A stretch of 64,000 bases of DNA, taken from Pseudomonadota bacterium (GTDB lineage: Bacteria; Myxococcota_A; UBA9160; SZUA-336). Shown here piece after piece: positions 1-64,000 of the stretch. The notes under the pieces were generated by a model that did no database searches, was not told the DNA's origin, and saw only the letters and a program-made list of their open reading frames with translations. Numbering within the stretch: the first letter of the stretch is position 1; the number at the start of each line of letters is the position of its first letter. Where the stretch lies: the NCBI GenBank assembly GCA_021295775.1, contig JAGWBS010000014.1, forward strand, positions 10,199 to 74,198, read 5' to 3'. Made by a program: the position numbers and the translations under genes.

Positions 1-240
1 TACGAACGCGCGATGAAGGCGGACGAGACACCGGCCGCACTGGACAAAGAGTACGTGCGGCGTTGGCTGGTGGAGCGCGGCTACCGCGGCGAGGGGACCC
101 CGCCGCCGCTACCCGACGAGGTGCGCTGCGAAGCCGCGCGACGTTACATCGAGGCCTTCGAGCAGGTCACGGCACGGGCGTTCGTTCCGTCCTCCGGCCA
201 ACCGCTGGAGCGAATCCGCTCGCGGCTCGGACTCGGATAG
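1..240 (+). CDS. purC: phosphoribosylaminoimidazole-succinocarboxamide synthase (SAICAR synthetase), C-terminal fragment; 5' end lies outside the window
   Basis: Frame-1 translation '...LDKEYVRRWLVERGYRGEGTPPPLPDEVRCEAARRYIEAFEQVTARAF' matches the conserved PurC C-terminus (DK(E/Q)(Y/F)(V/L)R.WL...PP.LP.EV). Ends at TAG 238-240. Confidence 0.6.
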   Translation, partial: YERAMKADETPAALDKEYVRRWLVERGYRGEGTPPPLPDEVRCEAARRYIEAFEQVTARAFVPSSGQPLERIRSRLGLG

Positions 241-352
241 CCCCCGGCGCGACTGATTCGAACCGGTCTCTCCCCCGCGAATTCCGGTGCCCGGCCGGGT
301 CCGCACGGCACTGTCTCCGTCGGAGGGAGTCGATTTTTTCTTCCCCGAAAAT

Positions 353-382
353 TTGACAACTCGAAAATGCGTTGAATAACTT
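353..382 (+). promoter_or_regulatory. sigma70-like promoter in an AT-rich island (TTGACA 353-358, 18-nt spacer, TAACTT 377-382)
   Basis: The only AT-rich stretch in a ~70% GC region (gattttttcttccccgaaaatttgacaactcgaaaatgcgttgaataactt). Perfect -35 hexamer and a TAnnnT -10. Lies ~70 nt upstream of the ATG at 450. Confidence 0.35.
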
Positions 383-449
383 CTGTCAGCCGTTGCGAGC
401 AACGGTCGAGTCCGCCGCTACGACGGCGGCGGGTATGGGGGGAGAGAGA

Positions 450-692
450 ATGGCAACCAAGATTGCGCGGATCGGCGTCGAGCGTGAGGCAGGCTTTCTG
501 TACTTTCTCGACAAGATGGGTGACGTCTCGCGCGTACCGATGGCTCGCGGAGGGCGATCCAAGAAGGGAGCGTCCAGCAAGGTCGCCAAGGCTGGCGTAG
601 AACGCGAGGCAGGCTGGCTGTACTTCATCGACCGCGATGGAGACGTGGCTCGCACCAAGATGGCCCGACGGGGCCGGGCGAGCGGCAGCTAG
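450..692 (+). CDS. small basic protein (80 aa) made of two tandem ~33-aa repeats; function unknown
   Basis: ATG at 450 follows RBS GGGGGGAGAGAG. Repeat 1 'KIARIGVEREAGFLYFLDKMGDVSRVPMARGGRS'; repeat 2 'KVAKAGVEREAGWLYFIDRDGDVARTKMARRGRAS'. Balanced non-shadow composition. The listed ORF start at 372 (TTG) lacks an RBS. Confidence 0.6.
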   Translation: MATKIARIGVEREAGFLYFLDKMGDVSRVPMARGGRSKKGASSKVAKAGVEREAGWLYFIDRDGDVARTKMARRGRASGS

Positions 693-778
693 ACACCGGC
701 GAAGCGCGGGAGCGCGGCCGGCTGGAATCGCCGGACCGCCGAACGCCGCCGGCTTCGACAGCCGAGAGGCTGGTGACG

Positions 779-802
779 GGGGGAGGCGCGACGCCTCCCC
801 CC
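779..802 (+). terminator. putative terminator hairpin (GGGGGAGGCG-cgac-CGCCTCCCCC) downstream of the small repeat protein
   Basis: Perfect 10-bp GC stem with a 4-nt loop 87 nt after the stop at 692. A T-rich tract (gcgtttcggg...gatttttcc) follows within 30 nt but not immediately. Confidence 0.3.
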
Positions 803-864
803 GGATGCGTTTCGGGATCGGGGATTTTTCCGAATCGGCCGCGCAGATCCGCTAGGCTGCCGGC

Positions 865-1386
865 ATGGAGAGCCGGTACGCGGTGTCTGAGGTTCGAACG
901 CCGATCGGGTCCTTGCGTCTGGCCGCGACCCCGCAGGGACTGCTGCGGGTCGCCTTTCCGCGCCAGGGAGGATCCGGTTTCGCCGGCGCGGTCGCCCGTC
1001 ACCTGACCGACGCCGAGCGCGTCGACGGGCTGCCCGCGCTGGACAAGGCGGCCCGCGAGCTCGAAGAGTACTTCCAGGGCAAGCGGCGCGAATTCGGCGT
1101 GGAGCTGGACCTGCGCGGCACGCCCTTCCAGAAAAGTGTATGGCGGGCGCTGCAGGGCATCCCGTTCGGCGGGACGCTCAGCTACTCGGAGCTGGCCCGC
1201 CGCGTGAACCGCCGCCAGGGGCAGCGCGCGGTCGGCACGGCCGCCGGCGCGAACCCGATCCCCGTCATCATCCCGTGCCACCGCCTGATCCGCTCGGACG
1301 GGCAGCTGGGAGGTTTCGCCGGCGGCCTCGAGAGCAAGCGCCGGCTGCTGGCCCACGAAAAGTCGCTGGCCAGCGACTGGCTCTAG
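865..1386 (+). CDS. ogt: methylated-DNA--protein-cysteine methyltransferase (O6-alkylguanine-DNA alkyltransferase)
   Basis: 173 aa. Active-site motif 'IPCHRLI' and the C-terminal DNA-binding region 'FQKSVWRALQGIPFGGTLSYSELARRV...GANPIPVIIPCHR' are present. Confidence 0.85.
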   Translation: MESRYAVSEVRTPIGSLRLAATPQGLLRVAFPRQGGSGFAGAVARHLTDAERVDGLPALDKAARELEEYFQGKRREFGVELDLRGTPFQKSVWRALQGIPFGGTLSYSELARRVNRRQGQRAVGTAAGANPIPVIIPCHRLIRSDGQLGGFAGGLESKRRLLAHEKSLASDWL

Positions 1387-2579
1387 CTGCGCTCGAGCGC
1401 CTGCGCGAGGTCGGCGACGATGTCGTCGGGATCCTCGACGCCGCAGGAGAAGCGCACCAGGTTGTCGCGAATCCCGATCCGCGCGCGCTCCTCGGGGGAC
1501 TGGTCCCAGTAGGAGATCACCGTCGGCTGCTCGACCAGGGACTCGGTGCCGCCCAGGCTCGGAGCGATGTAGGGCAGGCGCAGGGCGTCGACGAACTTGG
1601 AAGTCCGCTGCAGGTCGCCGCGGATTTCGAAACTGACCACCCCTCCGAAGCCGCTCATCTGTCCCGCCGCCACGGCGTGGTCGGGATGGCTCGGCAGTCC
1701 CGGGTAGTGAACGCGCTCCACCCGCGGGTGGTCTTCGAGGAAGCGGGCCACGCGCTCGGCGTTTGCGTTGGCGCGTTCGACGCGCAGAGCGAGCGTCTTG
1801 CAGCCGCGGAGACACAGGTAGGCCGCGTGCGGGTCGACGATTCCCCCCAGGATCCCGTGCAGCGCGCGGATCGGGGCGATCAGCTCGCCGGAGCCGACCA
1901 GGACGCCGCAGAGCACGTCGTTGTGCCCCGCCACGTACTTGGTGCCGGAGTGCAGCACGATGTCCGCCCCCAGCTCCAGGGCGCGCTGATTGATGGGCGT
2001 CGCGAAGGTGGAGTCGATCACGACTCGCGCCGCGCTCGCCCGGCAGCGCTCGGCGACCGCCGGTATGTCGACCACCCGCAGGTAGGGATTGGTCGGCGAC
2101 TCCGAAAAGAACAGCGAAGCGCCGTCCGCCAGCGCGCTCTCCAGGCCGGGCAGGTCCGAAGGATCGATCACCGTGGTGCGGACGCCCATCTTCGGCAGCA
2201 CCGTGGCGGCGAACTGGCGGGTGCGCCGGTAGCAGTCGTGGGTGGTCACGATGTGGCCGTCCTGGGGGACCAGGGCCAGCAGCAGGGTGGTGATCGAGTT
2301 CATGCCCGAGGCCGAGACCAGGCACTCCTCGCCGCCCTCCAGCTGGGCGAGCTTCTCTTCCAGCGCGCGGGTGGTGGGGTTGCCGTAGCGACCGTACTCG
2401 AAACTGCCGTAGCGACCTTCCTGGTAGTCGATCAGCTCCTGCGTGTCGCGGAACCAGAAGGTCGCCGTCTGCACGATCGGGGTGGTGAGCGCGTCGGAGA
2501 CGCGCGGACGGCCTTCCCGCTCGCCGCCGTGAACGGCGCGGGTCGAGGGGCCCGGGGACTGGCGGTCCGAACGGCTCAT
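1383..2579 (-). CDS. PLP-dependent Cys/Met metabolism enzyme (cystathionine gamma-synthase / beta-lyase / gamma-lyase family)
   Basis: 398 aa from the internal ATG at 2579 ('MSRSDRQSPGPSTRAVHGGE...'). Family signatures 'TPIVQTATF', 'YGRYGNPT', 'HSGTKYVAGHNDVLCG'. The upstream 266 codons of the listed ORF (1383..3377) are R/P/G shadow and overlap a real gene on the same strand. Confidence 0.85.
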   Translation of the reverse strand: MSRSDRQSPGPSTRAVHGGEREGRPRVSDALTTPIVQTATFWFRDTQELIDYQEGRYGSFEYGRYGNPTTRALEEKLAQLEGGEECLVSASGMNSITTLLLALVPQDGHIVTTHDCYRRTRQFAATVLPKMGVRTTVIDPSDLPGLESALADGASLFFSESPTNPYLRVVDIPAVAERCRASAARVVIDSTFATPINQRALELGADIVLHSGTKYVAGHNDVLCGVLVGSGELIAPIRALHGILGGIVDPHAAYLCLRGCKTLALRVERANANAERVARFLEDHPRVERVHYPGLPSHPDHAVAAGQMSGFGGVVSFEIRGDLQRTSKFVDALRLPYIAPSLGGTESLVEQPTVISYWDQSPEERARIGIRDNLVRFSCGVEDPDDIVADLAQALERS

Positions 2580-2617
2580 GGCAGGGGCGCGGAGCTTACC
2601 CCCGCGCCGTAAGTGGA

Positions 2618-3472
2618 TCAACCAGCGCGGTTTTCCAGCTTTTGCCGGATCCCGTCCCAGACCGGTCCGCCGACCGCCAGGCGACCGCGGATGCGGCCGG
2701 GACGTTCGCCGGGAGCGCCGTGGAAGTCGCTCCCTCCGGTCTCGATCAGGTCCAGTTCGCGGCACAAGCGGCGCAGGCGGCGCACCTGCCCCGGACGGTG
2801 GGCGGGGTGCTGGACCTCGAGCGCGTCCAGGCCCAGCCGCGCGAGCCGCTCGACGAACGCCTCCAGACCGCCGGGGGCGTCCGCTCCGCGCGAGCGCGGC
2901 GGGTGGGCGAGCGAGGCCAGTCCCCCGGCCGCGTGGATCAGATCGATCGCCTCCCGCGGTTCCAGGTCCGAGCGGGCGACGTAGCCCGGCCGCCCGCGGC
3001 GCAGAAGTCGCCGGAAAGCTTCGTCCTCGTCGCGGCAGATGCCGCGCTCGACCAGCGCGCGGGCCACGTGCGGCCGCCCGATCGCGCCGCCCGACAGGCG
3101 CTCGACGTGGGAGAACTCGATCTCGACGCCGCTGGCGCGGAGCTGGGCGAGCATTCGCCGGGCTCGCTCCGCGCGATCGGCGCGCCACTCGGCGGCGCGC
3201 CGCCGGAGTTCCGGGAAGTCTGGATCGAACCCGATCCCCAGCAGGTGCAGCTCCAGGTCGCCGTCCCGGGCGCTGACCGAGATCTCGATCCCCGCCAGCA
3301 CGCGCACCCCCAGGCGTTCGCCGCACGCACGGGCCTCCTCGATCCCGGCCAGCTCGTCGTGGTCGGTCAACGCGCACACCTCGACGCGCTCGCGGGCGGC
3401 GAGTTCGATCAGGGCGGCGGGCGCCAGGCGGCCGTCGGAAACGGTCGAATGCATGTGGAAGTCACAGCGCAC
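2618..3472 (-). CDS. PHP-domain phosphoesterase (TrpH/YciV-like)
   Basis: 284 aa. N-terminal 'RCDFHMHSTVSDG' His motif of the PHP family. GTG start at 3472. Confidence 0.8.
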   Translation of the reverse strand: MRCDFHMHSTVSDGRLAPAALIELAARERVEVCALTDHDELAGIEEARACGERLGVRVLAGIEISVSARDGDLELHLLGIGFDPDFPELRRRAAEWRADRAERARRMLAQLRASGVEIEFSHVERLSGGAIGRPHVARALVERGICRDEDEAFRRLLRRGRPGYVARSDLEPREAIDLIHAAGGLASLAHPPRSRGADAPGGLEAFVERLARLGLDALEVQHPAHRPGQVRRLRRLCRELDLIETGGSDFHGAPGERPGRIRGRLAVGGPVWDGIRQKLENRAG

Positions 3473-4415
3473 GCCGCGTCGCCTCCGCGCCCGCCCAGTC
3501 GCGCAGGTTATCCAGGAAGCGTTCGATCAGCCGCGGTGCGTCCACGGCGACGGCCCACTGCACGGCCGGGCCGCCGGGACCGGACCGCTCGACGATCTCT
3601 CCCCGGCGCTCCCCCTCCGCAACGTCCACCACGACGCGCCGGGGCTCGAAATCGAACAGCCCGGGGTCGATGGCCGCCGCGACCGCCGCCGGATCGTGGA
3701 GCGTGGCGCGGGGCGTTCCCGCGGAGCGGCCCTCGGCCTGCATCAGGAGGTTCAGCAATTCCGCCAGCCATTCGGCCCGCGGGCCGCGTCCGAAGGGCTC
3801 GGGGGGCAGATCGGATGGGCGCAGCCGACACTGGCGCGTGACCTCCAGTCCGATCACGCGGATCCGCAGGCCCGAGCCCAGCACCGTCGCCGCGGCGCTC
3901 GGATCGGCGTAGCAGTTGAACTCCGCCCAGGGCGTGACGTTGCCGCCGGCCAGCGAGCCGCCCATCCAGACGATTTCCACGCCCGCCAGAAGCTCGGCCT
4001 CCTCGCGCAGGAGCAGCGCCAGATTGGTGAGCGGGCCCAGGGCGACGATCCGGTCGAGGCGTCCCTCGCCCAGGCAGCGCCGCAGCAGCCGCAGCGCGCT
4101 GTCGGGGGCGGGCTGCTGCGCCTCGGGCAGCCACAGGCCCGCCCTCCCGTGCTCTCCGTGGAACTCCAGCGCGTCCCGTGGCGAGAGGTCCAGGGGCTCG
4201 GCCGCGCCTTCGCCCAGCGGAATTCGGGAGCCGCTCCACTCCAGAAAGCGCGCCGCGTTCTCGGTGACCGCCGCCAGCGGAGCGTTGCCGGCTACGGTGG
4301 TGAGCGCTTCCACGCGCAATTCGGGCGCGGCCAGCGCGAACGCCAGCGCCAACAGATCGTCCAGCCCGGGATCGGTGTCCACCAGCACGCGCGCCGCCTC
4401 CCGCGCCCCGCTCAC
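3462..4415 (-). CDS. inosine-uridine-preferring nucleoside hydrolase family protein
   Basis: 317 aa. Signature 'VLVDTDPGLDDLLAL' (the DxDxxxDD Ca-binding motif). GTG start. 11-nt overlap with the downstream PHP gene. Confidence 0.8.
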   Translation of the reverse strand: MSGAREAARVLVDTDPGLDDLLALAFALAAPELRVEALTTVAGNAPLAAVTENAARFLEWSGSRIPLGEGAAEPLDLSPRDALEFHGEHGRAGLWLPEAQQPAPDSALRLLRRCLGEGRLDRIVALGPLTNLALLLREEAELLAGVEIVWMGGSLAGGNVTPWAEFNCYADPSAAATVLGSGLRIRVIGLEVTRQCRLRPSDLPPEPFGRGPRAEWLAELLNLLMQAEGRSAGTPRATLHDPAAVAAAIDPGLFDFEPRRVVVDVAEGERRGEIVERSGPGGPAVQWAVAVDAPRLIERFLDNLRDWAGAEATRRAL

Positions 4416-5272
4416 GGTGGGGGATTCCCGGGATCGGCTTGTTCGTCGGGGCGGCCCTCAAGGATCCGACGGTACCGGTGGCGGAACTCGGCCTCCGGCA
4501 TCCGGCCCTCCCGGCGCGCCTCGAGCAAATCGGCCAGGGACCGGAGCTGGGCTTGGCTGAGTTCCTCGGCGGGGGGCGTCTCGAAATCCGAGCCCGACTC
4601 GGTCTCGGCGGGTTCTCCCAGCAGGACGGTCCGGCGCTTCATGCGTCCCTTGCGCACGCGCAGGCTCATCGGTCTGCGGTAGAAGTCGTCGCGCCAGAAG
4701 ACGCGGACTCCGCGCGCGCCTTGCGAGAGCTGGGCCTCGCCCGCGACGAGCCTGAAGTCCGGCAGGTCGGGGGGGAGAGCCAGCGGGATGGAGTAGGCAT
4801 GGAGCCCTTCGCTGTCGTCGCTGTCCTCCAGGTCCCACTCGACGTCGAAGAACTCCAGCAGCAGGGCGTCGTCCTCGACCGCGGCGCGCAGGGCGGTCAC
4901 GCGGTCGATCGTGAAAACGCCAAGGCGGCGGTCGCGCACGAGGGTGGCGGCGACGACTTCCTGATCGGGGGAGGCGCGGCCCAACGCCGAAGAGAGTCCC
5001 TCCGCCAGATCGTAGACGTGCAGCGAGCGGATCGTCGGCGCGCGCCGGCCCTGCTTGTCTTCGTGCACCAGGGAGGCCAGAACGTGCGCGATTCTCACGG
5101 CCTCGATCTCCGCCGGATGGGCGTAGCCGCGCGGCAGGATCTGGCCCGACTGCTCGCGGTGGCGCAGCTCGACTTTCACCCGCGGGCTCTCGATCACCGT
5201 CTCGCTCACGAGCCGGGTCCCGCACGCGGCGCAGAGGAGGGCCAGGGCGGCGGCGAAAAGTCTCGACCCCAT
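4412..5272 (-). CDS. lipoprotein, function unknown
   Basis: Start taken at the internal ATG 5272: 'MGSRLFAAALALLCAACG' is a signal peptide with a lipobox (LLCAAC). 286 aa. Stop overlaps the hydrolase start (GTGA). Confidence 0.55.
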   Translation of the reverse strand: MGSRLFAAALALLCAACGTRLVSETVIESPRVKVELRHREQSGQILPRGYAHPAEIEAVRIAHVLASLVHEDKQGRRAPTIRSLHVYDLAEGLSSALGRASPDQEVVAATLVRDRRLGVFTIDRVTALRAAVEDDALLLEFFDVEWDLEDSDDSEGLHAYSIPLALPPDLPDFRLVAGEAQLSQGARGVRVFWRDDFYRRPMSLRVRKGRMKRRTVLLGEPAETESGSDFETPPAEELSQAQLRSLADLLEARREGRMPEAEFRHRYRRILEGRPDEQADPGNPPP

Positions 5273-5318
5273 GCGGGCGAGAATAGCCGAAGCGCGTGCC
5301 CGGCCGCTCCGAGCCCCG

Positions 5319-5347
5319 TTGACATCGCCCCTCCCGCTGCCTAGTTT
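5319..5347 (+). promoter_or_regulatory. sigma70-like promoter upstream of the nuoA-like gene (TTGACA 5319-5324, 17-nt spacer, TAGTTT 5342-5347)
   Basis: Perfect -35 hexamer at consensus spacing from a TAnnnT -10, in the divergent intergenic region between the lipoprotein and nuoA. Confidence 0.4.
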
Positions 5348-5364
5348 CAATCCCGATTCCCCCC

Positions 5365-5739
5365 GTGTTTTCAACCGTTTACTGGTCGAGCATGGGTGAA
5401 TTCGCGGCACTCGTCCTGTTCGGGGCGCTCAATCTGCTGGCCCTCGGACTCGGGATGATCCTGGCGCGTCCGAGACGCGCGAAGCGCTCTACGCCGCTTG
5501 CCGTGCCGCTCGACTGCGACGTTCGGTTCCCGAGCGGGCCGCGGGGAGCGAGCGTGCCGCCCGTCGCGGCCGCCCTCTTGTTCGTGCTGTTCGAACTCGC
5601 GCTGGTTCTGCTCCTGCCGTGGGCGCTCGCGTTCCGTTCGCTGGGCGCGCAGGCGACCTGGGTCGCCCTTCCGGTGCTGGCCGCGCTGGGCAGCGGCCTG
5701 GCCTACGCATGGCTGAGGGGGGGCTTCGCGTGGGAGTGA
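5365..5739 (+). CDS. nuoA: NADH-quinone oxidoreductase subunit A (ND3)-like membrane protein, divergent
   Basis: 124 aa, 3 predicted TM helices. 'PLDCDVRFPSGP...AALLFVLFELALVLLLPWALAF' aligns to the NuoA core (P(Y/F)ECG...FD(V/L)E...L(F/Y)PWA), with ECG replaced by DCD. Start is GTG 5365 or ATG 5392; neither has a clear SD. Confidence 0.7.
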   Translation: MFSTVYWSSMGEFAALVLFGALNLLALGLGMILARPRRAKRSTPLAVPLDCDVRFPSGPRGASVPPVAAALLFVLFELALVLLLPWALAFRSLGAQATWVALPVLAALGSGLAYAWLRGGFAWE

Positions 5740-5766
5740 GCCGCTCCCGGACGGGCGGTTGAGGCG

Positions 5767-6894
5767 ATGCAAAGCGCCCCGGTCTGGAACACCTCTCTGC
5801 TTTGGATCTTGCTGGTCGCGGGCCTGCCGGTCCTGGTCTGGCTGGATCGATTCCAGCTCTCCCTGATCCAGGGCCGGCGCGGCGTGCTTCGGATCGCTCC
5901 GCCGCGCCTCGACGGGCGCGCTCTGCTGCAAGGCGCGATCGAGGCGTACAGGCGCCTCGTCTGGCCGGGCGAGGACTCGACCTCGTCCGAGCTCGCCTGG
6001 TCGCGGGTCTGGGTGCCGTCGCTGCGGACGTTCCTGCTTCTGCTGGCTCTGGCCGCGGTGCCCTGGGGGACGAGCTACGCGCTGTCCGGAGGCGAGTTCA
6101 GGCTGGTCGTCGCCGACCTCGAGTACGCCGCGGCCTATGTGGTCGGGATCGCGGCGCTGGCGGCTCTGGTGTCGGCGGTCGAGGCCTGGGGGGCCGGGAG
6201 CGGCCCGGACGCGGGTGCCGCGCTGCGCTCCTCCGCACAGACGCTCGCGGGGCACGCGGCCCTGTTCGCTTCGCTGCTGGCGATGCTCCTGATCTACGGC
6301 ACTCTCGACCTCGGCGAAACGGTGCTGGCGCAGCAGAGCAGCCTGCGGGCGCTGGGCTTCCTGCAGGCCGTCTGGCCGGCGGCGGCAGAATCGGCCTGGG
6401 TCGACTCCCTGCGGATTCCGGCCTGGGGAATCGTGCTGCAGCCGCTCGCGTTTGCGCTTTTCCTGGTCTCCGCCCTGGCCTGGGCCGGGGGTGCCGGGAT
6501 CGGAGATCCGCGCGCCGGCGAGGGCAGCGGAGCGCCGGCCGATCCGTTGCGCCTCGACCGCCGCGTGCAGGACCTTCTGATGGCCTCGCTGGCGACCTGT
6601 GTCTTCCTGGGCGGCTGGTCGCTGCCGTGGATTTCCGACATTCGGCTGCTGGCCGCGTGGACACCCGTGCTCGGCGGCGAGCTGGCGCAGTTCGCCCTTC
6701 TGCTGCTCCACCTGCTGCTGTTCGGGCTGAAGGTGGTCTCGCTGCTCGGCCTGTTCACCTGGGTGCGCGTCGCGGGCCCGTTCTCTCGACTGGAGCGGGT
6801 GTTGGGCTTCGGCTGGAGGCGGTTGTTCCCGCTGTCGCTGGCGAACCTGGTTCTGACCGCCGCCGGAATCGCCGCGCTGGGGGCGGGGCGCTGA
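5767..6894 (+). CDS. nuoH: NADH-quinone oxidoreductase subunit H (ND1)-like membrane protein, divergent
   Basis: 375 aa. SD GAGG before the ATG. 'GAALRSSAQTLAGHAALFASLL' and the C-terminal 'LKVVSLLGLFTWVRVAGPFSRLERVLGFGWRRLFPLSLANLV' match NuoH signatures (LRSSAQ; WIR...R.DQL..FGW..L.P). Confidence 0.75.
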   Translation: MQSAPVWNTSLLWILLVAGLPVLVWLDRFQLSLIQGRRGVLRIAPPRLDGRALLQGAIEAYRRLVWPGEDSTSSELAWSRVWVPSLRTFLLLLALAAVPWGTSYALSGGEFRLVVADLEYAAAYVVGIAALAALVSAVEAWGAGSGPDAGAALRSSAQTLAGHAALFASLLAMLLIYGTLDLGETVLAQQSSLRALGFLQAVWPAAAESAWVDSLRIPAWGIVLQPLAFALFLVSALAWAGGAGIGDPRAGEGSGAPADPLRLDRRVQDLLMASLATCVFLGGWSLPWISDIRLLAAWTPVLGGELAQFALLLLHLLLFGLKVVSLLGLFTWVRVAGPFSRLERVLGFGWRRLFPLSLANLVLTAAGIAALGAGR

Positions 6895-7385
6895 TGTCGG
6901 CGCAGCTCTTCTGGGCGCTGGCGGGAGCGGTCCTGGCCGCGGCCTCGGTCGTGGTCTCGTCCGGCTCGAGCCGGCTTCGCGGCGCGCTGGGCCTGGCCGG
7001 GACCTTCGCAGGACTCGCCTGCCTTTTCGCTCTCCTGGGCGCGCCACTGCTGGGCGCGTTCTGGCTGGTCGCGGCCGCTGGAAACGGGCTGGCGCTGTTC
7101 CTGCTGGAGGCTTCCGGTCCCCCGGAGCGCGGCCCCGCCGAAGCCGGCCGCCAGCCGCTGCTGAAGCTGGCGGGAGCGGCGCTGGCGATCGGCCTGGTCG
7201 CCGGGGGGATCGCGATCGTGTACCGGCCCGGGTCGTTCACGGACGCGCTGCCCGGGTCCATCGGGCCGGGCAGTCTGGGCGCCAGCCTGTACTCGCAGCA
7301 TGCGCTGGCGGTCTACACGGCGGCGGCGCTGCTGCTGGCGGCGGTCGTGGCGACGCTGGCGCTGGGCAAACGGAGGGCAGACTGA
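6894..7385 (+). CDS. nuoJ: NADH-quinone oxidoreductase subunit J (ND6)-like
   Basis: 163 aa. ATG 6894 overlaps the nuoH stop (TGATG). 'FWALAGAVLAAASVVVSSGSSRLRGALGLAGTFAGLACLFALLGAPLLGAFWLV' fits the NuoJ N-terminal TM pattern. Confidence 0.7.
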   Translation: MSAQLFWALAGAVLAAASVVVSSGSSRLRGALGLAGTFAGLACLFALLGAPLLGAFWLVAAAGNGLALFLLEASGPPERGPAEAGRQPLLKLAGAALAIGLVAGGIAIVYRPGSFTDALPGSIGPGSLGASLYSQHALAVYTAAALLLAAVVATLALGKRRAD

Positions 7386-7693
7386 TGGCTCCCGCCGGCC
7401 TCGCCGAGGTCCAGCTGGTCGCCCTGCTGCTTTTCGGGATCGGTCTTCTGGGCGCGATCCTGCGCCGACGCGCGGCGTCCGTGCTGGCCTCGGTCCAGCT
7501 CTGTTTCGGCGCGGCGAGCCTGTCGCTGGTCGGGTTCGGCCAGAGCGCCGCGGACGGCGCGGGGCAGGTCTTCGCCCTGCTCGCGCTGGTGGTCGTGGTG
7601 GCCAACCTCTGCGTGGGAACCGCCATCGTCATCGGAATGCGGCGCAGCCGGAACAGCGCCGACGTCGAGGACTTCAGCGCCATGCGCTGGTAG
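7385..7693 (+). CDS. nuoK: NADH-quinone oxidoreductase subunit K (ND4L)
   Basis: 102 aa. ATG overlaps the nuoJ stop (TGATG). 'LLLFGIGLLGAILRRRAASVLASVQLCFGAASLSLVGF...GQVFALLALVVVVANLCVGTAIVIGMRRSRNSADVED' closely follows the NuoK consensus. Confidence 0.85.
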   Translation: MAPAGLAEVQLVALLLFGIGLLGAILRRRAASVLASVQLCFGAASLSLVGFGQSAADGAGQVFALLALVVVVANLCVGTAIVIGMRRSRNSADVEDFSAMRW

Positions 7694-7700
7694 GTGCGAG

Positions 7701-9713
7701 ATGGACGAGCACGTCAGTCAGTCGATCCGCTGGATCCCTTCCCTGCCCCTGCTGGCCGGAGCGCTCGGAGCGGCCTGGCTGATATTCGGGCGCCGGGCGT
7801 GGCCTCGCCTCCTGATCTGTTCGTGGCACATCGGGGGTCCGCTCGCCGCATTCGCCAGCTCGGTCTGGTTGACCTGGGATCTCGCCACCCGTTTCGCTCC
7901 GGGCGAGCGCTTCCTGGTCGACGAACTGGGAACCTGGATCTCTGCGGGGGATTTCCACGCCGGGCTGACGCTGCGGCTGGACCCTCTCTCCGCGGTGTGC
8001 GCCATGGCCGTCAGCGCCGTCGCCGTCCTGGTGCATGTGTACGCGCTCGGCTTTTCCCGGCGGGACCCGAACGGCCCGGACCTGCAGCGCCTGTTCAGCG
8101 TTTCGAATCTGCTGCTGTCCGCCGTACTGGTCCTGTTCCTGGTCGACCACCCCAGCGTTGCGCTGCTGGCCTGGCAGACGCTCGCTCTGGGCGGTTCCGC
8201 TCTGGTCGGCTTCCGCTCCGCCAAGGAATTCCACACCGCGGCGGCGGAGCGCTTCGCCGTGCTTCAGCGCGTGGGCGATCTGGCGCTCCTGCTCGCGCTG
8301 CTGGCGCTTTTCTGGACGCTCGGCGGGCAGGCGTCGCCCGGACTCGAATCCCCGGAGATCGGTCCGGGCAGTCCGCCTCCGGCCGGGAGCGATCTCGAAG
8401 CCGGATCCGGTGAGCTTCAGGGGCCGGTGACCGCGGCCCGCGAAGCGGCCCCGAGCGGGGCCTTCACGCTGGTGGGCTTTTTGCTGCTCGCCTCCGTGGC
8501 CATCAAGGCCCAGCAGCTGCCCTTCCCCGAATGGCGCAGCGGCAGCGTCGCGCCGGTTCCCGCGACGGCGATTTTGCAGTCCCTGTGCCTGACCCTGCCG
8601 CCGGTCTATCTGTTGAGTCGTCTTTCGTTCGTGTTCGAAAACGCGCCTCTCGCGGGAAGCGCGCTGGCGTGGTGCGGGGCCGTGACGAGCCTGACCGCCG
8701 CGCTCGCGGCCCTCTACGCCTCGGACCTGCGGCGCGCGTTCGCCTATTCGAGCGTGAGCCATCTCGGGGTCGCTCTGGCTGCCGCCGGCCTGGGCGCCTA
8801 CGGCGCGGCGGTGTACTACGCGCTCGGGCAGACATTGATCCGGCCCCTTCTTCTGCTGTCGGGCGGCTCGGTCATCCTGGGACTGGGAGGGGAGACTCGG
8901 CTCGACCGAATGGGGGGGCTGCTGAAGTCCCTGCCCTGGACGCACGTGGCCTTCTTCTCGGGCAGCGTCCTGCTGCTGCTGCTGCCGCTCTCCGCGGCCG
9001 GGCAGGCGTGGGTGTCGCAACCGCCGGCCGGGTGGTTCGTGCTGGCGGCAGTCGGCGGTCTGGCGGTCGCCGCGCTCACGCTGCACACGACTCTGCTGTA
9101 TCTCCGGATGTCCACCGGCCGACCGAGCGCCTCCCCGGGAGCGCGGCTGAATCCGTCGGAACGCGAATCGTCGCTCGTGTTCGGGATGGGGGGGCTCGCG
9201 GCGCTCGCTCTTTTCATGCTCTGGGTCGCCGGTCTGCCGGATCCGGTCGGGGCAGCGCTCGGCGTCGAGCGCTCGAACAGCCTGCGGCATTTTCTGGCCC
9301 CCGTTTTCGGCGCGGGCAGCGGCGAGTTCGATTCCCGGGTCGCCGCCTGGGCCGCGTCGTGCATCGGGCTCGGCTTCGCGGCGGCGCTTCTGGCCGACGG
9401 ACAGCGCCGGCGCGGGCGACCCTCCTGGGTCCAGCGGCTGGCCCCGCTGCTCGGGAGCGCCGCGAAAGTCCAGCGCCTGGACAGCGTGGCGACGCGGCTC
9501 CTGGTGCGGCCGCTGCTGAGTTTCGCGCACGCCGTCCGATGCGAGGTCGAGTCCGGCCTGTACGAGAGAGGCGCGGAGGCGGGCGCGCGTCTGACGCGCG
9601 GACTGGCGCAGCGCCTGGCGAAGCTGAGCCAGAACGGCCTGGCCCAGTCGTATCTCGTCGGAAGTCTGATCGGCGCCGCGCTGCTGCTGGTCTACGTGCT
9701 GCGGGGAGCGTGA
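7701..9713 (+). CDS. nuoL: NADH-quinone oxidoreductase subunit L (ND5)-like antiporter-type subunit
   Basis: 670 aa. N-terminal region 'LDPLSAVCAMAVSAVAVLVHVYALGFSRRDP...FRSAKEFHTAAAERFAVLQRVGDLALLLALLALFWTLGG' is a clear NuoL/Proton_antipo_M match. Long C-terminal extension typical of NuoL. Several canonical motifs are substituted (see findings). Confidence 0.8.
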   Translation: MDEHVSQSIRWIPSLPLLAGALGAAWLIFGRRAWPRLLICSWHIGGPLAAFASSVWLTWDLATRFAPGERFLVDELGTWISAGDFHAGLTLRLDPLSAVCAMAVSAVAVLVHVYALGFSRRDPNGPDLQRLFSVSNLLLSAVLVLFLVDHPSVALLAWQTLALGGSALVGFRSAKEFHTAAAERFAVLQRVGDLALLLALLALFWTLGGQASPGLESPEIGPGSPPPAGSDLEAGSGELQGPVTAAREAAPSGAFTLVGFLLLASVAIKAQQLPFPEWRSGSVAPVPATAILQSLCLTLPPVYLLSRLSFVFENAPLAGSALAWCGAVTSLTAALAALYASDLRRAFAYSSVSHLGVALAAAGLGAYGAAVYYALGQTLIRPLLLLSGGSVILGLGGETRLDRMGGLLKSLPWTHVAFFSGSVLLLLLPLSAAGQAWVSQPPAGWFVLAAVGGLAVAALTLHTTLLYLRMSTGRPSASPGARLNPSERESSLVFGMGGLAALALFMLWVAGLPDPVGAALGVERSNSLRHFLAPVFGAGSGEFDSRVAAWAASCIGLGFAAALLADGQRRRGRPSWVQRLAPLLGSAAKVQRLDSVATRLLVRPLLSFAHAVRCEVESGLYERGAEAGARLTRGLAQRLAKLSQNGLAQSYLVGSLIGAALLLVYVLRGA

Positions 9714-9716
9714 GCG

Positions 9717-11354
9717 GTGGACGGCCTGGCGTATCTGGCCGAACGGCACCTGCTGACGTCGATCGTGTTTCTCCCGCTGGCCGGCGCCCTGGCGCTGCTC
9801 CTGCTCGAAGTCTCCCTGACCGCGCTGAGCAGCTCGATCCAGCGTTTCTCGGCGCTGACATGGCGGGTGTTCGGTCTGGTTTTCGCGCTGCTGGGGCTGG
9901 CCCTGGCGGCCGAGCTCTGGCTGCTTTTCGATCCCGCCGCGGGGGGACTGCAGTTGGTCGAGCACGCGGCCTGGCTGGGAGACTGGGGGGTCTCCTACTA
10001 CGTCGGTGTCGACGGAATCTCGCTGCTGCTGGTCATGCTGGCCGCCTTCCTGTACCCGCTCGCTCTGCTGGCGTCCTGGGGCGAGCCCTCCGAACGGGCT
10101 CGGCACCTGGTGGTGCTGCTCTCCGCGCTGCAGACCGGACTTCTGGGCGCACTGCTGAGCCTAAACTTGCTCACGTTCTTCGTCTTCGTCGAAGCCTCGG
10201 CCGTCCCGGTCTACTTCCTCGTCGGCCTGTGGAGCCGGCGCGGAAGCGGGGCCGCCACGCGCTACATGCGCCTCTCCGCGCTCGGTTCCGCGCTGCTGCT
10301 GCTGGGAATCTTGCTCTTGGGCAGCCTTCACGCGCAGCAGTTCGGAGCGACGAACTTCGACCTGTTCGGATTCGGCGGGGCACCCGGCCTGATCGAGACC
10401 GAGCTGGACGGCGCCGGACCCTGGTGGACGGCGCAGGGATTTCTCTTCGCCGCGTTCGCCATCGCCCTGTTCATCAAGGCGGGTCTGTTCCCGCTGCATT
10501 TCTGGACGCCGGACGCGACCGTCGAGAGCCCGCCCTCCGCCTCGGTGCTGCTGGCGGCGGTCGGCCTCAAGCTCGGGGCCTACGGTCTGGTGCGCTTCGC
10601 CCTGCCGCTGTTTCCGCTCGCGGCGGCCGCCTGGGCCCCCTGGATGTGCGCGTTGGGCGGGCTGGGAGCGCTGTACGCGGCGCTGCTGGCGGTCGTCCAG
10701 ACCGATCTCGAGCGCCTGGTCGCCTATTGGTCGCTTTCCATCATGGGCCTGGTCTGCCTGGGCATCTTCGGACTCAACCCGATCGCGCTGGAGGGCGCCC
10801 TGCTGCAGATGGTCCACCACGGCCTGGTGATCGGCGGGCTCCTGCTGCTGTCCGGCATGCTCGCGCAGCGCCGGGCGATCTCCCGGCTCGGCGAGTTGAG
10901 CGGGCTCGCCGGGAGCATGCCGGTGTTCGCGGCGATCTTTACCCTGCTGCTCCTCAGCGCGGCCGGCACGCCCCTTCTGGGCGGTTTCTCCGCCGCCTGG
11001 CTGATCTTTCTGGGGGCCTATCCGAGCGCCCCCTGGCTGGCCGCCGCGGCGATTCTGACGCTTGGGCTGCTGGCGGTCTTCGCGTTCTGGCTGCTGGGAC
11101 GCGCGCTGTTCGGAGCTCTTCCCGGCGGAGGGGGTCGGCAGCTCGCGGAGTTGGACCTGCGCGAAAAGCTGGTGGCCTGCAGCGTCGCGCTCCCGGTGCT
11201 CTGGATGGGCCTGTCGCCCATGACGTTTCTCGGTCCGGTCGAGCGGTCGGTCGGCGAGCTGCTCGAATCGATGCAGCGTCGGGGCGCCGCGGGAATGGAG
11301 TCCGGCCCCGAAGCGGCCGCGCAGCCTCGGCCCGGCCGCGGAGCGGGGAATTGA
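9717..11354 (+). CDS. nuoM: NADH-quinone oxidoreductase subunit M (ND4)
   Basis: 545 aa. 'FFVFVEASAVPVYFLVGLWS' (canonical F.FWEA...P.YFLIG.WG) and 'LFPLHFWTPDATVESPPSASVLLAAVGLKLGAYGLVRF' retain the conserved Glu and Lys. Confidence 0.85.
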   Translation: MDGLAYLAERHLLTSIVFLPLAGALALLLLEVSLTALSSSIQRFSALTWRVFGLVFALLGLALAAELWLLFDPAAGGLQLVEHAAWLGDWGVSYYVGVDGISLLLVMLAAFLYPLALLASWGEPSERARHLVVLLSALQTGLLGALLSLNLLTFFVFVEASAVPVYFLVGLWSRRGSGAATRYMRLSALGSALLLLGILLLGSLHAQQFGATNFDLFGFGGAPGLIETELDGAGPWWTAQGFLFAAFAIALFIKAGLFPLHFWTPDATVESPPSASVLLAAVGLKLGAYGLVRFALPLFPLAAAAWAPWMCALGGLGALYAALLAVVQTDLERLVAYWSLSIMGLVCLGIFGLNPIALEGALLQMVHHGLVIGGLLLLSGMLAQRRAISRLGELSGLAGSMPVFAAIFTLLLLSAAGTPLLGGFSAAWLIFLGAYPSAPWLAAAAILTLGLLAVFAFWLLGRALFGALPGGGGRQLAELDLREKLVACSVALPVLWMGLSPMTFLGPVERSVGELLESMQRRGAAGMESGPEAAAQPRPGRGAGN

Positions 11355-12865
11355 CGCTGGATTCAGATGCGACCGCGGTGGCGAGCCTGGCGCTCGGCGC
11401 GCTGGCTCTGCCCCTGGCCGACGTCCTGCTGGCGCGCAAACGCTCGCTTCTGGGCGCCCAACTCACCCGGGAGCGGCGCGGTTCCTATCTGGCCTTCGCG
11501 ACCGGGCTGACGATCGCGATCGCGCTGCTGTTCACGTTGGCGTCCGACGGAACGGGCCTCCCGCTCGATCCGAATCAGCCGCTGGCGACCTTCGATGGCC
11601 TGTCGCGTTTCCTGGGCGCGGTGACGCTGGGCACCGCTCTGCTGACGGTGCTGTCCACGAACCGCTACCTCGCCGGCGCGGGCACCCGCCACGGCGAGTA
11701 CTACGCTCTGCTGCTGGCTTCTCTGCTGGGACTGGTCCTGCTTCCCGCCTGCACCCACATGGTGTCGCTGTACCTGGCGCTGGAGCTGGCGAGCGTGCCC
11801 GGCTACGCGCTGGCGGGAATCCGCCGCGACTCGCCGCGCGGCAGCGAAGCCGCGCTCAAGGCCTTCCTGGCGGGATCGGTCTCCTCGGCGGTCCTGCTCT
11901 ACGGAGCGGCTCTGCTCTACGGCGCCACCGGCGAACTCGCGCTGCTCGAGATCGGGCTTGCGCTCGACCCCGGCGAGCCGCTCGCGCTTCTGGGCGGCGG
12001 GCTGGTGCTGATCGGTCTGGCCGGCAAGCTCGCCATCGTCCCGTTCCACCAGTGGAGCCCGGACACCTTCGAGGGCGCACCCGTCGGCGTGGTGGCGTTT
12101 CTGGCGACGGCCTGGAAGATCGCCGTGCTGGGTGCCCTGGTCCGGGTTCTGACGCTCGCGCTCGCCCCCGCAGAAGAAGCGTTCCAGGCCGTGCTGTGGG
12201 CGCTGGCGGCGCTGTCGATGACGCTGGGCAACTTGGCCGCGCTGGTCCAGCGCAACACCAAGCGCATGTTCGCGTACGCTGGTCTGGCTCACCTGGGCTA
12301 CGTGGTGCTGGGCCTGCGGGTGGGCGGCGCCGAGGGAACGGCGGCGGTGCTGTTCTTCCTGCTCGCCTACGCCCCGGCGGCCCTGGGCACCTTCGCGGCG
12401 ATCTCCGCGCTGGCGCGCGACGGCCGCGAGTCCGACCGTCTCGAGGACCTGGCGGGACTGTTCCGGCGCCAGCCGCTGCTGGCTCTGGCGCTGGCGGTCT
12501 GCGTCTTTTCGCTGATCGGCGTTCCGGGGACGGCGGGGTTCGTCGCCAAGTTCCAGCTTTTCTCCGTTTCTCTCTCGCAGGGCGTGGCGGCGGGCGACAC
12601 CGGTCTGGTCCTGCTGACGGCCCTGGCGCTGGCGAACGTGGCGCTCTCGGCGGTCTTCTACCTGCGGGTTCCGGTCGCCCTGTTCATGCGCGAGGACTCG
12701 GGGACGGGCCCCGGCGGAACGCCGGGTTCCCTCGACCGGGCGGTTCTGGCGGGCTGCGCGTGGGCGGTACTGATTCTCGGCATCGCGCCGCAGGACGCGG
12801 GCGTGATCGTTCCGGGCGGCGACCTGCTGCGGCTGGCACAGGGCGCGGCCGGGGCGCTCTACTGA
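11351..12865 (+). CDS. nuoN: NADH-quinone oxidoreductase subunit N (ND2)
   Basis: ~504 aa. 'YLALELASVPGYALAGIRRDSPRGSEAALKAFLAGSVSSAVLLYGAALLYGATGEL' and 'KLAIVPFHQWSPDTFEGAPVGVVAFLATAWKIAVL' are canonical NuoN. Start uncertain: in-frame TTG 11351 overlapping the nuoM stop (ATTGA) or GTG 11378. The listed 1444-aa ORF (8531..12865) is shadow upstream of this point. Confidence 0.8.
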   Translation: MTLDSDATAVASLALGALALPLADVLLARKRSLLGAQLTRERRGSYLAFATGLTIAIALLFTLASDGTGLPLDPNQPLATFDGLSRFLGAVTLGTALLTVLSTNRYLAGAGTRHGEYYALLLASLLGLVLLPACTHMVSLYLALELASVPGYALAGIRRDSPRGSEAALKAFLAGSVSSAVLLYGAALLYGATGELALLEIGLALDPGEPLALLGGGLVLIGLAGKLAIVPFHQWSPDTFEGAPVGVVAFLATAWKIAVLGALVRVLTLALAPAEEAFQAVLWALAALSMTLGNLAALVQRNTKRMFAYAGLAHLGYVVLGLRVGGAEGTAAVLFFLLAYAPAALGTFAAISALARDGRESDRLEDLAGLFRRQPLLALALAVCVFSLIGVPGTAGFVAKFQLFSVSLSQGVAAGDTGLVLLTALALANVALSAVFYLRVPVALFMREDSGTGPGGTPGSLDRAVLAGCAWAVLILGIAPQDAGVIVPGGDLLRLAQGAAGALY

Positions 12866-12909
12866 TTCCCGGCTGGGTCCCCGAAGGCCCGATCGGAGAA
12901 TCATCGCCC

Positions 12910-12926
12910 GAGCCGCCGGGCGGCTC
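12910..12926 (+). terminator. putative hairpin after nuoN (GAGCCGC-cgg-GCGGCTC)
   Basis: Perfect 7-bp stem 45 nt after the nuoN stop. No clear U-tract. Confidence 0.25.
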
Positions 12927-12943
12927 GAAATCGCTTGGCCTCC

Positions 12944-12972
12944 CGAGTGGGCTTTCCCATACTGTCGGAGGG
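12944..12972 (+). promoter_or_regulatory. candidate promoter for the TonB-dependent receptor (TTGGCC, 17-nt spacer, CATACT)
   Basis: 4/6 matches to both hexamers at consensus spacing, ~60 nt upstream of RBS GGAGTGGAG and the ATG at 13035. Confidence 0.3.
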
Positions 12973-13034
12973 ATGGAGCGAACCGATGGGGGCGCCGAGT
13001 CGTCCTCGGGCGTTCGTCCGGAGGGAGTGGAGTT

Positions 13035-16000
13035 ATGTTCTTCAGCCGCAAGGCCGGTGACACCGGTTTGTGTTCGCAGCTGGTCGCGGCCGGGGTCGCC
13101 GCGGGATTCCTGATCTCGGCGGCATGGGCCGGAGCGGAGGAGACGGCGGGTTCGGAGGGAGCCTCTTTGGGTCCGCTCTACGCCCAGGCGGACGCCGACG
13201 CCGCGCCGGCCCCGGAGGCGGCGGCGGAAGACGATGATCGCGTCGGCATCGAGCAGATCACGGTCACCGCGCGCCGCCGCGAGGAGGTCGCGCAGGACAT
13301 CCCGCTGGCAATCACCACGCTGGGCGCCGACGAGATGGAGGCCACCCAGCTCGTCGACTACCAGGACCTGCAGTTCAACGTCCCCAACCTCGCCTACACC
13401 AAGACCAACTTCAGCGGCGGCGGGTCGCTTGCGATCCGCGGCATCGGCCGTTCGGTGATCGCGGCTTCGGGCGAGAACAGCACCGGCGTGCACGTCAACG
13501 GCGTCTCGCTGGTCGCGGCCCGCATCTTCGAAGCGGAGTTCTTCGACACCGAGCGGCTGGAGGTGCTGCGCGGCCCGCAGGGCACGCTGTACGGGCGCAA
13601 CTCCTCGGCGGGCGCGGTCAACGTCATCACCCGGCGCCCCACCGATGAGGCCGGCGGCTACCTGGAGGCCGAGTACGGCGACTTCGACCACACCAAATTC
13701 AAGGGCGCGCTGAACCTGCCGCTGAGCGAACGCCTGGCGGTGCGCCTGGCGGGCTTCTGGCTCGATCGCGAGGGCTACACCGACAACCTCGCCACCGGCA
13801 ACGACATCGACGACCGCTCGATCTGGGGGCTGCGCTTCTCGGCCGACTTCCAGGCCAGCGACCGCACCAGCGCCAAGCTGACCGTGAGCCTGTTCGACGA
13901 GGACGATCACCGCTCCCGCTCGCACAAGCAGGTCTGCAACACCGACACGGCGGACGGCGGCAACCCCGCGCTGTTCTTCCTGAACGTCGGCTGCCGCGGG
14001 ACCGAGGACCTGGGCGAGGGCTCGATCAACGGCCTGGCCACCCTGGGCGGTCTGTTGAACGCCGTGGTCTGGTGGGATCCGGCGGTCGGAGACTTCTGGC
14101 GGGCCGACACCCAGGCCGGCTGTCCGGGGGCCGCCGCGGGTCTGTCCTGCCTGGGCTACTTCCCCACCGTCTTCAACGGCCAGCAGCTGCGGACCAACAA
14201 CTTCTCGCAAGCCGTGAATCCGAGCAGTCTGCGCGACCTGAGTTCCCCCCTCGACCCGGACTACCAGACGGACGAACTCGTCGCCTCGTTCGAACTGGGG
14301 CACGAGTTCGAGCGCTTCACGCTGACGTCCATCACCGGCTGGGCCGACCATGAGGTCAGCAGCCTCCAGGACTACTTCTGGACCTACGACCCCACGCCCC
14401 TGGGCTGGAGCGCCGCCAACGGCGGTCGCGGGCCGGAGTTCGACTTTCCGGGCACCGGGCTCGGCGGCCACTACACCGGAGACCTGGCCTTCGACACCTC
14501 GGATCAGAAGAGCGATCTGTTCTCCCAGGAGATCCGCTTGGCCAGCGAGTTCGAGGGGCGGGTGAACTTCACCGCCGGGGCGATCTACACGCGGTCGCGC
14601 GGCGAGACCGCCTATGGGGTCTACGCCGGAGCACTGGAGTCGTTCTACAGAGCCAACAACAATCTGGCGAACGCGACGGACGCCCAACTCGCCCCGCTGA
14701 CGGGCGCGCTCAAGGGAGCCGGCGTGCTCCCCGACGCCGCTCCCGACGGGATCGCCGGCCTGGCCGCGCTCGGCGCCGCCTGCGCCCCGACACTGACCGC
14801 GATCGGACAGAGTCCGGCCTTATGCGCTGCGACGGGGCTGTTGCCCTTCGTCGGCCCCTACGACCCGAACCTGACCTACTTCCTGGCCGAGACGCCCGAT
14901 CTGGAGCTGGAATCCTACGCCGGGTTCGGCGAGGTCTACTTCGACCTGTCCGACGACACCCGGGTCACCGTCGGCGGCCGGCTGACCAACGATAAAAAGT
15001 CGGTCCGCGACCGCAGCGGGAACCTTTTCTCCTACGGCGACCCCGACAACGACGGCGAGTTCGGAGAGTACGAACGGCGCAGCGAGCGCTGGACCAAGTT
15101 CACCGGAAGGCTGGGGATCGATCACCAGCTCCGGCTGGCCATCGGCGACGCGCTGGTCTACGCCAACGTCTCGACCGGCTTCAAGAGCGGCGGCTTCAAC
15201 AACTCGGGCGAGTTCACTCCGCCGACCTTCGACGAGGAGGAGATCACCAGCTACGAGGTCGGCTGGAAGAGCCTGCTCTTCGACAACCGCCTGCAGCTCA
15301 ATCTGACCGGTTTCTTCTACGACTACGAGGGCTATCAGATCTCCAAGATCGTCAACCGCACCGCGCTCAACGAGAACGCCGATGTGGAGATCCGCGGCTT
15401 CGAGCTGGAGTCGGTCTTCCGGCCCACGCGGGCGCTGCAGTTCGACTTCAGCCTGAGCTGGCTGGACAGCGAGATCCAGGACTTCCGCTCGGTCGACCCG
15501 ATCAACATGACCGCGGGACGCCCCGGCTACACGATGTTCAAGGACGTGTTTCAGCCCGTCCCCAACGGCCAGAACGCGGTGATGCTGCAGAGCGACCTTC
15601 TGCCGTGCCTGACGGGCGCTTCGCTCGTGGCCTGCGCTTCGTACAATCCCATCGGCTTCGAGAGCGACCTGGATGGAAACGAACTGCCGCAGGCGCCCGA
15701 GCTGACGGTCAAGCTGGGCGGCCAGTACACCTTCGAGCTGGGCGAGCGCTACCAGGTCACGCTGCGGGCGGACTGGTACTGGCAGGACGAGACCTGGGGC
15801 CGGATCTACAACCTGGGCCGCGACGAGATCGACAGCTGGTCGCAGCTCGACGCCCAGATCGTCTTCCAGCCGGTGGACGCGCCCTGGTCGCTGCGCGTCT
15901 GGGGCAAGAACCTGGCCGACAACGACGACATCACCGGCATGTACCTGACCGATCCGACGTCGGCGCTGTTCACCAACCTGTTCATTCTCGAGCCGCGGGT

Positions 16001-16043
16001 CTTCGGAGCCTCGGTCCGCTACGAGTTCGGCTCGAACGACTGA
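13035..16043 (+). CDS. TonB-dependent outer-membrane receptor
   Basis: 1002 aa. Signal peptide. Plug domain 'IEQITVTARRREEVAQDIPLAITTL...' through 'ERLEVLRGPQGTLYGRNSSAGAVNVITRRP'. Long beta-barrel. Ends 'RVFGASVRYEFGSND', four residues beyond the usual terminal aromatic. Confidence 0.85.
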   Translation: MFFSRKAGDTGLCSQLVAAGVAAGFLISAAWAGAEETAGSEGASLGPLYAQADADAAPAPEAAAEDDDRVGIEQITVTARRREEVAQDIPLAITTLGADEMEATQLVDYQDLQFNVPNLAYTKTNFSGGGSLAIRGIGRSVIAASGENSTGVHVNGVSLVAARIFEAEFFDTERLEVLRGPQGTLYGRNSSAGAVNVITRRPTDEAGGYLEAEYGDFDHTKFKGALNLPLSERLAVRLAGFWLDREGYTDNLATGNDIDDRSIWGLRFSADFQASDRTSAKLTVSLFDEDDHRSRSHKQVCNTDTADGGNPALFFLNVGCRGTEDLGEGSINGLATLGGLLNAVVWWDPAVGDFWRADTQAGCPGAAAGLSCLGYFPTVFNGQQLRTNNFSQAVNPSSLRDLSSPLDPDYQTDELVASFELGHEFERFTLTSITGWADHEVSSLQDYFWTYDPTPLGWSAANGGRGPEFDFPGTGLGGHYTGDLAFDTSDQKSDLFSQEIRLASEFEGRVNFTAGAIYTRSRGETAYGVYAGALESFYRANNNLANATDAQLAPLTGALKGAGVLPDAAPDGIAGLAALGAACAPTLTAIGQSPALCAATGLLPFVGPYDPNLTYFLAETPDLELESYAGFGEVYFDLSDDTRVTVGGRLTNDKKSVRDRSGNLFSYGDPDNDGEFGEYERRSERWTKFTGRLGIDHQLRLAIGDALVYANVSTGFKSGGFNNSGEFTPPTFDEEEITSYEVGWKSLLFDNRLQLNLTGFFYDYEGYQISKIVNRTALNENADVEIRGFELESVFRPTRALQFDFSLSWLDSEIQDFRSVDPINMTAGRPGYTMFKDVFQPVPNGQNAVMLQSDLLPCLTGASLVACASYNPIGFESDLDGNELPQAPELTVKLGGQYTFELGERYQVTLRADWYWQDETWGRIYNLGRDEIDSWSQLDAQIVFQPVDAPWSLRVWGKNLADNDDITGMYLTDPTSALFTNLFILEPRVFGASVRYEFGSND

Positions 16044-16525
16044 GGCTCGTCCACCCCGCGGCTCTCCGGCTCCCGAGCCTCGGGCTCGGGGGGCGGCCGC
16101 ACCCGCAGTTCGAGTTCGACGGGCGCGCGCAGGGAGTTGGTGATCAGGCAGTTGCGCTCCGCCTTTTGCAGCAGGCGCTCGGCGCGCGCGACGCGCACGC
16201 CCGGGTCGAGTTCGAGATCGGCGCGGATGCGCAGCGCGGTCAGGCGCGCCCCGCCGGGCGCGGAGTCGATGGTCCCCTCCGCGCTGCAGTCGAGCCGGCG
16301 GAAGCCCAGTCGGGAGGCGGCGGCGCCGATCCGGAACGACAGCGAGAAGCAGTCGGCCGCGGCGGCGACCAGCAGCGCGCCCGGCGACCAGGCGTCTCCG
16401 GGTCCGCCGTGGGCCGGCGCGGCGTCGGTCTCCAGGTCCGGCAGGCCGTCGGCGCTGAGCCGGACGCGCCCGGTGGGGCGAGCCCGCGCCCGCACCGTGT
16501 AGCTCTGGGGGTAGGCGGCGCCCAA
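16019..16525 (-). CDS. OsmC/Ohr family peroxiredoxin-like protein
   Basis: 168 aa. 'GALLVAAAADCFSLSF' and 'KAERNCLITNSL' are the two conserved Cys-containing OsmC motifs. TTG start 16525, 4 nt after the selenoprotein stop. 3' end overlaps the convergent TonB receptor by 25 nt. Confidence 0.75.
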   Translation of the reverse strand: MGAAYPQSYTVRARARPTGRVRLSADGLPDLETDAAPAHGGPGDAWSPGALLVAAAADCFSLSFRIGAAASRLGFRRLDCSAEGTIDSAPGGARLTALRIRADLELDPGVRVARAERLLQKAERNCLITNSLRAPVELELRVRPPPEPEAREPESRGVDEPQSFEPNS

Positions 16526-16529
16526 GCCG

Positions 16530-16754
16530 TCAGCCGGAGCCGCCCAGGCGTTCCAGGATCTCGGCGTGCTCGGGGAAGCGCCCGGTCCGGTGCTTGGAGA
16601 AGATCAGGTCACCGTCCCGCTTCACCTCGAAAACTCCGTTGTCGCCCTTGATCAGACTCGCTTCTCCGCCGGTCACCCGCCTGATCTCGGCCGCCAAACT
16701 GGTGGCCTGGGGCAGGTAGTTTCAACGCACGCAGTATTCGATCGAGATCTCCAT
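16530..16754 (-). CDS. SelW/Rdx-family selenoprotein (74 aa) with in-frame UGA (Sec) at 16722-16724; absent from the ORF track
   Basis: Minus-strand ATG 16754. Read-through translation 'MEISIEYCVRUNYLPQATSLAAEIRRVTGGEASLIKGDNGVFEVKRDGDLIFSKHRTGRFPEHAEILERLGGSG'. CxxU redox motif, then GG...FEV...G.L..SK...GRFP as in Rdx/SelW proteins. Lies 108 nt downstream of selB, 4 nt upstream of OsmC. Confidence 0.6.
16689..16707 (-). promoter_or_regulatory. candidate bacterial SECIS hairpin 14 nt 3' of the UGA codon
   Basis: mRNA GGCC-A-CC-AGUUU-GG-CG-GGCC: GGCC/GGCC outer stem, CC/GG inner stem, apical loop containing G-U. Begins 14 nt after UGA, the expected SelB-binding position. Confidence 0.3.
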
Positions 16755-16862
16755 GCCCCAAGAGTCGCACCCGCGAGGGCGCATGGCAAAGGCGCCCGGC
16801 CACGGCGGCGCTGGGCTCGGGCCCGGACGGCGTTCGGCCGCCCTGAGCCACGCCTATGTCCC

Positions 16863-18788
16863 TCAGCGTTTCCGCAGGACGCGGGTGTTGCCGACCCGGC
16901 GGGTGACTTTGCGGGCGTCGAAGTATTCCATCAGGGGAACGGTGTGCTTGCGGGTCTGTCCGGTGAGCTGCTTGTAGCGGACCGGGTCGATCTCGCCGTG
17001 CTGTTTCAGGAAGGCGACCAGCCGTCCGCTCAGCTCCTCGAGCGCGGCGGCGTCGAAGTAGCGGCCCGGCGCGACCCGCTCGAGCCGGCCCTGGCGCACC
17101 CAGTGGTCGAGCACGGGCTGGAGCGCGCGCGCTTCGCAGCCCAGCTCGCGAGCCAGCGCTTCCTGAGTGTCCGGCGCGAGCCCGGCGCCGCAGATGCGCT
17201 CCAGGAGACGCTCGGCCAGTTCCTCGTCGGCCGCGTGCGCGACGTGCTCCGGCGCGCGGTAGCCGGTCTCGCCCGAGAGCAGGGCTCCGCCGCGGACCGC
17301 GGCCGCCAGCGCGGCGCGCAGCGCCTCGTCGCGCGCGTGGCGGCGGACGCGCGCGCGCACGCCCGCGAACCCCACCCAGGGATCGGTCGGGACCTCGGCG
17401 TGATGCGCCCGGACCGCCTCCACGGCCAAGCGTTCGAGCTGCGCGAAGGCCTCGCGGTGCAGCCAGCGCCCGCCGCCCACCGCGACCCCGTCGAGCGACT
17501 CCAGCGAACGCACCTCGCGCAGCAGCTCGGCCTCGGTCGCCCCGCGCAGTCCCGCGCGCTTCAGGCGCGCGGCCAGGGCCGCGGAGCGGTCGCCGGAGGC
17601 CGCGACCTGCAGGTCCCGCGAACGCTCTTTCCGCCTGCGCCGACCTCGCGCGGGCACCGCGTCCAGCACGACTCCACCGCCGATCGTCCAGCCGGCCTCC
17701 GGGATCCTGCGGTAGCCGCGCAGGATGAAGCGGTCGCCCTCCACCACGGGGACCGGCGAGTCGAAGCGGAATTGCGCGAAGGCGCGGTCTCCGGGCTCCA
17801 GGCGCTCGGCGTCCAGCAGGCGGATCCGGGCCGGGCGCTCCGAGGTGCCGACGTGCAGCGCGACCCGCGCGCCGTCGTCCAGCGGCGGGGCCGCGTCCAG
17901 CAGGCGCACTTCGGCCTCGACCCGGTCGCGGTAGTCGAGCCGGCCGGGCGTCGCCAGCACGCTGCCGCGCGGGACGGCTTCGACTTCGACGCCCTGCAGG
18001 TTGACCGCGCAGCGCGAACCCGGCTCGGCCCGCGCGACCGTCTCCCCGTGCACCTGCAGTCCTCGGATTCGGGCCTGGGCCGCGACCCGGCCGCCCTCCG
18101 GCAGGATCTCGATATTCTGCCCCTCGTTCAGTTCCGAGCCGCGCAGGGTTCCGGTGACCACCGTGCCGAAGCCGCGCATGCTGAAGGTCCGATCGACGGG
18201 CAGCCAGGCCGGGCCGTCGCGCAGCGTGCGGCCGGCGCTGCGCTCCGCCGCGCGCTCGAGCGCCGCGATCAGCTCGTCCATGCCCCGGCCGGTGTGCGCG
18301 GACACCGCCACCACCTCGGCCCGGTCCAGGCTCGAGACCGCCAGCTCTTCTTCGACCTCGAGCCGGGCCAGTTCCAGCAGATCGGCCTCGACCGCGTCCG
18401 CCTTGGTCAGCGCCACCACCCCGGCGTCGATGCCCAGCAGCGAGCAGATCGCCAGGTGCTCGCGGCTCTGCGGCATGATGCCCTCGTCGGCGGCGACCGC
18501 GAACAGCACCAGGTCGATCCCGGTGGCGCCGGAGACCATCGTGCGCACCAGCCGCTCGTGCCCCGGCACGTCGACCACGCCCAGGCCGCGGCCGGAGGGC
18601 AGTTCCAGCGGCGCGAAGCCCAGCTCGATGGTGATCCCGCGCGCCTTCTCTTCCGGGAGCCGGTCGCAGTCGACCCCGCTGAGCGCGCGGATCAGCGAGG
18701 TCTTGCCGTGATCGATGTGGCCGGCGGTTCCCAGGATCAGCCGGCGGCTTCGCTCCGCTTCGGTCCGACCCGCTCCGCCCGGCTTCAC
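16863..18788 (-). CDS. selB: selenocysteine-specific translation elongation factor
   Basis: 641 aa from GTG 18788 (SD GAGCGGGG). GTP-binding N-terminus '[43 protein letters not shown]...[10 protein letters not shown]'. C-terminal winged-helix region '[33 protein letters not shown]'. Upstream part of the listed ORF (to 19043) overlaps serS and is discarded. Confidence 0.85.
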
Positions 18789-18798
18789 GGGGCCCCGC

Positions 18799-20064
18799 TC
18801 AGCCGATCGAATCGAAGCCCGCGTAGGGCCGCAGCGCCGCCGGGATCGCGATCGAACCGTCCGCGCGCTGGTGGTTCTCCAGGATCGCGATGATGGCGCG
18901 CGAGACCGCCAGGGCCGTGCCGTTGAGCATGTGGCAGAAGCGCGCGTGGCCCGACTCGGGATCGCGGTAGCGCACGCCCAGGCGCCGCGCCTGGTAGTCG
19001 GTGCAGTTGGAGGCGCTGGTGATCTCGCCCCAGCTTCCGCCATCGCCGCGGCCCGGCATCCAGGCCTCCAGGTCCAGCTTGCGGTGCGCGGGCGCGCCCA
19101 GGTCGCCGCGGCACACCTCGACCACCCGGTAGGGCACCTCCAGCCGGGTGAAGAGATCCTCCTCGATCTCGACCAGTTCGTCGTGCAGCGCGGCCGACTC
19201 GCGCGGGCCGCAGACCACGAACATCTCCACTTTAGTGAACTGGTGGACTCGGTACAGCCCCTTGGAGGCGCGGCCCGCCGCCCCGGCCTCGGTGCGGAAG
19301 CAGTGCGACAGGCCGCAGTAGCGTCGCGGCAGGCTGTCGGCGTCGAGGATCTCGTCGCGGTGCAGTCCGCCGAGGGTGATCTCGGCGGTGCCGACCAGCA
19401 CCAGGTCCGTGCCGGCCACGGAGTAGATCTGCGACTCGTCCCCGCGCGGGTTGAAGCCCAGTCCCTCGGCCACTTCGCCGCGCGCCAGGTCCGGCGTCTG
19501 GAAGAGCGTGTAGCCGCGCCCGCGCAGGCTTTCGAGCGCGAAGCGCACCAGCGCCTGCTCCAGCAGCACCAACTCGTTCTTCAGGTAGTAGAACTTCTGG
19601 CCCGCGACCTTGGCGCCCGCTTCGAAGTCGAGCAGGTCGTGCAGCCCGCCGAGCTGCACGTGGTCGCGCGGCTCGAAGTCGAAGCGAGGCGGCTCGCCGA
19701 CGCGGCGCAGCTCCTCGTTGGCCTCCTCGTCCGCTCCGGGGGGAGAGGCGGGGTGGGTGGTGTTCGGGACCCTCCGGTGCAGCTCCGAGAGATCCCCGCG
19801 CAGCTTGCGCAGGGCCTCGTCCAGCTCCGCCTCGCGCGTCTTCAGCTCCCGGCCGAGCGCCCGCTCCCGCTCGTCCGGCTTGCGGCCCTTCATCTGGCTC
19901 GCGAGCCGGTTGCGGCGCTCGCGCACGTCCTGCTGCTCCGAGCCCAGAGAGCGGCTTTCGTGGTCGAGGGCGATCAGCCGGTCCAGATCGACGTCGACGT
20001 GGCGTTCGGCGCAGTTGCTCCGCACGGCGTCCAGGTTCTCGCGAATGAAGCGCAGGTCCAGCAA
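18799..20064 (-). CDS. serS: seryl-tRNA synthetase
   Basis: 421 aa from TTG 20064 (GGAG 9 nt upstream), giving the N-terminus 'MLDLRFIRENLDAVR'. Class II motifs 'YCGLSHCFRTEAG...GLYRVHQFTKVEMF' and 'DLEAWMPGRGDGGSWGEITSASNCTDYQARRL'. Upstream 203 codons of the listed ORF are shadow. Confidence 0.85.
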   Translation of the reverse strand: MLDLRFIRENLDAVRSNCAERHVDVDLDRLIALDHESRSLGSEQQDVRERRNRLASQMKGRKPDERERALGRELKTREAELDEALRKLRGDLSELHRRVPNTTHPASPPGADEEANEELRRVGEPPRFDFEPRDHVQLGGLHDLLDFEAGAKVAGQKFYYLKNELVLLEQALVRFALESLRGRGYTLFQTPDLARGEVAEGLGFNPRGDESQIYSVAGTDLVLVGTAEITLGGLHRDEILDADSLPRRYCGLSHCFRTEAGAAGRASKGLYRVHQFTKVEMFVVCGPRESAALHDELVEIEEDLFTRLEVPYRVVEVCRGDLGAPAHRKLDLEAWMPGRGDGGSWGEITSASNCTDYQARRLGVRYRDPESGHARFCHMLNGTALAVSRAIIAILENHQRADGSIAIPAALRPYAGFDSIG

Positions 20065-20121
20065 TCGTCGTCCGCTCCGGGGAGGAGGCCATTCTAGGTC
20101 CCGGGCCCTGCCCGCGACAGG

Positions 20122-20529
20122 GTGACGGTTATACTCGCTCCCCCCATGAGAGACGTGCCGCAACACGACGTGCCTCGCGGCGGGCGCAGCGGCTTCGTCC
20201 GGGTGGAAGGTCGTCAGGTCCACTTCCTGGAGTGGGGCCGCGGCGACGACCCCGCGGTCGTGTGTCTGCACGGCGCCGGACAGACCGCCTACGTCTACGA
20301 GCCGCTGGGAGTCGCGCTGCGAGAGCGCTACCGGGTTCTGGCGATCGACCTGCCCCGGCACGGGGACTCCGACTCGGTGAGCGGCCACGGCCCGCAGGCC
20401 TACGCGCCGACCCTGCCCCCGCTGCTGGCGGAGTTCGGGATCGAGCGCGCGGGCCACCAGGCGGCCGCGGAAAATCCCGCCACGCTGGCTTCGATCCTCT
20501 CGGGTTGGTTGGAGAGGATCGGTTGGTAG
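20122..20529 (+). pseudogene. alpha/beta-hydrolase N-terminal fragment (truncated, likely pseudogene)
   Basis: 135 aa. 'VHFLEWGRGDDPAVVCLHGAGQTAYVYEPLGVALRERYRVLAIDLPRHGDSD' is a typical hydrolase N-terminus. The ORF stops before the nucleophile elbow (no GxSxG) or cap. Confidence 0.35.
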
Positions 20530-20623
20530 AAAAGGACGGGGCGGGGGATCGCCCGTGCGGCGGGCGGAGAGACGCCGCCTTCGGGCCTCGACCGCTCGAG
20601 TCGCCCAGAAACGGAGGATTGAG

Positions 20624-21571
20624 ATGTACGACCCCGAGCTGAACCAGTACGTCGAGGAGACGCGGGCCTTCAATCAGGTCCTCCGGGAACAGGTCGTGAT
20701 GGACATCAGCACCCCGGAGAAGGTCGCGGCTGCCCGGCAGCCGATGCAGGATGGGGGTCCGTTCGCGTCGGTAGTGCTCGACGACGTCGCCGTCCAGCGC
20801 AGCGTCCCGGGGCCCGGCGGCGACATCCCGGTTCGCGTGTTCACGCCCCCGGACGTGCGCGCGGTCTACCTGCACCTGCACGGCGGCGGCTGGGCGGTGG
20901 GCCGCCCGGAGATGAACGACGTCTCCAACTGGGACATCGCCCGGGGGGCCGAGGTCGCCGTGGTCAGCGTCGACTACCGTCTGGCGCCCGAGCACCCCTA
21001 CCCGGCCGGTCCGGACGACTGCGAGGCCGTGGCGCTGTGGCTGCTCGAGCACGCCCGGGCCGAGTTCGGCAGCGAGCGGCTGCTGATCGGCGGCGAGTCC
21101 GCCGGGGCCCACCTGAGCGCCCTGACCCTGCTGCGAATGCGCGACCGGCACGGGGCGCAGGAGAGCTTCGCCGCCGCCAATCTGGTCTTCGGCGCTTACG
21201 ATCTGAGTCTGTCCCCGAGCGTGCGCCACGCCGGAGACAGCCTGCCGGTGCTGACGAGCCGCGGCATCGACGACTTCGTCGGCTACTTCCTGCCGGGCCG
21301 GAGCGTCGAGGAGCGTCGCGCCCCGGAATTCTCCCCGCTGTACGCCGATCTTTCGGGGATGCCGCCCGCGCTGTTCACGGTCGGCACGGCGGACGCGCTG
21401 CTGGACGACAGTCTGTTCATGGCCGCGCGCTGGAGCGCCGCGGGCGGGAGCAGCGAGCTCGCCGTCTATCCCGAGGCGGCGCACGGCTTCACGGGTTTCC
21501 CGATGCAGATGGCGCGCGTCGCCAACGAGCGCTGCCTCCGGTTCATCGCCCGCGGCGCGGCGGGCGATTGA
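20624..21571 (+). CDS. alpha/beta hydrolase, esterase/lipase (HSL-like) family
   Basis: 315 aa from ATG 20624 with RBS GGAGG. Oxyanion motif 'HGGGW', nucleophile 'GESAGA', conserved His in 'AAHGF'. Confidence 0.8.
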   Translation: MYDPELNQYVEETRAFNQVLREQVVMDISTPEKVAAARQPMQDGGPFASVVLDDVAVQRSVPGPGGDIPVRVFTPPDVRAVYLHLHGGGWAVGRPEMNDVSNWDIARGAEVAVVSVDYRLAPEHPYPAGPDDCEAVALWLLEHARAEFGSERLLIGGESAGAHLSALTLLRMRDRHGAQESFAAANLVFGAYDLSLSPSVRHAGDSLPVLTSRGIDDFVGYFLPGRSVEERRAPEFSPLYADLSGMPPALFTVGTADALLDDSLFMAARWSAAGGSSELAVYPEAAHGFTGFPMQMARVANERCLRFIARGAAGD

Positions 21572-21584
21572 GGCTGCGGAAAGC

Positions 21585-22010
21585 TCAGCCCGGGCCGAGC
21601 ACCTCGCGGGTGCCGAGCTCGAAGAACACCTTGCCTCTGCGGTGGACGCTCCTCCAACCCTCGGCGGTTCGTCGAAGCTCGTCGCGATACTCTCCGAACA
21701 TCTCGTAGGTCCGGCCCGAGTCTTCGTTCCTGTCGAGGTGGAACGCGCGCACGTAGACGTGGCTGAAGGCTCGGTCCCCGTCGATTTCGACGCGGTGGTT
21801 GCCCAGCAGGTGCTGGGTCGGCCCGCAGCCGTCCAGGTGGCTGCGGATCATCGCGACGGCCTCGGCTCGGGTCCGGGTGCGGAATTCACCGAACTCGAAG
21901 ACCGCGTCGTCCGCGAAGACTTCGTCCAGCAGCTCCCAGGCGCGCGTGTCCAGCGCCTCGGCGTAGCGGTTGAGCAGGTCGCAGATGGCCGCGCGGTCGT
22001 CGGGATTCAT
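21585..22010 (-). CDS. SnoaL-like / NTF2-like domain protein
   Basis: 141 aa. 'MNPDDRAAICDLLNRYAEALDTRAWELLDEVFADDAVFEF' is a typical SnoaL_2/NTF2-fold N-terminus. Confidence 0.7.
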   Translation of the reverse strand: MNPDDRAAICDLLNRYAEALDTRAWELLDEVFADDAVFEFGEFRTRTRAEAVAMIRSHLDGCGPTQHLLGNHRVEIDGDRAFSHVYVRAFHLDRNEDSGRTYEMFGEYRDELRRTAEGWRSVHRRGKVFFELGTREVLGPG

Positions 22011-22020
22011 GCTCCGGGCC

Positions 22021-23244
22021 TCAAAAGATCTCGGGACACCAGGGCGGCGGATCCCAGGCGAAGAAGCGGTCCGCGCGGGCCACGGCTTCGGGCGCGCCGC
22101 GGACGCGCCCCGCGCGCGCCAGCGTGGCGAGGCGCGAGCCGCCCATCAGCGCGGCGCCCAGGTCGGCCACGTCGAGTTCGAGATCGGGGGGCCCTCCGCC
22201 GCGCGCGCACTCGGCTCCCTCGGGGCCGCCTTCCAGCACGTAGGTGCCGGAGTTGTCCGGTCGCAGCGCGTCGCTCACCTGCAGCGTCACGCGCCCTTCG
22301 ACCGCGTAGCGGCGGCCCGCCAGCGCGGCGGGCAGGTCGAGGATTCGCACCCAGAGAGCGTCGCGCTGGGAGCGCCGGGCCCGGCGCGGGTCGGCCAGCA
22401 GCCAGAACAGCGGGTCGTCGGGCGGCCGGTTCCAGGCCTGGACCATCTCGATCAGGTCGACGCCCAAGGCGTGGTGCCACAGGGCCGCGCTCGCCTCGGC
22501 GTCCTCGGCCTGCAGCTCGACCACGTGCAGCCGGCCGCGCGGCAGGTTGGCCTCGTCGCTCTTCGCCTGCTGGCGGTACTGCAGGTAGCCGCGCGCCTCG
22601 CCGTCCCGTTCGTAGAGCGCGAAGCGCAGCGCGGACCCCCCTTCGCGCTTCCACGGCGGGTCCGAGAAGTGGCGCGCCTCCCACCACAGCGGCGAGCGCG
22701 CGAAGTGGCCCGGGCGGCCGCGCCAGAGCTTCTCGTAGACCGCCGGCAGTTGCCGGCGCGCCTCCTCCGGTGTGAGCAGGCGGCAGCGTCCGGAGAACTC
22801 GGGGGTCTCCGCGAACTCGGAATGGGCCCGCTCGACCACGATGCGGCAAAGCTCCGAGGCGCAGCCGAAGCCGAAGCGTTCGTAGATCTGACTCTCCGAG
22901 GCCCACAGCGCGGCCAGCGGCTCGCCGCGCCCGGCCACTTCGTCGAGGTGCGAGCTCATCATCTGCCGCAGGATCCCGCGCCGGCGGTGGCTGGACCGGA
23001 CGGTGACCATGGTGGTCCCGCCGGTCGCCAGGACCCCGCCGGGAACCGCCAGTTCCAGGCTGTGGGTCGCCAGGGTGCCCACGATGTCGTCGCCGTCGAA
23101 GGCGCAGCGAGTGCGCTCGGATTCCAGGAACGCGGCGAAGCCCTCGGCCATGCCCTCGGCCGGATCCCAGCCGAAGCCCAGCGCCATCTGCCGGTAGAAC
23201 TCGCCGACCTCGTCGCGCGAGATCGCCCGGATCGGGTAGCTCAT
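22021..23244 (-). CDS. GNAT family N-acetyltransferase, Eis-like (GNAT plus C-terminal SCP2-like domain)
   Basis: 407 aa. Acetyl-CoA motif 'HRRRGILRQMMSSHLDE'. Length and architecture typical of Eis proteins. Confidence 0.7.
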   Translation of the reverse strand: MSYPIRAISRDEVGEFYRQMALGFGWDPAEGMAEGFAAFLESERTRCAFDGDDIVGTLATHSLELAVPGGVLATGGTTMVTVRSSHRRRGILRQMMSSHLDEVAGRGEPLAALWASESQIYERFGFGCASELCRIVVERAHSEFAETPEFSGRCRLLTPEEARRQLPAVYEKLWRGRPGHFARSPLWWEARHFSDPPWKREGGSALRFALYERDGEARGYLQYRQQAKSDEANLPRGRLHVVELQAEDAEASAALWHHALGVDLIEMVQAWNRPPDDPLFWLLADPRRARRSQRDALWVRILDLPAALAGRRYAVEGRVTLQVSDALRPDNSGTYVLEGGPEGAECARGGGPPDLELDVADLGAALMGGSRLATLARAGRVRGAPEAVARADRFFAWDPPPWCPEIF

Positions 23245-23272
23245 CGGGTCGGAGAGGGCGGCCGGCGCACCC

Positions 23273-24388
23273 TCAGTCCTTGTCGAGTTCGGGGATCACG
23301 TAGCGGCCGATGTGCTCGATCGAGTTCATGACCTGTTCGTGGGTCATGTTGTAGGGGTTGAGCAGGCAGAACAGCAGATCGCAGCCGGCGGCCTCGTAGC
23401 GCTTGGCGATCTCGATGCAGCGGTCGGGACCGCCGACCATGGCCGCGGCCGAGTCCCGGATGTAGTCGAAGTTGATGTGGTCGAGCAGGCCGGCCTCGCT
23501 GCGCTTCTTGGCCTCGCCGGTGTAGTGGTAGGTGCCCAGGTCGCCATCCTTGCTCCAGCCGGCCGCGTAGTCGGCCGTCTCGCCGATGATCTTGCCGCCG
23601 TGCTTGGGGTACCAGACCATCGACTCCTCGGCCTCGCGGAAGGCCTGCTCGTCGGTGGCGGCGCAGTGCCCCATGGTGAAGGTGACCACCCTCTCGTTGC
23701 GGAACAGTCCCTTGGGCTTTTCGCACTCCGACTGGCCCTTGCGGTAGGCCTCCACCCGCGGGATCAGGTCCTCGGGCGGCACGCCGACCGCGAACGAGAG
23801 CAGGCCCACGCCCATCTTGCCGATCTCGTAGTGGCCGTCGACGCTGGTCGTGGCCGACCAGATCGGCGGATGCGGGTCCTGCACCGGCTTGGGGTGCACG
23901 CGCCGCTTCGGCATCGACCAGTACTTGCCCTCGAACTCGTACTCTTCGTTCGTCCAGCAGCCGACGATGTGGTCGATCGCCTCGCCCAGCATCTCGCGCG
24001 TCTCGTGCGGGTTGATGCCGAAGCCCTCCATTTCCAGGCGCGTCGCCGAGCGGCCGGTGCCGAACTCGACCCGCCCGTCCGAGATGCAGTCGAGCGTGGC
24101 CGCGCTCTCGGCGCTGCGGACCGGGTGGTTGTACGGCTTGGGCGTCAGGCGGACGCCGTAGCCCAGCCGCAGCTTGCTGGTGCGGGTGGCGACGGCGCCG
24201 TACAGGATCTCCGGGTTCGAGCAGTGCGAGAACTCGTCCAGGAAGTGGTGCTCGACCGTCCAGAAGCTGTGGAAGCCCATCTCCTCGGCGAACACCGCCT
24301 GCTCGATGGTGTTCTTCAGCGCCGCCTGCTCCTTGCCCGGCGTCCAGGGCCGGGGCACGGGGATCTCGCAGAAAAACGCGAACTTCAT
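23273..24388 (-). CDS. LLM-class flavin-dependent oxidoreductase (luciferase-like monooxygenase)
   Basis: 371 aa. 'MKFAFFCEIPVPRPWTPGKE...FHSFWTVEHHFLDEFSHCSNPEILYGAVATRTSKLRLGYGV' is the classic LLM N-terminus. ATG overlaps the upstream TonB receptor stop (ATGA). Confidence 0.85.
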   Translation of the reverse strand: MKFAFFCEIPVPRPWTPGKEQAALKNTIEQAVFAEEMGFHSFWTVEHHFLDEFSHCSNPEILYGAVATRTSKLRLGYGVRLTPKPYNHPVRSAESAATLDCISDGRVEFGTGRSATRLEMEGFGINPHETREMLGEAIDHIVGCWTNEEYEFEGKYWSMPKRRVHPKPVQDPHPPIWSATTSVDGHYEIGKMGVGLLSFAVGVPPEDLIPRVEAYRKGQSECEKPKGLFRNERVVTFTMGHCAATDEQAFREAEESMVWYPKHGGKIIGETADYAAGWSKDGDLGTYHYTGEAKKRSEAGLLDHINFDYIRDSAAAMVGGPDRCIEIAKRYEAAGCDLLFCLLNPYNMTHEQVMNSIEHIGRYVIPELDKD

Positions 24389-27213
24389 TCACTCACTCCC
24401 TTCGACCGCGGTCCGAATGCAGCCCTCGACAGAAGCGGGCCGATCGCTTCGGCCGAAGCGCGAGGATGCCCGATCGCCGGGGAGATTTCAGAGTCGCCGT
24501 TCGGCGCGCCGCGGGCGGAAGGGACTCCGCCCGCGGCCCAGTTGAAGCCGACGCGCACGCCGTAGAAGCGCGGACGGGTCAGGCCGTAGCCGACCGGCTG
24601 CCGGACCAGGGCCGTGACGATCAGCCGCAGGTAGCGGGTGTCGTCTTCGATGTTGTCCACGAAAGCCTCGGCCCACCAGCGCTCATCGGCGTCCCGCCAG
24701 ATCACGCGGGCGTCCGAGCGGGTGTAGGCGTCGACCTTTCCGATCTCTCGGTTGAACGGATCGAGGTAGTAGTCGTCCGTCCACGAGGACGTGAGCACGC
24801 CGGTCAGCGATCCGCTGTCCCCGAGATCCCAGCGGTAGCTGGTCCGCAGAGCGATCTTCAAGTTGGGAGAGTCCTCGAGATCGTTCCCCTCCAGGTTGCG
24901 CAGGGGAGAGATGTTCGAGTAACCCGGATCCAGATCCGCTTCGCAGCCGGGATCCACCGCCACGTCGGTGATGAAGGCGTCGCCGGTGGCGCGAAGAGCG
25001 CCCAGCCAAGGGATTCCCCCAGGGTGGTTGGAGTTCACCCAAAGCTCGTCCAGGCTGCAGTAGTCGCTGATCTCGGTATCCAGGTAGCCGATCGAGAACT
25101 GGGTCCGCCACTGGTCGATCGGCTGGAAGTCGAGCTCCGCTTCCAGGCCCCAGATTTCCGCCTCGCCGGCGTTCTCGGTGCGCACCTGGAGGCCGACCAG
25201 CTTCTGGACCTGCAGCTCGGTGTAGTCGTAGCTGAACGCGTTCAGGCTCAAGTTCAGGCGCCGGTCGAAGAGCGAGCTTCGCAGCCCGACCTCCCAGGCG
25301 TCCACGATTTCCGGATTGATGTCGTAGGGCGCCTGGAGATCATTATCGAACCGGGAATAGCCGGGCTTGTAGCCGCGCGACCACTTGAGGAAGAACATCT
25401 GGTCGTCGGCGAAGTACCAGCGGAAGCCGATCTCCCCGGTGGTTTCGGAGAACTCGTTCTTGACCGAAATCCCCTCGATAGCCTGGGTCTCGAGGTCGTC
25501 GTGCTCGTCGGTGTTGTGGCGGACGCCGCCGAAGAACTCGAGCGGCTCGAAGGGCCGGTAGTTGACGCTGGCGAAGGGCGCGACGCCGCTGCTCTCCCAG
25601 AAGGGTCCCCGCCCCGAGCACCAGCCGGGACTCAGCCAGGTGCCGTGGCACTTCCCGGTGATGGGGTCATAGCCCGAGGGGCTGGCGTTGCTGCGCGCGT
25701 CGGGGTGGGTTGTATCGATGTTGTAGAACTGGGGATTGTTGTTGAGATCGGAGTCGAACCAGAAATAACCGAGAATCCAGTCGACAGGGCCTTCGGAATC
25801 GGAGGAAAGCCTGAACTCGAAGGTCGTGTGGCTCGCCGTGATGTCGGAAACCGTGTCGAGAATCCGGTAGATCGAGCCGTCCGATTCGGGGCGCTGGTCT
25901 TCCTGGAAGTCCGAGTAGCCGCCGATGATGTTGAGCGTCAGGTCGCCCAGGATGCCGAACTCGCCCAGGTTCCACTCGACTTCGCCGTTCCAGCCGTGGA
26001 TGCGAATCCGCGCGTCGCCGTGCTGAAGCACGTTGTTGGTGTTGGAGTCGCGGTCTCCATCCGGGAAGGGGGCGTTCGGGCGCCCGATGTCGGAGGGGGA
26101 CAGGCCGAAGATGCCCAGAAACCCACCGTAGGCCGCGTCGCCAATGATCGTGTTCAGAGCGTCCTGATTCGCCATCGGGAGCATGCTGAACGACTCTTCG
26201 GTGAGACCCTCGCCCGCCAGGACAGCGGCTCTGGTTCCATTGTACGTGGGGGTGCCGGGTGCGGTTGCTCCCTGCGCCGCCGCCCCGAAGAGCGTGTAGC
26301 CGTAGAACGGATCCCAGGGCAGCGATCCCCCCAGGAAGCCAGAGCGCTGGTAGTTGTCGATGAACGCCCCGGGGACCGCGAGCGAGGAGTTGGAATCGGT
26401 CGTGCTGTAGTGGCCGCGGGCCGTGATCGAAAAATTCTCGTTGACCTGCGAGCGCAGGATTCCGCGGAAGTGGTAGTCGTCCGCCGCGCCGCCGTCCTCG
26501 TCGTCGGGCAGATGCGGGCTGTCCACGGGGCCGTCGTGCTGCAGGTGGGTGGCGACGAAGCGGCCGGTGAGAATCTCGTTCCCCTCGCCGAAGAAGGGGA
26601 TGTTCAGGCCGGCCCGGGCTTCGCGCATGCTCCTGTTGCCGACGCCGAAGTCCGCGAAGGCCTCGTAGGAAGCGTGAGGATCCCTCCACTTCAGGTTCAT
26701 GGCTCCGGCGGTGCCGTTGCGCCCGTAGGTCACCCCCGAGGGACCGCGCAGGAACTCGACGCCGTCCAGGTCGTACCAGGAGTTGAGCATGGCGCCCGGG
26801 GCGGTTTCGTTGCCGTAGAAGACGCCGTTGATGTGCTGGGCTACGGAACCCGCGATCGAGTCGAATCCCAGCGAGATGCCGCGGACCGTGATGGCGTTCG
26901 CCTCGCGCGAGGCCTTGGTGATCACGTTGGGGATCAGGATGGCCAGGTCAGCGGTCCGCTGGATGTTGGCCTCCTGGATCTGCTCCGGAGACATGGCCGT
27001 GATCGAGGCGGGCACGTCCTGCAGGCTCTCGTCGCGCTTGGTCACCGTGACGGTGATCTCTTCGATCCCTCTGGGCGCGGCGGCCTCCTCCGGCGCCGCC
27101 TCTTCCGCCTCCTGGGCGAAAGCGGCGCCCGAACTCAAGGTCAGCGCGATCAGCGCGGCCAGCGTTGCCCGGCGGCCCGGCTTGGTCGATGCGAATAATG
27201 ATGCAAGGAGCAT
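24385..27213 (-). CDS. TonB-dependent outer-membrane receptor
   Basis: 942 aa from ATG 27213 (AAGGGGA upstream). Signal peptide 'MLLASLFASTKPGRRATLAALIALTLSSGAAFAQE'. Plug domain 'IEEITVTVTKRDESLQDVP...LDGVEFLRGPSGVTYGRNGTAGAMNL'. C-terminal 'RFYGVRVGFNW' is followed by a 54-aa extension. Upstream 160 codons of the listed ORF are shadow. Confidence 0.85.
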   Translation of the reverse strand: MLLASLFASTKPGRRATLAALIALTLSSGAAFAQEAEEAAPEEAAAPRGIEEITVTVTKRDESLQDVPASITAMSPEQIQEANIQRTADLAILIPNVITKASREANAITVRGISLGFDSIAGSVAQHINGVFYGNETAPGAMLNSWYDLDGVEFLRGPSGVTYGRNGTAGAMNLKWRDPHASYEAFADFGVGNRSMREARAGLNIPFFGEGNEILTGRFVATHLQHDGPVDSPHLPDDEDGGAADDYHFRGILRSQVNENFSITARGHYSTTDSNSSLAVPGAFIDNYQRSGFLGGSLPWDPFYGYTLFGAAAQGATAPGTPTYNGTRAAVLAGEGLTEESFSMLPMANQDALNTIIGDAAYGGFLGIFGLSPSDIGRPNAPFPDGDRDSNTNNVLQHGDARIRIHGWNGEVEWNLGEFGILGDLTLNIIGGYSDFQEDQRPESDGSIYRILDTVSDITASHTTFEFRLSSDSEGPVDWILGYFWFDSDLNNNPQFYNIDTTHPDARSNASPSGYDPITGKCHGTWLSPGWCSGRGPFWESSGVAPFASVNYRPFEPLEFFGGVRHNTDEHDDLETQAIEGISVKNEFSETTGEIGFRWYFADDQMFFLKWSRGYKPGYSRFDNDLQAPYDINPEIVDAWEVGLRSSLFDRRLNLSLNAFSYDYTELQVQKLVGLQVRTENAGEAEIWGLEAELDFQPIDQWRTQFSIGYLDTEISDYCSLDELWVNSNHPGGIPWLGALRATGDAFITDVAVDPGCEADLDPGYSNISPLRNLEGNDLEDSPNLKIALRTSYRWDLGDSGSLTGVLTSSWTDDYYLDPFNREIGKVDAYTRSDARVIWRDADERWWAEAFVDNIEDDTRYLRLIVTALVRQPVGYGLTRPRFYGVRVGFNWAAGGVPSARGAPNGDSEISPAIGHPRASAEAIGPLLSRAAFGPRSKGVSE

Positions 27214-27329
27214 GTCCCGATCCCCTTCTCGTCTCTGTGATGACGACAGAATCCCCTCTGGATAGTCTACGCCTATCCGTACTATTTCTGGCAACCTCCG
27301 TTTGGACGGGCGGGGCGGATTCCCATCAT

Positions 27330-28379
27330 TTAGAAAGGGCGGGTCTCGCCGATCTTCAGCACCCACGTCCGGTCCGAGTCCAGTCCGGCGGCCGTGGCGG
27401 ACGCCCGAAAGCGCCGTGGCGGCTCGTCGAACGGCTCGGTGGTCAGTTCGAAGGTGCCGAAGTGGATCCCCAGCGCGCGCTTCGCCCGCAGTTCGCGCGC
27501 GGCGGCCGCGGCCTCTTCGGGGTCGAGGTGCACCGGCCGCATCATCGCGGCCGGCTCGTAGGCGCCGATCGGCAGCGCCGCCAGGTCGAAGGGGCCCAGG
27601 GTCCGGCCGATGCGCGCGAAGCCGTCGAACCACCCCGTGTCCCCGCCGAAGTAGAAGCGCCGGTCCGGACCGGTCACGGCCCAGGACGCCCACAGCGCCT
27701 CGCGCGCGTCGGTCAGCCCGCGCGAGCTCCAGTGCCGGGCGGGAAGGCAGTGCAGCTCCGCCTGCCCCAGGCGCAGGGACTCGCCCCAGTCGAGTTCCGT
27801 CAGGTTCGAGATCCCGTGCTTTCGCAACAGCTCGGCGTTGCCGGCGGGAACGATGAAACGGGTACTAGGGGAGCGCCGCGCGAGCCGGCGCAGCGTGGGC
27901 ACGTCCAGGTGGTCGTAGTGGTTGTGCGAGATCAGCACGAAGTCGATCGGGGGCAGTTCGTCGAAGGCTACCCCGGGAGGCACGTGTCGGCGCGGCCCGG
28001 CCCAGGCCACCGGGCTGGCGCGCTTGGACCAGGTCGGGTCGGTCAGGAACGTCAGGCCGCTCATCTGAACCAGCAGCGTGGCGTGGCCGATCCAGGTCAC
28101 GGCCGGGACTTCGCCCGCGGCGTTGGCGCGCAGCCAGGCGCCGTCGTTGGGGACGACCTCCGGGCTCGGTCCGCGCTGCCGGAACAGTCCGGTCAGGAAG
28201 CGCAGCCCGAAACCGACCCGCACCGACCAGGGCCCGCGGTCGATCGGTCCGTCGAGGTTCAGGTAGCGCCCTTCGGAATCGCGCGGGGCGGGGCCGAACT
28301 CCCGTGCGGGCGCGGCCGTTCCGGTCCCGCCCAGCGAGAGCGCGACGAGGCTGGCGGCGAGCAGGCGGCGGAACCTCAC
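27330..28379 (-). CDS. MBL-fold metallo-hydrolase (NAPE-PLD-like), secreted
   Basis: 349 aa. Signal peptide. 'ISHNHYDHLD' zinc-binding motif. GTG start. Confidence 0.8.
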   Translation of the reverse strand: MRFRRLLAASLVALSLGGTGTAAPAREFGPAPRDSEGRYLNLDGPIDRGPWSVRVGFGLRFLTGLFRQRGPSPEVVPNDGAWLRANAAGEVPAVTWIGHATLLVQMSGLTFLTDPTWSKRASPVAWAGPRRHVPPGVAFDELPPIDFVLISHNHYDHLDVPTLRRLARRSPSTRFIVPAGNAELLRKHGISNLTELDWGESLRLGQAELHCLPARHWSSRGLTDAREALWASWAVTGPDRRFYFGGDTGWFDGFARIGRTLGPFDLAALPIGAYEPAAMMRPVHLDPEEAAAAARELRAKRALGIHFGTFELTTEPFDEPPRRFRASATAAGLDSDRTWVLKIGETRPF

Positions 28380-28383
28380 GGCC

Positions 28384-29709
28384 TCAGTCCGCCTCCAGGT
28401 CCGCGGCCAGGTGGCGCGCGGCCAGCCAGTTGTGGAGCGTGCCCTGCAGGTGCACCAGGCCGACGATCAGCAGGCCGTAGCGGATGGCGTCGGCTCCGAC
28501 GCTCGGCGCGAACGCGTCGTTGACCAGCCCGACCGCGAGCGGGCCCAGGCCCATGCCGATCAGGTTGTAGCTGCCGGTCGTGATCGCAGAAGCCTGGGAG
28601 CGCATCGAGGGCCGGGCGATGCTCTGCGTCATGGCCAGCGTCGGTCCGTTGTACATCGAGCCGAAGAACGACCCGGGGATCAGCACCAGCGGCGCCGCCA
28701 GCAGCGCGGTCGTTCCCAGCGACAGCGTGGAGCCGCTCGGCCAGAGCACGAAGGCGACGCTGAACGGCAGCGCCAGCAGCGAACTCAGGGCCGGGATCCA
28801 CATGTACCAGCGGATGTCGCGCTTGCCGAGCGCGTCCGCCAGCCAGCCTCCGAGCAGCGTCCCCACGATGCTGACCATCGGTCCGACCGCCATGTAGGTC
28901 AGCGCCGCAGACCCGACCGGAAGTCCGTGCAGGCGGATCAGGTAGGAGACGTAGAACGCGCTGGCGCCCATGCTGGCGAAGGCGTGGAAGCCCGCCCCGG
29001 CCACCATGTGGACGAACGAGCGGCGGCCCAGCAGGAAGCGGGCCACCTCGGAGACCGAGGGCGGAGGCTCGCTGCGGCCTGGCGCGTCGAGCGCCCCCCG
29101 GACCGGCTCGCGCACACTGAGCCGGACCAAGATCGCCAGCAGCGCGCCCGGGAGGCCGACCACGAAGAACGCGACGCGCCAACCGTAGAGTTCGGCGATG
29201 GTTCCGCCCAGGCCCATTCCCAGCGCGATGCCCAGGATGCCGCCGAAGCCGAAGATCGACATCACCCGCGCGCGCAGGTGCAGGGGGAAGTAGTCGCACA
29301 GGAGGGAGTGCGCGGGCGCGCTGCCGCAGCCCTCGGCCGCGCTGACCCCGACCCGCGCCGCGAACAGGTCCGCATAGCCGCGGGCCAGTCCGGAGAGCGC
29401 CGTCAGACCGCTCCAGACGAACAGCCCGCCGGCGACGATCGAGCGCCGTACCGAGCGGTCCGCCCAGCGCGCGATGATCAGGCTGGCGATGATGTGGACG
29501 ACCGCGAACGAGGTGCCGACCAGCAGCCCCATCGCGGTGTCGGAGACGCCGAACTCGAGCTTGATCGGCTCCAGCAGCGCGTTGAGGATGTTGCGGTCGG
29601 CGACGTTGAAGGCCGTGACCAGCACGAACACGCCCAGCACGTACCAGGCATAGCCCCCCGCCCCGCCCGCCGTCCCCCGGGGCGCGCCGCTCTGCGCCGC
29701 GTCGTGCAT
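28384..29709 (-). CDS. MFS transporter
   Basis: 441 aa, ~12 TM helices. MFS motif A-like 'IARWADRSVRRSI'. Confidence 0.85.
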   Translation of the reverse strand: MHDAAQSGAPRGTAGGAGGYAWYVLGVFVLVTAFNVADRNILNALLEPIKLEFGVSDTAMGLLVGTSFAVVHIIASLIIARWADRSVRRSIVAGGLFVWSGLTALSGLARGYADLFAARVGVSAAEGCGSAPAHSLLCDYFPLHLRARVMSIFGFGGILGIALGMGLGGTIAELYGWRVAFFVVGLPGALLAILVRLSVREPVRGALDAPGRSEPPPSVSEVARFLLGRRSFVHMVAGAGFHAFASMGASAFYVSYLIRLHGLPVGSAALTYMAVGPMVSIVGTLLGGWLADALGKRDIRWYMWIPALSSLLALPFSVAFVLWPSGSTLSLGTTALLAAPLVLIPGSFFGSMYNGPTLAMTQSIARPSMRSQASAITTGSYNLIGMGLGPLAVGLVNDAFAPSVGADAIRYGLLIVGLVHLQGTLHNWLAARHLAADLEAD

Positions 29710-29718
29710 GGCTTCAGG

Positions 29719-30501
29719 TCAGCGCCACTTCCAGTCGGGATCGCGCCGCTCCCGGAAGGCGCGCCGGGCCTCGGCGGAATCCTCGAACCCCAGCATCCGG
29801 GTGGTGTAGTCCTGCTCGCTGCGGTAGGCATCCTTGAGCGGCAGGAACTCGACGCGGTTCATCGACTCCTTGGCCAGGCGCAGCGCGATCGGGCTCTTGG
29901 AGGCCAGCTCCGCGGCCAGTTCGCGGGCGGCGCCGAGCAGCTCATCGCGCGGCACCACGCGGCGCACCGCGCCCAGGCGGTGCAGTTCGGCCGCGCTCAC
30001 GCGCTCGCCGGTGAAGAACATCTCGCGCGCCTTGTGCCGGCCGACCAGCAGCGACAGGTGCGCGCTGGCACCGAGCAGGCCGACGTTGATCTCGGTGGTT
30101 GCGAACCAGGCCTCCTCGGCCGCCAGGATGATGTCGCAGCAGGCGGCGAAGGCCAAGCCGCCGCCGATCGCGGCGCCGTTGATCGCGCCGATCACCGGAA
30201 CCGCGCAGTCGGTGATCGCCCACATGGCCTCGCGCACCGCCAGACCCGGGTCGGTGGTGTGGGTGGCGGAGCGTTCCGATATGTCCCCGCGCGGGCCGTC
30301 GCCGCTCAGGTCGGCGCCCGCCATGAACGCGCGCTTGCCCGCGGCGGTGAAGATCGCCACCCGCACGTCCCGGTCGTCGTTCAGACCGGCGAAAGCCTCG
30401 CGGATCTCCAGGTAGGTTTCGGTGTCGGCCGCGTTCACCGGCGGCCGGTCCAGGGTGACCGTCGCGACGTGATCGCTCCGCTCGACCGTTATCCAACGCA
30501 T
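29719..30501 (-). CDS. enoyl-CoA hydratase/isomerase (crotonase) family protein
   Basis: 260 aa from ATG 30501 (GGGGAGGG 9 nt upstream): 'MRWITVERSDHVATVTLDRPPVNA...FTAAGKRAFMAGADL...VIGAINGAAIGGGLAFA'. Alternative TTG 30531 overlaps the upstream stop. Confidence 0.8.
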   Translation of the reverse strand: MRWITVERSDHVATVTLDRPPVNAADTETYLEIREAFAGLNDDRDVRVAIFTAAGKRAFMAGADLSGDGPRGDISERSATHTTDPGLAVREAMWAITDCAVPVIGAINGAAIGGGLAFAACCDIILAAEEAWFATTEINVGLLGASAHLSLLVGRHKAREMFFTGERVSAAELHRLGAVRRVVPRDELLGAARELAAELASKSPIALRLAKESMNRVEFLPLKDAYRSEQDYTTRMLGFEDSAEARRAFRERRDPDWKWR

Positions 30502-30527
30502 GCCGATTCCGCCCTCCCCGGGATGAC

Positions 30528-32927
30528 TCAAGCTTCCGCGACGACGCCCCGCTCCAGCAGCGCCTCCACAGCCCCGGGCGCGTAGCCGATCTCCCCCAGG
30601 ATCTCGCGGGTGTGCTCGCCGGCCCGGTATCCGCCCCCGGGGCGAGCCGGGCGCTCGCAGCTCACCCCGGCTCCGTAGCGGCGGTACGGACCGAAGGCCG
30701 ATTCCTCCACGTCGACCACGTACCCCAGCTCACGGGCCCACTCCTGCTCGAAGAGCCATTGTGGATAGGCGCCCCGATCGGCGCGCACGCAAGCGACGCC
30801 GCGCGAAGTCAGCTCGCGCTCCAGCGCGTCGGCTTCGCGGGCGGCCAGGGTCTCCGCGAGCTGCTTGGCCAACTCGCCGGCGTTGCGGCCGCGCGCCTGC
30901 GGCTCCCGAAAGCGCGGGTCCCGCGCCAGATCCTGCCTGGCGAGAGCGCCGCAGAGACGTTCGAAGGCGCGCTGGCTCGGGGCGGCCAGGAACACCCAGC
31001 CGTCGCGCGCCGGGTAGAGCCGGTACAGCGGACCCAGCCCCAGCAGCTCGGCGTCGGGCTGCTCCTGGGGAGGCCGGCCGGCGTAGTCGATGAAGTCGGC
31101 GGACATCATGTAGGCGTTGGAGAGCATCATCCGCGTCTCCATCGCCAGGCCCTCGCCGCGGCGCTCGGCGACGTACAGTCCCAGCGTCAGCGCAGCGGCC
31201 GCCGCGACGGCGGAATTGAAGTCCGGGTTGGCCTCGTTGCAGCGCTCGAGGTAGTGCGCGGTCCGCGCGGCCTCGTCCGGGGTCAGCTCGGCGTCCGGCG
31301 GCGGAGGCATCGCCCGCCCCGCCTGGGCGTGCGCGCCGCCGCAGACGGCGCCGCCAGTGACGTGGAACGCCGCCGCCCAGGCCCGCGGCCCGCTCGATCC
31401 GTACGAGCCGTTGTACAGGTAGACGAGCCGGGGATTGATCTCGCGCAGCGTCGGGTAGTCGATGCCGAGGCGCTCGGGCGCGCCCGGGCGGTAGCCGTGC
31501 ACCAGCGCGTCCGCCCGCGCGACCAGCCGGTGGACGATCTCGCGCCCCTCGTCCCGCTTGAGGTCGACCGCGACGCTCTGCTTGCCCTGGATCATCTTGA
31601 GAGCGGTCAGGCGCCCGCTGTGGCGCATCGGATCGCCCTCCAGCGGCTCGATCTTGATCACCCGCGCGCCCAGATCGGCGAGCTGGGTGCTGCTGAAGGG
31701 CGTCGCGATCCACATGCCAAACTCCAGCACGGTGACGCCGCCCAGGATCCCCTGCGGCGCGGGCTCGCCGCCGCTGCCCGGAGTCGGGCGGCGCTCGCCG
31801 GACCAGCCGCGGCCGGCCAGAGATCCCGGCGCCGGCGCGGGCGAGGTCTGGAAAGCGGGCGAGCCCTTCAGGTCGATCAGCGGACCGAGCTGGCGCGTCG
31901 GACCCACTTCGGGATCGGTCAGCTCGCGCGAATCGCCCATGTGCAAGAACTGGGGGTGGTCCAGCGCCTCGCCGGGCGCCCAGAAGGGCTCGACCGCGAT
32001 GTTCCGCTCGCCCTCGAAGACCGCCTGCCACTCGGCCCAGGTCTTCTGCGCCATTCGCTCCAGGATCCGCGCCCGCAGCTCCCGGAGCTTGTCGGGATCG
32101 GTGCCGCCCGCGCCCATCGACTCGCGGTAGCTCAGGCCGGGGTCGAGATCGATCAGGCGGAAGAAGGTCTCGAACAGCGCGGGGCCGTTCTGGGCGAACT
32201 GCAGCCACACCCCGTCCGCCGTGCGGGCGATGCTGTAGGGCACGAAGGGCGAGTCGCCGTGCCGCAGCTCTCCGGTCATGCCGGGCAGCCAGTGCGTCAT
32301 GTCGTAGACGCTCAGCGCCTGGGCCAGGCTGGTCTCCAGTCGCTGTCCGCGGCCCGTGCGCTCGCGCTCGCGCAGCGCGGCGAAGACCCCCTGCAGCGCC
32401 AGCATGGCCGCGCCGTGCGCAACCACCGGCGCGGCCGCGAAGGCCGGACGCTCGCCGCCGAAGAGCACCGAGAACTCGTACATGCGGCCGCCCTTGGCGG
32501 CCATCACGCCGTCGTAGACGGGTACGTCGCGATACGGGCCGCGCGAGCCGAAGCCGCTCAGCGCGCAATACACCAGCCCCGGGTTGGACTCCGCCAGGCT
32601 CTCGTACTCCAGGCCGAAGCGCTCCACGCTGGCGGGCTTGAGTCCCAGCAGCGCGACGTCCGCCTCCGCGGCGAGTTCCCGCACGCGCCGCCGGCCCGCG
32701 GGGTCGCCCAGGTCGGCCAGCTCGCTCTGCTTGCCGCGCGACCACATCCGGAAGGCGGGCCGGGCGCGCAACGGGTCGCCCCCGGGCGGCTCGATCCGGA
32801 TCACCTCGGCGGCGTTGTCGGCCAGCACCATCCCGGCGACGGCCAGCGAGACGCTGGATCCCAGCTCGAGCACGCGCAGGCCCGCCGCGACGCCTTGCCC
32901 GCCTTCCGCTGCCGGGTTCGCTACCAT
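30528..32927 (-). CDS. tandem-fused family III CoA-transferase (two complete CaiB/BaiF domains in one 799-aa chain)
   Basis: ATG at 32927. Domain 1 'LRVLELGSSVSLAVAGMVLADNAAEVIRIEPPGGDPLR...'. Domain 2 'VTVLEFGMWIATPFSSTQLADLGARVIKIEPLEGDPMR...'. Upstream 156 codons of the listed ORF are shadow. Confidence 0.8.
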   Translation of the reverse strand: MVANPAAEGGQGVAAGLRVLELGSSVSLAVAGMVLADNAAEVIRIEPPGGDPLRARPAFRMWSRGKQSELADLGDPAGRRRVRELAAEADVALLGLKPASVERFGLEYESLAESNPGLVYCALSGFGSRGPYRDVPVYDGVMAAKGGRMYEFSVLFGGERPAFAAAPVVAHGAAMLALQGVFAALRERERTGRGQRLETSLAQALSVYDMTHWLPGMTGELRHGDSPFVPYSIARTADGVWLQFAQNGPALFETFFRLIDLDPGLSYRESMGAGGTDPDKLRELRARILERMAQKTWAEWQAVFEGERNIAVEPFWAPGEALDHPQFLHMGDSRELTDPEVGPTRQLGPLIDLKGSPAFQTSPAPAPGSLAGRGWSGERRPTPGSGGEPAPQGILGGVTVLEFGMWIATPFSSTQLADLGARVIKIEPLEGDPMRHSGRLTALKMIQGKQSVAVDLKRDEGREIVHRLVARADALVHGYRPGAPERLGIDYPTLREINPRLVYLYNGSYGSSGPRAWAAAFHVTGGAVCGGAHAQAGRAMPPPPDAELTPDEAARTAHYLERCNEANPDFNSAVAAAAALTLGLYVAERRGEGLAMETRMMLSNAYMMSADFIDYAGRPPQEQPDAELLGLGPLYRLYPARDGWVFLAAPSQRAFERLCGALARQDLARDPRFREPQARGRNAGELAKQLAETLAAREADALERELTSRGVACVRADRGAYPQWLFEQEWARELGYVVDVEESAFGPYRRYGAGVSCERPARPGGGYRAGEHTREILGEIGYAPGAVEALLERGVVAEA

Positions 32928-32974
32928 CGGCCGAGCATACCACCGGCCCGCGGCGGACCCTCCGGCCGGCGGCG

Positions 32975-33802
32975 CTATCCCTCCCGGACGGGACGGCCGC
33001 CGAGGACGACGTGGAACTGGCGCTCCGGGGCGTTCGCCGGCGTGCGCCGGATTCCGCCCGAGCCGTCGGGCATCAGCCAGTCGGCCCCGTCCGGCGCGAA
33101 CTGCACGATGTAGGCCTTGCGGACGTCCCCGCCCACGTTCGGACCGGTGCGATGCGGGGTCAGACTGGAGAAGACCGCCACGCTTCCCGGCCGCAGCGGC
33201 ACCGGGACGCCCGGGAAGTCGTCGGGCAGGCAGCGGAAGCCCAGCTCGGAGGGTTCGTGCGCGAGCGTGCCCTGGCGGTGCAGCCCCGGCGCGACCTGGG
33301 GACAGCCGTTGCGCTCGTCGGCCTCGGTCAGCGCGATCCAGCAGGTCAGGTACTGCTGCGGCTCGATGAAGGTGTATCCGTTGTCCTGGTGCCACGGGAA
33401 CCCGCGGCGGTCGCCGGGCTTCTTGTAGACCGCCTGGTCCCAGTACAGCCGGACGTCGGGACCCAGCACGTCGGACGCGATCTCGCGCAGCGGAGCCGAG
33501 CGGACGAAGTCCCGGAGCCGCTCGGAGCGCGCGACCAGGTGGGCCGAGAAGGTGAGTTCGCCCGCGCGGCCGATGAACGCCCGGCCGCCCTCCTGCTCAG
33601 CCAGGAACGCCTCCGTCTCGCGCTCGAAGGGATCGATCTCGGCGATCAGGCGCTCCACCTCGTCGGGGGAGAACGCGTCCTCGAACGCGAACCAGCCCTG
33701 CGCGTTGTAGAGCTCGGCCTGCGCCGGGGAGAGCCGGCGGAAGGGGGCCCGGATCGGCCGCCAGTCGAAGCCGCGATTGAGTTTGTGGCGGGGGTGGTTC
33801 AC
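32975..33802 (-). CDS. phytanoyl-CoA dioxygenase (PhyH) family Fe(II)/2-oxoglutarate oxygenase
   Basis: 275 aa from GTG 33802 (GGGAG upstream; GTGA overlap with the GH3 stop). 'FPWHQDNGY...CWIALTEADERNGCPQVAPGLH...PGSVAVFSSLTPHRTGPN' carries the HxD...H facial triad. Confidence 0.75.
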   Translation of the reverse strand: MNHPRHKLNRGFDWRPIRAPFRRLSPAQAELYNAQGWFAFEDAFSPDEVERLIAEIDPFERETEAFLAEQEGGRAFIGRAGELTFSAHLVARSERLRDFVRSAPLREIASDVLGPDVRLYWDQAVYKKPGDRRGFPWHQDNGYTFIEPQQYLTCWIALTEADERNGCPQVAPGLHRQGTLAHEPSELGFRCLPDDFPGVPVPLRPGSVAVFSSLTPHRTGPNVGGDVRKAYIVQFAPDGADWLMPDGSGGIRRTPANAPERQFHVVLGGRPVREG

Positions 33803-35967
33803 GGTCTCTCGCTCCCATCCGATGTCCGAGACTCCAATGCCCCAGACTCGCCGGGGGCGGGAATCTCCCGGGCCGACGCCGCGTCGAGCCCGACCGAATA
33901 GACCACCGGCCGCGGCTCGCGGATCCACGCGCCCGCGTGGCGCACCTCCAGCAGCTCGCGCCGGGCCGGGATCTCGATGCGGCTCGACTCGCCCGGCTCC
34001 AGAGTCGCCCGCCGGAAGCCCAGCAGGCGTTTCGGGGGACGCTCGAACGACGACCCCGGGACCGCGCCGTAGAGCTGCACGACCGTCGAGCCCGCCCGCT
34101 CGCCGGCGTTCCGCAGTGTCACCTCGGCGCGGTCGTCCCGCATCTCCGCCGCGTCGATCTCGAAGCGGGTGTAGCCCAGGCCGAAGCCGAAGGGGAGGTG
34201 CGCTTCGACGCCGTTGCGGTCGAGCCACCACTGCCCGTGGAGCAGCTCGTACGTGGCCCGGTCGGCGTCGGGATCGAAGGGCACCAGGTCCGCTTCGCTG
34301 CGCGGAAGCGCGAACGGCAGCCGCCCGCCGGGCTCGGCCGCTCCGCTCAGGACATCCCCGAGCGCGTGGCCGCCCTGCATGCCGGGGTACCAGAGCATCA
34401 GCGCGGCGGAGACGCGCTCCAGCCAGGGCATGACGACCGCGCTCCCTGCGACCACCGCGACCACCACGCGGTCGGAGACGGCGGCGGCCGATTCGATCAG
34501 CGCCTCGTCTTCGGGGTGCAGGCGCAGCGAGCGCCGGTCCCCGCCCGAGACGAACGCTTCGTCCTGGGCCGGGGTCTCGGAAGCGGCCGGTGGCTGCACG
34601 GGCTGCGCGCCGGCCGCGGACGCGAAGACGGGATGGTCGGCCGGCGGGAACAGGTGCGAGAGATTCTCGAACTCGCGCGGGTCGATGTACTCGCCCTCGT
34701 CCTCGGCGCCGTAGCCGACCACCACCAGCGCCAGATCCGCCCCCTCGGCGATCGACGCGTCGCTCTCGGAGTGCCGGACGCGGGCCTCCGGATAGGCCGC
34801 CCTGACGCCGTCGAGCGCGGTGACGACGTCGGGTTGCCGTACGTTGCTGCTGCCCCCGTCTCCCAGGTTCGGCTGGCCGGCGAGCCGGCCGACCACCGCG
34901 ATCGTCCGCACGCCCGCCGGATCCGCGGGCAGGGTCGGACCCCGGTTGCGCAGCAGGACCGTGCAGGCGCTCGCCGCCTCGCGCGCCAGCGCGCGGTGCT
35001 CGGGACAGGCGACGGCCTCGGGCCGCGGCTCCTGCTCTTCCAGGGGCGCGAAGCGCAGCAGCGTTGCGAGCGTTTCGGCGACCCTCCGGTCGACGGCGTC
35101 GATCGACAGCTCTCCGCGCTCGAGCGCCTCCGGCAGCGCGACCGCGCGCTGCTGCCGGTGGGGCATCTCGACGTTGCAGCCGGCTTCGACCGACTTGGCC
35201 GGATCGCGCAAGCCCAGGGTGAAGTCCGTGATCACGAATCCGTCGAAGCCCCACTCCTCGCGCAGGATCGACGTCAGCAGCGTGCGGTTCTCGCCGCACC
35301 ACTCGCCGTTGACGGAGTTGTAGGCGCTCATCGCGCTGGCGACGCCGGCCTCGACCACCCGCTTGAAGTGCGGCAGGTAGACCTCGTGCAGGGCGCGTTC
35401 GCCGGCGCGGACGTCGATCCGGAAGCGGGCGTTCTCGATCGAGTTCAGCGCGAAGTGCTTCATGCACGCCATCACGTGCCGCTGCAGGCCCTGGGTCAGG
35501 GCGGCCGCCATTTCGCCCACGTGGTGCGGGTCCTCTCCGTAGGTCTCCTGCGCGCGGCCCCAGGCGGGGTGCCGCAGCAGGTTCAGGCACACGGCGCCGG
35601 TGTAGTTCGCCCCCTGCGCCCGCAGCTCGAGACCGATCGCGGCGCCGATGCGGCGTTCCAGCTCGGGATCGAAGCTGGCTCCGCGCGCCATCGAGACCGG
35701 GAAGGCCGTCGCCGCGCCGATCACGCAGCCGCGCGGCCCGTCGCCGAAGCGGAAGCCCGGAATCCCCAGCCGCTCGACCCGCGCGGCGGGGAACGGCCGG
35801 GCGTTGTAGTGGTCGGCCAGCTCGACGATTCCGGGCCAGAAGGGAATGTCTCCGTCCAGGCACCCGAGCTTTTCGTCGAGGCTCATGCGGGAGACCAGGG
35901 CCCGCGCCTGCTCGAGCGCGTCGGCTCCGCGGGCGACGCTGGCGGCGGCTTCGGCGAATGCGGACAT
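33799..35967 (-). CDS. glycoside hydrolase family 3 (beta-glucosidase/BglX-like)
   Basis: 722 aa from ATG 35967. 'LDEKLG', 'AVCLNLLRHPAWGRAQETYGEDP', 'KHFALNSIENARF', 'GFDGFVITDF' are GH3 signatures including the catalytic Asp region. Confidence 0.8.
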   Translation of the reverse strand: MSAFAEAAASVARGADALEQARALVSRMSLDEKLGCLDGDIPFWPGIVELADHYNARPFPAARVERLGIPGFRFGDGPRGCVIGAATAFPVSMARGASFDPELERRIGAAIGLELRAQGANYTGAVCLNLLRHPAWGRAQETYGEDPHHVGEMAAALTQGLQRHVMACMKHFALNSIENARFRIDVRAGERALHEVYLPHFKRVVEAGVASAMSAYNSVNGEWCGENRTLLTSILREEWGFDGFVITDFTLGLRDPAKSVEAGCNVEMPHRQQRAVALPEALERGELSIDAVDRRVAETLATLLRFAPLEEQEPRPEAVACPEHRALAREAASACTVLLRNRGPTLPADPAGVRTIAVVGRLAGQPNLGDGGSSNVRQPDVVTALDGVRAAYPEARVRHSESDASIAEGADLALVVVGYGAEDEGEYIDPREFENLSHLFPPADHPVFASAAGAQPVQPPAASETPAQDEAFVSGGDRRSLRLHPEDEALIESAAAVSDRVVVAVVAGSAVVMPWLERVSAALMLWYPGMQGGHALGDVLSGAAEPGGRLPFALPRSEADLVPFDPDADRATYELLHGQWWLDRNGVEAHLPFGFGLGYTRFEIDAAEMRDDRAEVTLRNAGERAGSTVVQLYGAVPGSSFERPPKRLLGFRRATLEPGESSRIEIPARRELLEVRHAGAWIREPRPVVYSVGLDAASAREIPAPGESGALESRTSDGSERP

Positions 35968-36185
35968 GGGATCGGCTCCGGGAGCTCGCGGGGCCGGCCG
36001 GGGACCTCCGCGGCGCCGAGGCAGCCGGCCGGCCCACGGCCCGGTCATGGTGTCAGCCCCGTCGGGGGGCGACAAGCAGCCGCCGGCCGGACTCCGCGGG
36101 ATGGGTCGCGAGGGACGCGGCCCGGGGTGAGACACTTCGCGCCGGGCCGCCGCACGGTTGGCCCGCGGACACGGAGGAGTCGAGC

Positions 36186-36989
36186 GTGGAAGATCTCCAG
36201 GGCAAGGTGGCCGTGGTCACCGGAGGGGCGAGCGGCATCGGCAGCGGAATCTGCCGCGTAATCGCGCGCGAGGGCCTGTCGGTCGTGGTGGCCGATCTCG
36301 ATCTGGAGCGCGCCGGCCGGCTCGCGGGCGAGTTGAGCGGCCAGGGGGCCAAGGCGGTTCCGGCCCAAGTGGATGTCTCCGAGTACGCTTCGGTGGAGGC
36401 GCTGGCCGAACGCGCGCTGGGCGAGTTCGGCGCGGTCGATCTGGTCTGCAACAACGCCGGGGTCTACATCGGCGGACCGATGGACGACCTGACCCCGGAC
36501 GACTGGCGCTGGGTGATGTCGGTCAACCTGGACGGGGTGTTCTACGGCTGCCGGGTGTTCTCCCGGATCCTGCTGGAACAGGGCCGCGGCGGACACATCG
36601 TCAACACCGCCTCGGTCGGAGGATTCCTGAGTCACGGCGAGGGCGCCGCGTACGCCGTCAGCAAGTACGGAGTGGTGGCCCTGTCGGAGTCGCTGAGAGA
36701 GCAGCTCAAGCCCCACGGCATCGGCGTCTCGGCGCTGGCCCCGGGTCCGGTCCGAACCGCGCTTTCCGACTCGGACGAGCGGCGGCCGGAGGCCCTGGCC
36801 GACGCGGGCAACAAGTCGGCCGTGCTGTGGGAATTCATCAAGCACGGCATCGAGCCGGTCGAGGTGGGCGAGTTGGTGCTGCGCGGCGTGCGCGACAACG
36901 CCGCCTACATCTTCACCGATCCGTCCTTCCGCAAGCCGTTCGAGGAGCGCTTCGTCAGGATCCTCAACGACTTCGACCGGCTGGACTGA
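36186..36989 (+). CDS. SDR family oxidoreductase
   Basis: 267 aa from GTG 36186 (GGAGGAG upstream). 'KVAVVTGGASGIGSGI', 'NNAG', 'YAVSKYGVVAL' (YxxxK). Confidence 0.8.
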   Translation: MEDLQGKVAVVTGGASGIGSGICRVIAREGLSVVVADLDLERAGRLAGELSGQGAKAVPAQVDVSEYASVEALAERALGEFGAVDLVCNNAGVYIGGPMDDLTPDDWRWVMSVNLDGVFYGCRVFSRILLEQGRGGHIVNTASVGGFLSHGEGAAYAVSKYGVVALSESLREQLKPHGIGVSALAPGPVRTALSDSDERRPEALADAGNKSAVLWEFIKHGIEPVEVGELVLRGVRDNAAYIFTDPSFRKPFEERFVRILNDFDRLD

Positions 36990-38170
36990 TCCGCCAGGAT
37001 GAAGCGCTCGCGGTACTCGCGGAAGTCCTGCGCGAGCTGCTCCGGCGTGAAGCCGAACTTCTCCGGCGTGTACTCGTGCGGCGGACGATTCTCGCGCCGG
37101 TTCTCGCTCGCCCACCGCGCCACCTGCGCCGCGGCCTCGTCGGTCAGAGGCCGCCCCGTCGCCTGATAGATCTTGCGCACCTGACCCACCGGGTCGGCCG
37201 CGACCTCGCGGTAGTTGATGTCGATGAAGCGGTCCGGGTAGTGACGCTCGCGCATCTCCAGCGCGTGCAGCAGAGCGCGCCGCCAGTTCTCGCCCCAGAG
37301 TTCCCCGCAGCGGACCGGGTCCGGAGCGTCGCAGCCGAGCTGCCACAGGAAGTACTCCAGGCTGCAGTACGACGGGATGGTCTCCAGCGGGTCCCGGTGC
37401 GTCTGCACCACCCGCGCCTCGGGGAAAGTCTCGAAGAGCAGCTCGACGACCCCCAGGTGGTAGGGCGCCTTCAGCACCCAGCTCGTGGCCTCGCTGCCGG
37501 CCCGGCGCTTCTGCCACTGCAGGAAGCGCAGCATCTTCTTCAGGAACTCGTAGGCGGGCCGGCGGTCCTGCTCGCGCTGCCAGCGGCCGAACTCCGGCAC
37601 GTACGCCTGCGCCTCGGGCATCCACACCAGGAAAGTGGACTCCATCAGCATGATCTCTTCGTCCGGCCCCTTCGGGTCCCAGGGATGGGTCGTGGCCAGT
37701 TCCGGCACGGCTTCGAGGGTCAGGCGGATCTCCTCTTCGGCCGCGGCGATGCGCGCGTCGACCCCCGTCCAGTCGTTGTCCGGGAACGGCGCCGGGTGGC
37801 GGCACTCGTACCAGAGCACCGCCAGGCTGGCGGGGTCGCTCGCCAGCAGGCGGTGCAGCATGGTCGTGCCGGTGCGGGGCAGGCCGCAGACCACCACCGG
37901 CACGTGGATCTCCTCGTCCAGGATCTCCGGGTGGCGCGTCAGCCAGTCCTCGATCCTCAGGCGGTTGACCAGCAGGCCCACCGTGCGCTCGCGCTGGGAG
38001 GTGCGTCCCGCTTGGTTGAGGTCCGCCTCGGTCTCGAAGGCGCGCAGCATGTGCCGCATCGGATCCAGGAAGGACTCGTCGCCGAAGTCGGACAGGCCGC
38101 TGCGCTGGCGCGCCTCGGCGACGATGGAGTCCGCATCCAGACTCCGGGGGTCGAAGGACGGTTCGCTCAT
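36905..38170 (-). CDS. sulfotransferase family protein
   Basis: 421 aa. PAPS-binding P-loop-like 'VVCGLPRTGTTMLHRLLA'. 3' end overlaps the convergent SDR by 85 nt. Confidence 0.7.
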   Translation of the reverse strand: MSEPSFDPRSLDADSIVAEARQRSGLSDFGDESFLDPMRHMLRAFETEADLNQAGRTSQRERTVGLLVNRLRIEDWLTRHPEILDEEIHVPVVVCGLPRTGTTMLHRLLASDPASLAVLWYECRHPAPFPDNDWTGVDARIAAAEEEIRLTLEAVPELATTHPWDPKGPDEEIMLMESTFLVWMPEAQAYVPEFGRWQREQDRRPAYEFLKKMLRFLQWQKRRAGSEATSWVLKAPYHLGVVELLFETFPEARVVQTHRDPLETIPSYCSLEYFLWQLGCDAPDPVRCGELWGENWRRALLHALEMRERHYPDRFIDINYREVAADPVGQVRKIYQATGRPLTDEAAAQVARWASENRRENRPPHEYTPEKFGFTPEQLAQDFREYRERFILADQSSRSKSLRILTKRSSNGLRKDGSVKM

Positions 38171-38207
38171 GAATTTCCTCCAGGACTTCGGGGCGCGGCT
38201 CCGGACT

Positions 38208-38846
38208 TCACCACGGCGGAGGCTGCGACCAGGCGTCGATGTAAGTGGTCTCGCTGCTCTTCAGCCGCGGCGTCGGGCCGAAGCGCCCCCGGGGGTAGCC
38301 CAGCGGGATGCAGCCGTGGAACTCTACCTTTTCGGGCACGCCGAAGAGCGCATAGACCCGCTCCATCACCTGCGGATGGAGCGTGGTCAGGGTGGAGCCG
38401 ATGCCCAGCGCGCGCGCCGCCAGCATCAGGTTCTGCATCGCGGGCAGGACCGAGTGTCCCATGCCCGGGTAGATCCCGAAGGCGAGCACCACGACCGGGG
38501 CGTGGCGGATCTCGTCGGCCAGCAGGGCGGCCATGCGGAACACGGAGTCGGCGGGGATGTCCTCGCGCCGCGTCCACGGCCGGCCCTCGTCCCGGCGCTT
38601 GGCCCACCAGGCCTCCCGGTAGAGTTCTCCGAAGGCCTCCACCCGCGCCCGGTCCCGGACCGCCAGGAAGCGGGCCGGCTGCATGTTGCCGCCGTTGGGC
38701 GCCTTGGAGGCGGCGTTCAGCAGGATCTCGAGCTGGGACTCGGGGATCGGGTCGGGCTTGAGCCGGCGCATGGCGCGCTGGGTGAACATCGCTTCGCCGA
38801 GGGACAGCGAAAGCTCGAGCGGCGGATCGAGTCGGACTTCGCTCAT
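38208..38846 (-). CDS. nitroreductase family protein
   Basis: 212 aa. 'TQRAMRRLKPDPIPESQLEILLNAASKAPNGGNMQPARFLAV' is a typical nitroreductase N-terminus. Confidence 0.8.
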   Translation of the reverse strand: MSEVRLDPPLELSLSLGEAMFTQRAMRRLKPDPIPESQLEILLNAASKAPNGGNMQPARFLAVRDRARVEAFGELYREAWWAKRRDEGRPWTRREDIPADSVFRMAALLADEIRHAPVVVLAFGIYPGMGHSVLPAMQNLMLAARALGIGSTLTTLHPQVMERVYALFGVPEKVEFHGCIPLGYPRGRFGPTPRLKSSETTYIDAWSQPPPW

Positions 38847-38952
38847 GCGCCCCTATTCTGCACCGCCGAGCCCTGCCTGACACACGCGGCGCTCCTCCCC
38901 GGTCCCCGGGGAGCCCGGGCCGGCGGGGGCGCGCGTGACGTATGGTGTCGGC

Positions 38953-39794
38953 ATGGATCGGGGTGTGGCCTTCGTAACGGGGGCGAGCCGGGGGATCGGC
39001 CGGGCCGTCTGTCTGGCTCTGGCGGACGCCGGCTTCGACATCGTGGCCTCAGCCCGCAGCCTGCGCGAGGGCGAAAGCCCCGACCGCGCCCCCGAGGGGA
39101 ATCCGTTTCCCGCCCGCTGCGAGCGGACGGAGGGCGCGGGCGGCGCGCCCTGGCGCTGCCCCTCGACCTGTGCGACCGGAGCTCCGCGGTCGCGGCGCTG
39201 GAGCGGGCGCTCGACGAGTGGGGTCGGATCGACGTGCTGGTCAACAACGCGGTGTACGTCGAGCCGGCCTCGACCGTGCCCCTGCTGGAAGCGGACCCGG
39301 AAGGACTGCTGCGCCTGCTGGACGCCAACGTCGTCACCCAGACCGTCCTGGCGCAGCGCGCGGCCGAGCACATGCTCGACCGCGGCGGCGGCCGGATCGT
39401 CAACATGGTGTCGATCTCGGGGCGCGAGGACCCGCGCGGTCCCGCGGGCCAGGGCGGCTGGGCCTACGGCTACGCGATCCACAAGGCGGCGCTGATGCGC
39501 ATGGCGGGCGTGCTCCAGGTCGAGCTGGGAGAGCGCGGGATCGTCGCCTTCAGCCTGGAGCCCGGCGGGGTCCTGACCGAGGCCGTCAAGTCGATGTTCC
39601 CGCTCGACGTGCTCAAGAAAACCTTCGAGCGGGGGGACTATCTGGTCACCGAGGACGTTCCCGCCCAGGCCGTCGTCTGGCTGGCCAGCGCTCCCGAGGC
39701 GGCCGAGCTCTCCGGCCGGATCATCGACGCCGAGACCCTGTGCCGCGAACGCGGCCTGCTGCCCGACGACCGAATCGTGATGCAGCTCGACTGA
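38953..39794 (+). pseudogene. SDR family oxidoreductase with an apparent +1/-1 frameshift near 39140-39160
   Basis: N-terminal 'MDRGVAFVTGASRGIGRAVCLALADAGFDIVASARSLREGE' is in frame 1 (ORF 38935..39495). It continues in frame 0 (tail of ORF 37635..39794) as 'RALALPLDLCDRSSAVAALERALDEWGRIDVLVNNAV...AYGYAIHKAAL...'. The break lies in the GC run gcgggcggcgcgccctggcg. Confidence 0.5.
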
Positions 39795-39817
39795 GCGGGA
39801 GGAGGAGTCCGAAGGAT

Positions 39818-42172
39818 TCAGTCGGGCAGGCCGTGGCCGATCACCCGGGTCACGCCGCGCTCGGCCAGGGCGGCGATGCGGGCGTCGTCGTAGCCCAGCT
39901 CGCGCAGCACGGCCGTCGTGCGGGCGCCCAGTTCGCCGGCCGGACGGACCGGGGTGGGGCCGTCCCCGAACTCGATCGCCGGGCCGGCGCGCCAGGAGCG
40001 CGGCGTGCCGGGCTGGGCGGCCTCCACCGCGACGCGGTTTTCGCGGCAGTGCGGGTGGCCGAGCATGAAGTCCTCGTGTTCGATGCCGTCGGCGCGCACG
40101 GCGGGAACTCCGGCCTGCCGCAGGCGCGACTCCCACTCGTCCGCGGGACGCCGGGCGAAACGGGCGGCCAGTTCACGGGCCAGTTCGGCGTCGTTCCGCC
40201 CGCGCGCGGGCGGGTCGGCGAAGCGGGGATCCTGGGCCAGCCCCGGATCGACGCCCGCGCACAGCGCCCGCCACTCGCGCGGGCGGTGGCACTCCAGATA
40301 GATCCAGCCGTCGGCGGTCGGGTAGAGGCGGTGCAGCGCCCCGAAGCCGTGCTGTCCGCGGTCGGGCATGCGGTCCTGCTTGCCCGGGTACTGCAGGCTC
40401 CACTCCGACACCGCGTAGGCCATCGAGGTCAGCATGGTGGTCTCGACGTACTGGCCTTTTCCCGTGCGTTCGCGGGCGTGCAGGCCGACCAGCGCGCAGG
40501 CGGCGGTCGCCAGAGCGGCGGCCGGGTCCGCGAAGGTCCGGTTCCGCGGCGGGTTGTCCCGGCCCGACTCGATGATCCCGCAGCCGCAGATGGCGTTCGG
40601 CGAGGAATGGAAGCCGGCCTTGTGCGACCAGGGACCGGCGCTGCCAAAGCACGATCCGTACACGTAGACCAGCCGCGGGTTGAGCGCGTTCAGCGTCGCG
40701 TAGTCGATCCGCAGACGCTCCGGTGTACCGGGGCGGAAGTTGTGGATGAACAGGTCCGCGCTCCGGACCAGTTCGTGGACGATCTCGCGCCCCTCAGGAG
40801 TCTTGAGGTCGACCGCCACCGACTCCTTGCCGACCATCGCCTTGGACCAGGTCCGGGTCCAGTTGCGGCGCCCCGGGTCGCCCGCGCTCGGCTCGATCTT
40901 GATCACGCGGGCGCCGGCCTCGGCCAGCAACGTGGCGGCGAAGGGCGTGGCGTAGAAGTAGCCGCACTCGACGATCGTGACGCCTTGCAGCGGGCCGCCG
41001 ACGGGGTCCGCGTCTGCCGGGGCGGATCCCTCGTCGCTGCCCGCCACCCTCTCCTTCGCCGCGGCCTCGAGCAGCTCGGCGGTGTGTTCGCCGAGGCGCG
41101 GCGCGGGCGCGCCGATCTCCGCGGGCGTCGCGGAGAAGCGGGCCAGCGGACCGACCTGCAGGGTGCGGCCGACCTCCGGGTCGATCACCTCCCGGGCGCG
41201 GCCGTTGAGCGCGGTCTGCGGGTGTTCGAGGAACTCGGCCGCGGTCAGGAACGGATCGCCCCCGATGTCGTTGGCGGAGAAGATCTCCATCCACTCGTCC
41301 GCGCTGCGCTCGCGCATCTTTTCGCGGATCCGCTCGATGACCTCCCGCATGCGCTCCTCGCTGGGGAACAGGTCCGGCATGTGCCGGAGATCGGGGGCGT
41401 CGAGCAGCTCTTCGAGTCCCAGCGCCTTGAGCCAGTTCCGGTAGAGGTGCGGCTGGCGGCTGCACATCTGGATGAAGCGCCCGTCGCGCGTCGGGGCGGT
41501 CATGAACGCGACCTCCATCACCCCGAAGACCTGGCCGGGCTTGACTTGGTGGGTGCGGTTGCCCGGACCGAGCGTCATGTCGTAGACGGACAGGGCGGCC
41601 AGCAGGCTGGTGTGCAGGCGCTGGCCGGGCCCGCTGCGCCCGCGCCGCCAGAGCGCCGCGAGCAGGCCCTGGGCGGCGAGCATGCCGGCGCCGTAGCTGG
41701 CGATCGGGACCGGCGTGAAGATCGGTCCCTTGCGGAACCCCGGCTGGGCGTGCATCCGCCCGGCGCGGGCGGACACGATGCCTTCGTAGCCGGGCAGGTC
41801 GCGCAGCTCCCCGCGCTCGCCGAAGCCGCTGATCGAGGCGTAGACCAGCCGCGGGCAGCGGGGGCGCAGCGTCCGGTAGTCGATCCCCAGCCGCGCGGCC
41901 GCGCCCGGGCGCAGGCACTCGATCATTCCGTCCGCGCCGGCCGCCAGCCGGACGAAGTTTTCGCGCCCGCCGGATTCGCGCAGATCGAGCACGACGCTCT
42001 GCTTGCCGCGGTGCCACACCCGAAAGCCCGGACGCCCGCGGTCGGGGTCGCCGCCGGGCGGCTCGACCTTGACCAGCTCGGCGCCGTTCTCGGCCAGCAC
42101 CATGCCCGCCATGGCGCCGGCCGCGCCCGAGCCGACCTCCAGGATCCGCAGTCCGTTGAGTGCCGCAGGCAT
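39818..42172 (-). CDS. tandem-fused family III CoA-transferase (two CaiB/BaiF domains, 784 aa)
   Basis: ATG 42172. Domain 1 'LRILEVGSGAAGAMAGMVLAENGAELVKVEPPGGDP'. Domain 2 'VTIVECGYFYATPFAATLLAEAGARVIKIEPSAGDP'. Upstream 315 codons of the listed ORF are shadow. Confidence 0.8.
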   Translation of the reverse strand: MPAALNGLRILEVGSGAAGAMAGMVLAENGAELVKVEPPGGDPDRGRPGFRVWHRGKQSVVLDLRESGGRENFVRLAAGADGMIECLRPGAAARLGIDYRTLRPRCPRLVYASISGFGERGELRDLPGYEGIVSARAGRMHAQPGFRKGPIFTPVPIASYGAGMLAAQGLLAALWRRGRSGPGQRLHTSLLAALSVYDMTLGPGNRTHQVKPGQVFGVMEVAFMTAPTRDGRFIQMCSRQPHLYRNWLKALGLEELLDAPDLRHMPDLFPSEERMREVIERIREKMRERSADEWMEIFSANDIGGDPFLTAAEFLEHPQTALNGRAREVIDPEVGRTLQVGPLARFSATPAEIGAPAPRLGEHTAELLEAAAKERVAGSDEGSAPADADPVGGPLQGVTIVECGYFYATPFAATLLAEAGARVIKIEPSAGDPGRRNWTRTWSKAMVGKESVAVDLKTPEGREIVHELVRSADLFIHNFRPGTPERLRIDYATLNALNPRLVYVYGSCFGSAGPWSHKAGFHSSPNAICGCGIIESGRDNPPRNRTFADPAAALATAACALVGLHARERTGKGQYVETTMLTSMAYAVSEWSLQYPGKQDRMPDRGQHGFGALHRLYPTADGWIYLECHRPREWRALCAGVDPGLAQDPRFADPPARGRNDAELARELAARFARRPADEWESRLRQAGVPAVRADGIEHEDFMLGHPHCRENRVAVEAAQPGTPRSWRAGPAIEFGDGPTPVRPAGELGARTTAVLRELGYDDARIAALAERGVTRVIGHGLPD

Positions 42173-42211
42173 GCGCTGGCATAGTCTCCCGGATCTTCGA
42201 GGGGTGGCGCA

Positions 42212-43108
42212 ATGAGCGAGCGAGAGCGGCCCGTGCGCAGCCTGCTTTTCGTGCCGGGCAATCGCGAGTCCTGGATGCGCAAGGCCCTCGGCCTGGACGC
42301 CGACGCGCTGGTCTTCGATCTGGAGAGCGCCACGCCGAGCGGCCGGGCGGACGAGGCGCGATCGCTGGTGCGCGGCGTGCTCGACACGCCGCGGCCCGAG
42401 CGGCCGCTGCTCTTCGTCCGCGTGCGCGACGCCCGCTCCGCGGAACTGGAGGGCGACCTCGAAGCGGTCGTCTGCGAGGGTCTGAGCGGCGTCCTGCTGC
42501 CGCAGGTCATCGGCCCCGAGGATGTCCGCCGCCTCGACCAGGCCCTCGGCCGCCGCGAGCGCGAAGCCGGGCTGGAGCCGGGGCGGACCCTGGTGATGCC
42601 GCTGGTCGAGACGGCCCAGGCGGCGCGGCAGGCGTACGAGATCGCGCTCGCCAGCCCGCGGATCGCCTACATGGGCGGGGGAGTGTCGCGCAACGGGGAC
42701 ATCGCCCGCTCGCTCGGCTACCGCTGGACCCCCGAAGGCCTGGAGACCCTCTTCCTGCGCTCCAAAGTCCTGCTGGACGTGCGCGCGGCGGGCGTCTTCA
42801 ACCCGATCAGCGGGCTCTGGGGCGCGGTCGAAGACCTGGAAGGGCTGCGCGCGTTCGCCGAGCAGTCGCGCGATCTCGGCTACCAGGGACTGATGGCGAT
42901 CCATCCCTCGCACCTCGACGTCATCCACCAGGTGTTCACGCCCAGCGGCGAGGAGATCGACGAGTGGCGACGAGTGATCGCGGAACTCGAGGCGGCCGAA
43001 GGCGAGGGCCGGGGCGCCATCCGGCTCGACGGACGCCTGATCGACCACGCCCACGCCGAGACGGCGCGGCGCCAGCTGGAATGGGCGCGAAAGCTCGGGT
43101 TGATATGA
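42212..43108 (+). CDS. HpcH/HpaI aldolase / citrate-lyase beta subunit (CitE)-like acyl-CoA lyase
   Basis: 298 aa. 'RSLLFVPGNRESWMRKALGLDADALVFDLE' is the CitE-family N-terminus. Confidence 0.8.
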   Translation: MSERERPVRSLLFVPGNRESWMRKALGLDADALVFDLESATPSGRADEARSLVRGVLDTPRPERPLLFVRVRDARSAELEGDLEAVVCEGLSGVLLPQVIGPEDVRRLDQALGRREREAGLEPGRTLVMPLVETAQAARQAYEIALASPRIAYMGGGVSRNGDIARSLGYRWTPEGLETLFLRSKVLLDVRAAGVFNPISGLWGAVEDLEGLRAFAEQSRDLGYQGLMAIHPSHLDVIHQVFTPSGEEIDEWRRVIAELEAAEGEGRGAIRLDGRLIDHAHAETARRQLEWARKLGLI

Positions 43109-43115
43109 TCGGCGC

Positions 43116-44282
43116 ATGCTGATCTCGGCCGACTCTCACGTCGTCGAGCCCTACGATCTCTGGCAGCGGGAACTCCCCGCGGGGCTGCGCGAGCGCGCCC
43201 CGAGGGCCGAGCGCGACCCGCACAACCGCCACTGGTACTTCGTCGATCCGGACGGCGTGCGGGGCGTGGACCTGACCCTGTCGGCCTCTGCGGGCATCCC
43301 GGCGGCCGAAGTCCAGTCGCGGCTCGACGCGGATCCGGACGCCGAGGTCGGCCGCGCCGGCGGGCGCGACCCGGTCGCGCGCCTGCGCGACCTGCAGCGC
43401 GACGGGACCCTCGCGGACGTGGTCTACCCGACGGCGACCCTGAGTCTGATGACGTCCGAGGACCGGCCGCTGCAGGAGGCCTGCTTCGCGATCTACAACG
43501 ACTGGATCTCCGACTACTGCGCCGCGGATCGCGAGCGCCTGGCGGGGCTCGCCGTGCTGTCCACCTGGGACATCGACCAGGCCGTGCGCGAGCTGCGCCG
43601 CGCGCACGCGCTGGGATTGCGCGGCGCGGTGATCTGGACCTCGCCGCCCGAGTCGGACAGCTTCTTCAGCCGGCGCTACGAGCCGCTCTGGGAGGCGGCC
43701 GCGGGGCTGCGCATGCCGATCTCGCTGCACACCCTGGCGGGCAACCGCGCCAGCCGCGAGATCGAGCGCTACGGCGTGGACGTCGAGTCGACCTTCTTCT
43801 TCGTGTTCACCACCCGGCTGGAGCTGCAGCGCTCGCTGTGCGAGCTGGTGGTCTCGGGCGTGTTCGAGCGCCATCCCGAGTTGCGGGTGGTGGCGGCGGA
43901 GGGCGGGATCGAGTACGCGGCCACGCTCGAGCGCCGGCTCGACGGTGGCTTCGCGCGCTCCTGGGGGCGGCTCGACCACGAGCTCGAGTTGAAGCCCTCG
44001 GAGTACTTCCGGCGCAACGTGTACCTGACCTACATCTCCGACCCGGTGGGCCTGAACAACGTCCGCTTCACCGGGGCCGAACACTTCATGTGGTCGGGAG
44101 ACTATCCGCACGACGCCTCGACCTGGCCGCGCTCGCCCGAGGTCATGCGCCGGGAGTGCGACGAGGCGGGGCTGGACGAGGCCGCGGTGCGCAAGCTCGG
44201 CGTGGCCAACGTCGCCGGCCTCTACGGCTTCGACCTGGAGCGCTGCGCCGAGCCGAGTCCGCGGATCGCCTCCACCGACTGA
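43116..44282 (+). CDS. amidohydrolase-2 family (TIM-barrel metal-dependent hydrolase/decarboxylase, ACMSD-like)
   Basis: 388 aa. N-terminal 'MLISADSHVVEP' (metal-binding HxH-like), 'SGDYPHD' near the C-terminus. Confidence 0.8.
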   Translation: MLISADSHVVEPYDLWQRELPAGLRERAPRAERDPHNRHWYFVDPDGVRGVDLTLSASAGIPAAEVQSRLDADPDAEVGRAGGRDPVARLRDLQRDGTLADVVYPTATLSLMTSEDRPLQEACFAIYNDWISDYCAADRERLAGLAVLSTWDIDQAVRELRRAHALGLRGAVIWTSPPESDSFFSRRYEPLWEAAAGLRMPISLHTLAGNRASREIERYGVDVESTFFFVFTTRLELQRSLCELVVSGVFERHPELRVVAAEGGIEYAATLERRLDGGFARSWGRLDHELELKPSEYFRRNVYLTYISDPVGLNNVRFTGAEHFMWSGDYPHDASTWPRSPEVMRRECDEAGLDEAAVRKLGVANVAGLYGFDLERCAEPSPRIASTD

Positions 44283-44298
44283 GCGGAAGCGCGGGCGC

Positions 44299-45003
44299 TC
44301 AGTCGTCCAGAGACTCGAACAGGTCCGGGTCGGAGCGGCGCAGGCGGCGCAGGTTCGCCTGCCACATCTGGGGCAGGAAGTGCTTCTCGTAGGCCTTGCG
44401 CCCGCGCAGCACCTCGGCCTCCGGGAACTCGCTGCCGCCCCAGCGCTCGGCCTCGAGGTGGTAGCGCGCCGCCTGTTCGAGCATCAGCGCCTTGATGGTG
44501 GCGACCTCCAGCGTTTCGGCCACCACGATCGCGCCGTGGTTCTTGATCAGGATCACGTGCTTGTCGCCCAGCTTGCGCGCCAGCGTCTCGCCCTCGACGG
44601 CCGGCCCGCTGCCGTCGTCCTCGTGAAGTACCTGGTCGGCGTAGAAGAGCACCGAGCCGGCGTTGTACATGCCGATCCGCTCGCGGCGCGTGACGAAGAC
44701 GCTCAGCCAGTGCGAGTGAGTGTGGATCACCGAGCCGACGTCGGGGCGCGCCGCGTAGAGCGCCGCGTGGAACTGCGCCGCGGGCGAAGCCTCCCACGAG
44801 CCCTCGAGCGGCTCCAGGTCCAGCCCCAGGCGCACGATCCGCTCCGGCGTGGTCTCGTCGAAGTACTCGAACGGAGACATCCAGAAACTGTCTCCGCCCT
44901 CGGCGCGGGCGCTGACGTGACCGGCCACCAGGCTGTCGCAGCCGCCCCGGTACAGAATGCGGCGGGCGGCGGCGACGCGAAAGCGTGGATCGGAGATTTG
45001 CAT
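44299..45003 (-). CDS. class II aldolase/adducin family protein
   Basis: 234 aa. 'SVIHTHSHWLSVF' metal-binding His cluster typical of class II aldolases. Confidence 0.8.
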   Translation of the reverse strand: MQISDPRFRVAAARRILYRGGCDSLVAGHVSARAEGGDSFWMSPFEYFDETTPERIVRLGLDLEPLEGSWEASPAAQFHAALYAARPDVGSVIHTHSHWLSVFVTRRERIGMYNAGSVLFYADQVLHEDDGSGPAVEGETLARKLGDKHVILIKNHGAIVVAETLEVATIKALMLEQAARYHLEAERWGGSEFPEAEVLRGRKAYEKHFLPQMWQANLRRLRRSDPDLFESLDD

Positions 45004-45117
45004 GGCGCCCGGCCTCCCGGAATCGGGGGATTGTCCGCTGCCCCGGCCTCGTCCTCAAGCCCCTGTCCCGCGGCCGCGCCCTTGTACGCGCTCGCGGGGG
45101 TGGGCCACACTGCCGCG

Positions 45118-46434
45118 ATGCCTCCAACTCCGACGCTGGACCGTTCGCTTCGCAGCAGCGGGATCGAGCTTCGGCCCGAGATTCCGCTGTGCCAGACCGA
45201 TCTCCCGCTGGACTGGTACCAGCAGGAGTTCCGGCCCTACGCCGAGGAGTACCTGGCCCTGCCGGACCGCACGCCGGAGAGCGTGCTGCCGTGGATGGAC
45301 GCTTACGTGCTGCCCGCTCTCGACGCGCTGGGCGACAGCGTGATGCTGCTCGCGCACTACTACATGGGCGGCGAAATCGTGAAGCTGGTCGAGCGCTACG
45401 GCGGGCGGGTCGCCGACTCCTACCAGCTGGCGCTGCAGGCGACCGCCCACCCGGAGAAGAAGATCTTCGTCGAGTCGGCGGTGCACTTCATGGCCGAGGC
45501 GATCGCGCTGCTCGCCTCGCCCGACCAGCAGGTCTGGATCACCAACCCCAAGTCCGGCTGCACGATGGAGATGATGGCCAAGGAGTTCATGCTCTCCCCG
45601 GCGTTCGAGCGGCTGCACGGGCGCTACGGCGACGACCTGCTGGTGGTGGCGTACATGAACACCTCGGGGCGCGTGAAGGCGCTCGCCGGCCGGACCGGGG
45701 GCGCGGTCTGCACCAGCTCCAACGCCGGCCGGATCATGCGCTGGGCGCTGGACCAGGGCCGCAAGATCTTCTTCGTGCCCGACCAGCACCTGGGACGCAA
45801 CGTGGCCGCCCAGGTCGGGATGGACCCGGGTCGCGTCGCGCTGCTCGGCGGCGGTCACGCCGGCGCCGAGCTGGAGCCGGCCGAGCTGAGCGCGCTCGAC
45901 TCGGCCGACCTCTTCCTGTGGGGGTCTTTCTGCGGCGTCCACACCGTGTTCGAGCCGCGGCACGTCGACTACTGGCGCGGCCGGGGATACCGCATCGTGG
46001 TCCACCCGGAGACCCCCCGCGAAGTCGTCGAGATGGCGGACGGAGCCGGCTCGACCAGCTACCTGTGGGACCACGTGATGGACGCCCCGGCCGGCAGCCG
46101 CTTCGCGGTGGCCACCGAGGGCCACTTCGTGGCGAACCTGCGCGAGCAGTCCGCCCTGCGCGGCGTCGAGGTGGTCCACCTGGCGGACGTCCCGGACGGC
46201 GACGACGCGGGCTGCGGCTGCGCGACCATGTCGCGCAACGACCCGCCGCATCTGGTGGCGACGCTGGACCTGCTGCGCCGGGGCGAGGCGCCCGACCTGA
46301 ACCGCGTGCTGCCCGGAGACGCGGTCGACGAGGTCACCGGCTGGAGGGAGAGGCTCGACCCCGAGGGCCGCGAGCGGGTCCGGCAGGAAGCGCGCCTGGC
46401 CCTGGAGCGGATGATCGAGATCACGGAGAGCTGA
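45118..46434 (+). CDS. nadA: quinolinate synthase
   Basis: 438 aa from ATG 45118. 'LLAHYYMGGEIVKL', 'VHFMAEAIALL', 'GCTMEMMAK', 'TSSNAGRIMRW' match NadA. Has ~60-aa N-terminal and C-terminal extensions relative to minimal NadA. Confidence 0.85.
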   Translation: MPPTPTLDRSLRSSGIELRPEIPLCQTDLPLDWYQQEFRPYAEEYLALPDRTPESVLPWMDAYVLPALDALGDSVMLLAHYYMGGEIVKLVERYGGRVADSYQLALQATAHPEKKIFVESAVHFMAEAIALLASPDQQVWITNPKSGCTMEMMAKEFMLSPAFERLHGRYGDDLLVVAYMNTSGRVKALAGRTGGAVCTSSNAGRIMRWALDQGRKIFFVPDQHLGRNVAAQVGMDPGRVALLGGGHAGAELEPAELSALDSADLFLWGSFCGVHTVFEPRHVDYWRGRGYRIVVHPETPREVVEMADGAGSTSYLWDHVMDAPAGSRFAVATEGHFVANLREQSALRGVEVVHLADVPDGDDAGCGCATMSRNDPPHLVATLDLLRRGEAPDLNRVLPGDAVDEVTGWRERLDPEGRERVRQEARLALERMIEITES

Positions 46435-46957
46435 GCTCGCCCTCCGCCTCCTCCGTTCCCTGTTCCGGGACGTCTTCGCCGTTTTCGTCGCTGTCCATCC
46501 GGCGCAGCTCCTCTTCGATCCGGCGCAGCTCCTCGTCGCGGGTCTCGCCGCCGCGTTCTTCGCGCTCGATCTGCTCGAGCTGCTTTTCGATCTCGAGCAG
46601 CTCCTCTTCGCGCGTGAGCTGGCGCTCCTCGCGCTCCTCCGGGGTCGGTTCGAACTCGCGCAGGGCCTCGGGCACTTCGCCCTCGCTGGTCGGGAACCAG
46701 GCCCCGTCCCAGGTGAACGCGATGAACCATTCGTCGTTCCAGTAGCGGAACCAGCGCTCCCGGGAGACGGAGTAGTAGACGTCGAGCTCCTCGCCCACCA
46801 CGACCCTGCGGATGTCGTCGAAGCGCGTCGGCTGCAGCTCCGGCGGGGTGGGCGACTCGATCCGGTCGGGAGTGTCCGGAATCTCCTCGGCGGGCCGCTG
46901 GGCGACGACGCAGCCGGCCGCCAGGATCGCGGCCAGCAGGGCGGTGGCAAGCTTCAT
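46421..46957 (-). CDS. lipoprotein with acidic coiled-coil-like C-terminal tail, function unknown
   Basis: 178 aa. Lipobox 'LAAGCVV'. Middle region is W/F-rich. C-terminal 70 aa are E/R-rich. Overlaps the nadA 3' end by 14 nt (convergent). Confidence 0.55.
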   Translation of the reverse strand: MKLATALLAAILAAGCVVAQRPAEEIPDTPDRIESPTPPELQPTRFDDIRRVVVGEELDVYYSVSRERWFRYWNDEWFIAFTWDGAWFPTSEGEVPEALREFEPTPEEREERQLTREEELLEIEKQLEQIEREERGGETRDEELRRIEEELRRMDSDENGEDVPEQGTEEAEGELSSP

Positions 46958-47114
46958 TCGGTTTCTCCCGCCGCGGGCAATGCTTCGCCAGCCGATCTAA
47001 GCGCCGCCGGCTGCGGATGCAAGTCTAAAGCCCCGCGCGGGACACTGCTCCGCCAGCGGCGCCCCGCCGCCCGAGCCCCTAGAATGCGGGCCCTCGACGA
47101 CACCGGGAGAGTTC

Positions 47115-47495
47115 GTGAGGACGATCGAAAGTTCGGGCGCGCCCGCGCCCGTGGGACCCTACGCCCAGGCCGTCGTGCACGCCGGAGTGGCCTATCTCGC
47201 GGGACAGGTCCCGCTCGACCCGAGCACGGGCGAGCTGGTGGACGGCCCGATCGAAGCTCAGGCGGAGCGCGTGCTTCTCAACCTCGAGGCCGTGCTGGGC
47301 GCGGCCGGCTCGGGTTGGGAGCGGGTGCTGAAAGTCAACGTCTACCTGGCGGACCTGGCGGACTTCGCCGCCTTCAACGCCGTCTACGCGCGCTTCCTGG
47401 GCGACGCCAGGCCGGCTCGTTCGACCTACCAGGTCGCCGCGCTGCCCCTGGGGGCCCGGATCGAGATCGACGCGATCGCCGCCGCGGACTCCTGA
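47115..47495 (+). CDS. ridA: RidA/YjgF family reactive-intermediate deaminase
   Basis: 126 aa from GTG 47115 (GGGAGAG upstream). 'APAPVGPYAQAVVHAGVAYLAGQVPLDPSTGELV...VLKVNVYLADLADFAAFNAVYARF' is the canonical RidA fold sequence. Confidence 0.8.
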   Translation: MRTIESSGAPAPVGPYAQAVVHAGVAYLAGQVPLDPSTGELVDGPIEAQAERVLLNLEAVLGAAGSGWERVLKVNVYLADLADFAAFNAVYARFLGDARPARSTYQVAALPLGARIEIDAIAAADS

Positions 47496-47566
47496 CGGCG
47501 GCGAAAGATCCGGCCCCGAACCGTCCGCGCGGCCGGACCGAGGCATGTGGGGCGGCGGGAGGAAGG

Positions 47567-48463
47567 ATGCGGGAACCCAAGCGGGACGGGGAGCGGCCCG
47601 GGCGCGTCGGGCTGGTCGGGATCGGACGCATGGGGGGCCTGATGCTGCGCTGCCTGCGCCGGCACGGTTTCGAGGCCGCGGTCTTCGACGTGCGCGAGGA
47701 AGCGCTGGCCGCCTTCGCGGGCGACGGCGGAGTGCACCCGGTCTCGGATCCCCGCCAGGTCGCCGAATTCGCCGACGTGGTCGGCGTGGTGGTCTTCGAC
47801 GACGCGCAGGTCCTCGAGGTGCTGGAGGGCGAGGGCGGGATCCTGGCGGCCGAGGGCGATCCCCCGGTGATCCTGGTTCACTCGACCGTGACGGCGGCGG
47901 GCCTGCGGCGGGCGCACGCGGCCGCCGCGGAGCGCGGATTTCCGCTGCTCGACGCCGCCGTGAGCGGAGGCACCAGCGAACAGCAGGAGGCGGGCGACCT
48001 GTGCGTGATGGTCGGCGGAGATCCCGCGGCGCTGGAGCGCGCCCGACCCGTGCTGCAAACCTACGCGGGGCTGATCGAGCACGTGGGTTCGCTCGGGAGC
48101 GGGCTCGACGCCAAGCTGGTGCGCAATCTGGCGTCCTTCGCCAGCGTTGCCAGCGCCTACCAGGCCTTCGAGCTGGGCCACTGGCTGGGCATCGACGCGG
48201 AGACCGTCTCGCGCATCCTGGAGCACACCCAGGTGGTCAGCGGAAACACCCGCGCGATCGTCGCCGCCCGGCCGCCGGGCCAGGCCATCGACGCGCAGGG
48301 CGATCCCCAGCTCGCGGAGCAGGTGCGCTACCTGGGCGAGGTGGCCCGCAAGGACCTGGAGGCGGCTCGCGCCCGGGCGGCCGAGGTGGATCGGGACCTG
48401 CCGCTGGCGGAGGCGAGCCTCGAAACTCTGGCGCGCGCCTACGGCGGGCCGCGGCGCTCCTGA
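47567..48463 (+). CDS. NAD(P)-dependent oxidoreductase, 3-hydroxyisobutyrate/6-phosphogluconate dehydrogenase-like family
   Basis: 298 aa from ATG 47567 with RBS GGGAGGAAGG. Rossmann motif '[10 protein letters not shown]'. Upstream 161 codons of the listed ORF are shadow. Confidence 0.8.
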
Positions 48464-48564
48464 GAGCGGGGGATCCGGCCCCCGGCCGTGCGAAGGCGTG
48501 TTGCGGGGGGAGCGCCTGCCGGTACTCTTGCCGGCGCGGGGGGCGGTTGCCTGAAAAAGTCCAC

Positions 48565-49023
48565 ATGACCCGCCAGGGCTACGCGAAGGCCGTGGCGGAG
48601 CTGAAGCAGCTCAAGGGAACCGACCGCCCCGCCGTGGTCGACGAGATCCGGCGCGCGAGGGAGCACGGGGACCTGTCCGAGAACGCCGAGTACGACGCCG
48701 CCAAGGAACGCCAGGGCATGATCGAGGCGCGCATCCGGCAGCTCGAGGACCGCGTCGCGCGCGCCGAGGTGGTCGAAACCGGCGGTCCCCCGCCGGACCG
48801 CGTGCGCTTCGGCACGACCGTCGCGCTGGAGGACCTCGACTCCGGCGAGTCCGTCCGCTACACGCTCGTCGGCGAGGAAGAGGCCGACGCCGGCAGCGGC
48901 CGTCTCTCGGTCGCCAGCCCGATCGCCCGGGCGCTGATCGGCAAGGCGGTGGGAGACACCGCCACCGTCCGGGTCCCGGCCGGAACCCGGGAGTTCGAAG
49001 TGCTGGAAATCGTCTTCGAGTGA
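48565..49023 (+). CDS. greA: transcription elongation factor GreA
   Basis: 152 aa. '[34 protein letters not shown]' and the C-terminal '[17 protein letters not shown]' are GreA signatures. Confidence 0.9.
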   Translation: [152 protein letters not shown]

Positions 49024-49033
49024 GGCAGCGACG

Positions 49034-49972
49034 ATGACGGACGCCCCCCGCCACACCCGGCTGCTGATCGTCGGCAGCGGTCCCGCCGGCTACACGGCCG
49101 CGATCTACGCGGCCCGCGCCCAGCTCTCGCCGGTGGTGGTCGCCGGCATGGCCTTCGGTGGCCAGCTCATGCTCACGACCGACGTGGAGAACTACCCCGG
49201 GTTCCCAGAGGGCGTGACGGGACCCGAGATGATGGAGATGTTCCAGAAGCAGGCCGAGCGCTTCGGGGCCGAAATCCTGATGGAGGACGCCACGGAGGTC
49301 GACCTGAGCCGGCGGCCGTTCCAGGTCCGGACCGACGGCGGAGGCTTCACGGCGGACGCGCTGATCGTCGCCACCGGCGCATCGGCGCGCTGGCTCGGTC
49401 TACCGTCCGAGCAGGAGTTCATGAACCGCGGGGTGTCGGCCTGCGCCACCTGCGACGGCGCGCTGTACCGCGACAAGCCGATGGCGGTCGTGGGCGGCGG
49501 CGACACCGCGATGGAAGAGGCGCTCTTCCTCACCCGCTTCGCGACCGTCGTCTACGTGATCCACCGGCGAGACGAGCTGCGGGCCAGCCGGATCATGGCC
49601 GAACGCGCGCGCCGCCATCCCAAGATCGAGTTCGTCTGGAACAGCGTGGTGGAGGAGATCGTCGGCGACGCCAGCGGCGTCACCGGGGTCCGGATCCGCG
49701 ACGTGCGCGGCGAGCGGACGCGGACGCTCGACGTCCAGGCGTGCTTCGTGGCGATCGGGCACCAGCCCAACACGGAGCTCATCGCGGACGTGCTGGAGAC
49801 GCATCCCAACGGCTACCTGGCGGTGCAGACCGGCTCGACGCGCACCAACGTGGAAGGGGTGTTCGCCTGCGGCGACGTAATGGACGCCACCTACCGCCAG
49901 GCCGTCACCGCCGCCGGGACGGGCTGCATGGCGGCGCTCGACGCCGAGCGCTGGCTGGCGGCCGGCGAATAG
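49034..49972 (+). CDS. trxB: thioredoxin-disulfide reductase
   Basis: 312 aa. 'LIVGSGPAGYTAAIYAARA', redox-active 'CATCDG', 'VVGGGDTAMEEALFL'. Confidence 0.9.
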   Translation: MTDAPRHTRLLIVGSGPAGYTAAIYAARAQLSPVVVAGMAFGGQLMLTTDVENYPGFPEGVTGPEMMEMFQKQAERFGAEILMEDATEVDLSRRPFQVRTDGGGFTADALIVATGASARWLGLPSEQEFMNRGVSACATCDGALYRDKPMAVVGGGDTAMEEALFLTRFATVVYVIHRRDELRASRIMAERARRHPKIEFVWNSVVEEIVGDASGVTGVRIRDVRGERTRTLDVQACFVAIGHQPNTELIADVLETHPNGYLAVQTGSTRTNVEGVFACGDVMDATYRQAVTAAGTGCMAALDAERWLAAGE

Positions 49973-49983
49973 TCCGCGGGCGC

Positions 49984-52254
49984 GTGCGCGTCGAATTCGA
50001 CCGCTCCAGCCTGATCGTCGACGGCCGGCGCCGCCTCGTGCGCTCCGCCGCGCTGCACTACTACCGGCTTCCGGGCGAGTCGCTCCGGCGCGAGGCGCTG
50101 GAGCGCTTTCGGGACGCCGGTCTGAACGCGGTCACGCTTCCCTACGCCTGGAACTACCACTCGCAGCGCCGCGGGGACTACGACTTCGCGGGCGACCGGG
50201 ACGTGGACCGGCTGCACGACCTGATCGAGGAGGCGGGGCTCTTCCTGATCGCGCGTCCCGGGCCGTTCGTGGGAGGCGGGATCGACCTCGGAGGATTGCC
50301 CGCCTGGCTGTTGACGGAGCCGGACGCGACCCTGCGCTGCCGCGATCCGGCGGGCTACGTCGAGTCGCCGGCGTACCTGTCGGCGGCCCGGGAGTGGTTC
50401 GAGCAGATCGTCCCGCGCTTGGCCGCGCGCCCGAACCTGATCCTGGTGGAGCTGGAGCACGGCTATCGCGTCCCGGGCGAGTTCGCCCGCGTGACGGGTC
50501 CCGCCGCCGATCTGGCGCTGCGCTGGTTCGGCTCGCCGCGCCTCGAACGCTGGCTGCTGCGGCGTCCGTTCCGTCGGCTTCTGCGCCCGCCGGCCGACCC
50601 GCCCGGCAGTCTGGGACAGACCAGCGGCTACATGCGCTCGCTGGTGCGTTGGTCGCGGGATCTGGGAGTGACCGTCCCCCTGGTCCACGCCGACTCCAAT
50701 CCGGGGGCGGGACGTCAGACGGACGTCGACCTGCCCGCCCAGATCGCCGCGTTCGCGCACCCGCGGCGCGACTGGCGCGGCCGGCCGCACCGTTTCGACC
50801 GCGCGCTGAGAGACCGCGAGGGGCTCGAACGGCACGCGCCGGACGCTCCGCTGCTGTACGCCGAGCTGCAGACCCACCTGCCCCAGCCCTGGGGCGGAGA
50901 GGACGCCGAAACGCTCGCCGGCCGGATCGGCGCCGAGGGCGTGGACTCGATGACCAAGGCGGCTCTGGAGCAGCGGGCGTGCCTGTGGAGCTACTCGCTG
51001 CTCTGCGCCGGCATCACGCCGGGCTACATGAGCAGCCCCGACGCGGTCACGCTTCACGACGGCGGCGCGCCGGTCGCCGCGGCCGGCCGCCCGCGCGAAG
51101 CCTACGCGGCGATCCGGGAACTCAACCGCTTCCTGGCTCCGTTCGAGTCGGACTTGATGCAGGCGGGTCCGGTGCAGGCGCGGGGCGAGTGGTGTCCCCA
51201 GCACCTGGGGACGCTGGAGGGTTCGGGGCGCCGTTTCGCCTTCCTGCGCAACGACACCGGCGTTCCCGTGCGGGTGCCGACCCCCGAGGCGGAGCGCAGC
51301 GAGCTCGGCGCCTGGGAGAGTCAGATCCGCGTCTATGGCCCGGGCCGAGAGCTGGAAGGGGTCAGCCCGCTGCCCGCCGCGCCGGCGGTCCGGGCGGGTC
51401 CGCCGCCGCTGCCGGAGCTCGAACGCTGGAGCCTGGCCTCCGCCAGCCCCCAGCTCGACCCCGCCTACGACGACGAGGCCTGGGACGAGATTCCCGCGGA
51501 GCGGCTGGAGCGGGGCCGCATGGACCTCGACGACCTGGGACTGCACTACGGCTTCGTCTGGTACCGCGGAACCTTCGCCGGCCCGCTTGACCGGCTGAGC
51601 TTCGACGCCCGCAACTGCTACGCCGTGTGGATCAACGGCCGGCTGCTCGCCGCCGGCGATCTGTACCGCAACCCGCACGGGATCGGCCCCGACGGCGCGC
51701 GCCCCGCGTCGGTAACACTCTCCAGTGTCGACTTCAATCCGGGGCGCAACGCGCTGGTGATTCTGGTGGAGAGTCTGGGCCATCCCCAGGGGCTGGCCGA
51801 CGAGCGCGGCCGCCGCGGACTGGTCGCGATCGACACCGGCGGGACGCGCATCCGCTGGCGCTACCGCGGCGGGCTGATCCGGGGAGAGCGCGGAATCACT
51901 CCGCAGGTCGCCTTCGAGTCGATCGAGCGCGGGCCTTCGCAGGACGTCGGCCTGCCCTACTCGTGGAGCGGCGAGCCCGAGGGAGTCGCCGTGTTCGAGA
52001 CCCCGTTCGAACTCGACGGCGTCGACCCGAGCGTCCACAGACTGGCGCTGAGCTTCGACTCCGGGATCTGCAAGGCGAACCTCTACGCCAACGGACACCT
52101 GCTAGGACGCTACTGGCCCGAGCGCGGACCCCAGCGGCGCTTCGTCCTGCCCTGGGGAATCCTGCGCGCGGAGGCCGAGAACCAGTTGGCGGTCGTGTTG
52201 TGGAAGCGTTCCGATCGCGCCGCCCTGGGCCGGCTGCAACTCGAGGTTGTGTAG
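49984..52254 (+). CDS. glycoside hydrolase family 35 (beta-galactosidase); no signal peptide
   Basis: 756 aa from GTG 49984, 12 nt after the trxB stop. 'IVDGRRRLVRSAALHYYRLPGESLRREALERFRDAGLNAVTLPYAWNYHSQRRGDYDFAGDRDVDRLHDLIEEAGLFLIARPGPFVGGGIDLGGLPAWLL' matches the GH35 N-terminal catalytic domain. Upstream 81 codons of the listed ORF overlap trxB. Confidence 0.75.
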   Translation: MRVEFDRSSLIVDGRRRLVRSAALHYYRLPGESLRREALERFRDAGLNAVTLPYAWNYHSQRRGDYDFAGDRDVDRLHDLIEEAGLFLIARPGPFVGGGIDLGGLPAWLLTEPDATLRCRDPAGYVESPAYLSAAREWFEQIVPRLAARPNLILVELEHGYRVPGEFARVTGPAADLALRWFGSPRLERWLLRRPFRRLLRPPADPPGSLGQTSGYMRSLVRWSRDLGVTVPLVHADSNPGAGRQTDVDLPAQIAAFAHPRRDWRGRPHRFDRALRDREGLERHAPDAPLLYAELQTHLPQPWGGEDAETLAGRIGAEGVDSMTKAALEQRACLWSYSLLCAGITPGYMSSPDAVTLHDGGAPVAAAGRPREAYAAIRELNRFLAPFESDLMQAGPVQARGEWCPQHLGTLEGSGRRFAFLRNDTGVPVRVPTPEAERSELGAWESQIRVYGPGRELEGVSPLPAAPAVRAGPPPLPELERWSLASASPQLDPAYDDEAWDEIPAERLERGRMDLDDLGLHYGFVWYRGTFAGPLDRLSFDARNCYAVWINGRLLAAGDLYRNPHGIGPDGARPASVTLSSVDFNPGRNALVILVESLGHPQGLADERGRRGLVAIDTGGTRIRWRYRGGLIRGERGITPQVAFESIERGPSQDVGLPYSWSGEPEGVAVFETPFELDGVDPSVHRLALSFDSGICKANLYANGHLLGRYWPERGPQRRFVLPWGILRAEAENQLAVVLWKRSDRAALGRLQLEVV

Positions 52255-52293
52255 GCGCGTTGCGGGCGGTCCCGCAGGCGATACACTTTTCGG

Positions 52294-53361
52294 ATGCCGC
52301 TGGCGAAGGAGGTTCTCCAGCGCCTCATCGAGGCGTCTCCGCACATCGTTATCGCCACCGCCTCGAACGGCACCGTCTCCTATTACAACGACGGCGCCCG
52401 CGACAACCTGGGTTACTCGCGCGAGGAGATCATCGGACGCGAGGTCCAGGTCCTGTACCCCTCGCTCGACGAGGCGCGCCGGGTCATGCGGGCCATGCGC
52501 GGCTCGGACTGCGGCGGCCCCGGGCGGCTGGAGTCGTTTCCGACCACCTTCGTCACCAAGGATGGGAGCCCGCTCCCGGTCTCCATCTCCGGCGTCATCA
52601 TCAAGAACGAGCGCGGAGAGGAGGACGGCACGATCGGCTTCTCGGAAGATCTCAGTGAGATCATCCGCAAAGACAAGCTGGCGGTCCTGGGCGAAGTCAC
52701 GATCGGTCTCTCGCACGAGATCAACAATCCACTGACTGCGATCGCCAATCATCTCTCGCTGCTCGAGCGCTTCGTCTTCGGGCACGAGACGTCCAAGGGG
52801 GCGGCCGACGAGCTGCAGCGCATCGCGGCGATGCGCGGCGAGGTCCGGCGCATCGAGATCCGCCTGGCGCGCCTGCGCGAGATGGCCGAGAAAGAGGACT
52901 ACCGCAGCACGGACTACCTGGACGGCCAGTCCATGATCGACCTGTCGAGCGGCGAGGGGCCGCTCGCCGGACACCGCCTGCTGGTGGTCGACGACGACGA
53001 CGCCGTGCGCAAATCGATCGTCGAGATCCTCGACGCCGAGGGCTGCAAGGTGGACGCGTGCTGCAACGGGCGCGAAGCCCTGGCGCGCCTGCGCGGCGAC
53101 TCCTACGACCTGGTGCTCTCCGACGTGGTCATGCCCGAGATGGACGGCTACGAGCTACTGCTCGAAACGCGCCGCCTCTGCCCGCAGACGCAGGTCGTGC
53201 TGATGACGGCCTTCTACCACGACCAGAACCACATCCTGAAGCGCAGCCGGCTGCAGGGCCTCGAGGGCGTGCTGTTCAAGAAGCCGCTGAACCCCGAGCG
53301 CCTGCGCAACACGCTGGGCCGGCTTCTCACTCGGGATCGGCCAGCTCCTTCGCCACGTTGA
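52294..53361 (+). CDS. PAS domain / HisKA (H-box) / response-regulator receiver protein with no HATPase_c domain
   Basis: 355 aa. PAS ~1-120. H-box 'LSHEINNPLTAIANHLSLLE' at ~151. Receiver 'LLVVDDDDAVRKSIVEILDAEGCKVDACCNGREALARLRGDSYDLVLSDVVMPEMDGYELL' at ~230-350. No N/G1/F/G2 boxes and no room for a catalytic domain. Confidence 0.75.
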   Translation: MPLAKEVLQRLIEASPHIVIATASNGTVSYYNDGARDNLGYSREEIIGREVQVLYPSLDEARRVMRAMRGSDCGGPGRLESFPTTFVTKDGSPLPVSISGVIIKNERGEEDGTIGFSEDLSEIIRKDKLAVLGEVTIGLSHEINNPLTAIANHLSLLERFVFGHETSKGAADELQRIAAMRGEVRRIEIRLARLREMAEKEDYRSTDYLDGQSMIDLSSGEGPLAGHRLLVVDDDDAVRKSIVEILDAEGCKVDACCNGREALARLRGDSYDLVLSDVVMPEMDGYELLLETRRLCPQTQVVLMTAFYHDQNHILKRSRLQGLEGVLFKKPLNPERLRNTLGRLLTRDRPAPSPR

Positions 53362-53521
53362 AGAGCTTGCCGTCGTCGTCCTTGGCCAGGTAGTGATCGT
53401 CCCACTCCTGCAGGACCTGAAGCTCCGTGCCCGCGGACACCTCGACATCTTCCAGGTCTTCGCCGAGATTGGCCTGGTGCTTGAAAACGGCGTCTTCCTT
53501 GAGGGTGATGCTGTCAGGCAT
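53327..53521 (-). CDS. small acidic protein (64 aa), function unknown
   Basis: Strong RBS AAGGAG 8 nt before the ATG. Balanced composition ('MPDSITLKEDAVFKHQANLGEDLEDVEVSAGTELQVLQEWDDHYLAKDDDGKLFNVAKELADPE'). 35-nt convergent overlap with the PAS protein. Confidence 0.55.
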   Translation of the reverse strand: MPDSITLKEDAVFKHQANLGEDLEDVEVSAGTELQVLQEWDDHYLAKDDDGKLFNVAKELADPE

Positions 53522-53581
53522 GGGGACCGGCTCCTTTCGGGCTGCGAGTTATAGCGCAGGCGGTCAGCGCTTGTCCGGGGG

Positions 53582-54226
53582 TTACGGCGTTCCCGCGAGC
53601 GCCGCGCGCCAGACGCGGCGCGCGCCCGCGGCGCGCAGGGCCGCCGCGGCCTCCGCCAGGGTCGCTCCGGTCGTCGCCACGTCGTCGAGCAGGAGCACGC
53701 GCGCTCCCGCGAGTCCGGGGTGGCCGGCCGAGAACGCCCCCGCCACGTTGCGCCGCCGCTCGGCCGGGCTGAGGCCGCTCTGGGTCGGAGTGGGCCGGGA
53801 CCGCACCAGCGCCGCGCGCCAGTGGGGCAGCCCGCGGGCGCGCGCCACCCGCCGGGCCAGATCGTGGACCGGGTCCGCTCCGGTCTCCCGCACCCGCCGG
53901 CGGTGGCGGGGCACGCCCACGACCGCCTGTGCGGGCAGCGGCTCGACCCGATCCAGCAGGTAGGGCAGCAGAACGGCCAGCGCGTCGCCGCGGCCGTCGA
54001 ACTTGAAGCGGCGCACCAGACGCCGGCCGACGCCTTCGTAGGCGACCCCGGTCCGGACCGCTCCCAGCGCGCGCATCTCCTTCAGACCGTCCCGACAAGG
54101 CGCGCACAGCAGGCTCTGGCCGGGCCTTCGGGGCGTGTCGCAGGCGGGGCAGACGCTGGGCGCGACCAGTTCAAGCAACTCCCGCGCCAGCCCGCGGACG
54201 GCCGCGCGCGGAGCGCTCGCGTTCAC
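53582..54226 (-). CDS. comF: ComF family protein (phosphoribosyltransferase-domain competence protein)
   Basis: 214 aa from GTG 54226. N-terminal zinc-finger cysteines 'CPACD...CAPC'. C-terminal PRTase motif 'VLLLDDVATTGATL'. Upstream part of the listed ORF is shadow. Confidence 0.7.
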   Translation of the reverse strand: MNASAPRAAVRGLARELLELVAPSVCPACDTPRRPGQSLLCAPCRDGLKEMRALGAVRTGVAYEGVGRRLVRRFKFDGRGDALAVLLPYLLDRVEPLPAQAVVGVPRHRRRVRETGADPVHDLARRVARARGLPHWRAALVRSRPTPTQSGLSPAERRRNVAGAFSAGHPGLAGARVLLLDDVATTGATLAEAAAALRAAGARRVWRAALAGTP

Positions 54227-54582
54227 GTCGCGCCGGCGGCGTGCGGGGAATCGACGGGATCCGCCTCGTCCCAGAGCCGCTCCAGCGCGTAGAAGTCGCG
54301 CGCCTCGGGCACGAAGACGTGAACCACCACGTCGAAGGCGTCGACCAGCACCCAGCGGCAGGTCTCCAGGCCTTCCACGCGCGGGTGCTCCGAGGCGGCC
54401 CGCGAGGCCGTTTCGCGCGCGCGCTCCGCCAGCGTGCGCACATGCCGGTCCGACGTGCCCGTCGCGATCACGAGGTAGTCGGCGAAACTCGAGATCTCCG
54501 AGACGTCGAGCACGCACAGATCGTGTCCCTTGGCGTCTTCGAGGGCGCCGACGATGGCCATGGCCTGCTGCTTGGAGTTCAA
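54223..54582 (-). CDS. rsfS: ribosome silencing factor RsfS (Iojap)
   Basis: 119 aa from TTG 54582 (GGGAGG upstream; TTGA overlap with the nadD stop). 'AIVGALEDAKGHDLCVLDVSEISSFADYLVIATGTSDRHVRTLAE...WVLVDAFDVVVHVFVPEARDFYALERLW'. Confidence 0.8.
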   Translation of the reverse strand: MNSKQQAMAIVGALEDAKGHDLCVLDVSEISSFADYLVIATGTSDRHVRTLAERARETASRAASEHPRVEGLETCRWVLVDAFDVVVHVFVPEARDFYALERLWDEADPVDSPHAAGAT

Positions 54583-55217
54583 TCGACCTCCCGATAGAGC
54601 TGGTGTTCGTCGATGTAGCGCGCGACCTCGCCGGGGACGAGATCGTCGATCTTCTGGCCGCGCGCGATCCGGGCGCGGACGTCGCTGGCGGACAGCTCGC
54701 TGAGTTCGAACGGGAGCATCCGCAGCGCGTGGCCGGAACGGTGCCGCCAGCCGCGCGGCGCGGGCTCGAACGCGCGGGCCAGGCCGGCCGGCAGCAGCGC
54801 TTCCAGGCTGTGCGCCTGGCCGGGGCGCGGGGCGACGGCGAAGTGGGCGTAGTCGAACAGCCGCTCGAAGTCTCTCCAGGCTTCGATCTCGGCCAGTGCG
54901 TCCGCTCCGCACACGAACCAGGGCGCGCGCGCGCCGTCCCCCCCGGACAGCGCCCGCAGCGTGTCGATGGTGTAGCTGGGGCCGGAGCGGGTTACTTCGA
55001 TGTCGTCCACCTCGAAGCCGGAACGGCCGCGGACCGCCCGGCGCACCATCTCCAGGCGATGCGGGGCCGGCGCGATCCCGGAGCGCTTGAGCGGAGGGTC
55101 GCCCGCGGGCACGAAGCGGACGCGCGCCAGGTCGAGTTCGCGGCGCGCCGCGTCCGCCAGCCGCAGGTGGGCCCGGTGAATCGGATTGAAGGTGCCGCCG
55201 AGGATTCCGAGGCTCAC
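54579..55217 (-). CDS. nadD: nicotinate-nucleotide adenylyltransferase
   Basis: 212 aa from GTG 55217 (GTGA overlap with the proA stop; GAGGGAA upstream). 'LGILGGTFNPIHRAHL' (the (H/T)xGH motif region), 'SGPSYTIDTLRAL'. Confidence 0.85.
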   Translation of the reverse strand: MSLGILGGTFNPIHRAHLRLADAARRELDLARVRFVPAGDPPLKRSGIAPAPHRLEMVRRAVRGRSGFEVDDIEVTRSGPSYTIDTLRALSGGDGARAPWFVCGADALAEIEAWRDFERLFDYAHFAVAPRPGQAHSLEALLPAGLARAFEPAPRGWRHRSGHALRMLPFELSELSASDVRARIARGQKIDDLVPGEVARYIDEHQLYREVD

Positions 55218-56476
55218 TCCTTGAGGGTTCCCTCGCCGAACGCGATGAACTTCTGCGAGGTCAGGCCCTCCAGTCCCATCGGTCCGAACCAGTGGATCTT
55301 GCTGGTCGAGATGCCGATCTCCGCGCCGAGGCCGAACTCGAAACCGTCGGCGAAGCGGGTGCTCGCGTTCACCAGCACCGAGCTGGAGTTGACGCGCCGC
55401 ACGAATTCGCGGCCGCGGGTGATGTCCTGCGTGACGATCGTCTCGGTGTGGTCCGAGCCGTGCTCGCGGATGTGCTCGATCGCCTCGTCCAGCGAGTCGA
55501 CCACGCGCACCGCCAGCGTCTTGTCCAGAAACTCTTCCGCCCAGTCCGAGTCGCTGGCGGGCACGGCCTTGGGAAACAGCTCCCGCGTGCGCTCGCAGCC
55601 GCGCAGCTCGACGCCCGCGCCGTCCAGTTCCGCCAGCACCTCGGCGCCGATGCCGCTCGCGACGGCGGAGTGGATCAGCAGCGTCTCGGCCGAGTTGCAG
55701 ACCGACACCCGCTGGCATTTGGAGTTGAGGGCGATGTCGCGCGCCATCCCGGGCTCGGCGAACTCGTCGATGTAGACGTGGCAGACGCCCTTGTAGTGCT
55801 TGATCACCGGAATGCGCGACTGACGGGCGACGCGCCGGATCAGACTCTCGCCCCCGCGCGGCACCACCAGGTCGATCTCGTCCTCGCGCTCGAGCAGCAG
55901 GTCGACGATCTCGCGGTCCGGCAGCGGGACGAGCTGCAGCGCGTCGGCGGGCAGGCCGCTCTCTTCCAGCGTCCCGCGCAGCAGCTCCGCGATCGCCCGG
56001 TTCGAGTTCAGCGACTCCGAACCGCCCCGCAGCAGCACGGCGTTGCCGCTCTTCAGGCACAGCCCGCCCACGTCCGCCGTCACGTTGGGGCGCGACTCGT
56101 AGATCACCAGGATCACCCCGAGCGGGATGCGCATGCGCCCGACCTGCAGCCCGCTGGGACGCGTCCACATGCCGGTCACCTCGCCCACCGGGTCCGGCAG
56201 CGCCGCCACGTCGCGCAGGCCGAGGGCCATGGCCCGGACGCGCTCCGGCGTCAGCGTCAGCCGCTCGAGCGGCCGGCCCACCAGGCCGCGCACGCGCGCC
56301 GCTTCGAGGTCAAACCCGTTGGCCTCCAGCAGCTCGTCCGTGGCCCGCTCCAGACGCTCCGCCGCCCCCCTGAGGGCCGCGTTCTTGCGGTCGGAGTCGA
56401 TCTCCGCGATTCGGTCCGCCGCCGCGGAGGCCCGGAGCGCGAGGTCGGCGACCAGTTCGGAATGGCTCACGGACAT
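55214..56476 (-). CDS. proA: gamma-glutamyl phosphate reductase
   Basis: 420 aa. 'VILVIYESRPNVTADVGGLCLKSGNAVLLRGG', 'CNSAETLLIH', 'NASTRFADG' are ProA signatures. Confidence 0.9.
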   Translation of the reverse strand: MSVSHSELVADLALRASAAADRIAEIDSDRKNAALRGAAERLERATDELLEANGFDLEAARVRGLVGRPLERLTLTPERVRAMALGLRDVAALPDPVGEVTGMWTRPSGLQVGRMRIPLGVILVIYESRPNVTADVGGLCLKSGNAVLLRGGSESLNSNRAIAELLRGTLEESGLPADALQLVPLPDREIVDLLLEREDEIDLVVPRGGESLIRRVARQSRIPVIKHYKGVCHVYIDEFAEPGMARDIALNSKCQRVSVCNSAETLLIHSAVASGIGAEVLAELDGAGVELRGCERTRELFPKAVPASDSDWAEEFLDKTLAVRVVDSLDEAIEHIREHGSDHTETIVTQDITRGREFVRRVNSSSVLVNASTRFADGFEFGLGAEIGISTSKIHWFGPMGLEGLTSQKFIAFGEGTLKE

Positions 56477-57625
56477 CTATGGTAGCTCAGCTTCGGGCCC
56501 TCCAAGCAGAATCAGATCGTCGCGGTGGATGATCTGTCCTCCGTTGGAGTAACCCAGCAGCGTGGCGATCTCGGAACTGCGCTGTCCCATGATCCGGCCC
56601 ACGTCGGACGAGTCGTAGGAGATCAGGCCCCGGGCCACCTCCTCGCCGTCCGGACCGACGCAGCGCACCAGGTCTCCGACCCCGAACCGGCCCGAGACGG
56701 CCACCACCCCGGCGGGCAGCAGGCTGGCGCGCCCGCCGCGCAGGGCGCGCACCGCGCCCGCGTCCAGGCTCAGCTCGCCGCGGGGAGAGAGCGAATAGGC
56801 GATCCAGTGCTTGCGCGAAGAGATCTGCTCGAGCGAGGGCGACACCCGGGTGCCGAGGTCTTCGCCGGCGCGGATGCGCTCCAGAACGCCCTTCTGCCGG
56901 CCGTCCGCGATCACCGTCGGCACGCCGAAGTGCGCGGCGGTTCGGGCCGCCTCCAGCTTCGAGCGCATTCCGCCCGAGCCCAGGTCCGAGCCGGACCCGC
57001 CGGCCAGCTCCAGGGTCTCCGCGGTGACTTCGTCGAGCTCCGCGATGCGCCGGGCGCCGGCCTTGCCCGGCGGCCGGTCGTGGAGCCCGTCCACGTCGGT
57101 CAGCAGCACCAGCAGGTCGGCTCCGCAGCAGTTGACCACCTGCGCCGCGAGCCGGTCGTTGTCGCCGAAGCGCAGCTCTTCGGTCGCCACCGAGTCGTTC
57201 TCGTTGACCACCGGCACCGCGCCGTGTTCCAGCAGCGTTTCCAGCGTCCGGCGCGCGTTCAGGAAACGCTCGCGGTCGGCCAGGCCGGCGTGCGTCAGCA
57301 GGATCTGCCCCACGACCAGGTCCCAGCGGCCCAGGGCCCGTTCGAAGCGCCGGCACAGATCGATCTGCCCGACCGCGGCCGCCGCCTGCTTTTCCGGGAT
57401 GGAGCGCGGCCGTTCCGGCAGCCGCAGCCGGCGCATGCCCAGGCCCACCGCGCCGGAGGAGACCACGACCACCTCGTGCCCCTGGCCCACCAGGGCCGCG
57501 ATCTGGCGCGCCAGCTCCGAAAAGCGCCTCACGTGCACGCCCTCGCCCGGCGGAGCCAGCAGGGACGTGCCCAGCTTGACCACCCAGCGCCGCTGCCGCG
57601 CGAACTTCAGCACGACACCACCCAT
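56477..57625 (-). CDS. proB: glutamate 5-kinase
   Basis: 382 aa from ATG 57625. 'VVKLGTSLL', 'VVVVSSGAVGLG', 'ENDSVATEELRFGDNDRLAAQV', C-terminal PUA domain. Upstream 538 codons of the listed ORF are shadow. Confidence 0.9.
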   Translation of the reverse strand: MGGVVLKFARQRRWVVKLGTSLLAPPGEGVHVRRFSELARQIAALVGQGHEVVVVSSGAVGLGMRRLRLPERPRSIPEKQAAAAVGQIDLCRRFERALGRWDLVVGQILLTHAGLADRERFLNARRTLETLLEHGAVPVVNENDSVATEELRFGDNDRLAAQVVNCCGADLLVLLTDVDGLHDRPPGKAGARRIAELDEVTAETLELAGGSGSDLGSGGMRSKLEAARTAAHFGVPTVIADGRQKGVLERIRAGEDLGTRVSPSLEQISSRKHWIAYSLSPRGELSLDAGAVRALRGGRASLLPAGVVAVSGRFGVGDLVRCVGPDGEEVARGLISYDSSDVGRIMGQRSSEIATLLGYSNGGQIIHRDDLILLGGPEAELP

Positions 57626-58629
57626 GCCGCCAGATCCCGCCTGAGATCGTCGAGTCCGTGGCCTCCGGCCGCCGAGATCCAGCGCGCCTCCAGCCCCGCG
57701 GCGCGGAGTTCTCCCGCCAGCCGCTGGCGTTCGGACGGGTCGGCCACCAGGTCGCTCTTGGTGATGCAGACCAGTTCGGGGCGGCGCGCCAGGTCCTCGG
57801 AGTAGGCGCTCAGCTCGCCGCGCAGCGCGCGGTAGTCCGCCAGCAGAGTGCGCGTGCCGCCGGGGTTCTCGAGCCGGGGCTGGGGGTCGAGCAGGTGCAC
57901 CAGCAGTCGGGTCCGCTCGACGTGCCGCAGGAAGCGGTCGCCGAGGCCCGCCCCGCGGTGGGCGCCCGGGATCAGGCCGGGGATGTCGGCGACCACGAAG
58001 CGGGTGTCGCCCAGTTCGACCGTGCCCAGGTGCGGCTGCAGGGTGGTGAACGGATAGTCCGCGATCCGGGGCCGGGCCGAGGACAGGCGCGAGACCAGCG
58101 TCGACTTGCCCGCGTTGGGAAAGCCGAGCAGCCCGACGTCGGCCAGAACCTTCAGCTCCAGCCGCAGCCAGCGCTCCTGGCCGCTCTCTCCGGGCTCGAA
58201 GCGCGTGGGCGCCCGCTGGGTCGAGGTCGCGAAGCAGGCGTTGCCGCGACCGCCCCGGCCGCCGCTGGCCGCGACCCAGCGCTGTTCCGGCTGCAGCAGT
58301 TCGCACAGCGTCTCGCGGCTGACGTCGTCGCGCACGATCGTCCCCAGCGGCAGGTCGAGCGTCAGATCGCCGCCGCCGCGGCCGTGCTTGCGGGCGCCGC
58401 GGCCATGGGCCCCGCGCTGCGCGCGGTAGTGCTTGCGGTAGTGCGCGTCGAGCAGGGTCGAGAGCTGGGAGCGGGCGCGCAGGACGACCGACCCGCCCCG
58501 ACCTCCGTTGCCGCCGTCGGGGCCGCCCCGAGGCGCGTATTTCTCGCGCCGGAACGACGAGCAGCCGTCGCCGCCGCTGCCGCCGCACACGTACACCCGG
58601 CACTCGTCTATGAAATCCGTCGCTGCCAT
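57607..58629 (-). CDS. obgE: GTPase ObgE/CgtA
   Basis: 340 aa. Obg fold 'FIDECRVYVCGGSGGDGCSSFRREKYAPRGGPDGGNGGRGGSV'. G-domain 'DVGLLGFPNAGKSTL...DIPGLIPGA'. Confidence 0.9.
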   Translation of the reverse strand: MAATDFIDECRVYVCGGSGGDGCSSFRREKYAPRGGPDGGNGGRGGSVVLRARSQLSTLLDAHYRKHYRAQRGAHGRGARKHGRGGGDLTLDLPLGTIVRDDVSRETLCELLQPEQRWVAASGGRGGRGNACFATSTQRAPTRFEPGESGQERWLRLELKVLADVGLLGFPNAGKSTLVSRLSSARPRIADYPFTTLQPHLGTVELGDTRFVVADIPGLIPGAHRGAGLGDRFLRHVERTRLLVHLLDPQPRLENPGGTRTLLADYRALRGELSAYSEDLARRPELVCITKSDLVADPSERQRLAGELRAAGLEARWISAAGGHGLDDLRRDLAAWVVSC

Positions 58630-58658
58630 GAGGGAACCCGGCCCCCGGCCGCTTCGGG

Positions 58659-58907
58659 TCAGGCTTCGATGCTGACGAGCTTGCGCTTGCCCGACGCGTG
58701 GTAGCGGACGGTGCCGTCGCGCAGCGCGAACAGCGTGTAGTCGCGGCCCACGCCCACCCCGAGGCCCGGGTGAATTCGGGTGCCGAGCTGCCGCACCAGG
58801 ATGTTTCCGGCGCTGGCCCGCTGACCGCCGTAGAGCTTGACGCCTCGGCGCTGCCCCTGGCTGTCCCGGCCGTTGCGGGTGCTGCCCTGTCCCTTCTTGT
58901 GCGCCAT
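58659..58907 (-). CDS. rpmA: 50S ribosomal protein L27
   Basis: 82 aa. '[29 protein letters not shown]...[15 protein letters not shown]' is near-universal L27 sequence. Confidence 0.95.
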
Positions 58908-58908
58908 C

Positions 58909-59217
58909 TCAGACCTCGATCGATTCGATTATCAGGCGGGTGTAATGCTGCCGGTGTCCCTTGTGCAGGCGGTAGCGCTTGCGGCGCTTGTGCTTGAAGA
59001 TGCGGATCTTCGGACCCGCAGACTCGCCCGCGATGGTGGCCACGACCTTGGCGCCGTCGACCAGCGGCTGGCCGATGCGCGGCTCCTCGCCGCCGACCAT
59101 CAGCACTTGGTCGAGTTCCACGCGCTCGCCCTCGGCGCCGTCGAGCAGCTCCACGTCGACCACGTCTCCGGGCTGGACCCGGAGCTGCTTTCCGCCGGTT
59201 CGCACGATCGCGTACAT
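58909..59217 (-). CDS. rplU: 50S ribosomal protein L21
   Basis: 102 aa. '[23 protein letters not shown]...[31 protein letters not shown]'. Confidence 0.95.
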
Positions 59218-59251
59218 GAGGGGGCGCAGTGTACGTCAACCGATTTCGGGG

Positions 59252-60388
59252 TCAACCGGCCGCCTGCAGCAGGTCCGCGGCGAGCCGCGCGATGGCGGCG
59301 GAGGCGGTCAGCCCCGGCGACTCGATCCCGATCAGGCAGACCAGTCCGGGGGCGCCCAGGTCGCCGGTCTCGCGGATCACGAAGTCGCGGAAGGCTTCGC
59401 CGGGGCCCTGGAGCTTGGGCCGGATGCCGGCCAGTTCGGGAGAGAGATCCCGCGGCCGGATCTCCGGCAGGTAGCGCGCCGCGGCCCGCGCGAAGCGTTC
59501 CGCCTTGGCGGGATCGACCCGGTAGGAAAGCTCGTCGACGTACTCGACGTCCGGCCCGAGGCGGTAGCGGCCCCCCAGGTCGAGGGTCACGTGGATGCCG
59601 AGCCCGGCGGCCGCGGGCACCGGGTAGACCAGGTGCCGGGTGAGCGCCCCCAGGCGCGGCGCGACCCCAAAGTAATCCCCCTTGCACCAGCGCAGGCGCC
59701 AGCCCAGGGCGTCCACGTCGAGCCCCGCCAGCTCGGCGATCCGGTCGGACCACAGGCCCGCGGCGTTGACGACCCGGGGCACTTCCAGATCGAAGCGCTC
59801 GCCCCGGTCCGACTCGGTGCGCAGGCTCCAGCCGTCCGCGCGCGGCTCGAGGCCGGCTACCCGGGTGTGGAGCGCCAGCGCCCCGCCGAGGGATTCGAGC
59901 TCGGCCTGGTAGCTGGCCGCCAGCGCGTGGGCGTCGACGATCCCGCTGCGGGGCGACCACAGGCCGGCGTGGGCGCGCACGCGGGGCTCGCGCCGGCCGA
60001 CCTCGGCCGCGTCCAGCCAGGACAGGGCGCCCGCCCCGCTGGCCTCGGCGCGGGCCGCGATGTCCTCCAGGGCGGACCGCTCCGAGGCCTGCGTCGCGAC
60101 CACCAGCTTGCCGATGCGGCGGTGTGGGATGTCCAGCTCCCGGCAGCGCGCGTAGAGCCGCTCGCGCCCTTCGACGCACAGCCGCGCCTTGAGCGAGTCG
60201 GGCGGGTAGTAGATCCCCGCGTGGACGACTTCGCTGTTGCGCGACGACGTCTCCCGCGCGATTCCTGCGTGAGTCTCGATCACGATCGGGGTCGAGCCGC
60301 GCCGGGCCAGCTCCGCCGCGCAGGCCAGCCCCACGATCCCGGCCCCGATCACCGCGACGTCGGGCGCTCCGGTGCCGGCAGAGGACAC
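59252..60388 (-). CDS. FAD-dependent oxidoreductase, L-2-hydroxyglutarate oxidase/dehydrogenase-like
   Basis: 378 aa. GTG start. 'DVAVIGAGIVGLACAAELARRGSTPIVIETHAGIARETSSRNSEVVHAGIYYPPDSLKARLCVEG' matches the LhgO/L2HGDH N-terminus. Confidence 0.75.
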   Translation of the reverse strand: MSSAGTGAPDVAVIGAGIVGLACAAELARRGSTPIVIETHAGIARETSSRNSEVVHAGIYYPPDSLKARLCVEGRERLYARCRELDIPHRRIGKLVVATQASERSALEDIAARAEASGAGALSWLDAAEVGRREPRVRAHAGLWSPRSGIVDAHALAASYQAELESLGGALALHTRVAGLEPRADGWSLRTESDRGERFDLEVPRVVNAAGLWSDRIAELAGLDVDALGWRLRWCKGDYFGVAPRLGALTRHLVYPVPAAAGLGIHVTLDLGGRYRLGPDVEYVDELSYRVDPAKAERFARAAARYLPEIRPRDLSPELAGIRPKLQGPGEAFRDFVIRETGDLGAPGLVCLIGIESPGLTASAAIARLAADLLQAAG

Positions 60389-60395
60389 GGCGCGG

Positions 60396-61220
60396 CTAGA
60401 GTTCGGCCGCGCGGGCCGCGGCGCCGATCGCGCCGCAGAACGCGCCCAGGCCCGGGAACTCGGCGCGCACGCCGAAGGCGCCCGTCTGGGAGTTCAGAAT
60501 GTCGCGCAGCAGGTCGTTCCCGTTCAACGTGGAACCGCAGTACATCACCAGCGGCGCCCCGTGGGCGAGCGCGAGCTGCCCGCAGATCAGTCCCAGGTTG
60601 TGGGCGACCATGCCGATCAGCGCGGCCGCCAGATCGGCCGGCTCGGCCGACTCCAGCTTGGCGAAGTGCGCAGCCGGCACCTCCAGCGGCAGCGGCGAGT
60701 CGTCCGGGCCGTACAGGTCCCCGAGCAGCAGGTCGACGCGCTCGCGCCGGCCCTCCGCGGCCAGCGCGACGATTTCCCCAAAGCGGTCCTTGCCCAGCAG
60801 CAGCCGTCCCAGGCCCATCAGCGATCCGCCGCCCAGGGCCGTGCCGCCGACCCGCACGCCCGCGCCTTCCCGCACCAGGATCGCGGACGCGCCGGTGCCC
60901 ACGCTGACCAGCAGATAGACCTCGGGAAGCTCCAGCCCGGCAATCGCCGCGACGATCGGCGCGCCCGAGATCCAGCAGTCGAACTCCCCCAGCACCGACG
61001 CTTCGGGCAGACCCAGTTCGCGGGCGATCGCCCGGGCGCCTCCGCCGGTCAGCCCGCCCCGGCCGCGGGGGTGGGGCAGGCCGCGCTCGAGCGCCGCGGC
61101 CTCTCGCTGCGGCAGGATGCGCGTGTCCCAGCCGCCGTCCCGGGCGGTCGCCAGTTTCCACAGCGACGCGCCGGCGTCGATGCCCCAGCACTCCGAAACC
61201 GGACCGGCGGATTCCCTCAC
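60396..61220 (-). CDS. type II pantothenate kinase (Fumble/eukaryotic-like PanK fold), putative
   Basis: 274 aa. 'GIDAGASLWKLA', 'LTGGGA', 'LLVSVGTGASILVREGAGVRVGGTALGGGSLMGLGRLLLG', 'VDLLLGDLYG' follow the Fumble-family actin-fold ATPase pattern. Start codon (GTG 61220) uncertain. Confidence 0.65.
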   Translation of the reverse strand: MRESAGPVSECWGIDAGASLWKLATARDGGWDTRILPQREAAALERGLPHPRGRGGLTGGGARAIARELGLPEASVLGEFDCWISGAPIVAAIAGLELPEVYLLVSVGTGASAILVREGAGVRVGGTALGGGSLMGLGRLLLGKDRFGEIVALAAEGRRERVDLLLGDLYGPDDSPLPLEVPAAHFAKLESAEPADLAAALIGMVAHNLGLICGQLALAHGAPLVMYCGSTLNGNDLLRDILNSQTGAFGVRAEFPGLGAFCGAIGAAARAAEL

Positions 61221-61396
61221 GCGCGCGTCAGCCTATCACTCCGATTGACCGACACGTCGCGTCGGTCCTAGAATCGCGACCGTTGCGAAGTGGAACGCTC
61301 CGCGACGCGCCGCCGACGACTTCGGAGCGGAAACGCGGAGCCGCCGGAGACGCGGGCAAGGATCGTTCCGGGGGTCGGAGAGCCATCTCCAGGGAG

Positions 61397-61418
61397 CCCC
61401 GTGATTCCGGTCACGGGG
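61397..61418 (-). terminator. putative terminator hairpin after the rhomboid gene (CCCCGTGA-ttccgg-TCACGGGG)
   Basis: Perfect 8-bp stem 21 nt downstream of the rhomboid stop on the minus strand. No strong U-tract. Confidence 0.25.
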
Positions 61419-61438
61419 CTCTTCGCTTCCCGCCCTGT

Positions 61439-62188
61439 TCAGTGCGGACGGGGTTCGTCGTCGTCCTCGTTGCGCCGCTCCCACTCTTCGCGCCGCACCG
61501 CGCGCAGCCGGTTGCGCATGCGCCAGCGGTGCCAGCGGTGCCGCAGCGACCCGAACGAGAGATAGCGGCTCAGTTCGCCGCGCATCAGCCAGCCGGCCAC
61601 GATCACGCCGCCCAGGTGGCCGACGTGGCTGATGTTGCCGCCCCCGAAGAGCAGCGACATCAGGAAAAGGAAGGGAATGAACCAGATGGCCTTGATCGGG
61701 ATCGGCGGAAACAGCAGCACGATGGTCCGGTCGGGCCAGGTCAACCCGAACGCCATCAACAGCCCGTAGATCGCTCCCGAGGCGCCCAAGGTCGGATACG
61801 GCACGCCCATCAGCGAGTTCCAGAGCACGATGATCACGCCCGCGCCGACCCCGCAGGTCAGGTAGAAACGCAGAAAGCGCCTCGATCCCCAGACGCTCTC
61901 GAGCGGGCCGCCGAACATCCACAGCGCGAACATGTTGAACAGCAGGTGGAAGGCCGAGCTCGGCGCGTGCAGCCACATGTAAGTGAAGGGCTGCCAGAAG
62001 AAGCCGCTGAAGAACGCGTCCACGCTGACCGCGAAGTACGCGACGAACGTGTACCCCCCGAAGAAGAGCTGGAACAGGTAGACCGCGACGTTGGCGATCA
62101 GCAGCCGCTTGACCATCGGCGTCAGCGAACTGCCGCCGATGCCGCTCGAGCGGAAGCGGTACTGCTGGTAGCGATTGCGGTCGCTCAT
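61439..62188 (-). CDS. rhomboid family intramembrane serine protease
   Basis: 249 aa. Catalytic 'GASGAIYGL' (GxSG) and 'HLGGVIVG' His. Six TM helices. Basic cytoplasmic C-terminal tail. Confidence 0.85.
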   Translation of the reverse strand: MSDRNRYQQYRFRSSGIGGSSLTPMVKRLLIANVAVYLFQLFFGGYTFVAYFAVSVDAFFSGFFWQPFTYMWLHAPSSAFHLLFNMFALWMFGGPLESVWGSRRFLRFYLTCGVGAGVIIVLWNSLMGVPYPTLGASGAIYGLLMAFGLTWPDRTIVLLFPPIPIKAIWFIPFLFLMSLLFGGGNISHVGHLGGVIVAGWLMRGELSRYLSFGSLRHRWHRWRMRNRLRAVRREEWERRNEDDDEPRPH

Positions 62189-62334
62189 CGAGAGTTACAG
62201 GCTAGGCCAAAAGCGGGAGGCGCGCCGCACGCCCCGCGGACGCGGAGCCGGTCCCGATCCGACTGGTTCGGGGGCCCGCCAGACCGTCGCGGGGAGATGT
62301 CGCGGCGGGGCGCGGAGGAGTAGCATCCCGGCCG

Positions 62335-63816
62335 ATGTCCGATCCGCGCGACCGCTACGAGGAATTCCGCTCCGCCCGGGCGCGCGATTTTCTGGCCTGG
62401 TGCGGCGGCCGGAAGCCGCGCGCCGATCTCGAGCGCCTGTACGCCGAGTACGGCGATGTGACCTCGGGCGAGCGCCTCGACGAGCTGGAGCGCGAATTCG
62501 GATCGGCGGCCTTCGCCGACGCGCGCGAGCGCTGGCGGCGGCTGTGGCGGGAGCACCAGCGGCTGCGGGCGGACGCGCGCACGCTCGGCGTCGCCGGCGA
62601 TCTGGCGGCCCGCGAAGGCGGCCAGCAGGTACGTGTGGGCGGCGAGCTTCGCGGCGCGCCAAGGCTGGAGTGGCTGGGCTGGCGCGAGGCGGACCGGGAC
62701 ACGCGGGCCGAGATCCAGCGCGGCCTGGAGCGCGGCGCGACGGAACTCGAAGACCTGCGCGCGGAGCTGCGCGGGCGGCGCGCCGGGGAGCTGGCCGAGA
62801 TGGGCTTCGACCCGCCTCGCGCCTGGGACGAAGCATTGCGGCCGGACGTGGACCTGGCCGCGCTCGAGGCCGCCGCGGAAAGCCTGCTGGCCGCGACGGA
62901 GCCCGCCTACCGCGACGCTCTGGCCGCCGGGCTGGCGGCGGTCCGCGTCCCCGCGGACGCGGCGCTGCCGATCGACCTGCAGCGCGCCTGCGCTCTGCCG
63001 GCCTGGCAGCCGGCCTTCCCCTCGGGGCGCATCGCGGACGCGCTGGACTCGATCGCCGCGGGCCTCGGCTGCCGCCCGGGCGACCGGGCGGGCCTGCACT
63101 TCGACACCGAGGACCGGCCCGCCAAGCCGCCCGGCGCGCGCTGCATCGAGTGCGAGCTGCCCGGAGAGATCCACGTGGTCGCGCTCCCGCGCGGGGGCTT
63201 CTCCGACTACCGCGTGCTTTTCGACCGGACGGGCACGGCGCTGGCGCTGAGCTTCGCCTCGCCGTCGCTGCCGGTCGAACAGCGGCGGCTGGGCGACCCC
63301 GCCCTGCGCGTCGCCTGGGGAGAGCTCTTCGCCGGCCGGCTGTTCGACCCCGAGTGGATCGAGCGCGGACCGCTGGCGCAGCGCGCGGCCGGCTTCGAGC
63401 GCGACGCCCGCCTGCCGCGGCTCGCCCGGCTGCGCTTCGCCGCGCTGCGGGCGATTGCCGAGTGTGCGCTCGGCCGCCTGCCGGCTTCGGCCGACGTCGG
63501 CCCGGCCGCGGGCGCCTTCGCCGGACGCCTGGGCGACGGGCTCGGGTGCGACTGGAGCGGCGCGGGCCTGAAGCTCCTGTCGACCGAAGGTCCCGGCGCG
63601 CTCGACGAGCTGCGCGGCCTGTGCCTGGCCGGCCAGTTGGCCGAGAAGCTGCGCGAACGCCACGGCCGCCGCTTCTGGGAGTCGCCCCGCGCCGGAGACC
63701 TGCTCAAGGAGATCTGGAACACCGGCACCCACTACAGCGCCGCCGAGTGGGCCGACCAACTCGAGCTGGGACCGCTGGAACTGGACTTCCTGGCCCGCGA
63801 AGCCCTGCCGGGCTGA
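62335..63816 (+). CDS. hypothetical protein (493 aa), function unknown
   Basis: ATG preceded by GGAGGAG. Composition is not shadow-like (W, E, D, L, F present throughout; e.g. 'MSDPRDRYEEFRSARARDFLAWCGG', 'HVVALPRGGFSDYRVLFDRTG'). No family recognised by eye. Confidence 0.5.
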   Translation: MSDPRDRYEEFRSARARDFLAWCGGRKPRADLERLYAEYGDVTSGERLDELEREFGSAAFADARERWRRLWREHQRLRADARTLGVAGDLAAREGGQQVRVGGELRGAPRLEWLGWREADRDTRAEIQRGLERGATELEDLRAELRGRRAGELAEMGFDPPRAWDEALRPDVDLAALEAAAESLLAATEPAYRDALAAGLAAVRVPADAALPIDLQRACALPAWQPAFPSGRIADALDSIAAGLGCRPGDRAGLHFDTEDRPAKPPGARCIECELPGEIHVVALPRGGFSDYRVLFDRTGTALALSFASPSLPVEQRRLGDPALRVAWGELFAGRLFDPEWIERGPLAQRAAGFERDARLPRLARLRFAALRAIAECALGRLPASADVGPAAGAFAGRLGDGLGCDWSGAGLKLLSTEGPGALDELRGLCLAGQLAEKLRERHGRRFWESPRAGDLLKEIWNTGTHYSAAEWADQLELGPLELDFLAREALPG

Positions 63817-63838
63817 CGCGTACAATGCGCCCGTGACC

Positions 63839-64000
63839 CGACCGCAACGCACGGAGAGTGTCCCGGTCACCCCCGAGGACATCGAGCTGGAAGGCGTGTG
63901 GCTTTCCGGCCCCGCGCGGCCGGCCGTGGTGGCCCCGCCGCATCCCGTCTACGGCGGCCACCTCGACCATCCGGTGTGCGTGGAGCTGGCTGGCGGCCTG
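63839..64000 (+). CDS. alpha/beta-superfamily hydrolase (COG2945-like), N-terminal fragment; runs off the window end
   Basis: GTG 63839. 'ESVPVTPEDIELEGVWLSGPARPAVVAPPHPVYGGHLDHPVCVELAGGL' resembles the 'HPHPxxGG(T/H)MxN' hydrolase family N-terminus. Confidence 0.4.

Follow-up and report, generated by a model that had tools for sequence, protein, structure and literature searches.

The seven-gene operon described here encodes homologues of the membrane subunits of respiratory complex I, and raises the question of whether its products are the membrane arm of an ordinary enzyme whose other parts are encoded elsewhere or a complex that has parted from the redox chemistry. An earlier note, made from the sequence alone, had taken it for an orphan operon whose products do not dock a canonical NuoBCDI quinone module and which could be an Mrp-like translocator or the partner of an unrecognised electron-input module. 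Our analysis suggests that the seven proteins most probably make up a membrane complex independent of redox reactions.

Gene content and layout of the operon

In the window (the whole 64-kb stretch of DNA analysed) seven tightly coupled open reading frames on the forward (+) strand, at 5392-12865, encode homologues of NuoA, H, J, K, L, M and N in this order, and the profile searches proposed earlier assigned all of them to the expected Pfam families (Oxidored_q4, NADHdh, Oxidored_q3, Oxidored_q2 and three Proton_antipo_M). The nuoA-like gene (5392..5739; 115 aa, ATG start) has an alternative GTG start at 5365, which is less likely because gene callers give 115 aa on identical contigs. After a gap of 27 nt with GAGG before the ATG comes the nuoH-like gene (5767..6894; 375 aa), whose stop overlaps the start of the nuoJ-like gene (6894..7385; 163 aa) in TGATG at 6892-6896, and the same overlap at 7383-7387 joins the latter to the nuoK-like gene (7385..7693; 102 aa). 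The nuoL-like gene (7701..9713; 670 aa; Proton_antipo_N and Proton_antipo_M) starts 7 nt past nuoK and the nuoM-like gene (9717..11354; 545 aa, GTG start) 3 nt past nuoL, while the nuoN-like gene (11351..12865; 504 aa) begins with a TTG overlapping the nuoM stop in ATTGA, a start supported by the N-terminus MTLDS... that the window operon has in common with the related locus L004. These junctions agree with the earlier description, as do the flanks, consisting of a 286-aa protein assigned to no family and a nucleoside hydrolase (IU_nuc_hydro) upstream and a TonB Plug-domain receptor downstream. The claim that Q-module and N-module genes are missing was borne out as well, since tblastn with E. 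coli NuoB, CD, E, F, G and I yielded no match within the whole 64-kb window. The perfect -35 promoter attributed to the operon fared less well: a TTGACA hexamer read from the sequence does lie at 5319..5324 (+) in the 5' intergenic region as a possible -35 element, but the TAGTTT 17 nt past it matches the -10 consensus at three of six positions and a consensus promoter scan of 5100-13200 reported no site. The hexamer is weak evidence, as base composition alone would by our estimate give about seven chance occurrences in the window.

Loss of functional residues in the quinone-side and E-channel subunits

Mutagenesis of the E. coli and Thermus enzymes has established that assembly or coupled activity of complex I needs NuoK E36 and E72, NuoH E157 together with the acidic TM5-6 loop, NuoA E81 and the ECG loop, NuoJ Y59, and NuoL E144 and K399. 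We examined these positions by alignment against E. coli and one canonical Myxococcota relative. The NuoA-like protein has DCD at the conserved ECG of the TM1-2 loop, as previously pointed out, and also D79E and E81A; it matches Oxidored_q4 (E = 1e-10) over its C-terminal half only and scores 39 bits against the NCBIfam NuoA models, whose cut-offs are 145-164. In the NuoH-like protein the replacement of the acidic TM5-6 loop by a Gly/Pro/Ala-rich one was confirmed, the new loop being nine residues shorter, and is accompanied by ER to DR in TM1 and by E157H. This protein reaches 100 bits against NADHdh, 80 bits against the best NCBIfam NuoH model (cut-off 305) and just 40 bits against the best NuoH sequence in the PDB. 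Its AlphaFold model (pLDDT 69, pTM 0.73) has a disordered loop at 242-258, and the top Foldseek matches of the model are without exception NuoH, NdhA or ND1 (TM about 0.7). The NuoJ-like protein (Oxidored_q3, 42.5 bits) reads AAAGNG in TM3 where the motif vYAGAi is expected, that is Y59A, and the NuoK-like protein (Oxidored_q2, 62 bits) has lost both membrane-buried Glu residues (E36Q, E72N), a loss absent from the earlier note. The A, H, J and L proteins fall short of their NCBIfam equivalog cut-offs by a factor of 3 to 7. The strong divergence claimed for NuoA, NuoH and NuoL at functional sites is thus upheld by the alignments, and the loss of NuoK E36/E72, of NuoH E157 with its TM5-6 loop and of NuoA E81 supports the view that this membrane arm could neither dock a canonical NuoBCDI quinone module nor be coupled to one in the manner of normal complex I.

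Residues of the antiporter-type subunits

The NuoL-like protein (224 bits against an equivalog cut-off of 556; annotated by NCBI as 'hypothetical protein J4G09_04290') has indeed lost conserved His and Lys residues (H254Q, H334Y, H338Q, K342R) and in addition E144 (E144Q) and K399/D400, but the TM7 Lys (K229), supposed to be lost, is kept. Its C-terminal extension, which we read as a putative lateral helix and terminal TM anchor, can be aligned to the canonical relative, and N526, S527 and Q644 are retained in it across EFG-less loci. The canonical Glu/Lys motifs described for NuoM and NuoN are complete in the NuoN-like protein (E133, K217, K247, H305 and K395; 340 bits against TIGR01770 NDH_I_N, over the cut-off of 332.6) but not in the NuoM-like one, in which E144, K234, K265 and H348 are kept and H322 (H322I) and the TM12 Glu (E407A) are lost; the latter protein scores 378 bits against TIGR01972 NDH_I_M, over the cut-off of 263.8. 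The intact state of NuoN and most of NuoM lends indirect support to the idea of an Mrp-like translocator.

Origin of the locus and distribution of residue losses

The chromosomal site of the window operon is taken up in about 27 Myxococcota-type species by canonical-looking nuoA-EFG-HJKLMN operons, with ogt, Cys/Met lyase, PHP, nucleoside hydrolase, 286-aa protein, SelB and SerS genes as common neighbours. In a neighbour-joining tree of H+L+M+N, a crude distance tree prone to long-branch effects, the EFG-less loci group together as a single clade with long branches, nested within that of the Myxococcota A-EFG-HJKLMN operons. Both results speak against calling the operon an orphan. Cultured myxobacteria have nuoEFJKLMN plus nuoIHGDBA (PMC2330069), and because split nuo operons are normal in the phylum the lack of BCDI in cis is not remarkable in itself.

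In the tabulated loci the residue losses follow the architecture with no exception. All 13 loci with EFG or a full operon that we tabulated retain every E-channel and pump residue but for single substitutions in L076, L059 and L082; the A-EFG-HJKLMN loci number about 27. Many key residues are lost in every scored EFG-less locus (the window, L004, L005/L036, L031, L035, L044, L053 and L089), NuoA E81, NuoH E157 and NuoL E144 in all of them; L091, which has the EFG-less architecture and a degenerate NuoH, was left out of this scoring. NuoN E133 is always kept in the scored EFG-less loci, and K217 and K395 stay Lys or Arg. The losses differ between lineages; L005 and L035, for instance, have a dead NuoM as well and lack K247 of NuoN. 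An intermediate architecture is seen in L083, where nuoE alone is gone, many catalytic residues of the membrane genes are lost too, and the NuoF-like reading frame is intact yet devoid of FMN/NADH motifs and of one N3 Cys; E, F and G are all missing from its sister L044. The seven membrane genes are intact reading frames in every EFG-less locus checked, save for a nuoJ-like gene that was not recovered in L044.

Between 18 and 43% of the positions conserved in canonical relatives are still conserved in the degenerate clade, and we found in this clade neither a newly conserved polar or charged residue nor a conserved docking loop, a pattern that fits relaxation rather than the gain of a new defined activity. 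Among the neighbouring genes none is specific to EFG-less loci, all conserved neighbours being present at canonical loci as well. Degenerate NuoH proteins account for 36 of 132 full-length top representatives, each standing for one cluster at 50% identity, so that such clusters number at least 36; in 89 representatives the key residues are invariant. The three degenerate representatives for which context was fetched all showed gpsA beside an A-H-J-K-L-M-N arrangement.

Selective constraints after the loss of EFG

The window operon was compared with L004 (58-77% identical, dS 0.4-0.6) by the Nei-Gojobori method with bootstrap confidence intervals, the estimates being rough under the strong GC3 bias. 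The dN/dS values were 0.55 (CI 0.35-0.88) for nuoA, 0.62 (0.49-0.79) for nuoH, 0.57 (0.36-0.84) for nuoJ, 0.52 (0.29-0.91) for nuoK, 0.39 (0.31-0.48) for nuoL, 0.29 (0.22-0.36) for nuoM and 0.34 (0.26-0.43) for nuoN, with intervals below 1 for all seven genes. At equal dS a canonical pair gave 0.10-0.27, selection on A, H, J and K thus being 2-5 times more relaxed in the window, while the values of L, M and N (0.29-0.39) are comparable to those of ordinary neighbouring genes (0.26-0.38). The values of 0.5-0.6 in A, H, J and K are high and would fit a recent, incomplete decay as well. Over 7.5 kb the two operons show no frameshift and almost no indels, with lengths equal or 1-3 aa apart, and the hydropathy profiles correlate with those of the canonical relative (r = 0.71-0.88), which, together with the structural matches of the NuoH model and the polar positions kept in NuoL, indicates that the fold has been retained. 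Judged from these codon comparisons, the seven membrane genes are under relaxed but real purifying selection. An intact reading frame is by itself weak evidence for function in a genome of 71% G+C, as the non-catalytic NuoF-like frame of L083 is also intact.

Fate of the membrane arm

We consider, with a probability of about one half, that the operon derives from a split complex I, has been uncoupled from redox reactions and persists because of a secondary role, which may be ion conduction through NuoN and NuoM or a scaffold. The ancestor in a Myxococcota-type lineage would have had a split enzyme with one nuoA-EFG-HJKLMN operon, NuoBCDI presumably being encoded elsewhere. In one sub-lineage this enzyme would have ceased to act as an NADH:quinone oxidoreductase, a working Q-module then probably being absent, and the N-module genes would have been deleted or have decayed. 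The residues passing quinone chemistry into the membrane (NuoH TM5-6 loop and E157, NuoA loop and E81, NuoJ Y59, NuoK E36/E72) and the distal pump residues of NuoL (E144, K399/D400) would have been lost along this path, with the seven membrane genes staying intact, translationally coupled and hydrophobic, and their products presumably still assembling as a complex-I-like arm. The sole proton-transfer chain left would run through NuoN and, in the window lineage, mostly NuoM as well, which suggests a redox-independent, gradient-driven conductor of H+ or cation/H+, or a scaffold, rather than a redox-driven pump. The ion pathway shared by all lineages, if there is one, would be minimal (NuoN E133/K217/K395).

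That the seven genes simply encode the working arm of a canonical enzyme, with NuoBCDI and EFG elsewhere in the genome, would agree with split nuo operons being the rule in Myxococcota and with the about 27 uncultured relatives that lack BCDI in cis and are canonical at key residues; this explanation is strongly disfavoured by the loss in the window of those very residues in NuoK, NuoH, NuoA, NuoJ and NuoL, which are invariant in 89 of 132 representatives, by the low equivalog scores of A, H, J and L and by the relaxed selection on A, H, J and K. It is rather unlikely that the operon is instead the slowly decaying remnant of a dead complex I, its frames open only since a high-GC genome rarely makes stops. 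Patchy, lineage-specific residue losses, the low retention of conserved positions with nothing polar newly conserved, the raised dN/dS of A, H, J and K and the plainly inactivated but open NuoF-like frame of L083 would all suit decay, but dN/dS is significantly below 1 in every gene and in L, M and N matches the neighbours, indels are hardly found at dS of about 0.5, the seven genes persist (except nuoJ in L044) while nuoE, F and G were deleted repeatedly, degenerate NuoH is spread over at least 36 clusters, and all lineages keep the buried E133 of NuoN but have lost the equivalent Glu of NuoL.

A purely structural arm, acting in the membrane as a scaffold or an assembly partner of other respiratory complexes and moving no ions, also seems unlikely. 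What is conserved is mostly related to the fold (Trp, Arg, Gly and Pro positions, hydropathy), three polar positions persist in the C-terminal region of NuoL and charged pump residues were dispensable in several lineages; a pure scaffold is however hard to reconcile with the retention of NuoN E133 and its Lys/Arg partners in all lineages while the equivalents in L, and often M, were replaced, and it has no known partner. A docking platform for another, unrecognised electron-input or catalytic module in place of NuoBCDI is quite improbable. Relatives of complex I have repeatedly swapped peripheral modules, as in Fpo, NDH-1, Mbh/Mbx and Campylobacter NuoX/Y (Spero et al. PMC4453560), and the cytoplasmic loops of NuoH are remodelled and not merely truncated. 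Nevertheless, the NuoH loop varies among EFG-less lineages, being absent in some and shorter or otherwise altered in others, the E-channel residues used by any redox-coupled relative are gone, including both Glu of NuoK, and the lack of an EFG-less-specific neighbour and of a newly conserved polar residue or docking loop weighs against this suggestion of the earlier note.

Compared with known systems, the arm cut loose from redox chemistry that we favour differs from Mrp antiporters, and several observations speak against the earlier idea of an Mrp-like translocator: the window operon has no MrpB, E, F or G genes, its MrpA-like subunit is NuoL, the most damaged of the antiporter-type subunits, and in profile searches Mrp models score far lower than Nuo models on its proteins. 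Membrane-only nuoAHJKLMN operons have already been reported, and it is the systematic degeneracy that is new here.

Organization and family assignment of the operon

The seven nuo-like genes, read as ORFs directly from the sequence, all lie on the forward strand: nuoA (5392-5739, with an alternative GTG start at 5365), nuoH (5767-6894), nuoJ (6894-7385), nuoK (7385-7693), nuoL (7701-9713), nuoM (9717-11354) and nuoN (11351-12865), the last having a TTG start and an N-terminus that is conserved in a relative. Reading of the sequence bore out the junctions described in an earlier note on this DNA, namely TGATG overlaps at H/J and J/K, an ATTGA overlap at M/N, and a gap of 27 nt between nuoA and nuoH with GAGG ahead of the nuoH ATG. 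The statement that only membrane subunits are encoded also stood, as ORF, Pfam and tblastn analyses recovered the seven genes and no peripheral-arm gene in the window, and E. coli NuoB, CD, E, F, G and I yielded no tblastn match in the whole 64 kb. Other annotated genes of the window include TonB receptors, OsmC, SelB, SerS, CoA-transferases, a luciferase-like oxygenase and similar functions, and neither NiFe-hydrogenase-like nor FpoF/FpoO genes were found in the operon or its flanks. The perfect promoter that had been claimed turned out to be just a TTGACA at 5319 with a poor -10 element, a consensus promoter scan returning no site, and terminator-like matches were not commoner than in shuffled sequence.

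Pfam placed each of the seven ORFs in the matching subunit family (Oxidored_q4, NADHdh, q3, q2 and Proton_antipo_M), in agreement with the earlier assignment. Gene order (A...H..J-K-L-M-N) matches that of complex I, and the top NCBIfam model of every ORF is that of the corresponding Nuo subunit. The scores are low. NuoM (378 bits, cut-off 263.8) and NuoN (340 bits, cut-off 332.6) exceed subfamily-level TIGR models only; the A, H, J and L proteins fall 3- to 7-fold under the NCBIfam equivalog cut-offs for NuoA, NuoH, NuoJ and NuoL (39 bits against 155, 80 against 305, 23 against 154 and 224 against 556, respectively); the NuoK-like protein passes one of six NCBIfam K models; and NCBI annotated the nuoL-like gene of the source MAG as a 'hypothetical protein'. 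For the NuoH-like protein, an AlphaFold model (pLDDT 69, pTM 0.73, loop 242-258 disordered) matched only NuoH, NdhA and ND1 chains in a fold search, with TM of about 0.7, and the hydropathy profiles of all seven proteins correlate with those of a canonical relative (r = 0.71-0.88). The predicted fold of the membrane subunits is retained.

Origin from a Myxococcota complex I operon

The NuoH-like protein has few close relatives, comprising an identical MAG protein, protein P0002 from locus L004 (57 % identity) and then proteins of about 32 % identity in Myxococcota MAGs. L004 carries the same seven genes between the same flanks. At the same chromosomal site, locus L002 of a Myxococcota MAG holds the operon nuoA-E-F-G-H-J-K-L-M-N, with ogt, a Cys/Met-metabolism enzyme, PHP, a nucleoside hydrolase and a protein of 286-291 aa as shared upstream genes; identity between the window proteins and their L002 counterparts is 31-48 %, and two clade-specific NuoH insertions are common to the window and this canonical A-EFG-HJKLMN operon.

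A clade-specific NuoH alignment, used to scan species-representative genomes, yielded 79 loci, the gene content of which was then established by tblastn. The arrangement A-EFG-HJKLMN, with no nuoB, C, D or I within 10 kb, was found in about 27 Myxococcota or 'Deltaproteobacteria' representatives and in one Holophagales, and a smaller set of loci (L031, L035, L036, which is the same as L005, L044 and L053) has A-HJKLMN like the window; Planctomycetota and others among the 79 carry ordinary 14-gene operons. NuoB, C, D and I were likewise absent, by tblastn, within 10 kb on either side of all the loci lacking nuoEFG. Cultured myxobacteria (Myxococcus, Stigmatella, Anaeromyxobacter) have split nuo operons, nuoEFJKLMN plus nuoIHGDBA (PMC2330069), so a locus without BCDI in cis is nothing unusual in Myxococcota. 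In the genomes with the canonical A-EFG-HJKLMN operon BCDI are presumably encoded in trans, and A-EFG-HJKLMN looks like a split arrangement unlike that of the cultured species.

The loci with and without nuoEFG are positional orthologues because they share the same neighbours, which include FeoAB, GpsA, the protein of about 286 aa, the nucleoside hydrolase, PHP, SelB and SerS. In a neighbour-joining tree of concatenated H, L, M and N, which is crude and open to long-branch effects, the EFG-less loci all group together as a single clade with a long branch, within the Myxococcota A-EFG-HJKLMN clade; its being nested rather than basal argues against a pure tree artefact.

The survey also brought up several observations of separate interest. 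The operon's NuoG is short (467-548 aa) in L002, L008, L010-L030, L032, L034, L088 and the Holophagales locus L076. Two MAGs (L036 and L083) labelled Spirochaetaceae, despite their Myxococcota-type synteny and nuo genes, are probably mis-binned or misclassified. Uncultured Bdellovibrionales/Deltaproteobacteria MAGs (L059 and L062) show, by tblastn, the operon nuoD-E-G-H-J-K-L-M-N, with no nuoI between H and J, nuoF undetected by tblastn and canonical membrane residues, which is an unusual split arrangement. In a Nitrospirota MAG (L050, 8397-9566) a NuoD homologue has a Cys-rich ferredoxin-like tail (CKGCGMCLRACP...CVGCATCFVTC) replacing the normal C-terminus; either a NuoD-NuoI-like fusion or an error of ORF calling may explain it.

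Downstream of the operon, a TonB-dependent receptor gene of about 1000 aa (13035-16043, forward strand) lies between nuoN and an OsmC/Rdx/selB block. This insertion belongs to the window lineage only, other loci having SelB directly downstream of nuoN; gene calling splits the L004 copy (13174-16170) into three pieces, perhaps owing to frameshifts or to errors of assembly. Between OsmC (16019-16525) and selB (16863-19043) a SelW/Rdx-like ORF of 74 codons (16530-16754, reverse strand) reads MEISIEYCVR-TGA-NYLPQATSLAAE..., with the in-frame TGA at 16722-16724 producing a CxxU motif. It is probably a selenoprotein gene and adjoins selB; it occurs as well in L004 and in the EFG-less locus L089, in which it is truncated by gene callers and matches Rdx (PF10262) in Pfam.

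Loss of coupling residues and of the N-module

Residues were numbered after the E. coli nuo operon, each subunit being aligned with its relatives. The alignments confirmed the losses that had been noticed from the sequence alone: DCD stands in place of ECG in NuoA, the acidic TM5-6 loop of NuoH (PFDxPExExE...EYsG) has given way to a shorter Gly/Pro/Ala loop, and H254, H334, H338 and K342 of NuoL are Q, Y, Q and R. Beyond those already listed, NuoH carries E157H and a change of the TM1 ER to DR, NuoJ carries Y59A, and NuoK has lost both of its glutamates (E36Q and E72N). In NuoA, E51D and D79E are conservative substitutions and E81A is a loss; NuoL additionally shows E144Q and loss of K399/D400, with K229 kept; and NuoM shows E407A and H322I, with E144, K234, K265 and H348 kept. 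All five key residues are present in NuoN, so that the Glu/Lys/His chain is kept at 5/5 positions in this subunit, 4/6 in NuoM and 1/8 in NuoL. The canonical E-channel and Q-site residue set is not found in the window. Over the scored NuoH sites, which include E36, R37, D63, E157 and the TM5-6 loop D213-Y229, the window protein matches 3 of 13 positions, whereas 89 of the 132 best full-length representatives match at least 11 of 13, mostly all 13.

These losses go together with the absence of nuoEFG. Among the tabulated loci with EFG or a full operon the scored residues are kept, bar single substitutions in L076, L059 and L082, and every scored EFG-less locus has lost many of them. (The residue-tabulated Myxococcota-type A-EFG-HJKLMN loci keep every catalytic residue, and L076 differs at NuoL K399/D400.) NuoA E81, NuoH E157 and NuoL E144 are lost in all scored EFG-less loci, where the acidic loop of NuoH is in most cases changed or missing and NuoL K399 has either gone or become Arg; NuoN E133 is kept in all of them, as are K217 and K395, either as K or as R. 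The remaining losses are lineage-specific and graded. In L089 the losses are confined to the NuoH loop, NuoA and NuoL, with NuoK, NuoJ Y59, NuoM and NuoN intact; the window has lost NuoK, NuoJ Y59 and NuoM E407 too; and L005 and L035 have lost NuoM E144, K234 and K265 and NuoN K247 as well. In the degenerate clade, 18-43 % of the positions conserved in canonical relatives are still conserved.

The locus L083 (6452-9725 of CAZETS010000010.1, labelled uncultured Spirochaetaceae) encodes A-F-G-H-J-K-L-M-N, nuoE being gone and the membrane subunits degenerate. Its NuoF-like ORF is full length and has lost the FMN/NADH-binding motifs GRGGAGF, GD(E)EPG and CGEE together with one N3 cysteine, and its NuoG-like protein keeps the Fe-S cysteines. 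The L083 operon is transitional, and none of E, F and G is left in its sister locus L044.

Selective constraints and breadth of the family

To gauge constraint we compared the window with L004 (dS 0.4-0.6) by the Nei-Gojobori method, the values of which are rough under GC3 bias. The dN/dS ratios were 0.55 (A), 0.62 (H), 0.57 (J), 0.52 (K), 0.39 (L), 0.29 (M) and 0.34 (N), all seven bootstrap intervals lying below 1, against 0.14-0.38 for the flanking genes. The canonical pair L002/L013, at the same dS, gave 0.10-0.27, and the degenerate pair L044/L083 gave 0.32-0.52. Selection on A, H, J and K is thus 2-5 times more relaxed than in canonical operons, and because the ratios are raised yet below 1 we conclude that selection is relaxed, most of all on these four genes, but not absent. 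The proteins of the window and of L004 are equal in length or within 1-3 residues of each other, and the 7.5 kb compared are free of frameshifts.

An exhaustive NuoH profile search of 1.84 billion representatives, with the top 132 full-length clusters (50 % identity) scored, showed that the family is broad, with at least 36 full-length degenerate NuoH-like clusters among these best 132. All three of the degenerate clusters that were fetched (L089, the contig of protein P0070, and L091) have the context gpsA followed by A-H-J-K-L-M-N. In the other EFG-less loci checked the seven ORFs are intact and hydrophobic (the nuoJ-like ORF of L044 was not recovered), a state to be read with the caveat that high G+C keeps frames open and that the NuoF-like ORF of L083, though dead, is likewise intact. 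The strongest argument for continued selection on the membrane module is that, within one operon, deletion or inactivation has struck the three N-module genes time and again and spared the seven membrane genes.

Functional interpretation

Our best reading of these sequence comparisons is that the operon would be a redox-uncoupled derivative of a Myxococcota split complex I, retained for a secondary role. A Myxococcota-type clade may long have kept, under selection, a 'pseudo-complex I' arm after discarding the electron-transfer arm and the coupling residues, a proposal whose probability we place somewhat below one half (about 0.45). The job of this arm could be gradient-driven movement of H+ or of cation/H+ via NuoN, or a structural role in the membrane. 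Mechanistically, the seven subunits would provide a scaffold, with residual gradient-driven H+ or cation/H+ conduction through NuoN/NuoM. Conduction by this route is favoured because NuoN (and most of NuoM here) has the only intact Glu/Lys chain, and because NuoN E133 is kept everywhere whereas the equivalent NuoL Glu is lost everywhere. If true, complex I would here have evolved backwards, for the first time on record, towards an Mrp-like or scaffold state.

A purely structural role has to be weighed as a serious alternative, albeit one that we consider unlikely, the intact chain of NuoN speaking for conduction. That the operon is a pure relic in slow decay, in which case its interest would be limited to an example of the decay of a large operon, is doubtful; the relaxed selection and the caveat on open frames would suit such a relic, but the dN/dS values below 1 and the breadth of the family disfavour it. 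The earlier note had also raised an unrecognised electron-input module docking on the arm. This idea gains no support from neighbours or from conserved surfaces and appears quite improbable: an all-against-all comparison of flanking ORFs from 16 loci returned only neighbours common to canonical loci, and the degenerate clade, when searched for polar residues that had become conserved anew, showed none. Finally, the operon might simply be part of a split canonical complex I whose remaining modules lie elsewhere in the genome. Split operons are ordinary in Myxococcota, but the residue losses rule this out whatever the rest of the genome encodes, making it the least credible explanation.

Complex I research is short of natural variants with a membrane arm but no redox arm. 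The degenerate clade offers a graded series (L089, then the window, then L005/L035, with L083 still carrying a dead NuoF) that shows which residues are dispensable after redox uncoupling, NuoN E133, K217 and K395 not being among them. The series bears on the open questions of what drives the antiporter-like subunits and whether an individual subunit can function on its own. A genome-based metabolic reconstruction that relies on a tally of 'nuo genes' would assign complex I to such organisms in error.

Comparison with known systems

The Myxococcota split complex I operons share with the window the neighbourhood and the order of A and H-N, and the Myxococcota nuoA-EFG-HJKLMN operon is the direct evolutionary source of the window operon. 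Unlike them, the window lacks nuoE, F and G and has lost coupling and pump residues that are retained in all of these operons.

The Mrp (Mnh/Pha) antiporter, which is redox-independent and has NuoL/M/N-like and NuoK-like subunits, is an obvious functional analogue. E. coli NuoL and NuoN are reported to substitute for MrpA and MrpD in complementation experiments (Moparthi et al. 2011). The window has NuoH, NuoA and NuoJ homologues but none of MrpB, E, F or G, and the proteins of the operon reach 50-130 bits with the Mrp family models (cut-offs 540-1100), less than with the Nuo models. The TM5 Glu, TM7 Lys and TM12 Lys are kept in NuoN and mostly kept in NuoM; the MrpA-like NuoL has lost the TM5 Glu and the TM12 Lys, both of which are retained in antiporter-type subunits. 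Of the earlier suggestion of an Mrp-like translocator, the part that survives is that the module may work somewhat like Mrp; that it is an Mrp we reject because of the missing MrpB/E/F/G, the lower scores of the Mrp models and the fact that NuoL is the most damaged.

The 11-subunit enzymes (cyanobacterial/plastid NDH-1, Fpo and 'Nuo11') lack NuoEFG as the window does, and the predicted NuoH-like structure matches NdhA and NuoH about equally. These enzymes, however, are redox-driven pumps that still possess NuoBCDI and every E-channel and pump residue, whereas the window has no Q-module in cis and has lost the coupling residues. With regard to Mbh/Mbx/Ech/Hyf and Fpo, the top fold matches are all complex I/NDH-1 subunit H, and the FpoH model scores 67 bits on the NuoH-like protein against a cut-off of 475.

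Membrane-only nuoAHJKLMN operons have been described in the marine actinomycetes Salinispora, Streptomyces and Kocuria (Penn & Jensen 2012, PMC3314556; PMC6676996) and in Bdellovibrionota (PMC13147790), where no function was proposed. For the actinomycete operons a stand-alone H+/Na+ translocator was put forward as a hypothesis, and the NuoJ of Salinispora is so diverged that it is annotated as hypothetical (PMC3314556, PMC6676996). Gene content and order are identical to those of the window as far as the published descriptions go; the genomes with published partial operons have a complete nuo operon alongside, and loss of catalytic residues is not among what these papers report (PMC3314556, PMC6676996, PMC13147790). 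All the closest relatives of the window operon are Myxococcota-type MAGs. A search with the NuoL-like protein gave actinobacterial matches, and the one inspected, in Nocardioides lentus, proved to belong to a canonical 14-gene operon and is probably composition-driven. Against plasmids, the NuoH-like protein gave no match and the NuoN-like protein matched only rhizobial megaplasmid nuo operons. In the searchable literature, an incomplete library, we found no report of residue-level degeneracy in membrane-only nuo operons, of an exact correlation between loss of coupling residues and loss of the N-module, or of the derivation of such operons from Myxococcota nuoA-EFG-HJKLMN. Membrane-only nuoAHJKLMN operons as such are already known, and what appears to be new here is the systematic loss of coupling residues, its correlation with the N-module and the derivation from Myxococcota.

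Follow-up and report, generated by a model that had tools for sequence, protein, structure and literature searches.

The window, by which we mean the whole stretch of 64,000 nucleotides that was analysed, carries on its minus strand, at positions 16530..16754, a gene that is very probably that of an ordinary bacterial SelW-like (Rdx family) selenoprotein, with an in-frame UGA that specifies selenocysteine (Sec). The preliminary description of this DNA had read the locus in the same way, and the reading is borne out by profile HMM scores above their cut-offs, by homologues that align Cys with the Sec position, by a covarying hairpin and by an adjacent selB gene. The frame of this gene, here called selW, runs from ATG 16754 to TGA 16530-16532 and comprises 74 codons, among them a single in-frame TGA at 16722-16724; its translation reads MEISIEYCVR, then the internal TGA, then NYLPQATSLAAEIRRVTGGEASLIKGDNGVFEVKRDGDLIFSKHRTGRFPEHAEILERLGGSG and the stop, with 63 further codons following the internal TGA up to the terminal one. 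In the predicted product of 73-74 residues Sec is encoded by codon 11, and the sequence TGC GTG CGT TGA (16722..16733, minus strand) gives an N-terminal CxxU redox motif, Cys8-Val-Arg-Sec11 (CVRU, residues 8-11).

Both the coordinates (ATG 16754 and TGA 16722-16724) and the sequence of this frame had been given exactly in the preliminary description, together with the correct remark that the track of open reading frames misses the gene: at this place the list contains just a 55-aa remnant in the selW frame, starting with TTG (16530-16697), and an 80-aa ORF in another frame (16609-16851). The latter had been considered a shadow ORF, and we reject it as a gene likewise, for in the closest relatives indels interrupt its upstream part, which is scrambled there. 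An upstream in-frame ATG at 16784 was also considered as the start of selW and discarded, since the frame that it opens is broken by a 1-nt indel in two related metagenome contigs (L005/L006); because this indel lies just upstream of ATG 16754, the latter is taken as the start. In the selW frame the G+C content of the three codon positions is 0.60/0.45/0.84, resembling that of the other, GC3-rich genes of the window, the overall G+C of which is 71%. This gene-like composition, the conservation at the protein level of the codons preceding the TGA, and the presence of either TGA or a Cys codon at the TGA column in every homologous locus argue that the frame has not arisen by chance.

Membership in the Rdx family was evaluated by using as HMM query the SelW translation with U replaced by C. 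The search against Pfam PF10262 (Rdx) that the preliminary description had proposed returned 69.2 bits for the read-through translation, above the curated cut-off of 22.6 and covering residues 2-70 of 74, while the NCBIfam equivalog model NF041051 ('SelT/SelW/SelH family (seleno)protein') and the model TIGR02174 (CXXU_selWTH) gave 90.8 bits (cut-off 88) and 55.3 bits (cut-off 34.2), respectively. Seven solved structures of the Rdx family also match the protein, including that of human MIEN1 (2ljk); the best match is Agrobacterium Atu0228 (2fa8_A, E=6.9e-10), the segment YCTQCNWL of which is aligned to YCVRCNYL in the U-to-C query. From these similarities we infer that SelW has a thioredoxin-like fold. 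The gene had been described as unannotated, which holds true for its full length; a fragment of it is nonetheless represented in GenBank by MCE2390688.1, a 'Rdx family protein' that is 98% identical but has only 55 aa, being truncated at the 5' end. SelW gene calls that are 5'-truncated or wholly missed constitute a documented annotation artefact (PMC4607533), and bacterial selenoprotein genes usually suffer truncation of this kind. The main value of our analysis is one of annotation: the active site is missing from the public 55-aa record, which should be corrected to a CxxU selenoprotein of 73 residues. The protein adds one member to a family known since 2005.

The genes surrounding selW lie on the same strand in a compact arrangement. 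Upstream, at 16863..18788 (minus strand, probable start GTG 18788, 641 aa), is selB, the gene for the selenocysteine-specific elongation factor, which scores 305 bits with NCBIfam TIGR00475 (cut-off 242) and contains the Pfam domains GTP_EFTU, Beta-barrel_SelB and SelB-wing_3, the last corresponding to the SECIS-binding winged helix (58.8 bits); its end at 16863 is separated from the ATG of selW by a spacer of 108 nt. Further upstream lies serS, coding for seryl-tRNA synthetase (18799..20064, minus strand; TIGR00414, 450 bits), with a probable start at TTG 20064; its start codon and its length of 421 aa agree with the gene calls of L005/L006, and 10 nt separate its end from the start of selB. 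The serS product serylates tRNA-Sec, and the textbook partner of selB is selA. The pairing of serS with selB on the same strand, 10 nt apart (16863-20064, minus strand), is found also in L005/L006 and in another pair of metagenome contigs, L057/L058.

Downstream of selW, beginning with a TTG at 16525 that lies 4 nt past the selW stop, is a gene for an OsmC-family protein of 168 aa with two cysteines, Cys59 and Cys126 (osmC, 16019..16525, minus strand; PF02566, 63.5 bits). The two cysteines are invariant among 8 homologues, and the protein falls below the cut-off for every curated NCBIfam subfamily of OsmC/Ohr proteins. We considered whether OsmC itself could be a selenoprotein and discarded the idea, for both of its catalytic positions are occupied by Cys and it reaches only 31 bits with the OsmC-selenoprotein model, the cut-off of which is 95. 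Its C-terminus bears a Pro/Glu-rich extension of approximately 23 aa (16019-16043), which homologues outside the lineage do not have and which overlaps the 3' end of a convergent gene for a TonB-dependent receptor (13035-16043, plus strand). The layout previously reported, with serS before selB, selB 108 nt upstream of selW and the OsmC gene 4 nt downstream, is exact in all its parts.

Other components of selenium metabolism were searched for in the same DNA. ARAGORN found no tRNA of any kind in the 64-kb window and, in 24 related loci, only a tRNA-Met (in L043), while Pfam screening of about 40 ORFs of the window detected no SelA or SelD domain. A thioredoxin-reductase-like ORF of 312 aa belonging to the Pyr_redox_2 family is present at 49034-49972 (plus strand), 32 kb from selW; it is possible that its product acts as the upstream reductant of SelW, though it is unlinked to the cluster. 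Elsewhere in the window, two very long ORFs on the minus strand (30528-33596 and 39818-43135) contain two CoA-transferase family III domains each, and in both the long region further upstream may not be coding, but may represent the kind of shadow extension that high-GC sequence typically shows.

How far does the arrangement of these genes extend among related organisms? The order serS-selB-selW-osmC is found again in L005/L006 and in the more diverged contigs L057/L058, in which SelW and OsmC are 58% and 64% identical, respectively, to the proteins of the window, the TGA is kept and the stop of selW overlaps the start of osmC. Gene order is kept only within this lineage, which encompasses L001-L007 and L057/L058. 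Among 89 more distant SelW loci, by contrast, selB is present in none of the fetched flanks and an OsmC gene occurs near SelW just once (L032), at a distance of 2 kb. We found no neighbour that SelW-like genes have in common across phyla, the search returning only clade-specific synteny in one group of Planctomycetota and antisense shadow ORFs; nor is there an Rdx gene beside the more distant OsmC homologues of Woeseiaceae (51%) and Sorangium (58%). Since the cluster is absent from all 89 of the distant SelW loci, it must be regarded as a lineage-specific arrangement and not as a general property of the family. In the literature we found neither a SelW-OsmC nor a serS-selB-selW gene cluster described.

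In functional terms, a genuine selenoprotein could have come to lie beside selB and osmC without any functional meaning, as a stand-alone redox protein that landed there in one lineage. The lack of selB and the scarcity of OsmC around the distant SelW genes, the lack of a neighbour common across phyla and the distant OsmC homologues that have no adjoining Rdx gene all speak for such a reading; against it, the order of four genes has outlasted divergence to 58% in SelW and 64% in OsmC, with selW and osmC either 4 nt apart or overlapping by their stop and start. Having weighed these points, we consider the matter evenly balanced. That gene order has been retained despite divergence points to selection for co-expression in this lineage, and in the cluster a selenoprotein gene and the gene of its decoding factor can be seen to travel together. 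The more specific notion, by which in this uncultured marine lineage SelW would serve the two-Cys OsmC as a dedicated redox partner, being its reductant or resolving selenol within a jointly expressed serS-selB-selW-osmC module, is in our judgement rather unlikely. The 'selenium-dependent peroxide/redox-defence operon' that the preliminary description had deduced from gene order is retained as an arrangement of genes within the lineage and is not found in the 89 distant loci; a coupling of OsmC to SelW would be a possibility suggested by gene order only. The conserved order offers a readily testable hypothesis on what SelW-like proteins do, by which they would pass electrons to a peroxidase of OsmC type. 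Bacterial SelW-like proteins have no known biochemical function (PMC1088965), and a partnership with OsmC, if true, would provide their first defined partner and substrate.

The spacer between selB and selW includes a conserved block of 37 nt (16756..16792, minus strand), composed of TTGCCA, 17 nt with TG, and GACTCT, and ending 6 nt before the ATG. This block is invariant in the window, in L005/L006 and in L007, whereas the spacer is otherwise divergent or scrambled. No Shine-Dalgarno sequence precedes the ATG of selW in the window, and a scan for promoter and terminator consensus sequences between 15900 and 17000 flagged nothing, the 37-nt block included. The block may be an internal promoter giving rise to a leaderless selW-osmC mRNA. 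In L057/L058, selW has a GGAGGA Shine-Dalgarno sequence and follows selB after a shorter spacer of approximately 50 nt.

Turning to the decoding of the internal TGA, we compared the codon across loci. The 89 more distant homologous loci comprise 49 from genomes (one genome per species) and 40 from metagenomes and belong to many phyla, the genome loci spanning Myxococcota, Planctomycetota, Desulfobacterota, Marinimicrobia, Holophagae, Actinomycetota, Nitrospiraceae and others. At codon 11, 83 of the 89 loci have TGA and the other six TGT or TGC; the corresponding numbers are 47 and two for the 49 genome loci, and 36 and four (all TGC) for the 40 metagenome loci. No frameshift occurs at this column in any of the 89, Cys8 is invariant in all 49 genome loci checked, and the 10 codons on the 5' side of the TGA (MEISIEYCVR and similar sequences) are conserved at the protein level across phyla. 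The preliminary description had suggested looking for homologues with Cys aligned to the U position, and these have been found not only in the six loci just mentioned, but also in the CxxC of the Rdx structures and in full-length database proteins that have C at this column. In the close relatives L001-L007, metagenome contigs ranging from near-identical to 78% identical, the TGA is kept in seven of seven, and hardly any position varies between the ATG and the hairpin, the TGA included, even in those contigs in which the 3' half of the gene is divergent, as would be expected under combined constraint on protein and RNA.

These data bear directly upon the proposition that translation really ends at the TGA, in which case the actual gene would be the 55-aa ORF that starts with TTG (16530-16697), or the locus a pseudogene of a former Cys-type Rdx gene. 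Database records lend it some support: the closest relatives are represented exclusively by 55-aa entries, one of which is named 'Rdx family protein', and a HMMER search with the C-terminal 55 aa of SelW as query gave 303 matches, most of them truncated calls of approximately 55 aa. Yet a product of that size would be devoid of strand 1 and of the CxxC/U active site, and the Pfam alignment begins as early as residue 2; moreover, across phyla the peptide encoded by the 30 nt ahead of the TGA is conserved, its Cys being invariant in the 49 genome loci checked, the TGA recurs at the exact column in independent loci, with Cys as its only replacement and without frameshifts, and short or missing SelW calls are the known artefact already discussed (PMC4607533). 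Accordingly, we hold a true stop to be very improbable.

Even less credible, to the point of being negligible, is a reading of TGA as Trp or Gly under an alternative code, giving a CxxW or CxxG protein that is not a selenoprotein, because the several database homologues written with W at this column, which favour it, are most readily accounted for by gene calling under code 4 or 25, a dedicated selB lies next door, the Cys homologues mark the column as that of a redox residue, and serS, selB and selW alike end at TGA, implying that TGA is an ordinary stop here without genome-wide reassignment. A G+C content as high as that of the window is unlike that of the known lineages that use code 4 or 25. 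At the U column, the full-length SelW homologues of the database show either C or W, W being a TGA read as Trp; W is found in the full-length SelW-like proteins P0015, P0043, P0076, P0096, P0132 and P0149, a pattern that indicates that genomes decoding Sec were subjected to gene calling with a TGA=Trp code.

The preferred reading, by which codon 11 specifies Sec, is further sustained by a putative bacterial SECIS hairpin, GGCCACC-AGU-UUGGCGGCC, located at 16689..16707 (minus strand), 14 nt after the UGA, and defined by minimum free energy folding and covariation. When 50 Sec-type sequences were aligned without gaps, 83.6% of the cells of its eight pairs were paired, versus at most 49% in any slid register, and its covariation score of 0.183 compares with 0.090 in shuffles, none of 500 shuffles reaching the observed value. 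Pairs 21-33 and 23-31 are never unpaired and vary among CG, GC, UA and UG; most sequences have an A-C mismatch in the hairpin. In the apical loop the first base, G26 (16699), is invariant and is followed by U27, which is at least 90% conserved. A small apical loop with G is a stated hallmark of bacterial SECIS elements (PMC1088965), and the hairpin of the window has such a loop on the 3' side of the UGA. Folding of the single sequence gave a modest z of -1.73 relative to shuffles, and no SECIS family of Rfam was matched, either at the gathering threshold over the whole window or locally at E<=10, so that the support for the hairpin comes from comparison across sequences and not from thermodynamics; local Rfam matches to mir-3102 and Bacillaceae-1 were dismissed as chance.

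The hairpin is absent in both Cys-type loci examined (L046 and L049). At the protein level, Sec-type SelW-like proteins of many phyla (L008-L056, L061-L100) share the segment PQATSLAAE with very little variation, and in the Cys-type forms of Nitrospiraceae it is replaced, for example by RPIAAGLA. Since the Cys forms lack both the hairpin and this segment, we conclude that PQATSLAAE is the hairpin read as protein, its conservation being imposed by the SECIS hairpin.

From the above results a mechanism can be proposed, following standard bacterial recoding. Translation would start at ATG 16754 and reach the UGA at codon 11, where SelB, carrying GTP and Sec-tRNA(Sec), would bind the hairpin at 16689-16707 via its C-terminal winged-helix domain and deliver selenocysteine instead of allowing termination. 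The predicted product is a minimal protein of thioredoxin fold, with Cys8-x-x-Sec11 expected at the usual active-site position of this fold, which presumably cycles between a selenenylsulfide and the reduced selenol/thiol as a small thiol-selenol oxidoreductase. Within the same-strand cluster, selW probably shares its mRNA with osmC, the product of which would function as a two-Cys hydroperoxide reductase and might receive electrons from SelW or be linked to it functionally in some other way.

When compared with known systems, the protein of the window is most similar to the bacterial SelW-like selenoproteins, with which it shares a length of about 70-75 aa, the N-terminal CxxU, a SECIS within the gene just after the UGA, the rarity of Cys-form homologues and the abundance in marine and metagenomic samples; it is the same as these proteins, and only the lineage-specific position between selB and OsmC sets it apart. 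SelW-like proteins are the most abundant selenoproteins in marine metagenomes, with 427 Sec versus 56 Cys forms in GOS (PMC2398784); 48 SelW-like genes have been reported from the Sargasso Sea (PMC1088965), and the proteins are listed in many complete genomes (PMC1794560). The solved Rdx proteins of Cys type (PDB 2fa8 or Atu0228, 2ojl, 2oka, 2obk, 2p0g, 3dex) and human MIEN1/C17orf37 (2ljk), which has been described with a thioredoxin-like fold and a redox-active motif (PMC3527542), are homologous over residues 3-70, their CxxC being aligned to the CxxU of SelW; they differ in having Cys in place of Sec and in being approximately 30 residues longer (103-117 aa), so that SelW represents the minimal domain. 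Mammalian selenoprotein W (SELENOW) has the Rdx family and the CxxU motif in common with SelW (PMC1088965), but its SECIS is of the eukaryotic type, lying in the 3' UTR and having another structure, whereas the bacterial element is found inside the coding region after the UGA (PMC1088965; PMC1802603). The OsmC-like selenoproteins (NF041052, UxxT motif), finally, belong to the same OsmC fold family as the osmC product of the window; the latter, in contrast, is a Cys form (Cys59/Cys126), and selenium is here accommodated in a separate, SelW-like protein.
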